This document shows, piece after piece, positions 1 through 50,303 of a stretch of DNA of 50,303 bases. The stretch is from an uncultured Acidobacteriota bacterium (GTDB lineage Bacteria > Acidobacteriota > Vicinamibacteria > Vicinamibacterales > CAVVIG01). The stretch lies in assembly GCA_902826465.1 (NCBI GenBank), contig CADEEX010000001.1, forward strand, positions 11,162 to 61,464, read 5' to 3'. Position numbers and translations under genes: made by a program. The notes under the pieces are model-generated. The model worked only from the letters and a program-made list of their open reading frames with translations, did no database searches and was not told the origin of the DNA. Position 1 is the stretch's first letter. Each line of letters starts with the position of its first letter.

Positions 1-7
1 TGTAAGC

Positions 8-1888
8 TCAGGCGCGGCCCTCGCCTGAGTCGAGCACTTCGCGAATCTTGTCTGCCAGCGCCTGCAGCGTGAACGGTTTCTGAATGCGCGGCGTCGTCGG
101 CAACACCCGTGCGCTCTCGCCAGCTTCCGATGGCTCGAGCGTCACGAGCGACTGCAGCAGCGGATCGATTCCCTGCAGGCGCGTCACCAGCGGCACGCCC
201 TGATCGGTGACGGCGCGACTCCCCGAGACGACCAGGTGGACGCGCGAGGGTTGCGACGCGAACAGTTCTATCGCTTCAGCCGGCGACGCGGCATCGAGCA
301 CACGATAGCCGCGACGCCGCAGTGCTTCGCCGACAAATGATCGCGCCGCCGCGTCGGCTTCGACCACGAGAATCGTTTCCTGCCGATCGCGCTGCGCAGA
401 GGGCGTGTCGCCGGCGTTGGTCTTGATGGTGGGAAACAGAATCGTGAAGGTCGCGCCGCGGTCCGGCTCACTCTCGACCCATACGAAGCCGTGGCTCTGC
501 TTGATGATGCCGTAGACGGTGGCCAGGCCGAGGCCGCGGCCGTTCCCCATACGTTTCGTGGTGAAGAACGGCTGAAACGCGTAGGCCTTCGTCACCGGGT
601 CCATGCCGTGGCCGGTGTCGGCGAAGATCAGACGCACGTAGCGTCCCGGACGCAGCCAGACGCGTTCGCGCGACACGTGCCCGTCGACGTCGATGGCGTC
701 GACGACAATCGACAACACGCCGCCGGACGGCATCGCTTCGCGCGCATTGAGCGCCAGGTTGGCGATGACATGCTCGATCTGCCTCGGGTCGGCACTGATC
801 TGCGGCAGCGCATCGGGCATCACGACCTTCACGGTGATGTGGTCGCCAAGAATCTCGGCGAGTTGCGGCTGCAATCCGGCAATGAGCGCCGTCAGCGAGA
901 TCGGACGCAGCTCGAACACCTGCCGGCGACCGTAGGCCAGCAGTTGGCGCGTCATCGACGCCGCGCGCGACGCCGCTTCCTCGATGGCGACCACGGAGTG
1001 CTTCAGCGGATCGCCGGAAGGAATCGCCGCGATCAACTTCTCGGTGTTACCGCTGATCACCGTCAGCAGATTGTTGAAGTCGTGCGCCAGCCCACCGGCC
1101 AGTCGGCCAATGACTTCCATGCGCTCCGCGCCCTGCAGGCGCGTTTCGAGCCGCTTGCGCGACGTGATCTCGGCCACCTGCCCACGCAGCGACACGACGG
1201 CGCTGCCGACGCCGAACGACGCCGTGACGAGGCACGACACGTCGATCGACGATCCATCCTGCTGCGTCATCTGCAGTTCGACCGGGCCGGCACGGCCATC
1301 GACGCGCGCCACCGCCAGCAGCTTTTGCAGCACCGGGCCGTCGGGCGTGAGCTCCATCAGACTGCGGCCGATGAGCGGCGACCGGTCGTCGTAGCCGAGC
1401 GCCCGCGCCAGCACACCGTTGCAGTCGATCAGGCGCCAGTCGGGGGTCGAGACGAAGCGACCGTCGGTATCGTCCTCGAACAGATCGCGATAGCGCTGCT
1501 CGCTCCACGCCAGCGCGTCGGCCATGCGGTTGCGATCGGCGACGGACACGAAGGTCGACGCCACCAGGCGCTGGCCCGCCACTTCGAGAAGACGGGCAAC
1601 GTGCTCCACCGGCACCGACTCATCGTCTGCGCCGCGAAGAATCGTGTCATGCGCCCGCCTCGGCTCGCCGCCTTCGAGAACCGCACGCAGGACCTCGCCG
1701 ACAGCTGCCACGTGCACGCCCTTGGCCAGCGACTCGAGCCGGGTGCCGGCTGCGGGTCGCTGCCCAATGAGAGATCCGAACGCAGCCGTGGCCCAGACAA
1801 TGCCTTCGGCTGACGACACGACCACTGGCGCTTCCGCCGCGTCCCACAGCGCCGCCAGCAGTTCCGACGAGGGCACGTGCTGCATCAC
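8..1888 (-). CDS. hybrid sensor histidine kinase (PAS-like, HisKA, HATPase_c, C-terminal receiver)
   Basis: 626-aa ORF. H-box HDFNNLLTVISGN, ATP-binding motifs DTGHGM and GRGLGLATVYG, C-terminal receiver ILVVEADAAARSF. Start overlaps the stop of the upstream kinase gene (ATGA at 1885-1888). Confidence 0.85.
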   Translation of the reverse strand: MMQHVPSSELLAALWDAAEAPVVVSSAEGIVWATAAFGSLIGQRPAAGTRLESLAKGVHVAAVGEVLRAVLEGGEPRRAHDTILRGADDESVPVEHVARLLEVAGQRLVASTFVSVADRNRMADALAWSEQRYRDLFEDDTDGRFVSTPDWRLIDCNGVLARALGYDDRSPLIGRSLMELTPDGPVLQKLLAVARVDGRAGPVELQMTQQDGSSIDVSCLVTASFGVGSAVVSLRGQVAEITSRKRLETRLQGAERMEVIGRLAGGLAHDFNNLLTVISGNTEKLIAAIPSGDPLKHSVVAIEEAASRAASMTRQLLAYGRRQVFELRPISLTALIAGLQPQLAEILGDHITVKVVMPDALPQISADPRQIEHVIANLALNAREAMPSGGVLSIVVDAIDVDGHVSRERVWLRPGRYVRLIFADTGHGMDPVTKAYAFQPFFTTKRMGNGRGLGLATVYGIIKQSHGFVWVESEPDRGATFTILFPTIKTNAGDTPSAQRDRQETILVVEADAAARSFVGEALRRRGYRVLDAASPAEAIELFASQPSRVHLVVSGSRAVTDQGVPLVTRLQGIDPLLQSLVTLEPSEAGESARVLPTTPRIQKPFTLQALADKIREVLDSGEGRA

Positions 1889-3399
1889 GGCACTGGCGGA
1901 GCATCGAGCGCGCCGCGGACGGCGCGGAGCAGCGTCTGCCGATCGAACGGCTTGGCCACAAAGTGCGCGCCAGGCGCAGCGACACCGCCGGCCGCACCGC
2001 CCGTCGGCTCCGGAAATCCCGACATGTACATGACCTGCATGTCAGGCCGCTGCTCACGCAAGCGCGCAGACAGCTCGAGTCCACTCATCTCCGGCATCAC
2101 GACGTCGGTGACGAGCAACGGAATATCGCCATCGAATTCGCGGCTGATGCGGTCGGCGTCCGACGGCATCGGCGCCTCGAGCACGTGATAGCCGGCCAAC
2201 GACAGGATGTCGCGGACCAGTTCACGGACTCCGTCTTCGTCTTCGACGAGCAGCACGGTTTCGCTGCCGCCGACCGACGGGCTCGGCTTGTGGCGGTCGG
2301 TGACGGTGGCTTCGTAGACTCGCGGCAGGCCAAACGACACCGTGGTTCCACGACCGACAGTACTGGTCAGCTTTGTCCAGCCACCGGCGTCACGGACGAT
2401 GTTGTAGACGTTGGCGAGGCCGAGACCGGTCCCTTCGCCAATCGCTTTGGTCGTGAAGAACGGCTCGAACGCCTGGGCGAGCGTGGTCGAATCCATCCCC
2501 ACACCGGTGTCGCTGACGCTGATCGACACCGACGGGCCGATCGCCAGGCCGCCGTGCATACCAGCGGCGACATTGCGCGTCTCGATTGTCAGCCGTCCAC
2601 CAGAGGGCATTGCGTCACGAGCGTTGGCGGCGAGGTTGAACAGCACCTGCTCAATCTGCGTCCGATCGGCCTTGATCGGCCACACCGAATCGGTGTTGAG
2701 CACCTGCACGTCGATGTGTTCGCCGACCATTGGCCTCAAGAGCTGACCAACCTCGGCCACCACAATGTTGAGGTCGAGCACCACCGGGGTATCAGCGCTC
2801 TGACGTCCGAACGCGAGCAGTCGGCGCACCAACGCGGCGGCTCGTTCGGCCGTCACCTGAATGGCGTCACCCTGTGTGCGGAGCGGCGACTCGGCCGGCA
2901 GCTCGTCGAGCATGCGGCCGCTGGCGCCGATGATGATCGTGAGCAGATTTCCGAAGTCGTGTGCGATACCGCTCGCCAGCCGCCCCACCACTTCCATCTT
3001 CTGCGCCTGCCGCAACTGATCTTCGAGATCGCGCACGCGCGCTTCCAGATGACGGCGATCGGTGACGTCGGTCCCGACGAGTCCGATCGCCGGCCGCTCG
3101 GCACCTTCGAGGAGGGTCAGCGTCGCGTCGAGGCGGTGCCAGCGCCCATTGACGTCGAGCATCTCGAACTCGAGTTCGCGACGCCCGCCCTGCGACAACG
3201 CTTCCTGAAACGCGCCGTGCACGGAGACCACGTCGTTCGGGTGCACGAGTTCCCACAACACGTTGCCGCGGACTTCTGTGGGCAGCAGGCCCAGCGTCGA
3301 TTGAATGGCGGGGCTGACGAAGGTCATCGATCCCGATGGATCGAGGATGGCGCAGATGTCGCGCGCGCTGGCAACGAGATCTCTGAATCGATCAGGCAT
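1885..3399 (-). CDS. hybrid sensor histidine kinase (PAS, HisKA, HATPase_c, C-terminal receiver)
   Basis: 504-aa ORF. PAS-like N-terminus, H-box HDFGNLLTIIIGA, DTGVGM and GTGLGLANVY motifs, receiver VLLVEDEDGVRELV...DVVMPEMSG. Lies 44 nt downstream of motB. Confidence 0.85.
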   Translation of the reverse strand: MPDRFRDLVASARDICAILDPSGSMTFVSPAIQSTLGLLPTEVRGNVLWELVHPNDVVSVHGAFQEALSQGGRRELEFEMLDVNGRWHRLDATLTLLEGAERPAIGLVGTDVTDRRHLEARVRDLEDQLRQAQKMEVVGRLASGIAHDFGNLLTIIIGASGRMLDELPAESPLRTQGDAIQVTAERAAALVRRLLAFGRQSADTPVVLDLNIVVAEVGQLLRPMVGEHIDVQVLNTDSVWPIKADRTQIEQVLFNLAANARDAMPSGGRLTIETRNVAAGMHGGLAIGPSVSISVSDTGVGMDSTTLAQAFEPFFTTKAIGEGTGLGLANVYNIVRDAGGWTKLTSTVGRGTTVSFGLPRVYEATVTDRHKPSPSVGGSETVLLVEDEDGVRELVRDILSLAGYHVLEAPMPSDADRISREFDGDIPLLVTDVVMPEMSGLELSARLREQRPDMQVMYMSGFPEPTGGAAGGVAAPGAHFVAKPFDRQTLLRAVRGALDAPPVP

Positions 3400-3443
3400 C
3401 GAGGTGGCGCGACCCGCGGGCGCGCCACATCATACCAGTCGCC

Positions 3444-4367
3444 TCAGTGCTGCGCGGCGGCGGGCGGCGCCAGTGCGGCGGCGGCCTCAGCCGCTACGTG
3501 CGCGGCATCGCCAGGCGCGGCCGGGTGCGCCGCGTCTTCGGTCGTCGTCACCGTCGGCACGAGCGGAGCCTTCGCCGCTTCCGCGGCCCGCGTCTCGGCC
3601 AGTGCCTTCTTCATGGCAGGGCTTCTGACGAGGATCGACACGCGCCTGTTGCGAGCGTCGGTGGGGTCTTCAGGTATGCGCAATTCACGATCGGCAAGAC
3701 CGCGGACACTGTTCACGTGACCGGCGTCGACGCCATTGCGCTCGATGATCCGGCGCGCGGCGTTGGCGCGATCCGAGGAGAGTTCCCAGTTCGAGTAGCC
3801 GTCGCTGGAGGAGTACTGGCGGCTGTCGGTGTGCCCCTCGAGATCGAGGTCATGACCGAGCAGCGCGAGCTGCTTGCCGATGACGGCAAGCAACTGCTCG
3901 CTTTCGCCGACCAGCTTTGCGCTGCCGGAGTCGAAGAAGCTCGATTCGGCCTTCTCGATGAGATCGATACGCAGCCCTTCAGGCGTCACGGTGAACTCGA
4001 TCTGATCGCGGAGCCCCTGAAAGGTGGGATTCGTGTCGAGCTCGAGCTTGATCTGGGCGACGACCGACTCGAGTTGCTTCTGCTCGGCGTCGGCGTCGGT
4101 GATCGGCGCCTGCGGCTTCGGCTCGCCGATCGAATCGGCGCCCGGCAGCACCCCTTTGCCGCCGTCCATCCCGGCGATCGGATCGCGGAAGTAGCCGCCG
4201 ACACCAGCCTTCACCTGCGGGCTCTGGTTGACCAGCCACATCACCAGGAAGAACGCCATCATCGCGGTCACGAAGTCGGCATACGCGACTTTCCAGGCAC
4301 CGCCATGGTGGCCGCCGTGGCCCCCCTTCTTCTTGACGATGATGACCGGCTGAACCTGATTGCTCAT
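3444..4367 (-). CDS. motB: flagellar stator protein MotB (OmpA-like C-terminal peptidoglycan-binding domain)
   Basis: 307 aa. N-terminus KKKGGHGGHHGGAWKVAYADFVTAMMAFFLVMWL is the typical MotB plug/TM with the conserved Asp. OmpA-like LEGHTDS...NRRV motif. Ala/Pro-rich C-terminal tail. ATG at 4367, 2 nt after the motA stop. Confidence 0.9.
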   Translation of the reverse strand: MSNQVQPVIIVKKKGGHGGHHGGAWKVAYADFVTAMMAFFLVMWLVNQSPQVKAGVGGYFRDPIAGMDGGKGVLPGADSIGEPKPQAPITDADAEQKQLESVVAQIKLELDTNPTFQGLRDQIEFTVTPEGLRIDLIEKAESSFFDSGSAKLVGESEQLLAVIGKQLALLGHDLDLEGHTDSRQYSSSDGYSNWELSSDRANAARRIIERNGVDAGHVNSVRGLADRELRIPEDPTDARNRRVSILVRSPAMKKALAETRAAEAAKAPLVPTVTTTEDAAHPAAPGDAAHVAAEAAAALAPPAAAQH

Positions 4368-4369
4368 GA

Positions 4370-5251
4370 CTAGGCGGCCGCCGCGGCAGCCGGCGCTTCA
4401 GCCTTGGTGCCCTTGCACAACTGCTCTGTCTCCTCGAAGCTCGGTCGCAATTCGTCTGGCAGCACGCGCCGCGCGAACTCGATGGACACCATCGGCGAGA
4501 AGCCCTTGTACATCGCCAGCAGCCCGGACTTGATGCACTGTTCGTAGTGACCTTCCATGGCCACCCGCAGTTCCATGCTGGTCGCCATCGGCTGCATGAA
4601 GCCGTACGACATCAGAATGCCGAGGAACGTGCCGACCAGCGCCGCGCCCACCTTGTGCCCGATTTCCGCAGGTGGCCCGTCGATCACGCCCATCGTGATG
4701 ACGACGCCGAGCACGGCCGCGACGATGCCGAGGCCGGGCATGGCATCCGCCACCTTGTTCAGCGTCGCCGCCGGACGTGCCTCTTCGTGATGACGCACCT
4801 CGAGATCGAGATCCATCAGGTTCTCGAAGTCGTGCGGGCCGATGCCACCGATGATGATCACCTTCACCGAATCGGCCAGGAAGTCGACGGCATGGTGCCT
4901 GGCCAGAAACTTCGGGTACTTCGACATGATCGCGCTCTCGGCCGGCTTCTCGAAGTGTGACTCGAGCGCCATGACTCCCGACTGCTGCGCCGCCTTGAAA
5001 ATCTGATAGAGCATCGCCAGCAGCTCTTTGTAGTCGTTCTTGGTCGATCCCGTGGCCAGCAGCCCCTTCAGCTGCCCGAGCATTCCTTTCAGGATCGACG
5101 GCGGCGTGCCAATCAGCATGCTGCCCAGTGCCGCGCCGCCGATGATGACGAACTCGGCGGGCTGGACCAGCACCAGAAGGTTGCCACCTTCCATGAGGTA
5201 GCCGCCGACAACTGACGCAGTGACGATGACGAATCCGATGATCAGAAACAT
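4370..5251 (-). CDS. motA: flagellar stator protein MotA
   Basis: 293 aa. N-terminus MFLIIGFVIVTASVVGGYLMEGGNLLVLVQPAEFVIIGGAALG is classic MotA. Four predicted TM segments. ATG directly abuts the TAA of the upstream regulator gene. Confidence 0.92.
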   Translation of the reverse strand: MFLIIGFVIVTASVVGGYLMEGGNLLVLVQPAEFVIIGGAALGSMLIGTPPSILKGMLGQLKGLLATGSTKNDYKELLAMLYQIFKAAQQSGVMALESHFEKPAESAIMSKYPKFLARHHAVDFLADSVKVIIIGGIGPHDFENLMDLDLEVRHHEEARPAATLNKVADAMPGLGIVAAVLGVVITMGVIDGPPAEIGHKVGAALVGTFLGILMSYGFMQPMATSMELRVAMEGHYEQCIKSGLLAMYKGFSPMVSIEFARRVLPDELRPSFEETEQLCKGTKAEAPAAAAAA

Positions 5252-6355
5252 TTATGCGACCGGCGTTGCCGGGCCTCCATCATTCACCGTGTCTGACGGC
5301 GTCTCCCCCTGAGACGCGGCCGGCCGTGCATCGTCCTGGCAGCAGAGCCACGCATTGACGACCTGCGGGTCGAACCATGACCCTGAGTGGCGCACGAGCT
5401 GTGCGTTGGCGGCCGCCACAGACTGGGCGGGCGGCGTGTCGGTACCGCCGCTCAGGGAGTCGTACGCCTCGGCCACCGCGATGATGCGGGCGCCGATCGG
5501 AATGGCGCCCGTGCGCAGCCGACGCGGATAGCCGCGTCCGTCGAAGCGCTCGCGCGTGGCACCAACGATTTCCGCCGTCGGCGACAAATAGGGCACGCGC
5601 GCCAGCGCCTCTTCGGCGACCCGGACGTGCGAGCGGACGATCGCGTGCTCGCCGGAGCTGAGCGGCCAGGCCTTGCGGATGATGGAGCGTGGGATCGCCA
5701 GCTTGCCGATATCGTGCAGGAGCGCCGCGCGCTTGATGTGCCCGAGCAGCGGTTCAGCGATATCGAGCGCGTGCGATAGACGAATCGCTGTCACCGCCAC
5801 ACGACGGGCATGTTCGAGCGCTGCCACGTTCGGGCCATACAATTCATTGAGGCAGGCCTGCAGCTCCCGCGTCGATGCAATCGCCGCGTCGTTCAGCGAG
5901 CCGCCGATGCGGACGGCACTGTCAGCAATCTCGTCCTCGTACTTGGCGAGCGTGCCGCGTGACTGCTGCACGGTCTCCCGCCACTCCATGGCGCGGTTGA
6001 CGGCATCGGTCAGTTCGCCATGCGACACCGGCTTGGCGAGATAGTCGACGATGCCGAGACGCAGAGCCTCGATCAGATCTTCGAGGCTGCGATTGGCCGC
6101 GATGAGCACGACGCCGACATCCCGGCTTTCATGCCGCAGCCGTTCCGCCAGCTTCAGCCCGTCCGCCGGGGCAAGCCCCGAGACGTCAAGCAGTGCCACG
6201 TCTACGTCCGTGCGCCGTGCCACAGCCAGCGCTTCGCGCGACCCGCTGGCACCGGAGCAACGAAACCTGTCACCGTCCAGCGACTGGCAGATCAACAGGG
6301 TCAAATCCGTGTCCTCGCCGACGACGAGAACGTGGGGCAGTTCCGAACTGGCCAT
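5252..6355 (-). CDS. response regulator with HD-GYP domain (RpfG-type putative c-di-GMP phosphodiesterase)
   Basis: Receiver HVLVVGEDTDL...VALLDVSG...DYLAKP, followed by HDIGKLAIP ... DGRGYP motifs. The ORF track extends to a TTG at 6403. I prefer the ATG at 6355 (MASSELPHVLVV) because a sigma-28-like site lies at 6405-6431. Confidence 0.85.
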   Translation of the reverse strand: MASSELPHVLVVGEDTDLTLLICQSLDGDRFRCSGASGSREALAVARRTDVDVALLDVSGLAPADGLKLAERLRHESRDVGVVLIAANRSLEDLIEALRLGIVDYLAKPVSHGELTDAVNRAMEWRETVQQSRGTLAKYEDEIADSAVRIGGSLNDAAIASTRELQACLNELYGPNVAALEHARRVAVTAIRLSHALDIAEPLLGHIKRAALLHDIGKLAIPRSIIRKAWPLSSGEHAIVRSHVRVAEEALARVPYLSPTAEIVGATRERFDGRGYPRRLRTGAIPIGARIIAVAEAYDSLSGGTDTPPAQSVAAANAQLVRHSGSWFDPQVVNAWLCCQDDARPAASQGETPSDTVNDGGPATPVA

Positions 6356-6404
6356 GAATTGGTGTCTACGAATGTCCCGGGAGACGCCGATGTCTCCGGC
6401 CAAG

Positions 6405-6431
6405 GAATCGGCGGGGGGAACGGCGGCTTGA
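6405..6431 (-). promoter_or_regulatory. sigma-28 (FliA)-like promoter candidate for the HD-GYP-motAB-kinase operon
   Basis: Minus strand reads TCAA-N15-GCCGATTC (consensus TAAA-N15-GCCGATAA), about 50 nt upstream of the ATG at 6355. Confidence 0.4.
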
Positions 6432-6449
6432 ATGCAGCGGGAGGAAGGC

Positions 6450-6476
6450 CACGCTGCAGCGGTGAGCCGCAGCGTG
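6450..6476 (-). terminator. possible hairpin terminator after the CapD-like gene
   Basis: Inverted repeat CACGCTGC ... GCAGCGTG (8 bp, 11-nt spacer) 25 nt past the stop at 6501. Only a weak C/T-rich tail follows, with no U-run. Confidence 0.3.
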
Positions 6477-6500
6477 CAGGGAGGGGTCGGGAGCGACGAC

Positions 6501-7790
6501 CTAGCGAAGCCAGCTCGCGCGGCGCGCCGGTGCGGTGCGCACCACTCGCAGCCGCGAGCTGTCTGCCGCGGACGACGGCGATGTCGACGCGCTGCGTGGT
6601 GTCGCGGGCCGGTTCACCACGACCGCGTGATGGCGCACCAGCGGCCGCGGCCGCGAGGCGCGGGCTGTGCCGATGATCTGAGTCTTCACTTCGCGGGCCA
6701 GCGTCCAGGCCTGCTCGCTCGGGACGAAATCCGGAATCGCCAGTGTCAGTGCGGTCATCACGCCGTAGGCGTCGTCGCGCGCCACGGCCCGGCGCAGCGT
6801 CCTCAACCAGGCCTCGGAGCCGGTCGAACGGGTCCGCGCCTGATGCGCGACCCACACACGGTCGTGGGCCGTCTTCTCGAGACGGATGCCCTGAGACGTC
6901 AGCTCTTCGGCCATCTTCTCGCCGGGACGCAGGCCGACAACCTCGACGTGGACCTCCGGCAGTCCCTGGTCGCGTGCAATCGCGAGCATCCTGTCCGCCA
7001 GATCGCCGACGCGCACCTGCGGGCCCATGTCCAGCCAGAACGTTTCACCGCCGCCGGCCAGCGTGGCGGCTTTCATGACCAGCGACGCGGCCTCGGACAC
7101 CGTCATGAAGAAGCGGGTCGCATTCGGGTCGGTCAGCAGAATCGGCTGTCCATGGCGGATCCGCTCGCGCATCACCTCCACGAAGCTGCCACTGCTCGCC
7201 AGCACGTTGCCGAAGCGGACGACGATCGGCCGGCGCACCTCGGCGTAGGAGCCGAGTACCACCTGCTCGGCAAGGCGCTTGGTGGCGCCCATGACGCTAT
7301 GCGGGGCGGCCGCCTTGTCAGTGGAGATCAGGACGAAGCGGGCACCAACCTCGCGCGAAGCCGCGAGCACGGCGCTGGTCCCGAGAATGTTGACCCGCGC
7401 CGCCGCACAGATCGCACGCTCGGCCATCGTCACATGCTTGTAGGCCGCGGCGTGGAAGACGATGTCCGGGCGGACACGACGCATGACGCGAGCGATGCTC
7501 GAGGCACGCGTCACGTCGCACAGCACCGGCTCGAGAGCCACGGTGGGGCTGGCGGCAGACAGTACCTGCTCGATGCGGAAGAGCGCGAGTTCCGACTGCT
7601 CGACCAGGACCAGCTGCTTCGGCTGGCAGGCCGCAATCTGTCGCGCCAGTTCCGACCCCACGGTGCCGCCAGCGCCAGTGATCAGGCAGACCTGACCGGC
7701 AAAGGCGGCGCGGTCATCGTCGGACAGCAGCGATTCGACCTGTCGTCCCAACAGACGTTCTTCTTCAGCGTGTGTGAGCATGTCCATCAT
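6501..7790 (-). CDS. NDP-sugar 4,6-dehydratase/epimerase, CapD/PglF/PseB-like (Polysacc_synt_2 type)
   Basis: 429 aa. Rossmann motif CLITGAGGTVGSELARQI and the FHAAAYKHV active-site region typical of CapD/WbpM/PglF C-terminal domains. Start ATGA-coupled to the motB2 stop (7787-7790). Confidence 0.8.
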   Translation of the reverse strand: MMDMLTHAEEERLLGRQVESLLSDDDRAAFAGQVCLITGAGGTVGSELARQIAACQPKQLVLVEQSELALFRIEQVLSAASPTVALEPVLCDVTRASSIARVMRRVRPDIVFHAAAYKHVTMAERAICAAARVNILGTSAVLAASREVGARFVLISTDKAAAPHSVMGATKRLAEQVVLGSYAEVRRPIVVRFGNVLASSGSFVEVMRERIRHGQPILLTDPNATRFFMTVSEAASLVMKAATLAGGGETFWLDMGPQVRVGDLADRMLAIARDQGLPEVHVEVVGLRPGEKMAEELTSQGIRLEKTAHDRVWVAHQARTRSTGSEAWLRTLRRAVARDDAYGVMTALTLAIPDFVPSEQAWTLAREVKTQIIGTARASRPRPLVRHHAVVVNRPATPRSASTSPSSAADSSRLRVVRTAPARRASWLR

Positions 7791-8533
7791 GGCGTCGAGC
7801 CGGTCGTCGCCGGCTCCTCTCGGTTGGTGGTGGCCGCGTTCAGAATGACGAGATCGATGCGCCGGTTGCTGGCGCGCGTTTCCGCGGTGCCGTTCGGCAC
7901 GCGCGGGTGAAATTCACCGTAGCCGGTGGCCGACAGACGGGCCGGGGCGAGGCCTCGCGCGATCAGGAACTCGACGACCCGGCTGGCACGCGCCGCCGAG
8001 AGGTCCCAGTTCGACTGAAACCGCACGGTATGAATCGGCACGTCGTCGGTATGTCCTTCGACGCGAACGGCATTCGGGAATCGGTTCAGAACAACGGCCA
8101 CACGGGCGACCAGCGCCTGGGCCGTATCGGACAGATCGTCACGTCCGGTGCCAAATGCGCCGGCTTCGGGAATCGACAGCGTCACGCCGCGACGGTCGAC
8201 AATCAGCTCCAGCCGCTCCATCTGCAGTTCGCCAGCCAGTTCCTGCGACACCGCGGCTTCGACCTCTTCGCTCGACGGCTCGTCAGCGGCGCCAATGGCC
8301 GCGCTGCCGGCACGCACACCGTCAACATTGGGCGACGGCTTGGCGCGCGCCGAGTCGTCGAACGCCGACCGCATCGCCGTCGACATCCGCTGCAGCTTCT
8401 GCGCGTCGACGTTCGAGATGGCATACATCGTCGCGAAGAACGCGAACAGCAGCGTCATGAAGTCGGCGTACGAGACCAGCCAACGGTCGCGCGACAGGTG
8501 CGCAATGGTTCGGCGCTGTGCCAGGCGTCGCAT
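7787..8533 (-). CDS. second MotB-family stator protein (OmpA-like C-terminus)
   Basis: 248 aa. DRWLVSYADFMTLLFAFFATMYAIS (TM with conserved Asp). C-terminal VEGHTDD...NRRIDLVIL OmpA-like motif. Start shares 1 nt with the motA2 stop. Confidence 0.85.
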   Translation of the reverse strand: MRRLAQRRTIAHLSRDRWLVSYADFMTLLFAFFATMYAISNVDAQKLQRMSTAMRSAFDDSARAKPSPNVDGVRAGSAAIGAADEPSSEEVEAAVSQELAGELQMERLELIVDRRGVTLSIPEAGAFGTGRDDLSDTAQALVARVAVVLNRFPNAVRVEGHTDDVPIHTVRFQSNWDLSAARASRVVEFLIARGLAPARLSATGYGEFHPRVPNGTAETRASNRRIDLVILNAATTNREEPATTGSTP

Positions 8534-9345
8534 CAGGCCACCTTCCGCGCTGTCTCGTCGTGGTTGGCGACCAGCAGAAAGCCGCGGAGCTTCTGCTCGA
8601 TGACGCGGGGATTGGCGCCCTCCTGAACCGACACCATGCCCTCGATGACCAGTTCGCGAATCAGCGCGGCACGGCGGGCGCTGCCGCGCAGGCGTGTCGC
8701 CAGTGGCAACAGCAGCAGGTTGGCCACGGCAACGCCGTAGACGGTGGCGACGAACGCCACGGCGATGCCGCCGCCCAGCTTGGATGGGTCGCTGAGGCTC
8801 TGCATCACGTGAATCAGGCCCAGCACCGCCCCGAGGATGCCAAGCGTCGGGGCGTAACCGGCGGCGGTCTCGAGCACTTCGGCCGGCGCCTCTTCGCGCT
8901 CGCGGCGCGCGTCGCTTTCGACCTCGAGGATCTGGCGCGAGACCTTGGTTGAGGTGTTGTCAACGGCGAGGTTGAGCGCCATTCGCAGAAACGAATCCTG
9001 CGCCCGCTCCACTTCGGACTCGAGGGCGACGACGCCCTTGCGCCGCGAGATATTCGAGTAGCTGATGATGTCGGCGAGAATGCGGTCGAGAGAGTCAGGG
9101 CTGACGAACAGGGCCGCGCGCACGGCGACACCGGTCCGTTTGATCAGGGCCAGCGGATAGCTGACCATCACCGCCGCCAGCGTGCCGCCAAACACCACCA
9201 GCGCTGCGGTCGGCTGCCACAACGCCCGCACCGGCGCGCCTTCGAGCTTCTGTGCGAGCACGACGACCGCGAGCGCCGCCGGAATGCCGATGACGGTGGC
9301 CAGCTCGAACTTCGCCGACGACGACGAACGGCGACCAACGCTCAC
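8533..9345 (-). CDS. second MotA/PomA-family stator channel protein (MotA_ExbB)
   Basis: 270 aa, multi-TM. C-terminal AAGYAPTLGILGAVLGLIHVM...GGIAVAFVATVYGVAVANLLLLP is the MotA/TolQ/ExbB signature. GTG start overlaps the upstream stop (GTGA). Confidence 0.85.
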   Translation of the reverse strand: MSVGRRSSSSAKFELATVIGIPAALAVVVLAQKLEGAPVRALWQPTAALVVFGGTLAAVMVSYPLALIKRTGVAVRAALFVSPDSLDRILADIISYSNISRRKGVVALESEVERAQDSFLRMALNLAVDNTSTKVSRQILEVESDARREREEAPAEVLETAAGYAPTLGILGAVLGLIHVMQSLSDPSKLGGGIAVAFVATVYGVAVANLLLLPLATRLRGSARRAALIRELVIEGMVSVQEGANPRVIEQKLRGFLLVANHDETARKVA

Positions 9346-10040
9346 GCGACCCTGCTTTCAGCGCCGGTGGCATCGATGATGCGAATCGCGTGGGCGAGTT
9401 CCGGCACGGTGTTCCAGTTCTGCATCTGCGCCGCCAGGTCGCGCATGAACTGCAGATCGGCGGCGGTGTCGACGGTGAGCCGCAGCTCAGGCCGGCGCAC
9501 GTTGACGGGTGCCGGGGTCACGAGCGGCACGAAGCGCTCGCGATCGCGGCGGATGAGCGGCGTGACGTGCTCGCGGTCAGCACGATCGGTTGCCAGAATC
9601 GCGGCACGATTGAGCGCGTCCACGGTGATCGCTTCGACGGCCGCGCCATACGGCAAGCCGTCCTCGATCACGTGGTCGGCGCCTGACTCGCGCAGCGCCT
9701 TCAGCACGCGCTCCGGACCGTCAATATCAGTGAGTGGATCGTCGGCGGTCGCGCGCACGACATAGCGGGCATTCACTGAACGCGCGGCCAGCGCGAATCG
9801 GAGGAGCACGTCCTCGTCGGGTCCGCGGAACACCGGCACGCAGTACGCCGCCGCGGCCGCGGCCAGCGGATCGTCGTCGCGGCTGGTCGTCGTGGCCAGC
9901 ATCACCGGTGCGGCAGACCCGACCAGCAGCCGTGCCAGGCAGTGCGCCACCAGCGATCGCGCCCCGATCGTCGTCAGCGATTTTCCGGGCAACCGGCTCG
10001 AGCCCATGCGGGCCTGGAGAATGATCACCGCCTGGCTCAC
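9342..10040 (-). CDS. cytidylyltransferase, SpsF/FlmC/PseF-like (CMP-nonulosonate synthetase family)
   Basis: VIILQARMGSSRLPGKSL is the SpsF/FlmC N-terminal signature. The ORF track extends to 10643, but that part overlaps the ATP-grasp gene and is Arg/Gly junk. GTG at 10040 overlaps the upstream TGA (GTGA). Confidence 0.8.
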   Translation of the reverse strand: MSQAVIILQARMGSSRLPGKSLTTIGARSLVAHCLARLLVGSAAPVMLATTTSRDDDPLAAAAAAYCVPVFRGPDEDVLLRFALAARSVNARYVVRATADDPLTDIDGPERVLKALRESGADHVIEDGLPYGAAVEAITVDALNRAAILATDRADREHVTPLIRRDRERFVPLVTPAPVNVRRPELRLTVDTAADLQFMRDLAAQMQNWNTVPELAHAIRIIDATGAESRVA

Positions 10041-11047
10041 GCGACGTCTCCTATCGCCATCGGCGGCCGGCGGCCCGAATCGAGCGCATCGCCCTTCACG
10101 AAGATGGACGCCTCGTAGCTGGTCAGCCACAGGTCGCCGCGAAAACGGCCAATGCGAGGCGCGACCCGGCGCCCCGCCGTCAGCTCGAGCAGATACAGTG
10201 GAAAATCGGCACCAGCCGCGATCGTCAAGGGGATCCCACCAGAAAAGCGCGGGTTGATCTCGAACACCACCGGTTCGCCCTTCACCACGCGGCACTGAAT
10301 GTTGACGGCGCCGAGGAACGGCATGGCCGCCGCCACAGATTCCGCCAATGCCATGAGCGCCGGGTCCTGCACCGTGCGCCCCCGGTCCATGACACCGGCA
10401 CGGACGACGACGCGTTCGCGCGGGACGATTGCGATCGGCTGATGATTGAAATCGCAGAACAGGTCGATCGTGTATTCGGGCCCGTCCAGGAACTCCTGAA
10501 CGACCGGGGTCTCGACGTAGTTCGAGAAGAAGGCGAGATCCTTCGCGCTGTGGACCTGGAAGGCGCCGACACCGCCACGACCGGCGCGGGGTTTGATGAA
10601 CAGCGGAAAATTTGGGTCGGCAGGCACGTCGGCAGGCAGCCATGTCTCCGCGGCGCGGACACCGTGGTCGCGCAGGTAGCGGCAGGTGGCGAGCTTGTCG
10701 TTACAGGTCTTGCTGGTCCACTCGGGTGAGACCGCCACGCGGATACCGCGCGCCAGGAACCACTTCGCCGCCGACGCAAAGATCTCGAGCTCGTCATCGA
10801 TGGTCGGTACGATCAGCGCGATCCGCTCGGTCTCACAGATGCCGATGATGGCGTCGAGGTAGTCGGGTGACGTCGCCATCGGCACGTGATACCAGCGCTC
10901 CGCCACGTGAACCGCCGGCGACAACGGGTTGACGTCGGTCACGATGACGCGACCGCGTCGGCCCGAGGCCGCCAGCGCCGACTGAAACGCCTGCACCAGC
11001 GGTACGCGTCTCGACGCCGCCGTGATCAGGACGTTAAGCGACACCAC
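10037..11047 (-). CDS. ATP-grasp domain protein (carboxylate-amine ligase-like)
   Basis: 336 aa. PreATP-grasp N-terminus (NVLITAASRRVPLVQAF) and ATP-grasp core (PLFIKPRAGRGGVGAF...EFLDGPEYTIDL...FEINPRFSGG). Confidence 0.75.
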   Translation of the reverse strand: MVSLNVLITAASRRVPLVQAFQSALAASGRRGRVIVTDVNPLSPAVHVAERWYHVPMATSPDYLDAIIGICETERIALIVPTIDDELEIFASAAKWFLARGIRVAVSPEWTSKTCNDKLATCRYLRDHGVRAAETWLPADVPADPNFPLFIKPRAGRGGVGAFQVHSAKDLAFFSNYVETPVVQEFLDGPEYTIDLFCDFNHQPIAIVPRERVVVRAGVMDRGRTVQDPALMALAESVAAAMPFLGAVNIQCRVVKGEPVVFEINPRFSGGIPLTIAAGADFPLYLLELTAGRRVAPRIGRFRGDLWLTSYEASIFVKGDALDSGRRPPMAIGDVA

Positions 11048-12089
11048 GCTGCTCCCTGACCGACGGCAGGTCGTGTCCGAGAAAGGGCGCGCCGGCCTCG
11101 ATGGCCCGGGTCACGACCGTGCCAATGAGTTCGTCGCGCAAGGCCGGCGATAGACCGCGTGACGGGCGCAGCACGGTGATGTCGTCGCGTTCGATGCGCT
11201 GTCCGGGCACCAGCGCCCGGGTGGTATGCAGGGCGCGGCGGCTGGCCGTCAGGTTGACCGCTTCGGCCGGCAGGCATTCGCGGCGCCCGTGCCCGAGCGC
11301 CAGCTGAGTGCGGGCCGCCGCCGTGACGAGGTGTGCGAATTGCTCCGGCGAGCTCGACACCGCGGCATCGACACCGTGGTCGGCGCTCATCATCAGGTGA
11401 CGCTCGTAGAGCGTCGCGCCCAGGGCCACTGCCACCGGGACGGCCGACGTATCGCGGGCGTGATCGGACAGGCCGACAGGCAGGTCGAACAGATGCGAGA
11501 GCGTCTGGATGGCGCGCAGGTTCTCGCTGCCCGCCGGCACCGGATACGCCGAGACGCAGTGCAGCAGCGCGATCCGCGTGGCGCCGTGCTCTCGGGCGAC
11601 CGCCACGGCGTGCGCGGTCTCCTCGAGCGTCGACATCCCGGTCGACATGATGAGCGGCAGGCCGGTGGCCGCCGCCGCCGCAATCAGCGCGTCATACGTC
11701 AGGTCTCCGCTCGCAATCTTGAGAGCACCGACACCGACGTCAACGAGCATATCCACCGCCGCCAGGGAGAACGGCGTTGCCACCAGCTCGAGCCCGCGCT
11801 CCCGGACTCGTTCGGCAATGGCGATGTGGGCCGCTCGATCGAGCTCGAACTGACGGAAGAAGTGCCGCAGCGACGCGTCAGGCACATGCGCCGGCGCCGG
11901 GCACTCGGCCGCCACCAGCTCCTCGGCGCGAAACGTCTGCAGCTTGACCGCCGAGGCACCGGCGTCCGCCGCGGCGTCGACCATCGCCAGCGCCCGTTCG
12001 AGGGAGCCTCCGTGGTTGAGGCCCAGCTCGGCGATCACGAACAGCGGTTCACGAACGCCCACACGACGACTGCCGATCTCAAATGACAT
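11034..12089 (-). CDS. nonulosonic acid synthase (NeuB/PseI/LegI family) with C-terminal SAF domain
   Basis: 351 aa. LFVIAELGLNHGGSLERALAMVDAAADAGASAVKLQTF and LSDH motifs typical of NeuB. The C-terminal SAF-like segment is present. Confidence 0.9.
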   Translation of the reverse strand: MSFEIGSRRVGVREPLFVIAELGLNHGGSLERALAMVDAAADAGASAVKLQTFRAEELVAAECPAPAHVPDASLRHFFRQFELDRAAHIAIAERVRERGLELVATPFSLAAVDMLVDVGVGALKIASGDLTYDALIAAAAATGLPLIMSTGMSTLEETAHAVAVAREHGATRIALLHCVSAYPVPAGSENLRAIQTLSHLFDLPVGLSDHARDTSAVPVAVALGATLYERHLMMSADHGVDAAVSSSPEQFAHLVTAAARTQLALGHGRRECLPAEAVNLTASRRALHTTRALVPGQRIERDDITVLRPSRGLSPALRDELIGTVVTRAIEAGAPFLGHDLPSVREQRGVA

Positions 12090-12777
12090 GACTCTCTGAC
12101 CTCATAGGGACCAATCGGTCCGCGGTTTCTGGTACCTGCGCCAGGGCGCGCACGTGGACGCCGACGCCGACGGCCTCGCAATCACAGGCGATCGCGTCCG
12201 GCAGCAGGTGGATGGTGCACATCCCGATCGCCGCGGCACCTTCGATGTCCGCATGCCGATCGTCGCCAACAAAGACGGTGTGTGCGGGCGCGGCGCCGAG
12301 TCGCGTCAGCGCCGCACGGAATGCCGGCGCGGCGGGCTTGCCGGCGCCATCGCCATGCTCGGTGGCAAACACCACCGTGTCGACGAACGGCTCGAGGCCG
12401 AGCGCCGCGATCTTGCGGCGCTGAATGCGCGGCGTGCCGTTGGTGACGACACCGAGTTTCCAGCTGGCGCGGAGTTCGGTCAGGACGCGCCGCGTCTGCC
12501 GGGGCAGCCGCAGTGACGGCGTGTGCTCGCGCATCACGTCGGCGAGGACCGGCACCAGTGACCCTGGCAGCGAGAAGCGCTCGCACAGCGCCTGCAGCTC
12601 GCGGCCACGCGCACCACCGACCAGCGCACGGCGCAGGACCTTCAGCACCGACCGCTCCGGCAGCCCGCGCTCGGCGGCCAGGCGGCGGCCCACTTCGCGG
12701 AAGCCGCTGCGCACGAATGCGCGGTATGGATACAGCGTGTCGTCGAGATCAAAGAGAATGGCGCGCGATTCACGCAC
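12079..12777 (-). CDS. HAD-superfamily hydrolase/phosphatase
   Basis: DxD motif ILFDLDDTLY, VVTNG, and FVGDD...D motif IV. The ORF track starts at 12843. GTG at 12777 (VRESRAILFDLDD) gives the usual short N-terminus and only an 8-nt overlap with the upstream gene. Confidence 0.75.
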   Translation of the reverse strand: MRESRAILFDLDDTLYPYRAFVRSGFREVGRRLAAERGLPERSVLKVLRRALVGGARGRELQALCERFSLPGSLVPVLADVMREHTPSLRLPRQTRRVLTELRASWKLGVVTNGTPRIQRRKIAALGLEPFVDTVVFATEHGDGAGKPAAPAFRAALTRLGAAPAHTVFVGDDRHADIEGAAAIGMCTIHLLPDAIACDCEAVGVGVHVRALAQVPETADRLVPMRSESHVI

Positions 12778-13774
12778 AGCGACGGCTCCTGTCCTGCAGC
12801 AGCGCATGAATACGGGCGGCCACTCGCTCCGCACCCCGTCCATCGACCAGACGACGCGCCCGCGTCGTCATCGCCACCCGCTGCGTCCGATCCGCCGCCA
12901 GGCGCGCCACACCGGCCGCCGCGGCATCCAACGACTGACGGCTTGCAGACACCTCACCGGCATCGAGCACCGCGCCTTCCTGCGCAAACGCGCGAATGGC
13001 GCGGCGCTGTTCCGGCACGACCGCCAGCGCCACGGCCGGCACGCCGAGCGCGCACGCCTCGTACAGCGTCACGCCGCCGGCGACAATCGCCAGATCGGCG
13101 TCGAGCAGCGCGCGCGTCAGCCCGGTGCGCACCGCCAACCAGCTGGCATGACGCAACGGTGGGCGCGAGCCTTTGGCGAACCCTGCCGCCACGGCGATCT
13201 CGGCATCTGGCACACGCGACACAATCGCATCCACCAGCCGCTGCGCGACGCGCACGACATGCTGTCCACCGCCGAGCGCCACGATGATCTGCGGATGCGC
13301 GAGGTGGCGCTGTGGGGCCCGCAGGTGCCGGGCACCGGCAATGCGGCTATCGAGGAGGTAGTAACGGGCGCCGTGCAGCACATCGAGAGCGGCACCCGGA
13401 CGGCGAGTGCCTAGGGCGCCACAGATCACCAGGTCGGCGTCGTGAACCCGTTCATCGTCATGGACACTGACCGACAGGATGCCGGCGCGACGGGCGCGAG
13501 CCACCCAGGCGCGACCACGGGATGGACTGGGGTCGTCAACCACGAGGACGTCGGCATCGCGCAACGCCTCGGCGTCGGTCACGACGGGGCCAACGACGTC
13601 AGCCGCCGCCCGTGCCGCACGACCACCGCGCAGTGAGATAGAGATGTCCATCTCGAGACAGCGCGCCAGCGCGCGGGCGCGCATCAAGTGGCCGAAGCCG
13701 ACCCTCGGGCCAGCGGCAATGCGGAACACGCAGCGGAGACGTCCGTTTGCGTGAGTCTTGGCGAGGACGGACAC
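12770..13774 (-). CDS. PseG/SpsG/FlmD-like UDP-sugar hydrolase (GT28-like fold)
   Basis: 334 aa. N-terminal FRIAAGPRVGFGHLMRARALARCL matches the PseG G-x-GH-x-x-R signature. C-terminal GGVTLYEACALGVPAVAL is the MurG/GT28-like C-terminal motif. GTG start. Confidence 0.7.
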   Translation of the reverse strand: MSVLAKTHANGRLRCVFRIAAGPRVGFGHLMRARALARCLEMDISISLRGGRAARAAADVVGPVVTDAEALRDADVLVVDDPSPSRGRAWVARARRAGILSVSVHDDERVHDADLVICGALGTRRPGAALDVLHGARYYLLDSRIAGARHLRAPQRHLAHPQIIVALGGGQHVVRVAQRLVDAIVSRVPDAEIAVAAGFAKGSRPPLRHASWLAVRTGLTRALLDADLAIVAGGVTLYEACALGVPAVALAVVPEQRRAIRAFAQEGAVLDAGEVSASRQSLDAAAAGVARLAADRTQRVAMTTRARRLVDGRGAERVAARIHALLQDRSRRCA

Positions 13775-13776
13775 GA

Positions 13777-14373
13777 TCAGGCGATGCTCCAGACGCGGCG
13801 GGCAATCAGCACCCAGGCGTCAAACGTTGGCGCCAGTTCGCGTTCAAGCAGCGTGGCGACGGCGTTCCAATCGGCGTTGACCTGATGGGCGATGACCGCT
13901 TCGACCAGGCGGCAGAGCCGCAGGACGAGCGCGTCGAAGTCAGCACGGTGGGGCTCGATGCACGTCTTGGCACGCCCGAGTGCCGCCGTCAACGTTGTCA
14001 GCGTCTGTATTGAGGTGGTGAGACCCGGCAGATCGCGTACCGCGGCCGCTACCTGCCCGGCGCGCAGACGCGTGGCAATCCGCAGCGTCGCCGCCTTGAG
14101 CGGGACGATGCTGTCGAACGCGGCCCGTGCAGAGGCGTGCAGAAGCTCGTCGACACTCGCGGTCTCGACGTGGATCTCACCAACGGCGCGCAGTTTGCGC
14201 GCCAGCGCGATCGGCTCGCGGAATGTCGGCACAGCGACACCGCCGAATCGGACGGCCGTCACAACCTGACGGGCGCCGAGTTCGCCGTTCTCGAGCAGAT
14301 TGAGCAGTTCTCCCCAGTTTTCCGGGCCTGAAAGCGATTTTCGCGTCAGACCGTTCACGCTGATCTGGAGCAC
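13777..14373 (-). CDS. hypothetical protein, first gene of the sugar/stator operon
   Basis: 198-aa ORF, GTG start preceded by GGAGG at 7-nt spacing. Ends 2 nt before the next gene. I recognise no family. The C-terminal half looks all-helical. Confidence 0.6.
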   Translation of the reverse strand: MLQISVNGLTRKSLSGPENWGELLNLLENGELGARQVVTAVRFGGVAVPTFREPIALARKLRAVGEIHVETASVDELLHASARAAFDSIVPLKAATLRIATRLRAGQVAAAVRDLPGLTTSIQTLTTLTAALGRAKTCIEPHRADFDALVLRLCRLVEAVIAHQVNADWNAVATLLERELAPTFDAWVLIARRVWSIA

Positions 14374-14397
14374 ATCGAACCTCCGGCTTCGTCCTAG

Positions 14398-14413
14398 AGC
14401 CAGAAGCTTGCCA
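14398..14413 (-). promoter_or_regulatory. weak sigma-54-like -24/-12 candidate
   Basis: Minus strand reads TGGCAA-gcttc-TGGCT, with correct GG/GC spacing against TGGCAC-N5-TTGCW. It would leave only about a 15-nt leader before the GTG at 14373. Confidence 0.25.
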
Positions 14414-14451
14414 ACTGCGGCAGGGTCGACATGACAGTTTGGTCACATCGT

Positions 14452-14479
14452 TAAAGCGCGTGGACTCGTGTCCGATTAC
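14452..14479 (+). promoter_or_regulatory. sigma-28 (FliA) promoter of fliC
   Basis: TAAA-N15-TCCGATTA against consensus TAAA-N15-GCCGATAA, about 85 nt upstream of the fliC ATG. Confidence 0.75.
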
Positions 14480-14492
14480 GTCCCCGAACAAT

Positions 14493-14556
14493 GGGGTGCC
14501 TCACGGAGGCCCCCGGGTGGACGGCAAGGATGCCGATCACCGATTTCACGGAGGAC
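14493..14556 (+). promoter_or_regulatory. fliC 5' leader with two CACGGAGG motifs (putative CsrA sites, the second overlapping the SD)
   Basis: TCACGGAGG at 14501-14509 sits in the loop of a GGGG(t)GCC/GGCCCCC hairpin. TCACGGAGG at 14546-14554 overlaps the GGAGGA Shine-Dalgarno. fliW-csrA are present in the window. Confidence 0.4.
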
Positions 14557-14564
14557 AGATCAAC

Positions 14565-15362
14565 ATGGCTTTCTCAATTGTCAACAACGTCGCCGCGGCG
14601 AACGCGCAGGCCAACCTGACGGCCACCAACCTCGGACTGAACAAGGCGTTGAACCGCCTGTCCAGCGGTCTTCGCATCAACAGCTCGGGCGACGACGCGG
14701 CCGGCTTGGCCGTGGCCAACAGCTACCGTTCGAACATCGCGGTGCTGAACCAGGGCATCCGCAACGCCGGTGACGGTCTGTCGACCCTGCAGATTCAGGA
14801 CGGCGCCCTGAACAACATCTCGAACCTCGTTGATCGTCTCGCCACCCTGGCGACTCAGTCGGCGTCGTCGAGCTCGGCGGTTGACCGCAACGTGCTGGAC
14901 GCGGAATTCCAGGACGTGCTCGGAGAAATCGACCGCGAAGCGACGGTGGCCGGCCTCGACGCGTCACAGGGCTTCTCGGTGTTCGTCAGCAACAACAGCA
15001 CGAACGGCACCATCGGCGGCACCATCGGTGCGGCTGACACGACGGGTCTGTCGCTGACCGGTCTGGCGGTTGACACCGCGTCAAACGCGGCAACGGCGGT
15101 TGCGTCCCTTGCGGCGGCGGTCACCTCGCTCGGCAGTGTCCAAGCCCAGGTCGGTACCATTCAGAACCGCCTGCAGTACGCCATCAACCTGTCCACCTCG
15201 CAGGTGGTCAACAACACGGCGGCCGAAAGCCGGATTCGCGATGCCAACGTCGCGGAAGAGTCGTCGAACCTGACCAAGTTCAACATCCTGACGCAGAGCG
15301 GCGTGGCCGCACTGGCGCAGGCGAACCAGGCCAACCAGTCGGTGCTCCAGCTGCTCCGCTAA
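14565..15362 (+). CDS. fliC: flagellin (short, 265 aa)
   Basis: MAFSIVNNVAAANAQANL...LSSGLRINSSGDDAAGLAV N-terminal and ...SNLTKFNILTQSGVAALAQANQANQSVLQLLR C-terminal flagellin domains. ATG at 14565 with GGAGGA 9 nt upstream. The ORF-track start at 14439 lies upstream of the promoter. Confidence 0.95.
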   Translation: MAFSIVNNVAAANAQANLTATNLGLNKALNRLSSGLRINSSGDDAAGLAVANSYRSNIAVLNQGIRNAGDGLSTLQIQDGALNNISNLVDRLATLATQSASSSSAVDRNVLDAEFQDVLGEIDREATVAGLDASQGFSVFVSNNSTNGTIGGTIGAADTTGLSLTGLAVDTASNAATAVASLAAAVTSLGSVQAQVGTIQNRLQYAINLSTSQVVNNTAAESRIRDANVAEESSNLTKFNILTQSGVAALAQANQANQSVLQLLR

Positions 15363-15369
15363 TCTCGCC

Positions 15370-15405
15370 GGGAACGAGGTCCTCCGGGACCTCGTTCCCA
15401 TTTCT
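15370..15405 (+). terminator. rho-independent terminator after fliC
   Basis: Perfect 13-bp stem GGGAACGAGGTCC / GGACCTCGTTCCC, 4-nt loop, followed by ATTTCT. Starts 8 nt after the fliC stop. Confidence 0.8.
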
Positions 15406-15488
15406 GCACGCAGGGCACGCTGGCCGCCCCTCCTCGTGCACTCCGCGCTCTCGCCGGGCCCCGCAGCTGCCGATAGAGAAACTGCCCC

Positions 15489-16859
15489 ATGGCCACCACC
15501 GGGATTACTTTCAGCGGCTTCAACGACATCGATTTCAACGTCGTCCTGAACGCCATCATGGACCAGGAGAGTCAGCCACTGGCTGCCCTCCAGGCCCGCC
15601 AGAACGAACTCAAACGAGTCGACACCAACTACACCACGCTGGCCGGCAAGCTCGGCACACTGCAGAGCAAGGCCTCCGGGCTGTCGTCGCCACACTCGCT
15701 GGTGCGATACGCGGCGTCTTCATCCGACGCCAATGCGCTGACGACGTCGGCCACGACCAGCGCAGCACCCGGCCGTTACGAAGTCGTCGTCAACGAGCTC
15801 GCCCGCGCGCAGGTGACGGTGTCGTCATCGAGCGCCACCGACATCGACACGACGGCTGTTGCCACGGGCGGCACGCTGACGATTGGCAGCCAGGTGGTCA
15901 CGCTGTCAGGCGCGACGACGCTGAAAGAACTGGCCGATCTGATCAATGCCGATTCGACCGGTCCCGCCACCGCATCGATCGTCCAGACCGCACCGAATGC
16001 CTATCGCCTGGCGCTCAGCAGCAAGGACACCGGCGCCGCCAACGCCTTCACGATCCAGAACGGCCTGACGGGCGCGACGCTGGCATTCACCGACACCGAC
16101 AACGACAACATCTCCGGCGACAGCGCGGCGGACAACGCCGTCAGTGCGACCGATGCGTCGGTGCTGGTGAACAACATCCCGGTCACGAGCAGCACCAATA
16201 CCCTCAGTGCCGGCATTCCCGGCGTCACGCTGACGCTGCTCGAAAAGAACCCGGCCAAGACCGTGGTCGTCTCGGTGTCCCGCAACGATACCGACCTCGC
16301 CGATCGCGTGGATGCGTTCGTCTCGGCGTACAACGACCTCGTGAAGTTCGCGACCGACCAGGCCGCGACCGCGGCCACCGGCACGACCGGCACCCTCGGA
16401 CGCGACCCGCTGCTGCGGACACTGCGCACGGAGCTGCGCGACACGGTCGGCGGGCTCCATGGCGCCGGCGTGTTTCAGCACCTGGCGGAAGTCGGCATCG
16501 GATTCAACAAGACCGGACAGCTGACGTTCAACCGCGAGACCTTCAACGGGGCGCTTCAGAGCAATCAGGCCGCGGTCCAATCGCTGTTCACGGACGCCAC
16601 GACCGGCGTCTTCAAGAAAGTCGACTCGGTCATCGCCAGCTACATCACGGCGGGGGGATTCGTGCCGTCGGCCCGAACGCGCGTCAGTGACCAGATAACG
16701 CGGCTGACCGGACGGGTCAATGACATGACCGCCAGCCTCGCCGTCCGCCGCCGCACGCTTCAGGCACAGTTCATCGCCGCCGACCGCGCCATGGCCTCGC
16801 TCAAGAGCCAGCAGAGCGCACTCTCATCATTCGCCAGCAACATCAACAGTCCTCTCTAG
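15489..16859 (+). CDS. fliD: flagellar filament cap protein FliD (HAP2)
   Basis: 456 aa. N-terminal GITFSGFNDIDFNVVLNAIMDQESQPL and C-terminal ...QFIAADRAMASLKSQQSALSSF are typical FliD termini. Confidence 0.93.
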   Translation: MATTGITFSGFNDIDFNVVLNAIMDQESQPLAALQARQNELKRVDTNYTTLAGKLGTLQSKASGLSSPHSLVRYAASSSDANALTTSATTSAAPGRYEVVVNELARAQVTVSSSSATDIDTTAVATGGTLTIGSQVVTLSGATTLKELADLINADSTGPATASIVQTAPNAYRLALSSKDTGAANAFTIQNGLTGATLAFTDTDNDNISGDSAADNAVSATDASVLVNNIPVTSSTNTLSAGIPGVTLTLLEKNPAKTVVVSVSRNDTDLADRVDAFVSAYNDLVKFATDQAATAATGTTGTLGRDPLLRTLRTELRDTVGGLHGAGVFQHLAEVGIGFNKTGQLTFNRETFNGALQSNQAAVQSLFTDATTGVFKKVDSVIASYITAGGFVPSARTRVSDQITRLTGRVNDMTASLAVRRRTLQAQFIAADRAMASLKSQQSALSSFASNINSPL

Positions 16860-16877
16860 CGACAGGTCCAGACATCG

Positions 16878-17273
16878 ATGAATCTCCCGAATCGAGGCAT
16901 CAACGCCTACCGCCAGACCGAAGTGCAGTCGCGCTCGCCGCTCGAGCTCGTCGTCATGCTCTACGACGGCGCCCTCCGCTTCATGCGCGAGGCGAAAGCC
17001 GGCTTCGAACAGCGCGATATCCGCAAGCGGGCCGAGGCCGTGTCCAGAACCATGGCCATCATCGACCAGCTGCAGAACACGCTCGATATGAAGGCCGGCG
17101 GCGACATTGCCAAGTCGCTCGACCAGCTCTACACGTTCGTCCGCGACCGGATGCTGCAGGCCTCGATGCACCAGGATTCGAAACCCGTCGACGACGCCAT
17201 TGCCGTGATGTCGAACCTGCGCGATGCGTGGGGCGAGATCAGCGCGCGCGAGAGCCGATCGGTCGCGAGATAG
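16878..17273 (+). CDS. fliS: flagellin-specific export chaperone FliS
   Basis: 131 aa. YRQTEVQSRSPLELVVMLYDGALRFM is the FliS signature. Confidence 0.93.
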   Translation: MNLPNRGINAYRQTEVQSRSPLELVVMLYDGALRFMREAKAGFEQRDIRKRAEAVSRTMAIIDQLQNTLDMKAGGDIAKSLDQLYTFVRDRMLQASMHQDSKPVDDAIAVMSNLRDAWGEISARESRSVAR

Positions 17274-17274
17274 C

Positions 17275-17745
17275 ATGCTCCCGCGACCGCTGGCAGCGCT
17301 GATCGAAGAGTATCGGGCCGGGCTCGAAGCGGAGCTACCCATTCTTCGACGGCTGCATCGCGTCGCCACGCATCAGCACGAAGCCAGTGGGAACCACGAC
17401 CTCGACTCGCTCAACAGCGCCGGCGATGAGCGCGACCGCCTGATGACGGCGCTGGTCAACATCGAGGGTCCGCTGCGAGACATCAGAAAGATACTCTCCG
17501 ACGCCCGCCAGAAGGCGCGACTGCTGCCTGGCTACAGCGAGGCCGTGGCCCTGCACACCGAGGCCGTGTCGCTCGTGTCCGAGATTCTGAAACTGGATGA
17601 GGATTCCGTGCAGGCGCTCGCCGCCGCAGAGCGGCTGCGACGCGAGAGCGTCCGCGCGGTCGAGCAGGGCGAAACGACGCTGGCCGCTTATCGGCGCGTC
17701 ATGACGGCGCCACCGGGCGCCACGCTCGTCGACCGCCGCGGCTGA
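17275..17745 (+). CDS. hypothetical helical protein in the FliT position
   Basis: ATG 1 nt after the fliS stop. 156 aa, predicted all-helical. No family recognised. Its 3' end overlaps the convergent GNAT gene by 58 nt. Confidence 0.5.
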   Translation: MLPRPLAALIEEYRAGLEAELPILRRLHRVATHQHEASGNHDLDSLNSAGDERDRLMTALVNIEGPLRDIRKILSDARQKARLLPGYSEAVALHTEAVSLVSEILKLDEDSVQALAAAERLRRESVRAVEQGETTLAAYRRVMTAPPGATLVDRRG

Positions 17746-18668
17746 AGCGTTCCCGCGGCGAGCATGCTGCCCATCGTCCGATAACGCGCCGCTTCGAACA
17801 ACGATCGCGCCGGTCGATTGCTGCCGCCGAGCGTCACCGTGATGCGCCGGCACCCGACTCTGGCCGCCGCGGCGCTGGCCGTCTCCATCAACTGCTGACC
17901 AATGCGGCGACGGCGCAACTGCGGTTCAACGACCAGCTGCGCGAGATGGGCGGTGCTCTCACCAATCCGGGTCACGAGCACGACGGCCGACAGCCGATCG
18001 GGGCCGGCCGGTAGACACAGTGTCGCTTCAGGAATGAGGAGTCCGCTGCCGCCACGCGACAGATCGTTCACATAGCCGAACCATTGTTCGGGGGTGCCGA
18101 GCGGCGCAAACGGCCGGGTCTCCGCAGATGCGTCGTAGGCCCTGCCAAACAGGGCCGCCGTGGCTAGCGAGTCTTCGACTCTCCAGCGGCGCACGCCCTG
18201 CAGCACCGGCGGCGACATCGGATTCATCAGTTCGCGCCCCAGGTACCAGTAGCGATCGACCGACAGTCCCCTGGCGCGAAACGCCTGGCTCAACCCGTTG
18301 AGATCGGAAAACAGGAACGCCGACACGCGTTCGACATAGGCGAGCGCAGGCACGCTCAGCAGGCGGTCGAGCAGCAGCTGGGCGATGCCGTCGTCGCTGG
18401 CGGTGAAGGTGTCGAGCCGCAGCACACGGTCGCGCACGGCATAGTGGCACCACCCTCGAACGCGGCCGCTCTCGTCGATCGCCACGAGACCCGAGGCCGC
18501 GCCCTGCCGGCGCCGACGCTCAATCTCTTCCCAGCGCGCGGTCGTCTCCCAATCGAGAAGGCGCTGCCAGCGATCGATCTCCTCCGCGTAGAGCGATTCC
18601 AGCCGTTCGGCAGCAAGCGTCTGCCAGTCGACGAGGCGCACGCGCGGCGGAAAGCTGACAACGTTCAT
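17688..18668 (-). CDS. GNAT-family N-acetyltransferase, apparently two tandem GNAT-like halves
   Basis: 326 aa. C-terminal half has the acetyl-CoA motif LAQLVVEPQLRRRRIGQQLMETA. The N-terminal half looks like a degenerate GNAT (GLVAIDESGRVRGWCHYAV). Start ATGA-coupled to the csrA stop. Confidence 0.7.
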   Translation of the reverse strand: MNVVSFPPRVRLVDWQTLAAERLESLYAEEIDRWQRLLDWETTARWEEIERRRRQGAASGLVAIDESGRVRGWCHYAVRDRVLRLDTFTASDDGIAQLLLDRLLSVPALAYVERVSAFLFSDLNGLSQAFRARGLSVDRYWYLGRELMNPMSPPVLQGVRRWRVEDSLATAALFGRAYDASAETRPFAPLGTPEQWFGYVNDLSRGGSGLLIPEATLCLPAGPDRLSAVVLVTRIGESTAHLAQLVVEPQLRRRRIGQQLMETASAAAARVGCRRITVTLGGSNRPARSLFEAARYRTMGSMLAAGTLQPRRSTSVAPGGAVMTRR

Positions 18669-18904
18669 GGCTTCTCGACGCGTCCTCTGAGGCGCTCGAC
18701 CAGCAAATGGACGTTGGCTGCGCCACCGACGGCCGATGTGTTGGCCGCACGGATGGTGTCGTAGACCTCCTGGCGATGCACCGCGATCTGCGGTGGCGCC
18801 GTGATGCCGAGGCGAACGCCGTCACGACCGTGCCGGAGCACTTTCACTTCTATGCCATCGCCGATCACGATGGCTTCGTTCCGCTTGCGGGTTACGACCA
18901 GCAC
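18665..18904 (-). CDS. csrA: carbon storage regulator CsrA
   Basis: 79 aa. MLVVTRKRNEAIVIGDGIEVKVL...GVRLGITAPPQIAVHRQEVY is the CsrA signature. GTG start 1 nt after the fliW stop. Confidence 0.93.
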   Translation of the reverse strand: MLVVTRKRNEAIVIGDGIEVKVLRHGRDGVRLGITAPPQIAVHRQEVYDTIRAANTSAVGGAANVHLLVERLRGRVEKP

Positions 18905-18905
18905 G

Positions 18906-19340
18906 TCACGCCCGTCCCAGAGAGTACCGCACCGGATACTCGACCTCGTCGCGGATGAACTGGCATCCAGTCATGCGACGGGGATTGATGACGATCGGCG
19001 CGCGTAAGTTGGCGGTGGCTTCTCCGTTGGTGATCGTGACGATGGCCAGCCAGAGCAGCGGCTCGTCGCCGGCGCCGAGGCGAGCGCGTTCGAACTCGCG
19101 GAGCGTGAGATCGTAGCCGGGCTCGAGCAGGCGAGGATCGACGGTCAGGAACGAGGCCGCTGGCGGATCCACTGCCTGCAGGCAGGCGAGCGGCGCCAGT
19201 TCGGGCGACGACACCAGCACGAAGCGGTGGCAGGTTTCGAAGCCGGGAATGCCAGCCGGGAACTCGACAATCAACGGTTCTCCGGCCGCGGCACCGGCCG
19301 CATCGGCATGAAGCATGGGTGAGGAAGCGCTCAGGGTCAT
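18906..19340 (-). CDS. fliW: flagellar assembly factor FliW (CsrA antagonist)
   Basis: 144 aa. FPAGIPGFETCHRFVLV ... TANLRAPIVINPRRMTGCQFI is typical FliW. ATGA-coupled to flgL. Confidence 0.9.
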   Translation of the reverse strand: MTLSASSPMLHADAAGAAAGEPLIVEFPAGIPGFETCHRFVLVSSPELAPLACLQAVDPPAASFLTVDPRLLEPGYDLTLREFERARLGAGDEPLLWLAIVTITNGEATANLRAPIVINPRRMTGCQFIRDEVEYPVRYSLGRA

Positions 19341-20221
19341 CGCAGGTAATCCATCAGCGACACGCGGCCGATCATGGCCAGCGACTGCAGGGCGGCGTTG
19401 TAGGCGGTGTCGGCCTGCGCCAGCTTGGCCGCCGCCGCCGCCAGGTCGGCGTCTTCGATCGAGGCCAATCGTGCCGTCACACCCACGCGATCGTTGACGG
19501 TACGCAGCTTGGCGTTCTCAACGGCTTTCAGATCGTTGCCGATGGCCGCCTGAGCGTTCGTCGCCCGGTTGAAACTGCGATCGATCGCCGCCAGGCCGGT
19601 CTGGATGCCTGGCTCGTCGCCCGCGGCGACGGCCGCGGACAGCGCCGTCAGCGCGTCCAGGATGTCGACCGTGTCGGAGCCCTTGTAGATCGCTTCACCG
19701 TCGTAGGAGATCGTTGCCGAGCTGCCATTGGCGACATCCACACGCGTCTGCGTGTTGTCACCCTGGTAGCCGCCGCCCCCTTCGACATAGGGGGCCGTCG
19801 TCACCGCAGCGCCGCTGAAGATGTAGGCCCCCTGGAACTGGGTATTGATGTCGCCGACGAGCGCGTGACGAATCGCCAGCAGGTCCTGCGCGGCAGCATC
19901 GCGCTGCGCCTGCGTGGTGGCGGTGCCGCGCGCCGACAATGTCGACGTCTGCGCCGCCGACAGCTGGTTGATGATGTCTGACAGCGCGCTGTCGGCGAGA
20001 CTGAGGCGATACTCCGCCGCGTCCGCCGCGCTGCTGTAGGCGTCGAGTCGAGACATGGCCGTGTGCTCGAGGATGGCGGCCGCGCTGCCGAGCGCATCGT
20101 CGCTGAGCGTACCAATCCGGCGACCTGACGCCACCTGACGTTGAGCCTCGGTCAATCCTTCAGCCGCCTTCTGAATCGAAAGGACGCCGTCAGCGTAGAT
20201 GCTGTTGTAAACGACTCGCAT
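19337..20221 (-). CDS. flgL: hook-filament junction protein FlgL (HAP3)
   Basis: 294 aa, flagellin-like termini (...QRQVASGRRI..., ...AYNAALQSLAMIGRVSLMDYLR). Position directly after flgK. Confidence 0.88.
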   Translation of the reverse strand: MRVVYNSIYADGVLSIQKAAEGLTEAQRQVASGRRIGTLSDDALGSAAAILEHTAMSRLDAYSSAADAAEYRLSLADSALSDIINQLSAAQTSTLSARGTATTQAQRDAAAQDLLAIRHALVGDINTQFQGAYIFSGAAVTTAPYVEGGGGYQGDNTQTRVDVANGSSATISYDGEAIYKGSDTVDILDALTALSAAVAAGDEPGIQTGLAAIDRSFNRATNAQAAIGNDLKAVENAKLRTVNDRVGVTARLASIEDADLAAAAAKLAQADTAYNAALQSLAMIGRVSLMDYLR

Positions 20222-20225
20222 GTTC

Positions 20226-21605
20226 TTAGCGTCCGAGCTGCAGCAGCAGCGCCAGCGTCTCGTCGACCACCTGGAAGAATCTGGCGTTGGCTTCGTAGGC
20301 GCTCTGAAAGCGCATCAGGGAGGCGGCTTCCTCGTCGATCGAGACGCCGGAGATCTGATCCCAGAGGTTCTTCAGCTGATGCGTGACCTGCTCGTGCGCG
20401 GTGCGCGCTTCCTTGGCCGTGGCTGAATCGGTGGCCACGCTGTAAACGAGGTCGCTCCAGCCTTCGACGGGCTTCGCAGTGCTCCCGGTCATCGCCGCAT
20501 CCTGCAGCCGGCCAATGGCCAGCGCCAGATCGTTGTTGCCGACTGCAGTGGTCGAGGAGGTGACGATCAGGCTGTTGTCGGATACGACCGACGGGTTCAC
20601 CGCCAGCAGACGGGCGGAACCGGCCACCGTCGCCAGTGGCGTGAACAGCGGCACACCCGGGGCACCGTTGCGGTCGTAGCCCGTCGTCGTCACGGCGTTG
20701 ACGTCGGTGGCAACCGCGTTGGCCAGCTCATCGAGTCGCGACGAGTAGCTGGGGATCAGCGTGTCGCGCACGCGCAGCAATCCGCCGATGCGACCGCTGC
20801 TGATCTCCGACGTGATGTCGGTCGTGACCGCAGCGCCATCGGTCATCAGGTTCGCGTATCCGGCGCCATTGGCTGACACCGAGACGTCGTAGAGCTGGTC
20901 GCCGATGACGAGAGCGCGCCCGTTGCCAATTGACACGTCGACGACGCCGTCGCCACGGCTGACGACGTTGAGATCGACCAGCGTCGACATCTGGGCAACA
21001 ACATAGGTCTGTTGATCGTAGAGGCCCTGAGCGTTGTTCGGGTCGGTCGAGCCAATCTGCCGGTTGATGCTGGCGAGCTGACCGGCGAGGGCATTGAGCT
21101 GTCCGACGTCAGCGCGGATGCCGGCGTCGGCGCTGCGGCGCTGACTCTCGAGGCGCGCCGCCATGTCGTTGAAGGCGCGCGTCAGCGACTGCGCCTGGAC
21201 CACGACCTGCTGACGCGCCGTGCTCGACGTCGGCGACTGACCGAGCTGGGCGTAGGTGTTGTAGAAATCGGCGAGCGCGTCATCGAGCGAATTGCCGGCC
21301 TGGCCAAGACCCGATTCGAGGACCGCAAGCTGATCGGCGATCGCCCCGTGACTCGACGCCAGCGGTTGCTCGTAGCGAAGGCGCCCCTCGACGAGCGGCG
21401 CCCGCGAGGCGATCACGGCCTGCACGTCGACACCACCGCCAGGGGTCAGAGGATCGGGCGGCGGCCCTTCGACCAGCACCGCCGAACGCCGCACATAGCC
21501 TGGCGTATTGACGTTGGCGATGTTCTGCCCCGCGACGTCGAGGCCGTAGCGCTGGGCGTCCAGCGCTCGCACCGTCCGCCCGAGCATCGAAAAAAGATCA
21601 GACAC
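20226..21605 (-). CDS. flgK: hook-filament junction protein FlgK (HAP1)
   Basis: 459 aa. ALDAQRYGLDVAGQNIANVNTPGYVRR N-terminal rod/hook motif. C-terminal EEAASLMRFQSAYEANARFF. GTG start. Confidence 0.93.
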   Translation of the reverse strand: MSDLFSMLGRTVRALDAQRYGLDVAGQNIANVNTPGYVRRSAVLVEGPPPDPLTPGGGVDVQAVIASRAPLVEGRLRYEQPLASSHGAIADQLAVLESGLGQAGNSLDDALADFYNTYAQLGQSPTSSTARQQVVVQAQSLTRAFNDMAARLESQRRSADAGIRADVGQLNALAGQLASINRQIGSTDPNNAQGLYDQQTYVVAQMSTLVDLNVVSRGDGVVDVSIGNGRALVIGDQLYDVSVSANGAGYANLMTDGAAVTTDITSEISSGRIGGLLRVRDTLIPSYSSRLDELANAVATDVNAVTTTGYDRNGAPGVPLFTPLATVAGSARLLAVNPSVVSDNSLIVTSSTTAVGNNDLALAIGRLQDAAMTGSTAKPVEGWSDLVYSVATDSATAKEARTAHEQVTHQLKNLWDQISGVSIDEEAASLMRFQSAYEANARFFQVVDETLALLLQLGR

Positions 21606-21606
21606 G

Positions 21607-21966
21607 TTAAGTCATCACCTTGACGGCGGCGCCCGATACCGCTGGTTCCACGAAACTGCCGGTCCGTCCGTATGTTTCGACACCAGTCCGCAGCCTGAGC
21701 CGCGTGCCGGCAATGCCGGAGAAAGAGGCGCCCAGGCGGCGGCAGCGCAGCAACGCGGTCGCCGCGCGCCTGGCCGTCCGCTTGAGCGCGTCGACGTCTT
21801 CCACCTCGCCACCGGCGCTCAACGCCGACACCAGTTGCTCGAGGGTGTCCTGCGTGTCGAGCAGCGTCTCGGCATCGATCGCCACGAGGGCGTCGCCGAT
21901 TCGCTCGAGCGTCTCGCAGAGACGCTCGGCATGCGCAAGCAGGGGATCCTGAACGGCCTCGGACAT
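21607..21966 (-). CDS. putative FlgN-like export chaperone
   Basis: 119-aa helical protein between flgM and flgK, the canonical flgN position. Sequence similarity was judged only by eye. Confidence 0.5.
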   Translation of the reverse strand: MSEAVQDPLLAHAERLCETLERIGDALVAIDAETLLDTQDTLEQLVSALSAGGEVEDVDALKRTARRAATALLRCRRLGASFSGIAGTRLRLRTGVETYGRTGSFVEPAVSGAAVKVMT

Positions 21967-21973
21967 CGATGCG

Positions 21974-22279
21974 CTACCGCTGACCGGTCAAGTCGTCGAT
22001 GAGGGCGTCGGCCAGTGCACCGGGGTCGTTGCCGACCTGACCAGCGTCGAGCAGCGCCTTCATGCGATCGACGACATCCTGGCGAATCGCCGGCGCGCCA
22101 GCCGACTGCTCGGACAACGTCTTCAAAAACTGGGCTTCGGGGGAGAGCGTCAGCGCATCGCCTCCGCTCGTGGCCTGACGGGCCTTTTCTGCCTCGGCCT
22201 GTTCCGCCGCCGCTTTGGTCCGCGTCAGCGAGTCGGTCGCGTTCGAAAGGGCGCCTGTTCCGTCGTTGTGAATCTTCAT
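21974..22279 (-). CDS. flgM: anti-sigma-28 factor FlgM
   Basis: About 101 aa. C-terminal IRQDVVDRMKALLDAGQVGNDPGALADALIDDL is FlgM-like. ATG at 22279 with GGAGGA upstream. The ORF-track TTG at 22282 is one codon earlier. Confidence 0.85.
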   Translation of the reverse strand: MKIHNDGTGALSNATDSLTRTKAAAEQAEAEKARQATSGGDALTLSPEAQFLKTLSEQSAGAPAIRQDVVDRMKALLDAGQVGNDPGALADALIDDLTGQR

Positions 22280-22323
22280 CAAGTCCTCCGTGGACCACTT
22301 CCCGACACTGGTCCTTGCTCCAG

Positions 22324-22350
22324 CAATCGGCCGCCCTCTTGAATCCTTTA
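22324..22350 (-). promoter_or_regulatory. sigma-28 (FliA) promoter of flgM-flgN-flgKL-fliW-csrA
   Basis: Minus strand reads TAAA-N15-GCCGATTG, about 42 nt upstream of the flgM ATG. Confidence 0.75.
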
Positions 22351-22382
22351 GCGGCTCGAGTGCCTGTCGCCTGTAGGGTTAA

Positions 22383-23198
22383 CTACGTATGGCCTTTCAG
22401 CGGATCGACGGCCTGGCCATTCACCAGCATCTCGAAGTGGAGATGCGGGCCGGTCGACCGGCCCGAGTTCCCGGATTTTCCCACTACCTGACCCTCCGTG
22501 ACGCGTTCTCCTGCACGAACCAGCGGTTCGGCCAGGTGCGCGTAACGGGTCTGCCTCCCGCCGCCATGATCGACCACCACCGTCTGGCCGTAGCCGGGCT
22601 GGGAGCCGGCATAGGTCACCGTCCCCTCCGCGGCCGACTTGACGTCCTGTCCATAGGCGACGGCGATATCCACGCCGGCGTGAAACTTCCCCTGTCCGGA
22701 GATGGGATCGCGGCGCCAGCCGAAGCCACTGCTCACCGGGGCGGCCGAGGTCACATCCAGAGGATCGATGTCGATGCCGCGAGGGGCGCCGAGCGGCATC
22801 GCCACCGCGTCCGGGTGCAGCGGCACCAGCGCGCGCACCGCGCTGGCACTCGTCACGCTCGCGCCACCAGCCAGGTCGACGCCTGGCGTACCGCTCAGGG
22901 TAGCGATCTGGCGCTCGAACACCGCCAGCATCTGATCGGCAAACCCGAGGCCGCCGTTCCGGCTCAGGGCGCTCCCGAATTCGATGTTCGCGTTATCGTT
23001 CAGAGGCCCGGCGCCGAGGCCCCCCTCGTCTTCCTCATCGACCATCGACTTGCGCATCTCACGCATCATCTGCGTCAGCAGCATCGCCTCGAACTGCTGC
23101 GCGAGGTGCTTGATCTCCTGGCGATCCGCATCGGGATTGGCCACGGCATCGAGCCGTCCGACCGCGTCGTTCATCAGACTGTTGACGTCAATCGCCAT
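22383..23198 (-). CDS. flgJ: FlgJ-like rod-binding domain fused to an M23 (LytM) peptidase domain
   Basis: 271 aa. N-terminal LAQQFEAMLLTQMMREMRKS (Rod_binding). C-terminal HAGVDIA...GYGQTVVVDHGGG...GNSGRSTGPHLHFE (HxxxD and HxH M23 motifs). Confidence 0.85.
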   Translation of the reverse strand: MAIDVNSLMNDAVGRLDAVANPDADRQEIKHLAQQFEAMLLTQMMREMRKSMVDEEDEGGLGAGPLNDNANIEFGSALSRNGGLGFADQMLAVFERQIATLSGTPGVDLAGGASVTSASAVRALVPLHPDAVAMPLGAPRGIDIDPLDVTSAAPVSSGFGWRRDPISGQGKFHAGVDIAVAYGQDVKSAAEGTVTYAGSQPGYGQTVVVDHGGGRQTRYAHLAEPLVRAGERVTEGQVVGKSGNSGRSTGPHLHFEMLVNGQAVDPLKGHT

Positions 23199-23255
23199 TA
23201 CGCCCTCACCCGCGCTGTCGAGTTCCGTCCTTCTTCATGCGTCACTGCCGACGCC

Positions 23256-24371
23256 CTATTGAATGACCAGTTCGGCGCGCAGCGCGCCGGCCGCCTTGAG
23301 CGCCTGCATGATCGCGATGATGTCGCGCGGGCTGGCGCCAAGGGCGTTCAAGCCGCGGACGACCGACTCCAGCGTTGTTCCCTGTTCGAGCATGAGCAGC
23401 TGGTTGCGCCCTTCGGTCACATCGACCTGCTGCTGCGGCACGACCGTGGTGTCGCCGTTCTTCGAAAACGGCGCCGGCTGCGACACCTCGAAGCGGGTCG
23501 CGATCTTCACCGACAGCGTGCCATGCGCAACGGCCGCCGGCCCGAGTCGTACAGACCCCCCGATCACGACGGTACCCGTGCGTTCGTTGATCACGACGCG
23601 CGCCGCGGTGTCGACCGACACGCTGAGCGGCTCGAGTCGAGCCACCAGTTCCGGAATCGCGCTCCGGTACGGGCCGGGGACCTTCACCGCCACCGTCGCC
23701 GCGTCGACTGCGCGCGCCGCGCCTTCGCCAAGCTCGCGATTGACGGTCATCGCCACCTGGCTCGCGCTGCTGAAATCCGGATCCTTGAGCGTGAAGGCAA
23801 TGGCGTCGGCCGGCGGCATCGCCGCCGCGGCTTCCACATGCACGAGTGCGCCATTCGGCACGCGGCCGACCGTCAGGTGGTTGACCTGCACGCCGTTGCC
23901 GCCGCTGCCACCGCCAAAACCACCGAGCGACAAGGCCCCCTGCGCCGTGGCGATGATCTGTCCGTTCGGTCCACGCAGCGGCGTCGCCAGCAGCACACCG
24001 CCCTGCAGGCTGCGCGCATCGCCAATCGACGATGCGGTGACATCAAGCCGCGTCCCTTGATGCGCATAGGTTGGCAGGTCGGCGGTCACAAGGACCGCGG
24101 CGATGTTCTCGACCTTCATCTGCAACGGCGACACGGTCACGCCCAGCTGCTGCAGCATGTTGGCCAGCGTCTGGCCCGAGAAGATCGTCTGCCGCTTGTC
24201 GCCGGTCTTGTTGAGGCCAACGACAATGCCGTAACCGATCACTGGCGTCGTGCTGAGGCCCTGGAGGGACGCGATGTCCTTGAGACGCGTTGGCACGTCG
24301 ATGGGCTGGGCGGCGGCAGTCGTGCTGATAAGCGCGAGCGTGATGCTCGCGAATCGGGTACGCAGAGTCAT
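23256..24371 (-). CDS. flgI: flagellar P-ring protein FlgI
   Basis: Signal peptide MTLRTRFASITLALISTTAAAQP, then LIGYGIVVGLNKTGDK... The ATG at 24371 lies 2 nt after the flgH stop. The ORF track extends to 24407. Confidence 0.93.
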   Translation of the reverse strand: MTLRTRFASITLALISTTAAAQPIDVPTRLKDIASLQGLSTTPVIGYGIVVGLNKTGDKRQTIFSGQTLANMLQQLGVTVSPLQMKVENIAAVLVTADLPTYAHQGTRLDVTASSIGDARSLQGGVLLATPLRGPNGQIIATAQGALSLGGFGGGSGGNGVQVNHLTVGRVPNGALVHVEAAAAMPPADAIAFTLKDPDFSSASQVAMTVNRELGEGAARAVDAATVAVKVPGPYRSAIPELVARLEPLSVSVDTAARVVINERTGTVVIGGSVRLGPAAVAHGTLSVKIATRFEVSQPAPFSKNGDTTVVPQQQVDVTEGRNQLLMLEQGTTLESVVRGLNALGASPRDIIAIMQALKAAGALRAELVIQ

Positions 24372-24373
24372 GA

Positions 24374-25066
24374 CTAAAACACCTTGTTGAGAATGCGTAC
24401 CAGCCACCCTGGCTTGAGGTTGTCCTTCATCAGGCCTCGGCCGAAGTAGCGAATCCGGAGTTGTCCAATTTCGGTCGACAGCACTTCGTTACTGGGCGGC
24501 ACGTCGACGGTGCGCACGACGCCCGTTAGCACCACGATCTGACGGTCGCCGTTGATCTCGATCTCGCGCACGCCTTCGACGACGAGATCGCCGTTCGGCA
24601 GCACATCAGCGACGCGGGCCGTCATCTGCGCGGTCAGCGTGCCGGCGCGGTTGGTGGTACCACCGCCCTGATAGCCGGTTTTGGTGTTCGCCGACGCCAG
24701 GTTCGCGGGATTCACGGCTCCAGGCAGCTTCTTCTCGAGACCAAACAGCGATGGCACGCCGATGCCCACGTCGCTCGACTTGGCCAACTGAGAATCGGCC
24801 GTGCCGCTGCCAACGATGCTCTCGACGACGCGGATGGTGATGAGATCGTTGACGTTCCTGGCGCGGCGATCGAGCCCGAGGGAACTCATCCAGCCCCACG
24901 GCTGCGCCTCACTCGCCGGTTTAGCGGTACGCGCCTCGAGCAGGTAGCGCTGGAACAGTTCGTCGTAGTTGTCGGTCGGCTTGATCGGCTGCTGCGCCAC
25001 CGCGAGCGCCGAGGTCGTCGCCAGCACCATGGCCACCAGCGACGCGATCCGAGCTCTAGCGAACAT
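24374..25066 (-). CDS. flgH: flagellar L-ring protein FlgH
   Basis: 230 aa. Signal peptide, DLITIRVVESI ... NGDLVVEGVREIEINGDRQ ... LTGVVR are FlgH signatures. No lipobox Cys is visible. Confidence 0.9.
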   Translation of the reverse strand: MFARARIASLVAMVLATTSALAVAQQPIKPTDNYDELFQRYLLEARTAKPASEAQPWGWMSSLGLDRRARNVNDLITIRVVESIVGSGTADSQLAKSSDVGIGVPSLFGLEKKLPGAVNPANLASANTKTGYQGGGTTNRAGTLTAQMTARVADVLPNGDLVVEGVREIEINGDRQIVVLTGVVRTVDVPPSNEVLSTEIGQLRIRYFGRGLMKDNLKPGWLVRILNKVF

Positions 25067-25778
25067 TCACAACCTCCACTTCACCCCGCGCCGCGATTCG
25101 TGCGCGGGCAGCGTGCCTGGTTTCCTGGTTGACGACGCGAATGACGTCGCCACGGCTGCCGCTCTGGGCCGCGATCATTTCTGCGGCAATCTCGACGTTG
25201 CCGACACGGGCGCGCGCCTGCACGACGTCGCCGGCTCGCACCAGCGGCGATGGCGCGAGGTCCATGCGCGTCAGCGTGGTGTCGGCGCTGAGATCGCGGC
25301 GAGCGCGGGCGCCGACAACATCGTCGAGAGTCAGCAGCGGACCGAACGGCTGGCGTCCGATCACCGCCGTCACCACGGTCACATCGGACGCGGTGACCTC
25401 TTCGCCACGGGCAATGGCGCGAATCGCGCGGACGACCGGCGCCGACACCGTCAACGTCGCCACCGCTTCGCCGGCGCGCACCGACGGACGGCCCGGTCTC
25501 ACATCGGACAGCACGAATCGCACTGGCCCACCGAGTCGTGCGGCCGGCTCAGGCGCGGCCACAAGCGAAACGGCGGAACGATCGAGCCGCACGCCCTCGA
25601 GCGAGGCCACCACGACGGTGGCGGTCTCGCCGAGACGTAACTGGACGGCGCGCACGATCGCCTCGACGACGGCAGGCGCCACCACGGCGCCGGCACCGGC
25701 GAACACCGGCGTCGTCGCCAGCAGCCACGCCAGGCTGATGCTAGCGAACAATCGTGTTGACCTGCTGGAGCATCTCAT
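25056..25778 (-). CDS. flgA: P-ring assembly chaperone FlgA (SAF domain)
   Basis: 240 aa with signal peptide. C-terminal VRAGDVVQARARVGNVEIAAEMIAAQSGSRGDVIRVVN is FlgA-like. Position between flgG and flgH. Confidence 0.8.
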   Translation of the reverse strand: MRCSSRSTRLFASISLAWLLATTPVFAGAGAVVAPAVVEAIVRAVQLRLGETATVVVASLEGVRLDRSAVSLVAAPEPAARLGGPVRFVLSDVRPGRPSVRAGEAVATLTVSAPVVRAIRAIARGEEVTASDVTVVTAVIGRQPFGPLLTLDDVVGARARRDLSADTTLTRMDLAPSPLVRAGDVVQARARVGNVEIAAEMIAAQSGSRGDVIRVVNQETRHAARARIAARGEVEVVNVR

Positions 25779-26529
25779 CGGCGGCCTTGATCACTTTCGA
25801 GTTCGCTTCATAGGCGCGCTGCCCGAGGATCATGTTCACCATCTCCTCGACCACGCTGACGTTGGAGTCTTCGATGAATCCCTGCGCGATGGCGCCGCGC
25901 GAGTCCTCGGCGGCGGCGCCAACCTGCGGATCGCCCGACACCGAGGTCGGCAGGAACGTATTGCCGCCGCTGGCGCGCAGTCCGGACGGGTTCTGGAACG
26001 TCGCCAGTTCGAGCGTGCCGATCTGCTGCGCCGAGGATTGCCCCGGAATGTTCACCGACACAATCCCGGCCTTCGAGATCGTCACTGACGTCGCGTTGGC
26101 CGGAATCGAAATCTGTGGCTGCACCAGGTTGCCGTCGGAGGTGACCAGCGCGCCCTCGCCGTTCAAGTGGAACGATCCGGTACGCGTGTAACCGGTTTCT
26201 CCGCTCGGCAGCGCCACCTGGAAGAACCCCTCACCTTCAATCGCCAGATCGAGCGGCGCGTTCGTGGCCTTGAGATTGCCGCGACCGAAGTCGCGCGACA
26301 TCCCCAGTACGCGTACCCCGAGGCCAGTCTCGACCCCGATCGGCGATTCGCCCGTCGTCGACGACGGCGCTCCTGGCACACGGGCCTGGTCGTAGACCAG
26401 ATCCGAGAACTCGACGCGGCTCTTCTTGAAGCCGGCCGTGTTGGCGTTGGCCAGATTGTGGGCCACGTTGTCGATGTTCGCCTGCTGGGCGGTCATGCCG
26501 CTTGCGGCCGTGTAGAGCGCGCGAATCAT
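25741..26529 (-). CDS. flgG: distal rod protein FlgG
   Basis: 262 aa. MIRALYTAASGMTAQQANIDNVAHNLANANTAGFKKSR and C-terminal VEEMVNMILGQRAYEANSKVI. Confidence 0.93.
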   Translation of the reverse strand: MIRALYTAASGMTAQQANIDNVAHNLANANTAGFKKSRVEFSDLVYDQARVPGAPSSTTGESPIGVETGLGVRVLGMSRDFGRGNLKATNAPLDLAIEGEGFFQVALPSGETGYTRTGSFHLNGEGALVTSDGNLVQPQISIPANATSVTISKAGIVSVNIPGQSSAQQIGTLELATFQNPSGLRASGGNTFLPTSVSGDPQVGAAAEDSRGAIAQGFIEDSNVSVVEEMVNMILGQRAYEANSKVIKAADEMLQQVNTIVR

Positions 26530-26572
26530 TCCTCACTCCTTGTCAACGATTGAACCGTTGAACGTCTATTTC

Positions 26573-27289
26573 TTATCTCCGACCCAACTCCGTGATGGCG
26601 CCGCGGTCGACATCGTTCATGAGGACCGAGACCGCCTTGAGCAGCGTCTGGTAGTTGCGCGAGACCTCGCTCAACTCGGCGATGCGCTCCACCAGCGACA
26701 CGTTCGATTGCTCGAGCGTCCCGGCCGTGAATGACGGCTTCTCCACGTCCTGCGGTGTCACTGTGGTGCGGAAACGCGAGCCACCGTCGCGGTCGAGTAT
26801 CGTGCCTTCCGGAAAGTCGACGACCCTCAGTCTGCCCACGGCGGCCTTGCCCTCGCGGACGGTTCCGTCGGTGTCAATCTCGACGAGCCCCTGGCCCACC
26901 TTGATCGGCCCGTCGCTGCCGAGGATGGCGTCACCCTCATCGGTGGCCAGCACACCATCAGCGCGCCGGACCAGATGACCGTTGCGGGTGAAGCGCGGCC
27001 CCTGCGCGGTGTCGACCGCCAGGAAGCCCTTGCCTTCAATCGCCACATCCATCGCCCGGTTCGTCGTGCTCAGCGAACCCGGACGAAAGTCAGTTTTGGC
27101 TTCGCTGCTGGCGACATCGATCGCCGACTTCAGCGCGGAGTCGAACGATGGCCGATCCGCCTGCTCGGTGCTGCCGCGTTCGGCCTTGTAGCCGGCGGTG
27201 CTCGCGTTCGCGATATCGCCGGCGACGCGGTCGAGCGCGTCCATCCGCGCCCGCATCCCGCTCAGTGCGGTGTAGTAGCCGCCAGCCAT
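26573..27289 (-). CDS. flgF: proximal rod protein FlgF
   Basis: ATG at 27289 gives MAGGYYTALSGMRARMDALDRVAGDIANASTAGYK. C-terminal VSLVERIAELSEVSRNYQ. The ORF-track start at 27370 adds an implausible extension. Confidence 0.88.
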   Translation of the reverse strand: MAGGYYTALSGMRARMDALDRVAGDIANASTAGYKAERGSTEQADRPSFDSALKSAIDVASSEAKTDFRPGSLSTTNRAMDVAIEGKGFLAVDTAQGPRFTRNGHLVRRADGVLATDEGDAILGSDGPIKVGQGLVEIDTDGTVREGKAAVGRLRVVDFPEGTILDRDGGSRFRTTVTPQDVEKPSFTAGTLEQSNVSLVERIAELSEVSRNYQTLLKAVSVLMNDVDRGAITELGRR

Positions 27290-28089
27290 GATTCGTGCTC
27301 CTCGATCTCCTGCGGAAACGGCGGAACGAGCAGTGTGCTCACCTGGCCGTCTGCCGCAATCCGCACCCATGTAAACGGATCCACCTGCGCTTCACGCAAC
27401 GTGACGTCGCCGGCCTCTACCGCCACCGCGGCAATCCGTGACGCACCGTCGCTGATGTCGCGTACGGTCATCGTGGTCACGTCGGCCGGAATCGCCGACC
27501 CGTAGGCCTGCTGCAATCCTGACAACGCGTCGTCGGACACCAGATACGGCTCGACGATGCGGCCGGTCAGCAGATGAAGCGCCGATAGTGCCGCGCGCGG
27601 TAGCGGCGCTTTACAGGCAACGAACAGCACCTCGCCGATCTCGCGGAATGGCACGACGCCGAGGGCGCGCACTTCATCCGTGCTGAGACCGCCAGGTGCC
27701 GAACGCACCGCCGCGAGGTCGATCGTGACCAGATAGGGCACGCCGTTCTGCGCCGCCAGGGCCCGCAGAATCGTGTCGCCGCTGGTAAAGCCAAGCTGCG
27801 TCAGTTGATCCCCGAGGCGCAGGCCCGAGCGCCGCTGTTCAACCAGCGCGCTGTGGAGCTGTCCCTGCGTAATGCCCTTCTGCTGGAGCAGCACGGTCCC
27901 GAGCGGCGTCGACGCCGGCGGGCTCAGCCGTTCGCCGTTGGCCACTTTCCGCAGGCGGTCAATGGCCTCGGCCTTGACGCAGGCGTTTGAGCAGAACCAC
28001 GCGTGATCGACGCGCGCGCCAATGCTGAACATCCGCACCGCCAGCTCCGGACGCCAGCGGTGGCACGAACTACGAGAGCATCGAGCCAT
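27262..28089 (-). CDS. standalone Cys-cluster + T2SSE_N (GspE-N/MshEN-type) domain protein, no ATPase domain
   Basis: ATG at 28089 with AAGGA 8 nt upstream (the ORF-track GTG is at 28122). C-x4-C...C-x3-C near the N-terminus. LGTVLLQQKGITQGQLHSALVEQ...RLGDQLTQLGFTSGDTILRALAAQNGVPYL...ALGVVPFREIGEVLFVACKAP is a typical T2SSE_N layout. Overlaps both neighbours. Confidence 0.7.
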   Translation of the reverse strand: MARCSRSSCHRWRPELAVRMFSIGARVDHAWFCSNACVKAEAIDRLRKVANGERLSPPASTPLGTVLLQQKGITQGQLHSALVEQRRSGLRLGDQLTQLGFTSGDTILRALAAQNGVPYLVTIDLAAVRSAPGGLSTDEVRALGVVPFREIGEVLFVACKAPLPRAALSALHLLTGRIVEPYLVSDDALSGLQQAYGSAIPADVTTMTVRDISDGASRIAAVAVEAGDVTLREAQVDPFTWVRIAADGQVSTLLVPPFPQEIEEHESWLAATTPH

Positions 28090-28573
28090 AGCGTTTTCCT
28101 TCGGCAGTCGCCGCACCGTCACGGTTGTTCAGGTGCAGACGCAGCGCCACTTCCGCTTCCGCCACATCTTCGCGGGCAGCAATCGCTGCGACCGCTTCTC
28201 CTCGACGGGCCGCGCCCACGACGCGGCGCTGCCGCCCCTTCTTCGCCACCGCATCGACGCCGGCATCGGCAGCAGCCGACGCCCGCGCCCGCTGGGCCGC
28301 TGGCGCCGCACCGACGCCCTGCGCCTGCATGAACTGCATCTGCATTGCCAGTGCCTTGAAGCACGACTCGGTCGTGTCGGTCAGCAGCGTCACCGAGTTC
28401 GACAGCGTGTCGAGGCGTTCCTGCACGACCGGCACGGTGGCCAGTAGCCGCTGCACGCGCCACAGCGACCAGACGCCAGCCGCGCCAAAGAGGAACGACA
28501 CGGCCGACGCCGCAAACAGCACACCGATCGGCCAGGGATACATCTGCGACAGCAACGACTCAGTCAGACTCAT
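28070..28573 (-). CDS. single-pass membrane protein, possibly DUF2802-like
   Basis: 167 aa. N-terminal TM (WPIGVLFAASAVSFLFGAAGVW), a coiled segment, then RGEAVAAIAAREDVAEAEVALRLHL, which resembles the short C-terminal helix pair I associate with DUF2802 proteins of flagellar clusters. ATGA-coupled to fliN/Y. The family call is weak. Confidence 0.55.
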   Translation of the reverse strand: MSLTESLLSQMYPWPIGVLFAASAVSFLFGAAGVWSLWRVQRLLATVPVVQERLDTLSNSVTLLTDTTESCFKALAMQMQFMQAQGVGAAPAAQRARASAAADAGVDAVAKKGRQRRVVGAARRGEAVAAIAAREDVAEAEVALRLHLNNRDGAATAEGKRYGSMLS

Positions 28574-29307
28574 GCGAGTTCCGCCTCCAGGGAACGAGCG
28601 CGTTCAGCCGGGCTGACGACGTCGTGCACACGCACGCCGTAGCTGCCGGCCACAATCACCACTTCTCCACGTGCGACGACGCGATTGCTGATCAGGACCT
28701 CGACCGGATCGTCGGGCGCGCGCCCGAGGTCGATCACCGACCCCGGGCCGAGGGTGGTCAGCATCTTGAGCGGCAGCTCGGTGCGGCCGAAGCGGACGAC
28801 CAATGGCAGGTCGATGTCCATGATCACGTCGAGCGTCTTGCCTTCGCCGCGCGAGGCTGGCGGCACCGCCCACTCGAGCGCACCTTCCGCACTCACCCGC
28901 AGCACCTGCTCGAGCCCCTTGACGACGATGTCGATCGCGGCGCCGGGTCCGGCCTGCGGCACGTGCGTCGCCACCGCAGCGCCAGACACGATGAACGCCG
29001 CGCCTGGGCGCTGCGGATCGACGGTGCCGGAGACGCGGCTGCACAGCTCCTTGAGACGTTCCGCAATGACGGTGTCATTCGGCTCGATCGCCGAGCCGCT
29101 GACCGCCTTGACGAAGGCGGCGGCGCCGGCACGCTCGAAATACAGCCGCAGTTCGCCGTGGATGGCGCCGCTGCCGATGACGCTGACGACGAAGCCGTCC
29201 TGCACCGCCGCCGGCGCCGGGCGCTTCGAGGCGCTGGTCTCGCACATTGCGCCGATGGCGCGCGGCAGCTCGTTCAGCACTCGACCGATAATCTCTTCGT
29301 TGCTCAT
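28570..29307 (-). CDS. fliN: flagellar switch protein FliN with about 160-aa N-terminal extension (FliY-like architecture)
   Basis: 245 aa. C-terminal SpoA/FliN domain LDVIMDIDLPLVVRFGRTELPLKMLTTLGPGSVIDL...VEVLISNRVVARGEVV. The N-terminal region shows no clear CheC catalytic motif. ATGA-coupled to fliM. Confidence 0.85.
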   Translation of the reverse strand: MSNEEIIGRVLNELPRAIGAMCETSASKRPAPAAVQDGFVVSVIGSGAIHGELRLYFERAGAAAFVKAVSGSAIEPNDTVIAERLKELCSRVSGTVDPQRPGAAFIVSGAAVATHVPQAGPGAAIDIVVKGLEQVLRVSAEGALEWAVPPASRGEGKTLDVIMDIDLPLVVRFGRTELPLKMLTTLGPGSVIDLGRAPDDPVEVLISNRVVARGEVVIVAGSYGVRVHDVVSPAERARSLEAELA

Positions 29308-30290
29308 CGTCCCTGCGCCTCCTGGCGCCCACCGGCAACGGTGGAGATCTTCTGGTTGACCAGCACCGCCGCGCGACCCGCGGTGGTGGCCAGCCGGCCC
29401 TTGAATTTGATGATGTCGCCGACGCGGACGTTGATATCGACCTCTGACGGGACGCCAAGGCTGAGCACGTGACCGGGCCGCAAATTCACCAGATCGCGCG
29501 TCTTCAGGGTGGTCTGCACGTCAGCGCTGACCTCGAGCGGAATCGCACCGAGGCTCTCGCTGAGCCACTGCTCTTCCACCACCGTGCGATCGCGCTTGCT
29601 GTGCTGCCAGCTCTGGCCAAGGTTCGTGCCGCTCGCCTCGATGACGCTGGCGGGCATGCAGATGTTGAGGAGCCCACGCGCCTCGCCGACCTTGAGATCG
29701 AAGTTGACGACGACCACAACCTCGTTCCACGACGCCACCGGCAGCATCTGCGGCCGGGTTTCGCGCGCGTGGATGTTGAAGCGCAGTTCGGTGACGGACT
29801 TCCAGCTCTCGGTCAGGTGCTCGAGCAGCAGCCGCACCACCGCATCGACGACGTTCTGCTCGATCTCGGTGAGCGCCCGCTGCGGCGCGCCACTTTCGCC
29901 GCTACCGCCGAGGATGCGGTCGATCATCGCAAAGGCGACGCCGGGGTTGAGTTCGAGCGCAGCCAGGGTCTCGAGCGGCGCAATCGAGACGGCGTAGAAC
30001 GCGGTCGGGTCGGGCAATGCCAGCAGGAACTCCGAGTAGGCGAACTGCTCGACCGAGACGATCGACAACTCGGTGGTCGTGCGCAGAAACGCCGACAGCG
30101 AGGCCGTCGCGTTACGCGCAAAGCGGTCGTGCAGGAAGTGCAGCGACCGAATCTGATCCTTCGACACCCGATCCGGGTGGCGGAAGTTGTAGGTGATGAC
30201 CGGCGCGGACCGCTCGGCGTGCAGGCCGGCGTCGGCCGGCGTCGACGCCAGCAGTGCGTCGATCTCTTCCTGGGTGAGGACGCGGCTCAT
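29304..30290 (-). CDS. fliM: flagellar switch protein FliM
   Basis: 328 aa. N-terminal CheY-P binding peptide LTQEEIDALL, FliM middle domain and C-terminal SpoA-like domain. Confidence 0.92.
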   Translation of the reverse strand: MSRVLTQEEIDALLASTPADAGLHAERSAPVITYNFRHPDRVSKDQIRSLHFLHDRFARNATASLSAFLRTTTELSIVSVEQFAYSEFLLALPDPTAFYAVSIAPLETLAALELNPGVAFAMIDRILGGSGESGAPQRALTEIEQNVVDAVVRLLLEHLTESWKSVTELRFNIHARETRPQMLPVASWNEVVVVVNFDLKVGEARGLLNICMPASVIEASGTNLGQSWQHSKRDRTVVEEQWLSESLGAIPLEVSADVQTTLKTRDLVNLRPGHVLSLGVPSEVDINVRVGDIIKFKGRLATTAGRAAVLVNQKISTVAGGRQEAQGR

Positions 30291-31028
30291 TTACCGTGAC
30301 TCCGACAGTTGAAGAGACTCCCGCAGGCAGGTCCGGAGACGGGCGATCGCCTGGGTCCGGATCTGCGAGACGCGCGACTCGCCAACGCCGATGACGACAC
30401 CGATTTCCGCCAGCGTCAGCTCGTGTTCGTAGTACAGCGACAGGATCTGCCGTTCGCGCTCGGGAATCTGCATCAGGGCGCGGCCGAGGTGCTCGCGCAG
30501 CTCGGCGCGTTCCAGGCGCGCGTGCGGGCCTTCGTCCGATTCGAGCGCGACTTCGAGCAGCGGCTGGTCGTCCGGGGCCTCGAGCTGGCGCAGCGTCGCC
30601 AGATCGACGGCGCGAATCTGCTCGAGCATCTTCTCGTATTCAGGTTCGGACACGTCGAGCGTGCCGGCAATCTCCTTCGACGTCGGCTCGCGGCGCAGTT
30701 CGTGCCGCACTTTCGAGATGGCGGCGTCGATCTCGCGGCGCATGCGGCGCACCGATCGCGGCGCCCAATCCATCCCGCGCAGCGAATCCACCATGGCACC
30801 GTGCACGCGTCGACGGGCAAAGGCGTCGAACGGCACACCGAGAGCCGGCTGAAAGCGACGGGCGGCTTCGACCAGCCCCATCATGCCGACGCTGACGAGT
30901 TCGTTGAACTCGACGTGTGCGGGCACGCGGTGCGACATGCGCGCAGCCAGCGTCTTGACCAGCTCGACGTGCTCGAGCACGAGCTTGTTCGCGGCTTCGA
31001 CGTCGACTTCAATCGGTTTCAGGCGCAT
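30291..31028 (-). CDS. fliA: flagellar sigma factor FliA (sigma-28)
   Basis: 245 aa. Sigma-70 regions 2, 3 and 4 ([17 protein letters not shown]..., [28 protein letters not shown]). Position after flhF-flhG. Confidence 0.92.
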
Positions 31029-31876
31029 CGGCTCGACTCCTGCGCGAAGAACTGGGGGCGGGTGGCGTCAACCGTCGCCGGTGGCGCCATCCGCAGACCA
31101 GCACCGCCCGGCGTCAGGCCGGCAATGCGCGACGCCAGGACCCGGAAGCAGCGGCTCGCTGCCGCCTGTGGCACATGACTGACGACCGGACGCTGGTCGA
31201 GAATCGATTCGCGGACCGCGCTGTCCTGCACGACGAACCCGAGGTAGCGCAGCCGGCGATTGAGGAAGCGGCCCGAGGCGACGTCGAGCTGCCGGAACAC
31301 CTGGCCCGCTTCGTCGCCGTCGCGCGACGCGTTGACGACCACACCCAGTTCCTTTGACGGCGCCGCGCCGCTGACGATCTTGATGACCGCATAGGCATCG
31401 ACCACGGCGGCCGGCTCGAAGGAGGTGACGACGACCACACGCTCGGCCATCAGCAGCAGTTCGATGACGTTGTCAGAGATACCAGCCGCCGTGTCGAGCA
31501 GCAGGTAGTCGAGGCCGGTGGCAATCTCGCGGATGACAGCTTCAAGCGTCGTCCACTGCTCGCGACCGAGCTGCGTGAGCGCGCGGATGCCACTCCCCGC
31601 GGGGATGATGCTGATGCCGTTCGGACCGGCGACCGTCACCTGTGCGATCGTCTTCTCACCGCTGAGGACGTGACCGAGGTGGAACTCCGGCGCCAGCCCG
31701 AGCTGGACGTCGACGTTGCCCAGGCCGAAGTCGGCGTCGATGACGCCGACGCGGTGCCCAAGCCGGGCCAGCGATGCGGCGAGGTTGATGACGACGCTGG
31801 TCTTGCCAACGCCGCCCTTGCCGCTGGTAATGGCGATGATGGAACCGCGCAGAGCGGTGGTGGTGTGCTGGGTCAT
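31019..31876 (-). CDS. flhG: MinD/ParA-type ATPase FlhG (FleN/YlxH)
   Basis: Deviant Walker [19 protein letters not shown] at 31876 overlaps the flhF stop (ATGA). The ORF-track extension to 32002 is unlikely. Confidence 0.9.
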
Positions 31877-32862
31877 GACTGGCTCACAGACAAGGGCGCC
31901 GATTCGCCGAGCACGGACGCGGCGAGGAACGCCGGCGTCGCGCGACTGAGGTCTTCCGGCACGCGCTGACCGGTGCCGATGTAGGAAATGGGGAGCTGCC
32001 ATTCGTGCAGCACGCTCACCAGCGGCGACAGCGATTCCGCTTCGTCCAGCTTGGTGAGCAGGAGGCGCGTCGGCCGCGCGTCCGCGTAACGTTCGAGAAT
32101 CTTGCGCGCCGCCGCGGCGCTGGTCGACGCCGGCATCACGAGATGAGTGCGAATGTTCTTGGCGCGTCCGACCACGTCGAAAAGATCCTGACTCGCGGGA
32201 TCCGACGGCGAGCGACCGGCGGTGTCGACGAGCAGCGGCGTGCGCTGGCGCGACGACAGCACGTCGTAGAGGTCGTCGGCGGTGCGCGCCACACGGAACG
32301 GCGCATCGAGAATCTCTGCGTAGGCCTGTAACTGCTCCACGGCGCCAATGCGGAAACCGTCGGCGGCAAGGAGGCCGAGCCGTTGTCCGTTGCGCGCCCG
32401 CTCCTGCGCGGCAATCTTGGCGATCGACGTCGTCTTGCCGGCGCCGGGAGGGCCAATGAACACTTCGGCCTCGGCGTAGGCGTCGTCGACGGCGGCGAGT
32501 TCAGCCAGGCGATGCGCCAGGGCGTCGCGAAGACGCGCCGGAGTCGTAGACCGTCGGCGTTGCTCGGGGATGGACGCAGCGATTTCCTCGGCGATCCGGC
32601 GATCCAGCCCGGTCGCCAGCAACTGCGCCGTGATGCCGTTGGCGGCGAACGGCTGTCGGTTTCCCGACGGCTCCGGTCGCTCGTCCGACTCCTGGCGCTC
32701 GGCCGCGGCTGAAATTTCGACCTCGCGAGCGCCCATCAAACCGCGCCAGCCGCGGGCCTGGACCATCGTCGTCGACAGCACGAGGGCCTTGGGGCCGAGT
32801 TCCTGGCGGACGGCCCTGAGGGCATCCCGCACGTTTGTGGCGCGAAAACGCTTCAAATGCAT
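31873..32862 (-). CDS. flhF: SRP-type GTPase FlhF
   Basis: ATG at 32862 gives [23 protein letters not shown] (typical FlhF N-terminus). [15 protein letters not shown] and TKLDE G-motifs. Starts 1 nt after the flhA stop. Confidence 0.9.
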
Positions 32863-32863
32863 G

Positions 32864-34918
32864 TCAGTCGAGCACCGCGACGGTGGCAATCCTGAGCTGC
32901 GCCGGAATCTCGCTATGCGACAGCACCCCGATGTGCGGCAGCACGCGTGTGAACAGTCTCCAGAGATGCGGGCGGAGCATTGGCGTGCATAAGAGCACGG
33001 GCTGTGCCAACGCTCCGGCCAGCGCATCGGCGATCTTGGCGGCCAGGGCCTGGGCGTGATTCGGCTCGAGGGCCAGCACCGGGCCCTGTTCGGTCCGAAC
33101 CAGCGCCTGCATCAACCGGGTCTCGAGTTGAGGGGTGAGACTGATGGCCGGCACTTCACCCCGCTCGTTCTGATACTGCTTGCAGATGGTCCGGCCCATC
33201 GCCTGCCGCACCGCCTCGATGAGCGCATCGGGGTCCTTCGACGGGTTCTGCTGGGCGTCGGCGATGGCCTCGAGAATCGTCACCAGGTCGCGCACCGGCA
33301 CCCGCTCGCGCAGCAACTGCCGCAACACCCGCTGGATGTCGCCGAGGGAGACGACCTTCGGAATGAGCTCTTCCACCAGCTTCGGCGCGGTCTGTCCGAG
33401 TCGATCGACCATCTCCTTGGTCTGCTGGCGGCTCAGGAGATCCGGCAGAAAGGCGCGAATCGTCTCCGAGACGTGCGTCGACAGCGCCGTCGTCGGGTCG
33501 ACGACGGTATAGCCAGACGCCGAGGCATGCTCGCGCTGTGCCACCGGAATCCACCAGGCCGGCAGACCGAACGCGGGTTCGCGCGTGGCGTTGCCTTCGA
33601 TCGGGGCGGTGGCCGTGCCGGGATTGATGGCCATCAGCCGGTCGGGCACGAGATCGCCCTTCGCCACTTCGACCCCCTTGACGAGAATCGAGTACGACCG
33701 CGGGCCGAGTTGCAGGTTGTCCGCCACGTGCACCGGCGGCACCACGACGCCGGTCTCGGCGCCGATCTGCTTGCGGATGGAGCGCAGGCGGTTGAGCAGC
33801 GTGCCGCCCTGCTTGTCATCGGCCAGCGAGACCAGGGCGTAGCCGATCTCGATGCTGAGCGGATCGACGAGCGCCGGCGTGTCCGACTGCTCGGCCGGGA
33901 GCGCTTCAGGTTCGTCGGGTTCGGCCGCGGCATTGGCGGTCTTCTGCCGCGTCGCCAGCGCACCGAGACCCAGCAACGCCGCCACCATCAGGAAGGAGAG
34001 CTTCGGCAATCCGGGAATCAGCGCCAGGCCAATCAGCACGGTCGCCGCGACGGCGAGCGGGCGGGCCTGTGCCAACAACTGCACGGCAACTTCTTCGCCG
34101 AGGTTCGACTCGGTGGCGGCGCGAGTCGTGATCAGGCCGCCGGACATCGACACGAGCAGGGCCGGAATGGCCGTCACCAGGCCTTCACCGATCGTCAGGA
34201 TGGTGTAGGTCTCGGCAGCGGTGGCCAGGTCGAGCCCCTGCTGGAACACGCCGATGACGAGACCGCCGACGATGTTGACGAAGGTGATCAGCATCGCCGC
34301 GAGGGCGTCGCGCTGGGTAAAGCGGATCGCGCCGTCCATCGCACCGTAGAAGTCGGCCTCCTTGCGCACCCGCTCGCGGCGGATTCGCGCTTCCTTCTCG
34401 TCGATCATGCCGGCGTTCAGGTCGGCGTCGATCGCCATCTGCCGACCGGGCATGGCGTCCAACGTGAACCGCGCCGTCACTTCAGAGATACGGACCGCGC
34501 CGTGGTTGATCACGATGAACTGAATCGCAATCAGCACGATGAACACGACGATGCCAACCACGAAGTTGCCGCCGACGACGAACTGGCCGAAGGCCATGAT
34601 CACGTGGCCGGCCGCTTCGACGCCGTCGCCCCCGTGCAGGAGAATCAGACGCGTGCCGGCGACGTTGAGCGACAGCCGGATCAACGTCAGGAGCAGGAGC
34701 AGTGACGGGAAGACGTTGAACTCGACCGCCTGGCGGATGTAGATGACCGTCAGGAGCAGCACCACCGACAGACCGATGTCGACCGAGAGCAACAGGTCGA
34801 GCAGCAGCGGCGGCAGCGGCACGATCATCAGCAGCACGACCGACAGCACCGCGATGGGTGCGATGGCTTCGGTGCCGCTCAGCGGCGACGACTTCTTCGG
34901 CAGCTTCGTAGTCGACAT
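32864..34918 (-). CDS. flhA: flagellar export gate protein FlhA
   Basis: 684 aa. FHIPEP-family TM region (FPSLLLLLTLIRLSLNVAGTRLIL..) and cytoplasmic domain. Confidence 0.96.
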   Translation of the reverse strand: MSTTKLPKKSSPLSGTEAIAPIAVLSVVLLMIVPLPPLLLDLLLSVDIGLSVVLLLTVIYIRQAVEFNVFPSLLLLLTLIRLSLNVAGTRLILLHGGDGVEAAGHVIMAFGQFVVGGNFVVGIVVFIVLIAIQFIVINHGAVRISEVTARFTLDAMPGRQMAIDADLNAGMIDEKEARIRRERVRKEADFYGAMDGAIRFTQRDALAAMLITFVNIVGGLVIGVFQQGLDLATAAETYTILTIGEGLVTAIPALLVSMSGGLITTRAATESNLGEEVAVQLLAQARPLAVAATVLIGLALIPGLPKLSFLMVAALLGLGALATRQKTANAAAEPDEPEALPAEQSDTPALVDPLSIEIGYALVSLADDKQGGTLLNRLRSIRKQIGAETGVVVPPVHVADNLQLGPRSYSILVKGVEVAKGDLVPDRLMAINPGTATAPIEGNATREPAFGLPAWWIPVAQREHASASGYTVVDPTTALSTHVSETIRAFLPDLLSRQQTKEMVDRLGQTAPKLVEELIPKVVSLGDIQRVLRQLLRERVPVRDLVTILEAIADAQQNPSKDPDALIEAVRQAMGRTICKQYQNERGEVPAISLTPQLETRLMQALVRTEQGPVLALEPNHAQALAAKIADALAGALAQPVLLCTPMLRPHLWRLFTRVLPHIGVLSHSEIPAQLRIATVAVLD

Positions 34919-34919
34919 C

Positions 34920-35984
34920 TCAGATCACCAGTTGCTTGATGCGAATCAGGTAGGCGAGCACTTCGGCCACGGCGCCGAACAGTGGGCCTGGAATCGTGTC
35001 GCCGATCTCGCATTCCTTGAACAGGGCGCGGGCGAGCGGCGGGTTTTCCATGATGGGAATCGAGTGCTCGCGTCCGATCTGGCGGATCTTGGCGGCCATG
35101 AGATCGGCGCCCTTGCCGACCACGATCGGCGCCGGGTTCTTCTCGCGGTTGTATTCGAGCGCAACGGCGAAGTGCGTCGGGTTGGTGATGATCACCGTCG
35201 CCTTGGCAACGGCCTTCAGCATCCGCTTGCGGTGCATTTCACGCTGGATGCGCCGGACCCGGCCCTTGATTTCGGGATTTGAATCCTGCTTCGCCTCCTC
35301 GCGGACCTCCTGATGGCTCATCTTGAGGCTCGAGTTGAAGCGGTACTTCTGCAGCGCGTAGTCGGCGGCGCCAAACGCCAGCAGCACGAAACCGGCCTGC
35401 CACAAGAGGCGTGTCGAATCGGCCCAGCCACGCTCGGCAGACGCCATGGGATTGCCGTGGGTCATCTGCGCCGAATCGGCGAGCAGTCCGTAGGTGGCGC
35501 GCCACGCGAGCACACCGAGCACGGTGGCGATGAGAATGGCCTTGAGCGTGTCGAGGCCGGCCTTCGACGGCGCCAGCTTCTTCAATCCGTTCGCCGGGCT
35601 CAAGCGGTCCCACTTGAGTCCCAGGGTCTTGGTTGAGTAGTTGAAGCGGGTTTGCAGCAGCGACGAGAACACGCCGGCACCAGCCGCCGCAATCGCCACG
35701 GGACCGGCGGTCACGGCGATGAGCATGCCGCCGCTGAAGATCATGGCGGAGAGGTCGGTCGCGGCAATGTCCCGGGCCGGCGCGTCGCCGAGTCGGCGCA
35801 GCGACTCCGAGACCTCGCGCACCAGCCGCACCAGGAACACGGCGCCTGATCCGGCCAGAACTGCCGTGGCCGCAAGCGAGCCAAAGGCAGCCGACAGATC
35901 GCGACTGGTGGCAATCTGACCACGTTCGCGTGCATCGCGAAGGCGTTTGGCTGAAGGAGGTAACTGTTTCTCGGTATCTGACAC
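34920..35984 (-). CDS. flhB: flagellar export switch protein FlhB
   Basis: 354 aa. EKQLPPSAKRLRDARERGQIATSRD N-terminus and NPTH autocleavage motif (VIITNPTHFAVAL). GTG start. Confidence 0.95.
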   Translation of the reverse strand: MSDTEKQLPPSAKRLRDARERGQIATSRDLSAAFGSLAATAVLAGSGAVFLVRLVREVSESLRRLGDAPARDIAATDLSAMIFSGGMLIAVTAGPVAIAAAGAGVFSSLLQTRFNYSTKTLGLKWDRLSPANGLKKLAPSKAGLDTLKAILIATVLGVLAWRATYGLLADSAQMTHGNPMASAERGWADSTRLLWQAGFVLLAFGAADYALQKYRFNSSLKMSHQEVREEAKQDSNPEIKGRVRRIQREMHRKRMLKAVAKATVIITNPTHFAVALEYNREKNPAPIVVGKGADLMAAKIRQIGREHSIPIMENPPLARALFKECEIGDTIPGPLFGAVAEVLAYLIRIKQLVI

Positions 35985-35993
35985 GGTCGGACC

Positions 35994-36752
35994 TCAGCGG
36001 AACACGTCGGCGAAGCGCACGCCGAGCTGCAGGATCGAACCGATGGAACCCGAGAACACGCCGAATGCCGCCGGCACAACGAAGCCGAGCAAGGCCAGGC
36101 CGACCAGCAGGCGCAGCGGCGCGCCGACCACCATGACGTTCAGTCCCGGCGCGGCCTTGGCCACCAGGCCGAGGCCGACTTCGGTCAACAGCAGCACGAC
36201 GATCACCGGCGCCGCCATGCGGATACCAAGTGAGAACACCAGTCCGAGCACGGACATCACCGACTGCGGCAGCGACGCGCCGACATGGCCGGCCCCCATC
36301 GGCAGCGACTCATACGACTGCGACAGCGCCCGAAGGAAGGCATGATGGCCGTTGGTCAACAGGAACGCGATCATCGCCATCGACCCATAGAGGGACGACA
36401 CGACGTTATTCCTGACGCCGCTGGCCGGGTCGACGATCGCCGCATACGACAACCCGATCTGAAAGCCCGCCAGATGCCCAGCCATTTCGGCACCGGCCAC
36501 CAGCGCCTGAATCGCCAGACCGAGCGCGAGGCCGATCGCCATCTCGCGCCCGACGATCAGCGCCAGACCCACCGTCGAATCGGCGTGCGGCACCGTCGCC
36601 GTTGGCAACAACATCACCGAGAGCAGCACGGTCAGCGCGATCTTGATCTGCGCTGGTGCGTAGACGCCGCCAAAGGCCGGCGAGCCGATGATGAGGGCCC
36701 CGGGCCGTACCATCAGCAGCCCGACAGCCATGAGCGGCGCGAGATCGATCAC
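35994..36752 (-). CDS. fliR: flagellar export protein FliR
   Basis: Multi-TM protein after fliQ. GTG at 36752 overlaps the fliQ TGA (GTGA). The ORF track extends to 36818, so the start is uncertain. Confidence 0.88.
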   Translation of the reverse strand: MIDLAPLMAVGLLMVRPGALIIGSPAFGGVYAPAQIKIALTVLLSVMLLPTATVPHADSTVGLALIVGREMAIGLALGLAIQALVAGAEMAGHLAGFQIGLSYAAIVDPASGVRNNVVSSLYGSMAMIAFLLTNGHHAFLRALSQSYESLPMGAGHVGASLPQSVMSVLGLVFSLGIRMAAPVIVVLLLTEVGLGLVAKAAPGLNVMVVGAPLRLLVGLALLGFVVPAAFGVFSGSIGSILQLGVRFADVFR

Positions 36753-37024
36753 CGCACCAGCTCGGGCAAACGCATGATCAACTGGCGGGAAAACCCGGTC
36801 AGTACCCTCAGCATCCACGGAAACGTCAGCGCGAACACCGCAAAGATCGCGGCCGCGCGGGGGATGAACGCCAGCACGTTGTCCTGGATCGACGTCACCG
36901 TCTGGAACACGCTGACCGCGACTCCGGCCACCAGTCCGGCGACCAACATCGGCATACTGACCATCACCGCCACTTCGATGGCCTGGCGAACAATTCCCAC
37001 AACAAGAGCATCAGTCACGAACAC
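36749..37024 (-). CDS. fliQ: flagellar export protein FliQ
   Basis: 91 aa from GTG at 37024, preceded by GAGAGGA. MPMLVAGLVAGVAVSVFQTVTSIQDNVLAFIPR is the FliQ signature. Confidence 0.9.
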   Translation of the reverse strand: MFVTDALVVGIVRQAIEVAVMVSMPMLVAGLVAGVAVSVFQTVTSIQDNVLAFIPRAAAIFAVFALTFPWMLRVLTGFSRQLIMRLPELVR

Positions 37025-37032
37025 GTTCCTCT

Positions 37033-37767
37033 CTACGCAAAGCTGCGGACCAGCGACGACACAATCAGGTTCCAACCGTCAACCATGACGAACAGCAGAA
37101 TCTTGAACGGCAGCGAGATCATCGCCGGCGGCAGCTGCAGCATGCCCATCGACAGCAGCGTCGTGGACACGACCAGATCGATGAGCAGGAACGGCACGAA
37201 CAGGAAGAACCCCATCTGGAAGCCGGTCTTGAGTTCCGAGATCGCAAACGCCGGAATCACCGCGCGCATCGGCAGGTCTGTCGGCGAGTTCGGCCGCGGC
37301 AGGTGGCCGAGCTCGACGAACAGGGCCAGGTCGGCCTCACGCGTCTGCTTCAGCATGAAGTCGCGCACGGGCGGTGTGCCGGCCTCGAGCGCCTGCATCA
37401 CCGTCAGCCGACCGTCGACGGCTGGCTGCACGGCCAGCACGTTCACCTGCTCGGCGACCGGCGCCATGATGAACATGGTCAGGAACAACGTCAGGCCGAT
37501 CAGAATCTGATTCGATGGCATCTCCTGGGTGCCGAGCGCCTGTCGCAGAAAATGGAAGACGATGACGATGCGTGTGAAGCACGTCATGATGACGAGCATC
37601 GCTGGCACGAACGACAGCAGCGTCATCACCATCACCAGCTGCAGCGGCGCCGAAATGCCGCCGATGCCGTCGATGTTGATGTCGAGGTTCTGCGGCTGCG
37701 CCAGTGCCGGTGTGGCCGTCAGCGCGAGTCCGGCCAGCGCCAGACCTGCGCGTCGAACAGTGCTCAT
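37033..37767 (-). CDS. fliP: flagellar export protein FliP
   Basis: ATG at 37767 overlaps the fliO stop (ATGA). Signal-like N-terminus, then LSFVPAMLVIMTCFTRIVIVFHFLRQALG and the FLLIDLVVSTTLLSMGM FliP signatures. Confidence 0.95.
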   Translation of the reverse strand: MSTVRRAGLALAGLALTATPALAQPQNLDINIDGIGGISAPLQLVMVMTLLSFVPAMLVIMTCFTRIVIVFHFLRQALGTQEMPSNQILIGLTLFLTMFIMAPVAEQVNVLAVQPAVDGRLTVMQALEAGTPPVRDFMLKQTREADLALFVELGHLPRPNSPTDLPMRAVIPAFAISELKTGFQMGFFLFVPFLLIDLVVSTTLLSMGMLQLPPAMISLPFKILLFVMVDGWNLIVSSLVRSFA

Positions 37768-38048
37768 CGCACCGCTCCCGTCGACTCGGGCTTCGGACCC
37801 AGTTCGGTGATCACGGAAATGGCCGTCGGCGTCATGCCAATCAGCACGCGCCGCCCTTCGACGGCGACGATCGCAAGCTGGCGGCGGTCGCCCAGCGACG
37901 TCGCCGTCTCGATCGCGATCGTGCCTTTCGGCGCCAGCGCCGACAGACGAATGCTGCCGCGACGGAGCGCCCACACGAACAGCCCGAGCAGTGCCAGCAC
38001 GGCACCGAGGCTGACGACGGTCCGCAGCGTCATCAATACGTCGTTCAC
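37764..38048 (-). CDS. fliO: flagellar export protein FliO
   Basis: 94 aa. Single TM (VVSLGAVLALLGLFVWAL), then ...LGDRRQLAIVAVEGRRVLIGMT, typical FliO. Coupled on both sides. Confidence 0.75.
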   Translation of the reverse strand: MNDVLMTLRTVVSLGAVLALLGLFVWALRRGSIRLSALAPKGTIAIETATSLGDRRQLAIVAVEGRRVLIGMTPTAISVITELGPKPESTGAVR

Positions 38049-38284
38049 CGTTCGGCCTCAGCGCCGGCGGGCGGCAGAATTTCGGTGATCTTCACCGACG
38101 TGGTCTCGTCGTCGACGACGATTTCCCCCGACGCGGCAGGAACACCCTGGACGTAGACGAGCAGATCGTCGCCGGCCGCCTCGCGCAGGCGAATGATGCT
38201 GTCGCGTTGCAGCTTGAGGCAGTCACGCACCGTGATCGAGCCATGACCGACGATGACGTCGATGCGGCAGCGGACATCGTGCAT
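38045..38284 (-). CDS. fliN: short FliN (SpoA domain only, 79 aa)
   Basis: ATG at 38284 gives MHDVRCRIDVIVGHGSITVRDCLKLQRDSIIRL...LVYVQGVPAASGEIVVDDE. The ORF-track extension to 38575 overlaps fliL and is low-complexity. Confidence 0.85.
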   Translation of the reverse strand: MHDVRCRIDVIVGHGSITVRDCLKLQRDSIIRLREAAGDDLLVYVQGVPAASGEIVVDDETTSVKITEILPPAGAEAER

Positions 38285-38306
38285 GCCGAGAAACTGTGTC
38301 GACGTC

Positions 38307-38849
38307 TCAGTACTGGACGACGAAGTCGGAGAAGAGGACATCGACCACCTCGGTATGCTCGAGAATCGGTTTGGCGTGTTCGGCAATGGCGTGCTTGAGC
38401 GCCGCCTTGCCGTCCGGCGACGACACCTGTTCGGAGGTCTGGGTGGACAGGAGATCGAGAATCGCCGCGCGGAGCCGCTCGATGGTGACCTTGTTCTCCT
38501 GGAGGTGCTTCCCTTCCTCTTCCTCCGGAACGAGCAGACGCACGTTGATGCGCAGGAAGCGGCGACCGCCGGCATCGGCCAGATTCACAATGAACGGCTC
38601 GAAGGTCACGATGCCGTTGGCGGTGGGGGCTTTGTGCTCTTCCGCCTTGGCCGCGCCGTCGCCCTCGCCTTCGGCAGCCGGTGCCAGCAGCGTGAAGTAG
38701 GCGGCGGCCCCGCCTCCACCGAGCAGGACGAGGACGACGCCGAGAATGATGAACAGCGTGCCCTTCCCCTTCTTCTTCGGGGCAGCGGCGGTGGCGCCAG
38801 CCGGAGGAGTCGCGGGGGCGGGCGCGGGGGCTTGAGTGTTATCGGACAT
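38307..38849 (-). CDS. fliL: flagellar basal-body-associated protein FliL
   Basis: ATG at 38849. Pro/Ala-rich N-terminus, single TM (LFIILGVVLVLLGGGGAAAYF), then FEPFIVNLAD...RFLRINVRL FliL core. Confidence 0.85.
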   Translation of the reverse strand: MSDNTQAPAPAPATPPAGATAAAPKKKGKGTLFIILGVVLVLLGGGGAAAYFTLLAPAAEGEGDGAAKAEEHKAPTANGIVTFEPFIVNLADAGGRRFLRINVRLLVPEEEEGKHLQENKVTIERLRAAILDLLSTQTSEQVSSPDGKAALKHAIAEHAKPILEHTEVVDVLFSDFVVQY

Positions 38850-38898
38850 GGCTCTTTCGCTCCGGGCGCCACGACAGTGGGCGCGCGAGCAGCGAAAC

Positions 38899-38914
38899 AG
38901 CAATCAGGGTGCCG
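38899..38914 (-). promoter_or_regulatory. sigma-54-type -24/-12 promoter candidate upstream of fliL
   Basis: Minus strand reads CGGCAC-cctga-TTGCT against TGGCAC-N5-TTGCW. About 50 nt upstream of the fliL ATG and directly downstream of a hairpin. Confidence 0.45.
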
Positions 38915-39001
38915 CTCAGAACTGCACGGAATGGCCCGTGTTTCTCACGGGAATGCGCGGGATGGCGGCCGGACCGCCGACGAGGACAGGAAGGAAGTGT
39001 C

Positions 39002-39027
39002 GGTCCGCCGACAGGGCGGCGGACCGC
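39002..39027 (-). terminator. hairpin after cheX (possible terminator)
   Basis: Perfect 9-10 bp GC stem CGGTCCGCC(G)/(C)GGCGGACCG with a 6-8 nt loop, 12 nt past the cheX stop. The tail is C/T-rich but has no clean U-run. Confidence 0.45.
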
Positions 39028-39038
39028 TGGCGCGAAAT

Positions 39039-39521
39039 CTATGCCGCCTGAAGGATCAACTCAACGAACACGGTGCGCTCGCCCATCTGGAACGGGCAGA
39101 GCCACCGCGACACGACGTTGAAGTGCTGCGACGTGAAGTCGGTGCCCCGCGTCACCGTCGGCGTGGTGATCATGAGCGTTTCGCCGCCCTGGGCCATCTT
39201 GGCGCGGAACGTACCGGCGATCATGTTGGTAATCTCTCCCACGGCGTCGGCGGTCTGGTCGTCCGCCTCTTCAGGCGGGATACCGAGCAGCAGCCCGGCG
39301 ATCTGGCAGGCCGCATCGTCCGCGGCGTAGAACGAGACGGTGCCGCTCAGGCTGCCGAGAAAACGCACGGCGCCCATGACGCTCGCCGTGGGCTGTGGCT
39401 TGTCGGTGAGCGCCTCCTGGGGCGTCAGCGTCGTGAAGGCCATGGTCTCGAAGACCTCGAGGGTGGCCTCGGTCAGTTTCGGAATGACGGTCGGTTCGGC
39501 GGATGTCGTGGACATGGTCAC
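39039..39521 (-). CDS. cheX: CheX-family CheY-P phosphatase
   Basis: 160 aa. ...ADAVGEITNMIAGTFRAK matches the CheC/CheX D/S-x3-E-x2-N motif. Coupled to the cheY stop (GTGA, or ATG at 39515). Confidence 0.8.
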   Translation of the reverse strand: MTMSTTSAEPTVIPKLTEATLEVFETMAFTTLTPQEALTDKPQPTASVMGAVRFLGSLSGTVSFYAADDAACQIAGLLLGIPPEEADDQTADAVGEITNMIAGTFRAKMAQGGETLMITTPTVTRGTDFTSQHFNVVSRWLCPFQMGERTVFVELILQAA

Positions 39522-39883
39522 TTCGAGAGCAAGGCGCTCATCTTCTCCTTGAGCGTCTCCGCGGTAAAGGGCTTGACGACGTAGTCGTTGACGCCCGCTT
39601 CCTTGGCACCGGCGATATCGGTGCTCTCGGCGTTGGTCGTGACCATCAGCACCGGCAGCTTGGCCGAGGCCTGAAGGCCGCGCAGCTCGCGCACGAACTC
39701 GAGCCCGTTCATGACCGGCATGTTCCAGTCGGTCACGACGAAATCGATCCCGCCGGTGCCGAGCTGCTGCAGCCCCTCGGCGCCGTTGCCCGCTTCGACG
39801 ATGTCCTCACACCCGATCTTCTTCAGGGTGTTCGAGATGATCTTCCGCATCGTCGAGGAATCATCTACGACAAGAATTCGCAT
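39518..39883 (-). CDS. cheY: chemotaxis response regulator CheY
   Basis: 121 aa. MRILVVDDSSTMRKI...FVVTDWNMPVMNG...MVTTNAE...DYVVKPF. GAGGAG RBS upstream. Confidence 0.93.
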   Translation of the reverse strand: MRILVVDDSSTMRKIISNTLKKIGCEDIVEAGNGAEGLQQLGTGGIDFVVTDWNMPVMNGLEFVRELRGLQASAKLPVLMVTTNAESTDIAGAKEAGVNDYVVKPFTAETLKEKMSALLSK

Positions 39884-39914
39884 AACGTTGCCTGCTCCTC
39901 AAAATCTCTTTCAA

Positions 39915-39941
39915 CTTATCGGCGCTCAGGAGGCCGTGTCC
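39915..39941 (-). promoter_or_regulatory. sigma-28-like promoter candidate for cheY-cheX
   Basis: Minus strand reads TGGA-N15-GCCGATAA. The -10 element is a perfect consensus. It lies 32 nt upstream of the cheY ATG and overlaps the last codons of the upstream gene. Confidence 0.4.
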
Positions 39942-41269
39942 ATGGCCATCACCGCTTCGCGCTCAGAGATACACAGCGTGAATTCCTGTGGCTCTCCGCT
40001 CATCGAGTCGAACCCGAATCCCATCTTGACCGTGTCGCCTACCGGATCGGTCGGAGCGCCAGTGACCGGCAGCCCGATGTGCGCCCGGAGGCCGTTGGCG
40101 GTGAGCCCGTGCTGGACGCGTCCACCCACCATGTTCAGAATCTCGGCGAGCGCGCTCGTCGCGGCGTCGCCTGGCAACTCGTCAATCGGCGATTGCAGCA
40201 TCCGCGCCGCCAATTCCAGACCGGTCTTCTCGCTGATGCTGGCGCCCACCAGAATGTCGGCGTTCTGCTCTGAGAGTGTCACCGGCACCTGCACGCTGAC
40301 TCCCGTCTTCGGCACCACCGGCGGCGTCTCGAGGATGTTGACCTCGGTGCCGAGCATCATGCCGAACACCTGTTCCACCGCCGAGATTGCCTGCGACCTG
40401 AATCCCGGCATCGCCACTGCCACCTTGGCGAGCACGCCTGGCGGCCGCAGCGTCTGCTCGAACTGCAGCAGAAACGTTTCCGGCACGAAGGATCGCACCG
40501 CGATCCAATCAAATAACCCGAGCGCTCGCGCCTCCTCGACCCGGCTCTTCGTCATGACGGCCACGAGTTGTGTCTCGGCCATCGTGTCGAGCTGCCGAAT
40601 CCTCCTCGCGAACGACTCCTGACTCATCGTGCCGGTCTTCGACCCGACCAGAATCGCATTCGGCGGCTGGTTCAGGCACATCGCCATCGCCTGAGCAGCC
40701 GATGCAATGGTCACGACCTCATACTTCTGTCGAAACACATCCGAGCAGAAGTGGCGAAAATCGAGGTCTTCGTCGATCACCAGCAGCGTGAACGCGCTGG
40801 GCGCCTGCATCGCCGTTCGCCGTCCGGCGTGGCTGCGACTGGACGCAATCTGCTGCTCGGACGAAAACACCCGCCGCATGCGTTCAACAACCACCGCCTG
40901 GTGCTGATCTTTCAGCACATAGTCGGACACGCCCAGCTCCACCGCCGCCTTGATCGTCTCTGCGTCCTTCTTCTCGGTGACGATGACGACCGGCAGGTGG
41001 CGATGACGCACCGATGACCTGATGTCACGCAGCACCTCGAGGCCGCCGAGCCCGGGAATCTTCAGGTCGAGGACGAGTGCGTCGATGTCCTGGCTGTCCA
41101 GTTCCTCGAGCACGCGGATGCCGTTGTCGGCTTCGACGACGGTGCTCTTGAACTCGCGCAGCAGCACGCGTCTCAGCACATGTCGCGCCGCCGTGTCGGC
41201 GTCGGCCAGCAGCACCGTCAAGCTGCGCGAAATGCCGCCCGATCCTTTGTGTGTCTTTGCGCTGGTCAC
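39926..41269 (-). CDS. receiver + degenerate receiver + CheX-like domain fusion protein
   Basis: 447 aa. REC1 VLLADAD...ALVLDLKIPGLGG...DYVLK. A second REC-like region lacks the acceptor Asp (AILVGSKTG). The C-terminal CheX-like region has SALAEILNMVGGRV. GTG start. Confidence 0.8.
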   Translation of the reverse strand: MTSAKTHKGSGGISRSLTVLLADADTAARHVLRRVLLREFKSTVVEADNGIRVLEELDSQDIDALVLDLKIPGLGGLEVLRDIRSSVRHRHLPVVIVTEKKDAETIKAAVELGVSDYVLKDQHQAVVVERMRRVFSSEQQIASSRSHAGRRTAMQAPSAFTLLVIDEDLDFRHFCSDVFRQKYEVVTIASAAQAMAMCLNQPPNAILVGSKTGTMSQESFARRIRQLDTMAETQLVAVMTKSRVEEARALGLFDWIAVRSFVPETFLLQFEQTLRPPGVLAKVAVAMPGFRSQAISAVEQVFGMMLGTEVNILETPPVVPKTGVSVQVPVTLSEQNADILVGASISEKTGLELAARMLQSPIDELPGDAATSALAEILNMVGGRVQHGLTANGLRAHIGLPVTGAPTDPVGDTVKMGFGFDSMSGEPQEFTLCISEREAVMAMDTAS

Positions 41270-41298
41270 CGCGGAATCGTCACTCCTACCCGTTCCTC

Positions 41299-41325
41299 TA
41301 ATCGGCCACCTTTCTCAAGACTCCA
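41299..41325 (-). promoter_or_regulatory. sigma-28-like promoter candidate for the REC-REC-CheX gene
   Basis: Minus strand reads TGGA-N15-GCCGATTA in the 93-nt cheB/REC gap, 30 nt upstream of the GTG at 41269. Confidence 0.45.
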
Positions 41326-41362
41326 CTCCGGAGCAGAAGTGCACCAAACGACGCCGACGCCG

Positions 41363-42451
41363 CTAGGCGATCGAGCGCGCGGCTCTGAACGCGGCGCCCG
41401 ACTGCAGTTCGGCGAGGCTGTCGGCGAGCTTCTTGGGCATCGCCAGCAGGGTGGCGATGTGCACTGCTCCGCCCCTGGCGATCGCTTCCTTTGGCATCCC
41501 GAACACCACGCACGACTGTTCGTCCTCGGCGATGGTGATGGCGCCGGCTTTCCTGAGCGCGACCATGCCATCCGCGCCATCGGCGCCCATGCCGGTGAGC
41601 AGGGCCGCCACCATCGGTGTGTTGCGCAGCCGGGCGGCGGAATGAAACAACACATCGACCGCAGGGCGCTGGTAGTACACGGCGGGGCCGGTCCTGACGA
41701 CGGTGCGCAGTTCGAGGCCGACCGTTTCGACCAGCAGATGGTAGTCGCCAGGAGCGACGTAGGCGGTGCCGCGCTTCAGCACTTCCCCGCCCTTGGCTTC
41801 GATCACCTGCATCGGGCAGGCGCTGTTCAACCGCGTCGCAAACGCGGCGGTGAACCCCGCCGGCATGTGCTGCACGATCAGAATGGGAGGCGAGTCAGCC
41901 GGCAGCCGCGTGAGCAGCGATTCAATCGCCTGCGTGCCGCCGGTGGAGGCGCCAATCAGGATGATGCCCTTGGCCGTTGACAACGAGCTCGCCACCGGCG
42001 CGGCGGTCTGCGCCGGAGCACGGAAGGCCGACAGCCGAAGCGGCTGTCCAGGCTTGATGCCGTGAATGCGCTGTCTGAGCTTTTCGGCGACCTGTCCAAC
42101 CGAATGCGGCCCCCCGGGCTTGGCAATGACGTCGATCGCCCCTGCGGCGAGCGCCTCGATGCTGGCTGCCGATCCGGTCTGCGTCACCGAACTGACGATG
42201 ATGACCGGCAGCGGATGATGCTGCATCATCTTGCGCAGGAACGTCAGCCCGTCCATGCGCGGCATCTCGATGTCGAGCGTGACGACGTCCGGCGTGTATT
42301 GCAGGATGAGATCGCGCGCCACGAACGGGTCGGACGCCAGGCCAACGACCTCGATCTCGGGGTCGGCGCGGAGTGCGTCCGAAAGCATCTTCCGGACGAT
42401 CGCTGAATCATCGACGATGAGAACGCGGGTCTTGCGGGCTGGGGAAGTCAT
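41363..42451 (-). CDS. cheB: chemotaxis methylesterase/deamidase CheB (receiver + CheB_methylest)
   Basis: ATG at 42451 gives MTSPARKTRVLIVDDSAIVRKML. The catalytic domain has GASTGG, IVQHMP and ...GMGADG motifs. Confidence 0.93.
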   Translation of the reverse strand: MTSPARKTRVLIVDDSAIVRKMLSDALRADPEIEVVGLASDPFVARDLILQYTPDVVTLDIEMPRMDGLTFLRKMMQHHPLPVIIVSSVTQTGSAASIEALAAGAIDVIAKPGGPHSVGQVAEKLRQRIHGIKPGQPLRLSAFRAPAQTAAPVASSLSTAKGIILIGASTGGTQAIESLLTRLPADSPPILIVQHMPAGFTAAFATRLNSACPMQVIEAKGGEVLKRGTAYVAPGDYHLLVETVGLELRTVVRTGPAVYYQRPAVDVLFHSAARLRNTPMVAALLTGMGADGADGMVALRKAGAITIAEDEQSCVVFGMPKEAIARGGAVHIATLLAMPKKLADSLAELQSGAAFRAARSIA

Positions 42452-42465
42452 GGGTGCGTCGGCGG

Positions 42466-42981
42466 TCAGTGTGCCGCTGCCCCTTCGGGCACAAGGGTGA
42501 AGACCACCTCGACCAGGCACGGCTGATCATCGATGGCCAGCGAGACACCAGGCGCCGCCGGCGACTCCGGCAGCGCCGCCTCGGTCACGGCCGGGCGGCT
42601 CAACCCGAACGTCCGCTCGTTGGCGGCGCGGGTCAGCCACGAGCCGCAGATCATGTTGGCGAACTCGCCAACAAGGTCGTGGATTTCAGCGGCCGGCGCC
42701 GCCTCGTCTTCGGGATCGCGGCCGCTGAACGCGTCGAACAGTCGCTCGGCCAGGGCCACTGGCAGCCGGCACCTGACGTCGCCGGCGCAATCGGACTCGG
42801 CAAAATGCACGACAGCGACGAGCCAGTCGCGATGCGCGGCCGCCAGTTCGGCAAAGCGGTCCGCATCGCACGGCTCGACCATCGCATAGAAGCTTCGTTC
42901 GGCGACATCGGACACCGCCGACAGCACGGCATCGGCGCCGCCGGCCACAGGAGCCGTGTCAGGCCACTTCGTTGAGAACAT
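42466..42981 (-). CDS. second CheX-family protein
   Basis: IHDLVGEFANMICGSWL matches the CheX E-x2-N motif. The ATG at 42981 is preceded by GGAGG at 9-nt spacing. The ORF track begins at 43029. Overlaps the cheY2 3' end. Confidence 0.65.
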   Translation of the reverse strand: MFSTKWPDTAPVAGGADAVLSAVSDVAERSFYAMVEPCDADRFAELAAAHRDWLVAVVHFAESDCAGDVRCRLPVALAERLFDAFSGRDPEDEAAPAAEIHDLVGEFANMICGSWLTRAANERTFGLSRPAVTEAALPESPAAPGVSLAIDDQPCLVEVVFTLVPEGAAAH

Positions 42982-43327
42982 CTCTGATGACCTCCGGACT
43001 GAAAGGTTTCTCGAGGTAACAGCGGACATCGAGCCCCGCCGCCTCGTCGCGTCGTGCCGCCGAACCGTCCGTCGAGATAATCACCCGCCGCATGTGACGC
43101 CACTTGGGCTGCCTGGCGATCGCTCGCAGCAGCTCAGTGCCGGACATGACCGGCATGTTGATGTCGGTGAGCAGCACGTCAATGTCGTCGTGCATCTCGA
43201 GCACCTCCATCGCCTCGGCGCCGTTGCCGGCTTCGAAGATCTCGTCGATCGGTACGTCGACGAGAGCGAAGACGCGTCGGATCATCTTTCGCATCATCGC
43301 GGAGTCGTCCACGATCAGAATTCGCAT
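42959..43327 (-). CDS. second CheY-like single-domain response regulator
   Basis: 122 aa. MRILIVDDSAMMRKMI...VLLTDINMPVMSG...IISTDGS...YLEKPF. Confidence 0.9.
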   Translation of the reverse strand: MRILIVDDSAMMRKMIRRVFALVDVPIDEIFEAGNGAEAMEVLEMHDDIDVLLTDINMPVMSGTELLRAIARQPKWRHMRRVIISTDGSAARRDEAAGLDVRCYLEKPFSPEVIRDVLNEVA

Positions 43328-43332
43328 CGCCC

Positions 43333-43869
43333 TCAGAGCTCCTTGAGCAGTTCCCGTCCGTTGAAGATCTGCACTCGTCCATCACGCGCCGACAGGTGCA
43401 CCGTGCGCGCGACGTTGCCACCGACGTCGTGGTTCTTGATGAGTACGCCGTTCCGCCACATCAGATTCTTCGCCGCCAGTGCATTGCGACGGCCAATCTG
43501 CAGTGCGGCATTGCCCGACTCGCTGACTTCGGCGCCGCCGGCCAGCTTGACGATCGTCCGCTTCTTCTCCAGCCCGTACTGGTACGCGGTCTGGAACAGC
43601 AGCGGAATGCCGGTGTCGGCGAACGAGCCCGGCTGCGTGCGTGCCCGCTCGGGGTTGATCGACGACTCCGGCAGCAGGAAGTGGAGCATCGCCGCCACAC
43701 CCGCCACGGGATCGAACAGGCACACGGCGATGCAACTGCCGAGCGCGTGCGTCACGATCGACTGATCGGCGCGCGTCGCGATGGCGAACTCGCCGATCCC
43801 AACCACCAGCCGGTCGGACGTGACCGGCGGCATCGCCAGCGGCGTCGCGGTGGCGAGCTGGACGCTCAT
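43333..43869 (-). CDS. cheD: chemoreceptor glutamine deamidase CheD
   Basis: ATG at 43869 overlaps the cheR stop (ATGA). THALGSCIAVCLFDPVAGVAAMLHFLLP is the CheD active-site signature. The ORF-track extension to 44370 lies inside cheR. Confidence 0.9.
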   Translation of the reverse strand: MSVQLATATPLAMPPVTSDRLVVGIGEFAIATRADQSIVTHALGSCIAVCLFDPVAGVAAMLHFLLPESSINPERARTQPGSFADTGIPLLFQTAYQYGLEKKRTIVKLAGGAEVSESGNAALQIGRRNALAAKNLMWRNGVLIKNHDVGGNVARTVHLSARDGRVQIFNGRELLKEL

Positions 43870-44720
43870 TTCAGCGCCCTTCGATAGATCGCCGGCGCCA
43901 CCCAGTTCAAGCCATGCGTCGTGCCGTTGAGACTCTCTGAGTGTGAAATGAACAGGTAGCCGCCCGGTGCGAGCTTGCGCTCGAGCCCTTGAACGACGCG
44001 CTGCTGCACCTGCGCATCGAAGTAGATCATCACGTTGCGACAGAAGATGAAGTCGTAGAGCGTGCCCGACTGCGGCAACTCGAGGAGGTTGACCTGCTGG
44101 AACTCGATCATCTTCCGTACGGCAGGCCCGACACGGACCGTGCCCTTCTGGGCGCCGAGCCCTTTCTCGAAGTACTTCTTCAAGGTGTCGAACGGGATGT
44201 TCGTCACCCGATCGTCGCCGTACACTCCGGCCTTGGCGACCCGCAGGATCTTGGTCGACAAGTCCGACGCCAGCAGGCGCACGCGCCGTCCGGCATCGTC
44301 GCCCATGAGTTGCAGGCAGGTCATGGCAATGGTGTAGGGCTCTTCCCCAGACGAACAGGCGGCGCTCCATCCCAGAATCGGTGCGGCGCCAGGCCGCGCC
44401 ACGAGCGCCGGCAGCACCGTCGTGCGCAGGAAATCGAAGTGCTGCGACTCCCGGAAGAACGATGTGTGATTGGTGGCAATCGCATCGAGCAGCGCCGTCA
44501 GCTCGTCGCCGGAGGTGTCTGCCTGCACATGTTTGAGGTACTGCTCGAACGATCCGTAGCCGCCGTGCATGACGCGCTTCTGCAATCGCGCCAGGACCAG
44601 GGCACGCTTTCCGCTGTGCAGCGTGATCCCGCTCTTCTCGTAGACGAGACGGGTAATCGCTTTCAGCTCACGATCGCTCAGGTCGGGCGCTTCCGCCCAG
44701 ACCACGTCAGGGACGCTCAT
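43866..44720 (-). CDS. cheR: chemotaxis methyltransferase CheR
   Basis: 284 aa. TNHTSFFRESQHFDFL, WSAACSSGEEPYTIAM and FCRNVMIYFD motifs. Confidence 0.93.
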   Translation of the reverse strand: MSVPDVVWAEAPDLSDRELKAITRLVYEKSGITLHSGKRALVLARLQKRVMHGGYGSFEQYLKHVQADTSGDELTALLDAIATNHTSFFRESQHFDFLRTTVLPALVARPGAAPILGWSAACSSGEEPYTIAMTCLQLMGDDAGRRVRLLASDLSTKILRVAKAGVYGDDRVTNIPFDTLKKYFEKGLGAQKGTVRVGPAVRKMIEFQQVNLLELPQSGTLYDFIFCRNVMIYFDAQVQQRVVQGLERKLAPGGYLFISHSESLNGTTHGLNWVAPAIYRRALK

Positions 44721-44724
44721 GGAT

Positions 44725-45243
44725 CTAGAACACGCGATGCGAGACCTGGCCGTCGGCGCCCAGCACCTTGTCGAGTGCGAGCAGAATCTTGACGGTGCCC
44801 TTGACCTTCGCCAGCCCGAGCATGTAGTCGGTCGTGACGCGGTCGCCGAACTCGGGCGCCTGGTCGATCTCGGCGCCGGTAACGTTCAGCACCTCGGACA
44901 CGGAATCCACGACGATGCCCATCATTACGCTCATCCCTTGCAGCGCCACATCGACGACGATGATGCAGGTGCGCTCGGTATAGGCCTGCTGCGGGAATCC
45001 GAACTTCAGGCGCAGGTCGATGACCGGGATCACCTTGCCGCGTAGGTTGATGACGCCGCGCACGTGCGCGGGCATCTGCGGCACCTGGGTGATGTCCATC
45101 ACCTTGATGATCTCGCGCACCTTGAGCACGGGCAGCCCGTACTCTTCGGCGCCGAGTGCGAATGTCAGGTACTTTCCGGCGAGATCGCCGGCGACCTGTC
45201 TCGAATGCGCGGTCTGGCCGTCTACGGCCAAGGTCGCTTCCAT
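44725..45243 (-). CDS. cheW: chemotaxis coupling protein CheW
   Basis: 172 aa. KYLTFALGAEEYGLPVLKVREII...VRGVINLRGKVIPVIDLR. Confidence 0.93.
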   Translation of the reverse strand: MEATLAVDGQTAHSRQVAGDLAGKYLTFALGAEEYGLPVLKVREIIKVMDITQVPQMPAHVRGVINLRGKVIPVIDLRLKFGFPQQAYTERTCIIVVDVALQGMSVMMGIVVDSVSEVLNVTGAEIDQAPEFGDRVTTDYMLGLAKVKGTVKILLALDKVLGADGQVSHRVF

Positions 45244-45282
45244 GTCTCTACTCCTTCATTCCACTGACGAATCGCAAAATGT

Positions 45283-47487
45283 CTACGCCGCCTGACGCGC
45301 CGTGCTCTTACCCATCAGACCCATCAAGCCACCGGCATCAAGGATCAGCCCGATGCGGCCATCGCCCAGGATGGCACCACCGGCCACGCCGCGGACGCCC
45401 TGGAACGCATCGCCGAGCGACTTGATCACCACTTCCTGTTTGCCGAGCAGCTCGTCAACGACCAGCGCCACCGGGCGACCAGCGTCCTCAATCACGACCA
45501 CCGTGCAGTCGGTGATATCGGGACGCGCGCCGGACACCGCGAACAGTTCGCCGATGTTCAACGTTGGAATCAGCCGCTCGCGGACCTGCACCATGCACGG
45601 ACGACCGTGGATGGTATGCACCTGGCTGGCCAGCGGCCGCAGCGACTCCCGCACCGCAAACGTCGGCACCACGAAACGCTCGACGCCGACGCCGAGCATG
45701 ATGCCGTCGACAATCGCCAGCGTCAGCGGCAACCGGATCGAGAACGTCGTGCCCTGACCGCGGGCTGTCTGGATTTCAATCTGGCCGCGCAGCGCCTCGA
45801 TGTTCCGGCGCACGACGTCCATGCCGACGCCACGGCCGGAGATCTCGGTGATCTTGTCCGCGGTCGAGAACCCGGGCTGGAAGATCATCTGGTGGATCTC
45901 TGACGCCGATAACGTGACGCCGTCGGTGGCAAGGCCGCGCTCGATGGCCTTGGCGTGAATCTTGTCGGTGTTCAAGCCGGCGCCATCGTCCGCGATCTCG
46001 ATGACGATGTTGCCTGCCTGGTGGAAGGCGCTCAGTCTGAGTGTGGCCTGCGCCGACTTTCCGGTCTTGACGCGCGCCTCCGCCATCTCGATGCCGTGGT
46101 CGACGCTGTTGCGGACCATGTGCATCAGCGGATCGTTGATGTCTTCGACGACGCGGCGATCGAGCTCGGTGTCTTCACCCTGCAGTACCAGTTCGATCTG
46201 CTTGCCCGATCGCTTGCTGAGGTCGCGGACGAGGCGCGCCATCTTCTGGAACGTCTGGCGAATCGGCACCATGCGCATCGCCATGGCGTTGCGCTGCAGA
46301 TCGCTGGTGATGCGCTTCAACTGCGCCAGGCGGCGGCCGAGTCGTTCGTCGGTCGAGCGGGACAGCGCTGGGTCCTCGGCAAGGATCGATTGCGCGATGA
46401 CGAGCTCGCCCACCATGTCGATCAGGTTGTCCAGCTTGCGTGTATCCACCTTGACGGTGATCGCGGTGTCCTCGGCGCGACGCGTCTGCTTTGCGGGGTC
46501 GGGGTCAGGGACGACGGCCAGCGGCGGCACACGTCCCGGGGCCAGGCCATCGGTACGGCGCTCGGCAAACGCCTCTTCCGGCGTCAGCACCGGCAGCGCC
46601 GCAACGACTGCCAGCGCGGCCGCCGGAGTCAGCACCGGGGCTGACGCGGAGCGTTCGGGGGGCGTCGCCGCGTCGGCGCCGGCCTCTGCCAACTCCACGA
46701 CCACCTCGGCGACCACCGGTCGATTGCCGCCAGCAATCAGCGCGGTGACCGCGGTCATCAGTCCGTGACGGCGGCCGGAACAGTCGGTCGCCGGCTGGCC
46801 AGCGATTCGAGCCGGCAGCTCGTTGATCATCAGCGTCAGCAGGTCGACAGCCTTCAGCACGATCTCGAACTCGTCGGGCCCCATGACGTGCTTGCCGGCA
46901 CGGGCGAGGTCGAGCAGGTTCTCGACGATGTGCGCCAGTTCCTGCACCGAGGTCACACCCAGCGCGCCGGCGTTGCCTTTGATGGTGTGGAAGGGGCGGA
47001 AGACGTCGTTCAGCAGCTTCTTGTCTTCGGGCGTTGCCTCGAGTTGCAGCAGCACGCTCTCGATCGTGCCGAGGTGATCGAGCGCCTCGGCGACGAACAT
47101 GCCGGACATTTCGGGATCGCTCGCCAGGGTGACCAGCTCTTCGTCGAGCGCACCAGGCGTCGCCGGTCGTGGCACCGGTGGCGGTTCGCCTGAGGCGAGA
47201 CGCGTCTTCACCTGTTCCCATCGCGCCAGGGTGTCCTCGACGATGACACCGGCGTTGGCCGCGGCGAGCGAGTCGGCCGAGGACCGCACGACCACCGCCA
47301 GGGCGGAGGCTTCACCGTGCGCCGCTTCGTCGAGCAAGGTCGCAGCGGCGAGGAGCTGCGTCCGCATTCGTTCCACACAGATCGGCTCGACGACGCTGTC
47401 ACACGACAGCCGCGTCAGCACTTCTTCAATGTGTTCGAACCACTGTTTCGATGGGATCATTGTCGGTTGCCCTAGAGAATTCGGCAC
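45283..47487 (-). CDS. cheA: chemotaxis histidine kinase CheA
   Basis: Hpt FRPFHTIKGNAGALG, dimerisation, HATPase (DDGAGL, GRGVGMDVV) and C-terminal CheW-like domain. Start uncertain: GTG at 47487 or ATG at 47460. Confidence 0.94.
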   Translation of the reverse strand: MPNSLGQPTMIPSKQWFEHIEEVLTRLSCDSVVEPICVERMRTQLLAAATLLDEAAHGEASALAVVVRSSADSLAAANAGVIVEDTLARWEQVKTRLASGEPPPVPRPATPGALDEELVTLASDPEMSGMFVAEALDHLGTIESVLLQLEATPEDKKLLNDVFRPFHTIKGNAGALGVTSVQELAHIVENLLDLARAGKHVMGPDEFEIVLKAVDLLTLMINELPARIAGQPATDCSGRRHGLMTAVTALIAGGNRPVVAEVVVELAEAGADAATPPERSASAPVLTPAAALAVVAALPVLTPEEAFAERRTDGLAPGRVPPLAVVPDPDPAKQTRRAEDTAITVKVDTRKLDNLIDMVGELVIAQSILAEDPALSRSTDERLGRRLAQLKRITSDLQRNAMAMRMVPIRQTFQKMARLVRDLSKRSGKQIELVLQGEDTELDRRVVEDINDPLMHMVRNSVDHGIEMAEARVKTGKSAQATLRLSAFHQAGNIVIEIADDGAGLNTDKIHAKAIERGLATDGVTLSASEIHQMIFQPGFSTADKITEISGRGVGMDVVRRNIEALRGQIEIQTARGQGTTFSIRLPLTLAIVDGIMLGVGVERFVVPTFAVRESLRPLASQVHTIHGRPCMVQVRERLIPTLNIGELFAVSGARPDITDCTVVVIEDAGRPVALVVDELLGKQEVVIKSLGDAFQGVRGVAGGAILGDGRIGLILDAGGLMGLMGKSTARQAA

Positions 47488-47524
47488 ACGCTGTCACTTC
47501 TTCACTTGCACGTCACGCCAGGGT

Positions 47525-48721
47525 TCAGAACTTGCCGTAGGTGCCGGTGTCGCCCTGAGGAAAATCGTGCTCTTCCTCGAGGAGCGGGAACGCGGCCCGC
47601 GCTTCGCGCGAGACCGGCAGCGCGACCGGCTTCCGCCGGCGCGCCTGCGACGACGCCACGGCCACCGGCCGCGTGGTCCCCATCGGTATCGCGGCCACAC
47701 GCCTGGCCGGGGCCGCCGTCGACCGCGGCGCGGAGCCACCATCGCCGACCATCGCCGACAGACCGCTGACCAGCGCCATCGTCGAGCTCGCCTGACCGTT
47801 CAGTTCTTCGCTGGCCGCCGAGCTCTGTTCCGCGGTCGCCGCCGTGCTCTGCGTCACCTTTTCCATCTGCGCGATCGCCTGCGACACCTGTTCGATGCCC
47901 TGCGTCTGCTGCTCGCTGGCTTCGCGCACCTCGCCGACCATGACGCGGACACGGTCGACCGTCGCCGTGAACGCCTCGATCGACCGCGCCACCTGCTCGA
48001 CGTGCACGGCACCATCATGCGAGCGCGCGATCGATTCCTCGATCATCACCGCCGTGTCGCGGGCCGCCTGGGCGGAGCGCTGGGCGAGGTTGCGCACTTC
48101 ATCAGCGACCACGGCGAATCCCATCCCGGCCTCACCGGCCCGGGCCGCTTCGACGGCCGCATTGAGCGCGAGGATGTTGGTCTGAAAGGCAATCTCATCG
48201 ATCGTCTTGATAATCTGTGCGACCTTCCCGCTCGATTCACGAATGGCCCCCATGGAGAGGACCATCTCGCTCAGCGCCGACGTCGAGGTCTTCGCTTCGC
48301 CCACCATCTGATCGGCCAGGGCCGCGGCGTTGCGGGCGTTGTCCGAGTTACGGCGCGTCATTGCCGCCATCTGTTCCATCGAGGCCGAGGTCTGCTCGAG
48401 CGAGGCCGCCTGCTCCGTGGCCCCCTGCGAGAGCGACTGGGCCGAGGCCGCCACCTGCCTCGACGCCGAAGTGACCTGCGTCGCGCCGCGCGTCAGCTCG
48501 GACGCCACACGCGTCAAGCCGCCGAGCAGGCGGTGCGTCATCCAGCCGATGGCCGCCACCGCGGCCAGCTCCATCGTCGACACGACCAGCAGCGTCAGCG
48601 TCGGTGCACCTTCAATGGCCCACAGCTGCCACAGCAGCACAGCCGCACCGATGACGGTGATGGCCAGGCCTGCACCAATGGCGACGAGCAAACGCGCACC
48701 CAGAGTCATCTGTTGGTTCAC
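47525..48721 (-). CDS. methyl-accepting chemotaxis protein without a periplasmic sensor domain
   Basis: 398 aa. Two TM helices joined by a loop of about 7 aa. Signalling hairpin [40 protein letters not shown]. Long Ala/Pro/Arg linker ending ...TYGKF. GTG start with GAAGGA 8 nt upstream. Confidence 0.92.
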
Positions 48722-48960
48722 AGGTTCAATCCTTCAATCCGCCGTGTGGCGTCAGGGCCACCCGATCCTCGGCCGCTGGAGCAAGGGCCGTACCTCTGTT
48801 CGTCAGCCCCTCACGCCCACGCCACATGCGAGAAAACGTGAACTTCCGCGGACCACCATCGTCGCGAGCTGTCGTTCTTCCGACGGCCTATCGCGTTTCC
48901 GACAATCCGGTCACGGCATCCGGCGTGTGAATACGCCGCCAGATCCGGCAACCGGAACAC

Positions 48961-48987
48961 CAATCGGCGCGCACCCACAGAACTGTG
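48961..48987 (-). promoter_or_regulatory. weak sigma-28-like candidate for the MCP-cheA operon
   Basis: Minus strand reads CACA-N15-GCCGATTG. The -10 element is identical to that of flgM, but the -35 is poor. It would give a leader of about 230 nt. Confidence 0.25.
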
Positions 48988-49065
48988 CCGGCCGGCGCTC
49001 GAAGACGCCGTTGAGCGCTCGGTTGCGTTCCCTGCGCACTCGTGCATGCCAGACCGCGTGGCGTC

Positions 49066-49092
49066 TCAAGCGACCCTCCTGGGCGCCGATTG
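49066..49092 (+). promoter_or_regulatory. sigma-28-like promoter candidate for the small secreted protein / MCP2 unit
   Basis: Plus strand reads TCAA-N15-GCCGATTG, about 65 nt upstream of the ATG at 49157. Same -35 variant as the motA-operon candidate. Confidence 0.4.
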
Positions 49093-49156
49093 GTTGTGCG
49101 GGAATGACATGTCCGCTCAACAGGGAGCCGGACGCTCTGAACGGAGGAGAACGACG

Positions 49157-49495
49157 ATGAAGAAGGTGTTGCTGGCAATGGTGGTGGTGGTGCTCGGTCT
49201 CAGCGCGAACGCGTGGGCACAGCTCCACGGCATGGGTCGGGTCCAGGGTTCGGTCGTCGACGAGGGTGGCGCCCCAATCGACGGTGTCACGGTCAAGGCG
49301 ACGCTGCCGGGTTCGGCGGGCAGCATCGACGCGACGTCGAACGCCAAGGGCGAGTGGGCCATCGGCGGCATGGGCAAGGGCGAATGGGAAGTGACATTCG
49401 AAAAGGCCGGCTTCGCACCCCGCAAGGCAAAAATCAGCCTGACCGTCGAACTGGCGCGCATCCCGCCGATTCCGGTCACGATGAAAAAGGGCTAG
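49157..49495 (+). CDS. small secreted protein with a carboxypeptidase-regulatory-like (CarboxypepD_reg) beta-sandwich
   Basis: ATG at 49157 with GGAGGAG upstream. Signal peptide MKKVLLAMVVVVLGLSANAWA. GSVVDEGGAPIDGVTVKA...NAKGEWAIGGMGKGEWEVTFEKAGF pattern. The ORF-track start at 49046 is unlikely. Confidence 0.7.
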   Translation: MKKVLLAMVVVVLGLSANAWAQLHGMGRVQGSVVDEGGAPIDGVTVKATLPGSAGSIDATSNAKGEWAIGGMGKGEWEVTFEKAGFAPRKAKISLTVELARIPPIPVTMKKG

Positions 49496-49525
49496 TTCGG
49501 CACTCCAACTCAAGGATCTGAGGTC

Positions 49526-50303
49526 ATGAAGCACTGGTCAATCAGCAAGAAGCTCTTCGCCGGGTTCGGCAGTATTGTCGTGACGGCGATGACGATCGGC
49601 GGCATCGCCCTCTGGTCCTCGAGCGCACTCAAGGGTCGGGTCGATCAGATCGCCGGCGTCTCGGGACGCGCACTTCAGGAAGCCGTCGACGCGCGTTTCC
49701 TGGTCGCCGACCTCAACGCGCGTGAGCGCCTGGTGGTCATCGCGACGGCCAAACAGGACTCGGCCGTCGTCACCGCCGAATCGAAACAGATTCAGGAAGG
49801 CTATGCGCGGCTCGGACAACTCATCGAGCAGCTGAAAGCCTCGGGGCACGTGCATCAGCAGGTGGCCGACAACGCCCGTGGTATGGGCGACGCCATGAAG
49901 GCCTGGTCCGATCAGTGGGCCAAGACCGAGCAGTTCGCGCGCGCCATGCAGGCGCTCGAGGCGGCCGAATCCACCGACGGCGGACGCGCACACAGCGAAA
50001 CCGCCGCCACGCTGGCACGGGGCATCGAAGAAATCGTCTCGGCGCAGTTCACTGCGGACCGCGAGAAAGCCGCCTCGATCTACACCATCGTCCGCACGGC
50101 CATCGCCATCTCGCTGCTCGTGGGGTTAGGGCTGGCCGCATTGGTCGGGCAGTCGATCAGAACGATCAGCCGGACGCTGATGCAGGCGACGACGCAGCTC
50201 CGTCACGGATCCGAGCAGGTCTTCCAGGCCGCCACGCAGGTGGCCGGGTCGGCACAGACGCTGTCGCGCGGCGTGCTGCAGGAAGCGGCGTCGCTCGAAG
50301 AGA
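49526..50303 (+). CDS. methyl-accepting chemotaxis protein, 5' partial (runs off the window), 4-helix-bundle-type periplasmic domain
   Basis: Not in the ORF track because no stop is reached. My own translation from the ATG at 49526 gives MKHWSISKKLFAGFGSIVVTAMTIGGIALW (TM1). About 160 aa of helical periplasmic region and TM2 (AIAISLLVGLGLAALVG) follow. It ends ...AGSAQTLSRGVLQEAASLEE, entering the signalling domain. AAGGA RBS upstream. Confidence 0.88.
   Translation, partial: MKHWSISKKLFAGFGSIVVTAMTIGGIALWSSSALKGRVDQIAGVSGRALQEAVDARFLVADLNARERLVVIATAKQDSAVVTAESKQIQEGYARLGQLIEQLKASGHVHQQVADNARGMGDAMKAWSDQWAKTEQFARAMQALEAAESTDGGRAHSETAATLARGIEEIVSAQFTADREKAASIYTIVRTAIAISLLVGLGLAALVGQSIRTISRTLMQATTQLRHGSEQVFQAATQVAGSAQTLSRGVLQEAASLEE

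Follow-up and report, generated by a model that had tools for sequence, protein, structure and literature searches.

What does a response regulator with a c-di-GMP phosphodiesterase annotation do when its gene is joined to the genes of a flagellar stator? This question is raised by one end of a 50,303-nucleotide stretch of DNA (hereafter, the window) from an uncultured Acidobacteriota bacterium, where a first-pass annotation had read, on the minus strand, a REC-HD-GYP gene followed by motA, motB and two kinase genes, and had proposed that local c-di-GMP clearance is thereby tied to the stator. The host is a soil Acidobacterium (Vicinamibacterales), and databases name the regulator an RpfG-family c-di-GMP phosphodiesterase.

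The stator operon and its promoter

Pfam analysis bore out the gene order, and a flagellar supercluster closes with the five minus-strand genes as a compact unit. Direct reading of the junctions confirmed that the TAA of the regulator gene (5252-6355) abuts the ATG of motA (4370-5251) and that motA and motB (3444-4367) are 2 nt apart (TAG-tc-ATG). The gap from motB to the first kinase gene (1885-3399) was 44 nt. The two kinase genes do overlap as claimed, but not by ATGA: their junction reads GTGATG, which corresponds to either a 4-nt GTGA or a 1-nt TGATG overlap. Since a convergent Zn-ADH gene comes next, the unit ends at the second kinase gene (8-1888). No terminator-like sites above chance were found. 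The motB-to-kinase gap carries, on the minus strand at 3405-3437, an extended -10-like element, TGGTATGAT, followed by a G+C hairpin without a U-tract, and comparison of this gap between the window, G002 and G003 revealed that the element is conserved and that each of the three has a hairpin. This stretch may serve as an internal promoter, or as a place where the transcript is processed or attenuated, and the kinases may, given these two elements, be transcribed separately too, or instead.

The stator encoded here (MotA1/MotB1) could be assigned with the help of both subunits. MotA1 possesses the Pfam domains MotA_N and MotA_ExbB and matched the NCBIfam equivalog TIGR03818 with 352.6 bits (cut-off 303.8). 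MotB1 possesses a plug, a transmembrane segment with the conserved Asp (AYADFVT) and an OmpA-like domain (Pfam MotB_plug and OmpA), and its best NCBIfam match was MotB PRK09041, at 222 bits, under its cut-off of 277. TIGR03818, MotB_plug, OmpA and the transmembrane Asp together identify the pair as a flagellar MotA/MotB stator. A second stator pair, of MotC/MotD type (MotA2/MotB2), lies just upstream on the minus strand (7787-9345) in a nonulosonic-acid sugar operon, as revealed by Pfam and NCBIfam; MotA2 scored 264.5 with PRK09109 (cut-off 237) and the best match of MotB2 was MotD.

Both kinases are soluble. The first is a PAS-HisKA-HATPase-REC hybrid histidine kinase with a CckA-like core (Pfam, NCBIfam) and a canonical receiver (LLVTDVVMP … KPF). 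The second has a PAS-PAS-HisKA-HATPase arrangement; Pfam did not match Response_reg in it, and its C-terminus is homologous to the receiver of the first kinase (E 3e-10), with the acceptor Asp replaced. Thus, of the two hybrid PAS kinases originally proposed, only the first is truly hybrid, the second ending in a pseudo-receiver. There is no Hpt gene in the operon and, since the first kinase is a hybrid, direct phosphotransfer between kinase and regulator is not assured.

Upstream of the REC-HD-GYP gene, at 6431-6405 on the minus strand, lies TCAAGCCGCCGTTCCCCCCGCCGATTC, a sigma-28 (FliA)-type promoter of the form TCAAG-N14-GCCGATTC, which agrees with the T(A/C)AA-N15-GCCGAT(A/T)(A/T) consensus and with the sigma-28-like site noted at first pass. 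The window contains 4 copies of TMAA-N15-GCCGAT where 0.15 would be expected; when the motif is relaxed to [GT]CCGAT, the 4.93-Mb genome yields 61 matches, of which 5 lie in the window. Like motifs precede fliC (14452-14478, plus strand) and the gene in the flgM slot (22324-22350, minus strand), and FliA itself is encoded within the window (30291-31028). Of the 15 other loci examined, 14 have TCAAG-N14/15-GCCGAT ahead of the orthologous regulator gene, with TGAAG or TCAAT once in place of TCAAG, and with variable, unconserved spacers; the 15th (L149) has TAAAG…ACCGAT instead. The promoter assignment is well supported by this match and its conservation, and the five genes are predicted to form a FliA-dependent late flagellar operon, a prediction that is part of the explanation graded as a whole below. 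Genome-wide, sigma-28-like motifs were also present upstream of two GGDEF and two single-domain receiver genes; the late flagellar regulon might therefore include c-di-GMP enzymes as potential partners of the regulator. c-di-GMP signalling does exist in this genome, since it encodes 12 GGDEF and 7 PilZ domains. Pfam matched no PilZ domain, by which a PilZ-type stator brake would be recognised, in any of the five products of the operon.

Active site and fold of the regulator

The regulator (367 aa, likely start ATG at 6355) shows the architecture of the RpfG family, an N-terminal receiver (Response_reg, residues 9-120) followed by HD-GYP (HD_5, residues 179-332). Its orthologue in G002 begins at the equivalent ATG, immediately past a stop codon. 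An AF2 model (pLDDT 93.4, pTM 0.83) places a long linker helix at 112-156, and the best Foldseek matches of the model were the HD-GYP domains 4r8z, 4mcw and 9rbz, with probability 1.00. Retention of the HD-GYP fold is thus predicted with high confidence. Alignment of the receiver (5996-6331) revealed that D57 and K109 are kept, that T87 is replaced by Ala, as in 21 of 23 close clade members, and that the acidic pocket reads G-E-D where the canonical one reads D-D-E, D12 having become Gly. Judging from these residues, T87A and the changed pocket may weaken signalling through the receiver.

The HDIGK and DGRGYP motifs of the HD-GYP-fold domain (5345-5821) are present in the translation, as the first-pass annotation had stated, although the altered HHE just before DGRGYP had been overlooked. 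Alignments to PmGH, PA4781 and V-cGAP3 revealed that LLHDIGK aligns with their HD, so that the metal ligands H221/D222 of PmGH are retained, as are the equivalents of H189 and H250 and the GYP. The ligands of the G-site are lost: the HHExxDGxGYP motif reads ATRERFDGRGYP here, with T267-R268-E269 (codons at 5549-5557) in place of the canonical HHE and hence without both histidines (PmGH H276/H277). In addition, the metal ligand D305 is replaced by Glu296 (5468-5470), the equivalent of E185 is Ala, and the substrate-contact motif R-x-Y-K (R314/K317) is absent downstream of Glu296, where the segment reads SLSGGTDTPP. The residue set H189, H250, D305, E185, R314 and K317 expected of an active HD-GYP enzyme is therefore incomplete. 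[TSV]RE was found in every representative at 56% identity or above, and Glu at the D305 position in 23/23 close clade members, as against Asp in 12/12 unlinked relatives. About 47 cluster representatives at 56% identity or above carry exactly these active-site changes, so the remodelling is fixed and sequencing error is excluded. None of the stator-linked relatives possesses HHE; their readings are SHE/THE or xRE. The regulator gene has a dN/dS of about 0.06-0.2, with dS saturated, and its HD-GYP domain an omega of 0.03-0.18; by these estimates the domain is under purifying selection and the gene is functional.

Given that the equivalents of H276, H277, E185 and R314/K317 are missing and Glu stands for D305, c-di-GMP hydrolysis is not expected of the regulator, which has probably lost its annotated activity. 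In PmGH, H276A and H277A each essentially abolish activity, while the D305A and E185A mutants retain some (PMC4159591). The phosphodiesterase role assigned at first pass was thus not sustained, and neither was phosphorylation-controlled local clearance of c-di-GMP, with the catalytic residues lost and the receiver atypical. The classical mononuclear HD ligand set H…HD…D/E is nevertheless kept together with H250, and therefore some hydrolytic activity is possible. A rebuilt, mononuclear HD-type site composed of H182, H214-D215 and E296, with H243, and with Arg268 in the place of the lost metal, could act near the motor as a hydrolase of c-di-GMP, pGpG or some other nucleotide, which is essentially the original model with altered chemistry. 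The (near) invariance of the H…HD…D/E ligands, of the HDxGK lysine and of DGxGYP across the clade, the fixed rather than random Arg and Glu substitutions, the residual activity of the two PmGH mutants and the c-di-GMP signalling capacity of the genome all fit such an enzyme. We nonetheless consider it unlikely, as it would have to work without the two histidines that are each essential in PmGH and without the substrate contacts R314 and K317, and as the natural HHE variants tested so far, HnoD and ECA3548 (10.1101/2021.11.05.467447) and DvhD (PMC13090378), are inactive. The database name is probably wrong for the whole clade, and censuses counting these proteins as phosphodiesterases would misjudge c-di-GMP turnover in soil Acidobacteria.

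Linkage of regulator and stator

If not an enzyme, what is the regulator doing next to motA? A REC-HD-GYP gene accompanies motA-motB in 17 loci, down to 38% identity, the receiver being absent in two of them. Among 11 relatives with MotA1, the HD-GYP gene lies directly upstream in 8, contig ends cut off 2 and it is absent in 1. The arrangement was also found on nine more genome or metagenome contigs, again down to 38% identity, and the regulator-stator(-kinase) linkage spans Vicinamibacterales and other Acidobacteriota contigs. Exceptions are a flagellated relative (G028) having the MotA1 stator without the regulator gene, one locus where the regulator follows the other stator pair without adjacent MotA1/B1, and three homologues, at 36% identity or below, which lie away from mot genes. 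In the tree, one branch (SH-aLRT 90) has all 17 stator-linked proteins on the same side, and label shuffles placed them equally well in 0 of 500 trials. The receiver varies across this clade, from canonical and T87A forms to a pseudo-receiver (D57 to Gly) or none at all, and the GYP motif is invariant; by this comparison, what stays with the stator throughout is the HD-GYP-fold domain.

These data bear upon two further readings. The regulator and kinases could be an ordinary two-component system that flanks motAB by chance, without functional coupling, as the differing kinase content and position between lineages and the possible internal promoter upstream of the kinases would allow. Such a history is highly improbable, considering that the linkage holds in 17 loci over deep divergence, that the linked proteins all sit on one side of a branch, that the sigma-28 promoter is conserved and that the junctions are tight or overlapping. 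Alternatively, the regulator could be non-enzymatic with its target elsewhere, modulating a diguanylate cyclase or phosphodiesterase in the manner of HnoD or NosR, so that its place in the sigma-28 motAB operon would serve only to have it expressed when late flagellar parts are assembled. HnoD inhibits the phosphodiesterase HnoB, for NosR a diguanylate cyclase or a phosphodiesterase has been proposed as the target, the GYP motif of RpfG binds GGDEF proteins (PMC3749722), and a regulon that takes in the GGDEF and single-domain receiver genes behind sigma-28-like motifs could supply such targets. We rate this reading as quite unlikely: timing alone needs no such position, whereas the stator-specific adjacency with TAA|ATG coupling lasts down to 38% identity while kinases come and go, and receiver-less and pseudo-receiver versions still adjoin stator genes. 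The wiring of the regulator into the stator unit, as originally suggested, thus stands on conserved linkage and coupling, without the phosphodiesterase role; a regulatory link to the stator is likely, and it is probably a non-enzymatic one.

The explanation that we favour, with a confidence slightly above even, is that of a FliA-dependent operon which combines a MotAB-type stator with a dedicated signalling module, whose remodelled, non-enzymatic regulator acts on the stator. The regulator would act on the co-translated MotA1/MotB1 stator non-enzymatically. By way of protein-protein contacts, which the GYP motif might mediate and nucleotide binding might gate, it would control either the engagement of this stator or which of the two types, MotAB or the nearby MotCD, is used. 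Its own state would depend on the two cytoplasmic PAS kinases of the downstream genes, acting via the atypical, Asp-containing receiver; the regulator is probably phospho-controlled, and we infer the adjacent kinases to be the source. It is, then, probably an undescribed stator-dedicated regulator rather than the annotated enzyme. A broader proposal, put forward tentatively and doubtful as yet, is that the HHE-less, stator-linked HD-GYP proteins of dual-stator Acidobacteria make up an undescribed class of stator accessories, which would bind MotA1/MotB1 directly and choose between MotAB- and MotCD-type stators according to phosphorylation from the PAS kinases and/or to whether the metal-depleted site has bound c-di-GMP or a similar nucleotide. 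We found no papers in the literature describing stator-linked degenerate HD-GYP genes. A conserved HD-GYP-fold protein coupled to motA, between two stator pairs, would add a new type to the known stator regulators, and the system gives a handle on stator choice in bacteria with two stator types. Further, a di- or tri-metal site that has been remodelled, in fixed form, to Thr-Arg-Glu / Glu offers a defined test case for the passage of HD-GYP enzymes into receptors or adaptors.

Comparison with known systems

Where post-translational control of flagellar stators is known, it is mostly exerted by PilZ proteins. Effectors of this type, built on c-di-GMP-family domains and acting directly on MotA-type stators, include YcgR of E. 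coli, MotI/DgrA of B. subtilis and FlgZ of Pseudomonas, the last of which acts on MotC in a MotAB/MotCD dual-stator motor. They differ from the present regulator in fold, and their genes are not likewise fused into a motAB operon. The tetrameric PilZ protein (tPilZ) of Campylobacter jejuni, as it is cited in PMC12943098, has lost its c-di-GMP motifs and still stabilises the stator ring.

Among HD-GYP proteins, the active phosphodiesterases (PmGH, PA4781, TM0186, V-cGAPs) share with the regulator the fold, HDxGK, DGxGYP, H189, H221/D222 and H250, and differ from it in possessing H276, H277, E185 and R314/K317, and Asp rather than Glu at 305. Non-catalytic precedents are HnoD and ECA3548 (preprint 10.1101/2021.11.05.467447), PA2572 and the GYP-dependent RpfG-GGDEF-PilZ-PilT complex (PMC3749722), NosR (PMC12570481) and DvhD, a c-di-GMP receptor (PMC13090378). 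HnoD (Shewanella oneidensis SO_2541) and NosR (Burkholderia BPSS1648) are, like the regulator, RpfG-family proteins with REC and a degenerate HD-GYP; their active-site motifs are altered, hydrolysis is not expected or was not found, and they work via protein-protein interactions. They are phosphorylated by a kinase of the same operon, as shown for NosK and NosR (PMC12570481), and a counterpart of this is proposed here. However, they lose the HD dyad (SE, HG), whereas the regulator keeps HD and GYP and changes only HH, D305, E185 and RxYK, and their genes lie in NO-sensing operons rather than in a stator operon. Membership of the NosR family (NCBIfam NF053512) was rejected: the cut-off is 400 bits, and the regulator reached 130.9, with a match confined to its HD-GYP part. 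DvhD of Desulfovibrio vulgaris (PDB 9rbz/9rc0), which was among the best sequence and fold matches, likewise has an HD-GYP fold without the HH pair, and binds c-di-GMP metal-free, without hydrolysis (PMC13090378). Unlike the regulator, DvhD spans the membrane, with a dCache-PAS-HD-GYP architecture, has SQ in place of HD and exerts its control on an adhesin protease. Also comparable is RpfG of Xanthomonas campestris, a phosphorylated REC-HD-GYP protein which steers a motility motor post-translationally via its GYP motif, independently of enzymatic activity (PMC3749722). Its target is the type IV pilus ATPase, reached via GGDEF and PilZ adaptors, and rpfG does not lie in a motor operon; the regulator gene described here, in contrast, is translationally coupled to flagellar motA, and the stator is its proposed partner.

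Gene order and stator types in the window

A flagellar and chemotaxis supercluster fills the window, nearly throughout on the minus strand, in the order MCP and cheA genes (at about 48 kb), the export genes fliP/fliR/flhB/flhA with no gene assigned as fliQ, flhF, flhG, fliA, fliM, fliN, flgF-I and flgK/L. It is followed by fliC and fliD on the plus strand and by a nonulosonic-acid sugar operon containing a second motA/motB pair, and ends with the five-gene unit as its last unit. Pfam analysis confirmed the gene order and product types proposed in the first-pass annotation, all on the minus strand: regulator (REC and HD_5/HD; 5252-6355), motA (MotA_N and MotA_ExbB; 4370-5251), motB (MotB_plug and OmpA; 3444-4367), first kinase (PAS-HisKA-HATPase_c-Response_reg; 1885-3399) and second kinase (PAS-PAS-HisKA-HATPase_c; 8-1888). 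The TAA of the regulator gene directly abuts the ATG of motA (0-nt junction) and motA and motB lie 2 nt apart (TAG-tc-ATG), both as described earlier, and a gap of 44 nt separates motB from the first kinase gene. The kinase genes, said to overlap by ATGA, actually meet at GTGATG, giving an overlap of 4 nt (GTGA) or 1 nt. Beyond the 3' end of the last kinase gene lie a convergent gene for a Zn-dependent dehydrogenase (Zn-ADH), gcpE (GcpE) and recQ (RecQ). Scans for intrinsic terminators and sigma-70 promoters over 1-7000 and past the last kinase gene gave nothing above chance, and no Rfam family, c-di-GMP riboswitches included, matched anywhere in the window. Elsewhere in the window, a 447-aa protein (39926-41269, minus strand) combines a receiver with a PDE8A_N-like region and also matches CheX weakly; its gene adjoins cheB and a separate CheX gene.

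The MotA of the unit (MotA1) passes the NCBIfam MotA equivalog TIGR03818 with 352.6 bits against a cut-off of 303.8. MotA2, of the second pair, passes the MotC-type model PRK09109 (264.5 against 237), and the best NCBIfam match of MotB2 is MotD. Judged from these matches, the layout is one of dual stators, MotAB together with a MotCD-like pair, and the regulator gene lies exactly between both stator pairs in most loci. The MotC/MotD-type pair (7787-9345, minus strand) is embedded between the cytidylyltransferase gene of the sugar operon and a gene for a PseB-like dehydratase, and several related contigs are alike in this.

Promoter and leader of the regulator gene

A sigma-28-like site had been noted upstream of the unit, and it proved to be real. 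The site, TCAAG-N14-GCCGATTC (6431-6405, minus strand), lies 5' of the regulator gene. TMAA-N15-GCCGAT occurs four times in the window as compared to 0.15 expected. When relaxed to [GT]CCGAT, the motif has 61 occurrences in the assembly of 4.93 Mb, of which 5 lie inside the window, where FliA itself is encoded (30291-31028). Like motifs precede two other genes: fliC, with TAAAG-N14-TCCGATTA, and the gene that occupies the flgM slot before flgK, with TAAAG-N14-GCCGATTG. A further site, TCAAG-N14-GCCGATTG (49066-49092, plus strand), lies 5' of a gene whose product is small, secreted and has a CarboxypepD_reg-like domain. Of the 15 other loci examined, 14 have TCAAG (once TGAAG or TCAAT)-N14/15-GCCGAT 5' of the orthologous regulator gene, the remaining locus (L149) having TAAAG-N14-ACCGAT. 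Since the motif is kept while the spacers vary among loci, it constitutes a phylogenetic footprint. The motAB genes of E. coli are class III, and a sigma-28-dependent motAB unit is therefore ordinary; the unusual part is its first gene.

The leader of the regulator gene, of about 45 nt (6356-6404, minus strand), contains a GGAGAC…GTCTCC hairpin with perfect pairing. A GGGA/GGGGAG element lies 17-20 nt upstream of the ATG and recurs in four orthologous leaders. CsrA binding to the leader of the regulator gene is conceivable. The consensus fold of the 5' leader gave weak, poorly supported pairing only.

Linkage of the regulator to the stator genes

When the genome contigs were queried with the regulator only, the 80 loci returned were paralogues of 25-48% identity, none of which had a mot gene closer than about 8 kb. 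Orthologues were then located through relatives and through MotA1. The relatives' genomes are MAGs, in which several contigs are short. A MotA1 orthologue is encoded in 11 of 41 relatives, and 8 of these 11 have an HD-GYP gene directly upstream of the MotA1 gene, sometimes with one hybrid kinase gene intervening. In two of the others the contig ends at that point, one of them carrying a hybrid kinase gene fused by ATGA to motA, like the regulator-kinase-motA variant, and one has no HD-GYP gene. The arrangement regulator-[kinase]-motA-motB(-kinases) was also found on 4 genome and 5 metagenome contigs, at identities down to 38%. One locus is an exception, having the regulator and a hybrid kinase gene after the MotCD-like pair with no adjoining MotA1/B1, and three homologues of at most 36% identity have no mot genes nearby. 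An unrooted maximum-likelihood tree was built from 81 REC-HD-GYP proteins. One of its branches (SH-aLRT 90) divided all 17 stator-linked rows from all 17 unlinked rows, a separation that none of 500 label shuffles equalled. The linkage between regulator and stator is thus conserved and clade-specific. In our literature searches we found no description of motility in Vicinamibacterales or of a motAB operon that encodes an HD-GYP protein.

Two of the loci deserve comment on their records. In one relative (G006:C15; loci L103 and L117), all genes of the orthologous region are split over several frames, probably due to assembly indel errors rather than to pseudogene formation. The contig CAZOAZ010000024.1 (L113 and L102) has this Vicinamibacterales-type operon, at 66-77% identity, under the label 'uncultured Bifidobacterium sp.', which probably reflects an error in binning or taxonomy.

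Altered HD-GYP domain, receiver and kinases of the unit

The HD-GYP motifs had been reported as intact, and the regulator as a putative c-di-GMP phosphodiesterase. HDIGK and DGRGYP are indeed present, but both histidines of the preceding HHE are gone. In alignments to solved HD-GYP proteins, ATRERFDGRGYP of the regulator lies opposite HHE(R/K)xDGxGYP of PA4781, V-cGAP3 and PmGH. In PmGH numbering, H189, H221/D222 and H250 are retained, while H276 is replaced by Thr, H277 by Arg, D305 by Glu and E185 by Ala, and the segment holding R314/K317 (RxYK) reads SLSGGTDTPP instead. In PmGH, changing H276 or H277 to alanine essentially abolishes activity (PMC4159591), and the proteins with altered HHE, HnoD and ECA3548 (preprint 10.1101/2021.11.05.467447) and DvhD (PMC13090378), did not hydrolyse c-di-GMP when tested. 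The assignment as a phosphodiesterase is thus not supported for this domain. The retained H…HD…E set, nevertheless, leaves room for the regulator being a remodelled mononuclear hydrolase.

All of about 47 cluster representatives at 56% identity or more carry [TSV]RE and lack RxYK, and all except a single one have Glu in place of D305. An assembly error as the source of TRE was ruled out, as [TSV]RE and Glu296 recur across these independent representatives. In the basal stator-linked lineages the motif is SHE or THE, and D305 and RxY(R/C) are retained; the xRE clade, which includes the window, is nested with 96% support. HHE occurs in none of the stator-linked proteins, and some unlinked relatives have it. 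As modelled, the regulator gene is under selection with its HD-GYP fold kept: omega was about 0.06-0.2 over the gene as a whole and 0.03-0.18 over the HD-GYP domain, close to the values of MotA1, all of them rough since dS is saturated. The AF2 model of the regulator (53 homologues) had pLDDT 93.4 and pTM 0.83, with a long helix (residues 112-156) connecting the receiver to the HD-GYP domain, and its best Foldseek matches were PA4781, PmGH and c-di-GMP-bound DvhD.

The receiver of the regulator has D57 and K109, with Ala at T87 and an acidic pocket of G-E-D as compared to the usual D-D-E. PhoB offers a precedent for an E-D pair in the acidic pocket, and by analogy a one-residue register shift could supply such a pair here. 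Position 87 is Ala nearly always among the 47 or so representatives, and Ser in a few. Stator-linked proteins differ in their receiver, which is canonical in G007, L111 and G025, carries T87A in the clade of the window, is a pseudo-receiver (D57 to Gly) in L112, L115 and L136, and is absent in the genomes G015 and G018. In the latter two, the gene adjacent to motA (L138 on G015:C372, 8023-8688; L139 on G018:C9, 7867-8592) encodes an HD-GYP-fold domain alone, of the SRE variant. As the receiver may be canonical, altered or absent, what stays with the stator genes throughout is the HD-GYP-fold domain and not the phospho-switch.

Both kinases, which had been described as hybrid, have a CckA-like core without membrane segments. 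The description fits the first kinase, with its Response_reg domain; the C-terminus of the second is homologous to that receiver (E 3e-10) but its acceptor Asp is replaced. No Hpt gene was found in the operon, nor any Hpt or further signalling gene next to it downstream of the last kinase gene. Kinase genes lie 3' of motB or between the regulator gene and motA in many, not all, orthologous loci. The gap between motB and the first kinase gene harbours TGGTATGAT, an extended -10-like element, with a 7-bp G+C hairpin lacking a U-tract (3405-3437, minus strand). Element and hairpin are conserved in two relatives (G002 and G003), while a locus of 42% identity has the similar GGTATCAT. They may represent an internal promoter or processing site for the kinase genes.

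The genome encodes 12 GGDEF and 7 PilZ domains. The sigma-28-like motif T[AC]AAG-N14-GCCGAT[AT][AT] occupies leader positions of two GGDEF diguanylate-cyclase genes, two genes for single-domain receivers and one for a DnaJ protein whose PilZ match is below threshold (in the window's own assembly, G000:C15:14448(+), G000:C470:1573(-), G000:C15:12013(-), G000:C59:9425(-) and G000:C223:3299(-)). In this organism, c-di-GMP enzymes may thus be part of the FliA regulon, and a rival explanation is that the regulator acts on a cyclase or phosphodiesterase and not on the stator. The most economical reading is of a late flagellar operon bringing a second stator together with its own regulator that gave up catalysis. 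The regulator would be a non-catalytic RpfG-family protein that acts through contact with the stator, perhaps under the control of phosphorylation and perhaps also of nucleotides bound at the metal-depleted site. The two closest functional precedents are the PilZ proteins which act on MotA or MotC, and the RpfG-GGDEF-PilZ complex, which controls the PilT motor in a GYP-dependent, activity-independent manner (PMC3749722).

Follow-up and report, generated by a model that had tools for sequence, protein, structure and literature searches.

A flagellar stator gene pair within a putative nonulosonic acid operon of an uncultured soil Acidobacteriota bacterium and its relatives in Vicinamibacterales

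Introduction

Why the genes for a flagellar stator lie among those for sugar biosynthesis is the question raised by a window of 50,303 nucleotides (the whole stretch of DNA analyzed) from an uncultured soil Acidobacteriota bacterium (Vicinamibacterales), the MAG of which is 88% complete. A preliminary description of this DNA placed a second MotA/MotB pair inside a pseudaminic-acid-like sugar operon and proposed that this stator was produced in step with sugar synthesis. Motors with two stators have been described in Pseudomonas aeruginosa (MotAB and MotCD) and Bacillus subtilis (MotAB and MotPS) (PMC11005332, PMC7595845), and the TGI4 and TGI5 stator classes have both been reported in Acidobacteria (PMC12505986). 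In the present study, we investigated the layout of this locus, its conservation, and the probable roles of its products.

Results

Layout of the operon

The ORF check recovered all nine of the co-oriented genes that had been proposed, on the minus strand between 6501 and 14373, and the junctions, the lengths of which were computed with the starts implied in the preliminary description, agreed exactly: a 2-nt gap followed by overlaps of 8, 11, 14, 4, 4, 1, and 4 nt. A Shine-Dalgarno-like sequence precedes most of the starts. The stator genes, designated MotA2 and MotB2, do lie within the sugar operon, between the cytidylyltransferase and 4,6-dehydratase genes and with overlapping codons on both sides, and the operon adjoins fliC. 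The nine genes are as follows, from the first to the last.

13777-14373, minus strand: gene 1, a 198-aa protein without an assigned family, with a low-confidence N-terminal beta domain and a confident four-helix bundle
12770-13774, minus strand: PseG/SpsG-like (GT-B fold) putative nucleotide-sugar hydrolase, weak match (TIGR03590 (PseG) 59.9 bits, cut-off 153.55)
12079-12777, minus strand: HAD-IA hydrolase, TIGR02253/N-acylneuraminate-9-phosphatase-like (PF00702 75 bits; TIGR02253 110.9 bits, below the cut-off)
11034-12089, minus strand: NeuB-family nonulosonic acid synthase (PF03102 229 bits, with a SAF domain)
10037-11047, minus strand: ATP-grasp ligase, PRK12767 "carbamoyl-phosphate-synthase-like" (NF009405 289 bits; PDB 2pn1 140 bits)
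9342-10040, minus strand: SpsF-type (CTP_transf_3) cytidylyltransferase (PF02348 82 bits; PDB 6oew 65 bits)
8533-9345, minus strand: MotA2, flagellar stator A subunit of the MotC/PomA/MotP (TGI4) type (PF01618 103 bits; NF006583 264.5 bits, above the cut-off of 237)
7787-8533, minus strand: MotB2, stator B subunit, MotD/MotS-like (MotB_plug 65.7 bits; OmpA 63 bits)
6501-7790, minus strand: PglF/SpsM/CapD-type UDP-GlcNAc 4,6-dehydratase (PF02719 (Polysacc_synt_2) 291 bits)

Regarding gene 1, no match was obtained in Pfam or NCBIfam, and its 74 homologues are all unnamed and of soil or Vicinamibacterales origin. The AlphaFold model has pLDDT values above 90 across helices 74-195, for which Foldseek returned generic helical bundles only. 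Orthologues are also first in the operon in five relatives (G003, G006, G007, G032, and G034).

Two stator pairs

In MotA2, the Arg/Glu loop is present (100-111), as are the Pro residues of GYAPTLG and LLLLPLA, and matches in the PDB were obtained with Paenibacillus MotA1 at 207 bits, MotA of B. subtilis at 157, and PomA at 117. Its sole usable start is the GTG at 9345 because upstream extension of the ORF reaches just 9357, and this start overlaps the stop of the cytidylyltransferase gene directly upstream as GTGA. MotB2 has the channel Asp at D24 in SYADFMT, scored 209 bits with the MotD model NF006541 (below the cut-off of 283), and matched the MotB proteins of C. sporogenes (118 bits) and B. 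subtilis (105 bits) in the PDB. Based on these features, MotA2/MotB2 is predicted to be a genuine, ordinary flagellar torque generator.

The window contains another stator pair in a unit of its own, 1.2 kb downstream of MotA2/MotB2.

3444-6355, minus strand: separate unit identified by profiles, with a REC-HD-GYP regulator (5252-6355) and the E. coli-type (TGI5) stator MotA1 (4370-5251) and MotB1 (3444-4367)

MotA1 exceeded the cut-off of TIGR03818 (352.6 versus 303.8 bits), MotB1 scored 222 bits with PRK09041, the regulator has HD_5 and REC domains, and the unit continues with two hybrid kinases. The presence of two stator sets was, therefore, correctly described, but the designation of MotA2/MotB2 as the "second" is arbitrary, both types being standard in flagellated relatives.

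Sugar enzymes

Families were assigned from Pfam and NCBIfam profile scores relative to curated cut-offs and from sequence matches in the PDB, and the profiles recovered the CapD/PglF-like dehydratase, NeuB, ATP-grasp, HAD, and SpsF-like transferase that had been named earlier. The label "pseudaminic-acid-like" does not hold. The dehydratase is PglF-like (208 bits with PglF, 5bju, versus 92 bits with PseB, 2gn4; the PseB model, with a cut-off of 407, gave 132 bits), and its motif STDKAAAPHSVMGATK provides a T-x9-M-x3-K triad, with Met rather than Tyr in the catalytic triad. The synthase is nearer to NeuB/LegI and SpsE than to PseI, with profile scores of 277 bits for NeuB_NnaB and 251 bits for PseI, both below the cut-offs, and PDB matches of 171 and 163 bits for NeuB, 141 for SpsE, and 137 for PseI. 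The PseF model gave no match to the cytidylyltransferase. A longer ORF of 433 aa for the cytidylyltransferase, at 9342-10643, runs into the ATP-grasp gene and was rejected as an artefact. The closest solved relatives of the HAD hydrolase are PH1655 and N-acylneuraminate-9-phosphatase (approximately 48-50 bits); the PseG-like protein, the sole match of this type in the genome, has no solved relative by sequence.

The enzyme set resembles that of the Sps (legionaminic acid) route of B. subtilis (PMC7439481). The sugar product is uncertain because every sugar-enzyme score is below the curated equivalog cut-off. The pathway had been regarded as incomplete; a PseC-type aminotransferase and a Maf gene are in fact absent from the window, which is explained by their presence elsewhere in the genome, where the proposed search located canonical PseB, PseC, and PseI on contig C18, while contig C308 carries a Maf homologue. 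C18 is one of two further nonulosonic acid loci in the genome, the other being on C165, and both are in polysaccharide contexts. In relatives, an aminotransferase gene sits within the operon; the operon of the host's genus lacks both this gene and the FlbD gene that relatives carry.

Predicted promoters and terminator

Consensus and pattern scans, together with profiles for flagellin, identified the following features around the operon.

14398-14413, minus strand: putative sigma-54-like -24/-12 promoter motif of the sugar/stator operon, TGGCAAGCTTCTGGCT (TGGCAA-N5-T(C/G)GC)
14452-15362, plus strand: divergent flagellin gene fliC (ATG at 14565; Flagellin_N and Flagellin_C) with a sigma-28-like promoter, TAAAGCGC-N11-TCCGATT
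6451-6475, minus strand: candidate terminator, a 10-bp G+C-rich hairpin without a U tract, 26 nt past the dehydratase stop
6406-6431, minus strand: sigma-28-like site TCAAGCC-N-GCCGATT heading the REC-HD-GYP/motA1/motB1/hybrid-kinase unit, conserved in G002

The sigma-54-like motif occurs 23-28 nt before the start of gene 1 in six lineages (the present genome, G000, and G003, G006, G007, G028, and G034), the sequence around it is not conserved among these lineages, and its chance expectation in this genome is 3.7e-4 per 60-nt window. The genome encodes rpoN and 28 enhancer-binding proteins, none of them on the contig of the operon. In the -12 element, TGGC or TCGC takes the place of the consensus TTGC, and the predicted leader is only approximately 12-16 nt. 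The pattern scan detected sigma-28-like sites ahead of fliC, flgM, and the HD-GYP/motA1B1 unit and nowhere else. Within the nine-gene unit, no sigma-70-, sigma-28-, or sigma-54-like promoter was detected and terminator-like matches were at the chance level, in crude consensus scans that may miss promoters inside coding sequences. The RNA fold of 6404-6510 had an energy of -33.4 kcal/mol (z = -2.0), and a strong hairpin is present at the equivalent position in G002. Co-transcription of the sugar operon and its dependence on sigma-54 are suggested by these sequence features, and the arrangement of the operon is consistent with the earlier proposal that the stator would be produced in step with sugar synthesis.

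Conservation of the gene order

The order of PseG-like, HAD, NeuB, ATP-grasp, cytidylyltransferase, (FlbD), MotA2, MotB2, and (dehydratase) recurs in ten relatives (G002, G003, G006, G007, G018, G025, G028, G032, G034, and L043), with the downstream dehydratase absent in G028 and G032. The order of sugar genes, (FlbD), MotA2, and MotB2 is kept in 16 of the 18 flagellated Vicinamibacterales sampled and also in G049 and G067, two genomes that belong to a different acidobacterial family. The cytidylyltransferase is directly upstream of MotA2 in G123, G170, G182, G280, G300, and G330 as well as in these two genomes, and this adjacency was found in none of the 53 other MotA2-bearing Acidobacteriota sampled. 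Since the identical order was found again in relatives at 45-80% protein identity, chance juxtaposition is excluded. An apparent "spacer" before MotA2 in G007, G025, and G032 is FlbD (PF06289, 78-88 bits), the start of which overlaps the cytidylyltransferase stop (ATGA or GTGA); coupling is, therefore, kept where the junction looks open. FlbD was not found in the present genome or its genus. Both modules are retained, unlinked, in G026 and G038, and the linkage is, thus, dispensable. Although the layout is genuine and the lineage has conserved it, it is a recombination of known parts and not a new kind of system.

Association with flagella

In seven genomes (G000, G003, G006, G018, G028, G032, and L043), fliC and the operon are divergently oriented, and the FliC of the present genome, of 265 aa, has a Ser/Thr-rich center (Ser and Thr make up 27% of residues 141-215). 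When 41 genomes (the present one and 40 relatives) were surveyed at a threshold of at least 55% identity, orthologues of the ATP-grasp ligase were present in 12/12 flagellated genomes and 0/29 others; G010 has only a 29%-identity paralogue, and G015, with only a MotA1-type stator, lacks an orthologue. Distant ATP-grasp homologues of other phyla are in polysaccharide clusters. Maf proteins act on flagellin (PMC7591256; bioRxiv 10.1101/2023.12.03.569772), and Maf homologues lie within the flagellar cluster of six relatives (G003, G015, G018, G025, G028, and G034). We infer that flagellin is the acceptor of the sugar, the identity of which is likewise deduced.

Discussion

The most likely reading, to which we assign a probability of approximately 0.7, is an operon fusion specific to this lineage, through which one stator is co-expressed with filament glycosylation. 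An ancestral flbD-motA-motB module would have fused with flagellin-glycosylation genes in this lineage, giving one polycistronic flagellar operon, divergent from fliC and most likely transcribed from a sigma-54-type promoter. This operon would encode the conserved four-helix-bundle protein, most of the enzymes for a CMP-activated Sps/legionaminic-type nonulosonic acid (the PglF-like dehydratase, PseG/SpsG-like hydrolase, NeuB-family synthase, and SpsF-like cytidylyltransferase), and a complete internal stator, while the ATP-grasp ligase and HAD phosphatase probably tailor the sugar. The missing aminotransferase step may be supplied in trans by the canonical PseC of contig C18 and transfer to flagellin by the Maf homologue of contig C308, both of which we assume. 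One stator type would be made together with the pool of sugar donor and, as judged from the promoter types, under a sigma factor other than that of flagellin, FlgM, and MotA1/MotB1.

It appears unlikely that the gene order was inherited neutrally, by accident, and that promoters embedded toward the 3' end of the cytidylyltransferase gene (in flbD in relatives) drive motA2-motB2 independently of sugar synthesis, in which case nothing would be produced in step. In other bacteria, motAB operons are frequently equipped with sigma-28 or sigma-70 promoters of their own, our promoter scans were crude, and G026 and G038 broke the linkage and lost neither module; however, the 4-nt and 1-nt overlaps leave zero intergenic space, the apparent spacer in relatives is a gene that overlaps the upstream stop, no site of the three promoter types was found inside the unit, and 16 of the 18 flagellated Vicinamibacterales keep the order, with protein identities of 45-55%. 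We attach a lower probability still to the view that the product of the sugar genes is destined for a polysaccharide of the cell surface (LPS, capsule, or S-layer) and not for flagellin, the genes being mere neighbors of flagellar genes, for which the contexts of C18, C165, and the distant ATP-grasp homologues, and a window lacking a flagellin glycosyltransferase may be cited, but which is opposed by the divergence from fliC in seven genomes, the tracking of flagella by ATP-grasp orthologues, Maf homologues in the same supercluster in relatives, and the Ser/Thr-rich center of flagellin. A similarly low probability applies to a direct functional dependence between the sugar and this stator, for example because the sugar modifies a motor or stator component (the MotB2 linker, FlbD, or a periplasmic ring), or because the glycosylated filament specifically requires the TGI4 stator, so that the genes stay fused under selection. 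The deep conservation of the linkage, in one order and a second acidobacterial family, and the bracketing of the stator by pathway genes, with the dehydratase gene after motB2, are in its favor; nevertheless, the operon lacks a glycosyltransferase and the sole candidate is a Maf homologue of the flagellin-acting type, MotA2 and MotB2 have all ordinary stator features and no extra domain, and neither the linkage (G026 and G038) nor the downstream dehydratase (G028 and G032) is universal.

Among the closest known systems are flagellar glycosylation islands, in particular that of Clostridium beijerinckii NCIMB 8052, in which MotA and MotB are encoded whereas PseC is missing and is found at a separate locus (PMC13317340); in both that island and the present locus, nonulosonic acid genes are with flagellin genes, motAB is included, and PseC is elsewhere. 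The present locus differs in several respects: its stator genes are located inside the operon, joined by stop/start overlaps and with pathway genes on either side; conservation of the layout extends over a bacterial order; its enzymes are of the PglF/Sps-like and not the Pse type; Maf is outside the island in this genome; and the phylum is Acidobacteriota and not Bacillota. As in the dual-stator motors of P. aeruginosa and B. subtilis, one flagellar system has two stator classes (TIGR03818 for MotA1 and NF006583 for MotA2), whereas neither stator of those models is encoded within a sugar biosynthesis operon, and the two sets here are 1.2 kb apart with sigma-54-like versus sigma-28-like promoters.

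The Sps legionaminic acid pathway of B. subtilis (SpsM/C/D/G/E/F) acts on the spore crust and shares with this operon a PglF-complementable 4,6-dehydratase with the T-x9-M-x3-K triad, the PseG-like SpsG, the NeuB-family SpsE, and the CTP_transf_3 protein SpsF (PMC7439481). In contrast to Sps, the present operon also encodes an ATP-grasp ligase and a NANP-like HAD, lacks in the host's genus an SpsC-type aminotransferase and an obvious SpsD, and would have flagellin as its acceptor. As in the flbD-motA-motB modules of Bacillota, Spirochaetota, and Thermotogota, FlbD is directly before MotA2 in six relatives (G007, G025, G026, G032, G049, and G067), whereas motA2 of the present genome, without flbD, overlaps the cytidylyltransferase gene directly; MotA2 and MotB2 are most similar to the stators of Paenibacillus, Bacillus, and Clostridium.

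Gene Organization of the Sugar-stator Operon

The source genome (G000), a metagenome-assembled genome (MAG) of 66% G+C in 746 contigs, is 88% complete, and the gene content of the window is that of a flagellar and chemotaxis supercluster. Its nearest relatives are classified in public records as Vicinamibacterales (Acidobacteriota). Nine genes, all with coding-type composition and most with a Shine-Dalgarno-like sequence before the start codon, run on the minus strand from 14373 down to 6501. With the start codons implied in the preliminary description, the junctions proved to be as described there, namely, a 2-nt gap followed by overlaps of 8, 11, 14, 4, 4, 1, and 4 nt. Regarding motA2, the GTG at 9345 is the sole possible start, and its overlap with the stop codon of the upstream cytidylyltransferase gene thus reads GTGA. 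A 433-aa open reading frame at 9342-10643 was discarded as an artefact, the true start of the cytidylyltransferase gene being at 10040.

Genes of the sugar-stator operon and their profile matches
13777-14373, minus strand, 198-aa protein, no family match among the Pfam and NCBIfam profiles
12770-13774, minus strand, weakly PseG-like GT-B protein (59.9 bits, cut-off 153.55)
12079-12777, minus strand, HAD-IA hydrolase (profile match)
11034-12089, minus strand, NeuB-family synthase (PF03102, 229 bits)
10037-11047, minus strand, ATP-grasp ligase (NF009405, 289 bits)
9342-10040, minus strand, CTP_transf_3 cytidylyltransferase (CTP_transf_3, 82 bits)
8533-9345, minus strand, MotA2 (NF006583, 264.5 bits, exceeding the cut-off of 237)
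7787-8533, minus strand, MotB2 (plug and OmpA domains)
6501-7790, minus strand, Polysacc_synt_2 dehydratase (291 bits)

The unit is flanked on one side by fliC, fliD, and fliS, which are transcribed divergently, and on the other by genes for a REC-HD-GYP regulator, MotA1, MotB1, and two hybrid kinases. The remaining genes of the window comprise fliW-csrA-GNAT, flgKLMN-type, rod and ring, fliMN, fliA, flhFG, flhAB, fliPR, fliL, and che genes. The window has three local peculiarities: the lack of flbD, the lack of an aminotransferase gene within the operon, and the near adjacency of the two stator units. The C-terminal part of the dehydratase (6501-6830) carries an Arg/Ser/Pro-rich extension of approximately 100 aa; this length is shared with two genomes of the same genus, G002 and G003 (424 and 432 aa), and the extension is missing in more distant orthologues (approximately 385 aa).

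Two Stator Pairs

Profile matches confirmed the earlier claim of two stator sets in the window, with MotA2/MotB2 inside the unit and MotA1/MotB1 in the flanking one. The MotA_N and MotA_ExbB domains are both present in MotA2 (PF01618, 103 bits; PF20560, 28.5 bits), which also exceeds the threshold of the curated flagellar MotA profile; its best relatives of solved structure were flagellar stators throughout, i.e., Paenibacillus MotA1 (207 bits), the MotA proteins of Bacillus subtilis and Clostridium, PomA, and Campylobacter jejuni MotA. It also contains an Arg/Glu cytoplasmic loop at residues 100-111 and two conserved prolines, in GYAPTLG and LLLLPLA. MotB2, encoded directly downstream with a 1-nt overlap, has a plug domain (PF13677, 65.7 bits), an OmpA-type domain (PF00691, 63 bits), and the channel aspartate in its transmembrane helix (D24, in SYADFMT); the MotB proteins of Clostridium and Bacillus were its best solved relatives. 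The subtype of MotB2 is only approximate because its score of 209 against the MotD equivalog model is below the cut-off of 283. By these sequence features, MotA2/MotB2 form a flagellar stator of the TGI4 (MotC/D-PomAB-MotPS) type with predicted torque generation. MotA1 scored 352.6 bits against TIGR03818 (cut-off 303.8). Under a published classification (PMC12505986), MotA2 is TGI4 (PomAB-like) and MotA1 TGI5 (E. coli-like), two classes that have both been recorded in Acidobacteria (PMC12505986). The label "second" is arbitrary for either pair because most flagellated relatives have both. The genes for MotA1 and MotB1 are co-oriented with and abut those for the REC-HD-GYP c-di-GMP phosphodiesterase regulator and two hybrid PAS kinases (3444-6431).

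Identity of the Sugar Pathway

The operon had been called pseudaminic-acid-like, a label that was contradicted by model scores and by the catalytic triad of the dehydratase; in the assignment of each enzyme to the Pse, Leg, or Neu families that had been proposed as a check, none of the operon products qualified as PseB, PseG, PseI, or PseF. The dehydratase was rejected as PseB, with 132.5 bits against TIGR03589 (cut-off 407.75), and among PDB entries it was closer to C. jejuni PglF (5bju, 208 bits) than to PseB (2gn4, 92 bits). Its residues 156-171, STDKAAAPHSVMGATK, correspond to T-x9-M-x3-K, with Met at the position of the PseB Tyr, and it is a putative PglF/SpsM-type retaining UDP-GlcNAc 4,6-dehydratase. 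The synthase scored higher against NeuB_NnaB (277.4 bits) than against PseI (250.9 bits, cut-off 340.25), with both scores below the cut-offs of their own models, and was nearer to the solved NeuB and SpsE (141 bits) than to PseI. The PseG equivalog was likewise rejected for the PseG-like gene at 59.9 versus 153.55 bits, and the cytidylyltransferase, which gave no match to the PseF model, belongs to the CTP_transf_3 (SpsF-like) class. The HAD protein showed a weak likeness to N-acylneuraminate-9-phosphatase (approximately 48 bits), and no close characterised relative of the ATP-grasp protein was found; the presence of these two genes together suggests tailoring of the sugar.

The enzyme types match the legionaminic acid route of B. 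subtilis SpsM/G/E/F, in which intermediates are UDP-linked, pglF complements spsM, and the T-x9-M-x3-K triad has been described (PMC7439481), except that the counterpart of SpsG is only the weak PseG-like match. Unlike the Sps route, this operon lacks an SpsC-type aminotransferase and an SpsD-type acetyltransferase, and the only aminotransferase candidates are unlinked (contigs C18, C352, and C4). The product is probably a tailored nonulosonic acid of the Sps/PglF type and not of the Pse type.

Functions Encoded outside the Operon

The pathway had been described as incomplete. This holds for the window, which contains no DegT-type gene and no Maf- or FlmG-type flagellin glycosyltransferase; in the genome, the proposed search for pseC, pseH, and maf located a PseC-type aminotransferase (464 bits) on C18 and a Maf homologue on C308, and no PseH above the cut-off anywhere in G000. 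The C18 locus (L052, 8167-12001) is a canonical pseudaminic acid cluster that encodes PseB (491.8 bits), the PseC protein, a glycosyltransferase, and a PseI truncated where the contig stops. It adjoins a glucose-1-phosphate cytidylyltransferase gene, which suggests a surface-polysaccharide locus, and its aminotransferase may be lent to the flagellar pathway. In four relatives (G007, G028, G032, and G034) and in a public Vicinamibacterales contig (L043), a DegT-type aminotransferase gene (345 bits with the PseC model, 380 bits with the ArnB model) separates the first gene from the PseG-like one; at this position it is absent from the genus of G000. A third nonulosonic acid locus on C165 (554-8754) encodes a NeuB homologue (33% identity) together with two cytidylyltransferases that are PseF-like; the open frame of one of these also contains a match to a PseH-like acetyltransferase.

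The GNAT gene at 17688-18668, previously considered as a possible PseH, matched only generic GNAT models; it is still a candidate acetyltransferase and the sole candidate N-acetyltransferase near the operon. This 326-aa double-GNAT gene forms a group with fliW and csrA (PF02599, 76 bits) at 17688-19340, joined by overlapping or abutting codons, in which the GNAT gene overlaps the csrA stop. G003 likewise has this GNAT gene next to fliW; in G018, a member of the same family, a weaker GNAT match (29% identity) is found next to fliS.

The single Maf homologue (C308, 2045-4585, minus strand) has 846 aa, an MptE-like/DUF115 domain (PF01973, 127-132 bits), and a C-terminal SAM methyltransferase domain. 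Its contig is only 5.7 kb in length, and the gene adjoins a second methyltransferase-like open reading frame. This protein is a candidate flagellin glycosyltransferase and could also methylate. Maf homologues were located within the flagellar supercluster in G003, G015, G018, G025, G028 (2 kb after motB2), and G034.

Conservation of the Fusion

The neighbourhoods of MotA2 orthologues were compared among relatives and 301 sampled genomes, a survey with Acidobacteriota as its scope. The order PseG-like, HAD, NeuB, ATP-grasp, cytidylyltransferase, MotA2, and MotB2, usually followed by the dehydratase, was kept at 45-83% protein identity in the same genus (G002 and G003), the same family (G006, G007, and G018), and other families of the order (G025, G028, G032, and G034), and L043 shows the same gene order. 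A MotA2-type gene was present in 67 of the 301 genomes. Among these, a cytidylyltransferase gene directly upstream of MotA2 was found in 10 of the 11 Vicinamibacterales besides G000 and in both genomes of one family outside the class (G049 and G067), and in none of the remaining 53. When both samples were pooled, the fusion was present in 16 of the 18 flagellated Vicinamibacterales; G026 and G038 keep both the sugar and stator modules, unlinked. No stator genes were found near distant ATP-grasp homologues in Chitinophagales, Gemmatimonadota, Myxococcota, and others.

In G007, G025, and G032, motA2 is preceded by an apparent spacer of 217-238 nt, which was ruled out as room for a promoter, the region encoding FlbD (PF06289, 78-88 bits) from a start that overlaps the cytidylyltransferase stop. 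FlbD also precedes MotA2 in G026, G049, and G067, which identifies the fused element as the classical flbD-motA-motB module. flbD is absent from the motA2 site in the genus of G000 and was not found elsewhere in the G000 MAG by tblastn or with the Pfam model; the gene may truly have been lost, or it may fall in the 12% of the MAG that is missing.

The head of the sugar operon carries an inserted gene for an NHL-repeat protein (ScyF-like NHL model, 63 bits) in G007 (L033, 2950-3825) and G018 (L035, 14842-15600). At the other end, an extra conserved gene (MRILTFNWHEAY...) follows the dehydratase gene in G025 (L036, from approximately 7290 onward) and G034 (L037), and the operon thus continues there.

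Promoters and Boundaries

The sequence TGGCAAGCTTCTGGCT (14413-14398, minus strand), which precedes the first gene, fits the GG-N10-GC frame of sigma-54 promoters, with GG at -24 and GC at -12 in canonical spacing, and this motif is conserved upstream of the operon. In G003, G006, G007, G028, and G034, TGGCAA-N5-T(C/G)GC also lies 23-28 nt ahead of the start codon of the orthologous gene, making six lineages, among which the surrounding sequence differs. The pattern occurs 61 times in G000, both strands summed, which corresponds to an expectation of 3.7e-4 per 60-nt window. The genome encodes RpoN, on contig C338, and 28 enhancer-binding proteins.

Sigma-28-like sites (T[AC]AA-N-CCGAT) were found in promoter position only before fliC (14452), flgM (22350), and the HD-GYP/motA1/motB1 unit (6431). 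Internal promoters or terminators had been named as features that would uncouple the stator genes from the sugar genes. In consensus and pattern scans, the unit contained no sigma-28-like site, a scan of 3000-15000 returned no sigma-70-like sites, and terminator-like hits were at chance level (six versus 4.4 expected), every one of them within a coding sequence. No RNA families were detected in the window with Rfam. A 10-bp G+C-rich hairpin at 6451-6475 follows the dehydratase stop and is itself followed by the sigma-28-like site, an arrangement that is the same in G002. We infer from these elements one sigma-54-type transcription unit from approximately 14388 to approximately 6450 and, beyond it, a distinct unit of the sigma-28 type that carries the other stator.

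Discussion

In the present study, we favour, with a probability of approximately 0.7, a lineage-specific operon fusion. In Vicinamibacterales and a second acidobacterial family, an ancestral flbD-motA-motB module would have become an internal part of the operon for flagellin glycosylation, such that the sugar donor and this stator would be made together from the sigma-54-type promoter, and flagellin, FlgM, and the other stator would be made from sigma-28-type promoters.

Stator genes driven by independent internal promoters would make the gene order incidental to their expression, which appears unlikely considering that no sigma-70-like or sigma-28-like site was found within the unit and that the apparent spacers of relatives are flbD. 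It is also conceivable that the two stator sets represent different temporal or regulatory classes of one flagellum, in which a sigma-54 unit provides the CMP-sugar pool and the FlbD/MotA2B2-type stator before the filament, a sigma-28 unit then provides MotA1B1, the c-di-GMP phosphodiesterase regulator, and two kinases, and the fusion was selected for a shared assembly checkpoint or a direct sugar-stator dependence; we give this extended scenario little credence. That the stator depends directly on the sugar is, taken by itself, the least probable of the explanations considered: the modules are unlinked in G026 and G038, and the operon contains no transferase gene, for which reasons the fusion is better read as co-regulation than as biochemical dependence.

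A role of the sugar genes in surface polysaccharide is very improbable because ATP-grasp orthologues of at least 55% identity were present in exactly the 12 flagellated genomes among 41 (G000 and 40 relatives) and in none of the others. Taken together with the divergent orientation of the operon and fliC, which G000 shares with many relatives, and with the Ser/Thr-rich centre of the 265-aa flagellin, this distribution points to flagellin glycosylation as the role. With nonulosonic acid genes next to the flagellin gene and restricted to flagellated genomes, the operon would qualify as a glycosylation island.

Among published arrangements, the one most like this is a flagellar glycosylation island in Clostridium beijerinckii NCIMB 8052, which is reported to contain the CMP-Pse genes minus pseC, encoded elsewhere, plus MotA and MotB (PMC13317340). 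Dual-stator motors are well known (PMC11005332, PMC7595845); we found no report of stator genes that lie within a nonulosonic acid operon and overlap its other genes by codons, the C. beijerinckii island being the nearest, and none on acidobacterial flagellar glycosylation. Provided that transcription follows this reading, flagellated soil Acidobacteria couple one stator type to flagellin-sugar synthesis and place their two stator types under different sigma factors, which provides a testable model of the deployment of a dual-stator motor in a phylum whose motility has hardly been studied genetically. The pathway, formerly called Pse-type, is reassigned to a nonulosonic acid of the Sps/PglF type that is probably tailored, and its apparent gaps (the aminotransferase and Maf) have counterparts elsewhere in the genome. 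In annotation, the sugar genes here are to be read as flagellar, and the stator genes are not to be read as genes for sugar export or polysaccharide.

Regarding the first gene of the operon, 74 homologues of the 198-aa protein were found, none of them named, and its precomputed family is PF26154. In a structural model, the N-terminal beta region was poorly predicted and residues 74-195 formed a four-helix bundle with pLDDT above 90, for which a search of PDB structures returned only generic four-helix bundles. A four-helix bundle is likewise the predicted fold of GlfM, a specificity factor of Maf-2 (bioRxiv 10.1101/2023.12.03.569772), and a GlfM-like partnership of the 198-aa protein with Maf is offered, from the predicted fold, only as a lead.
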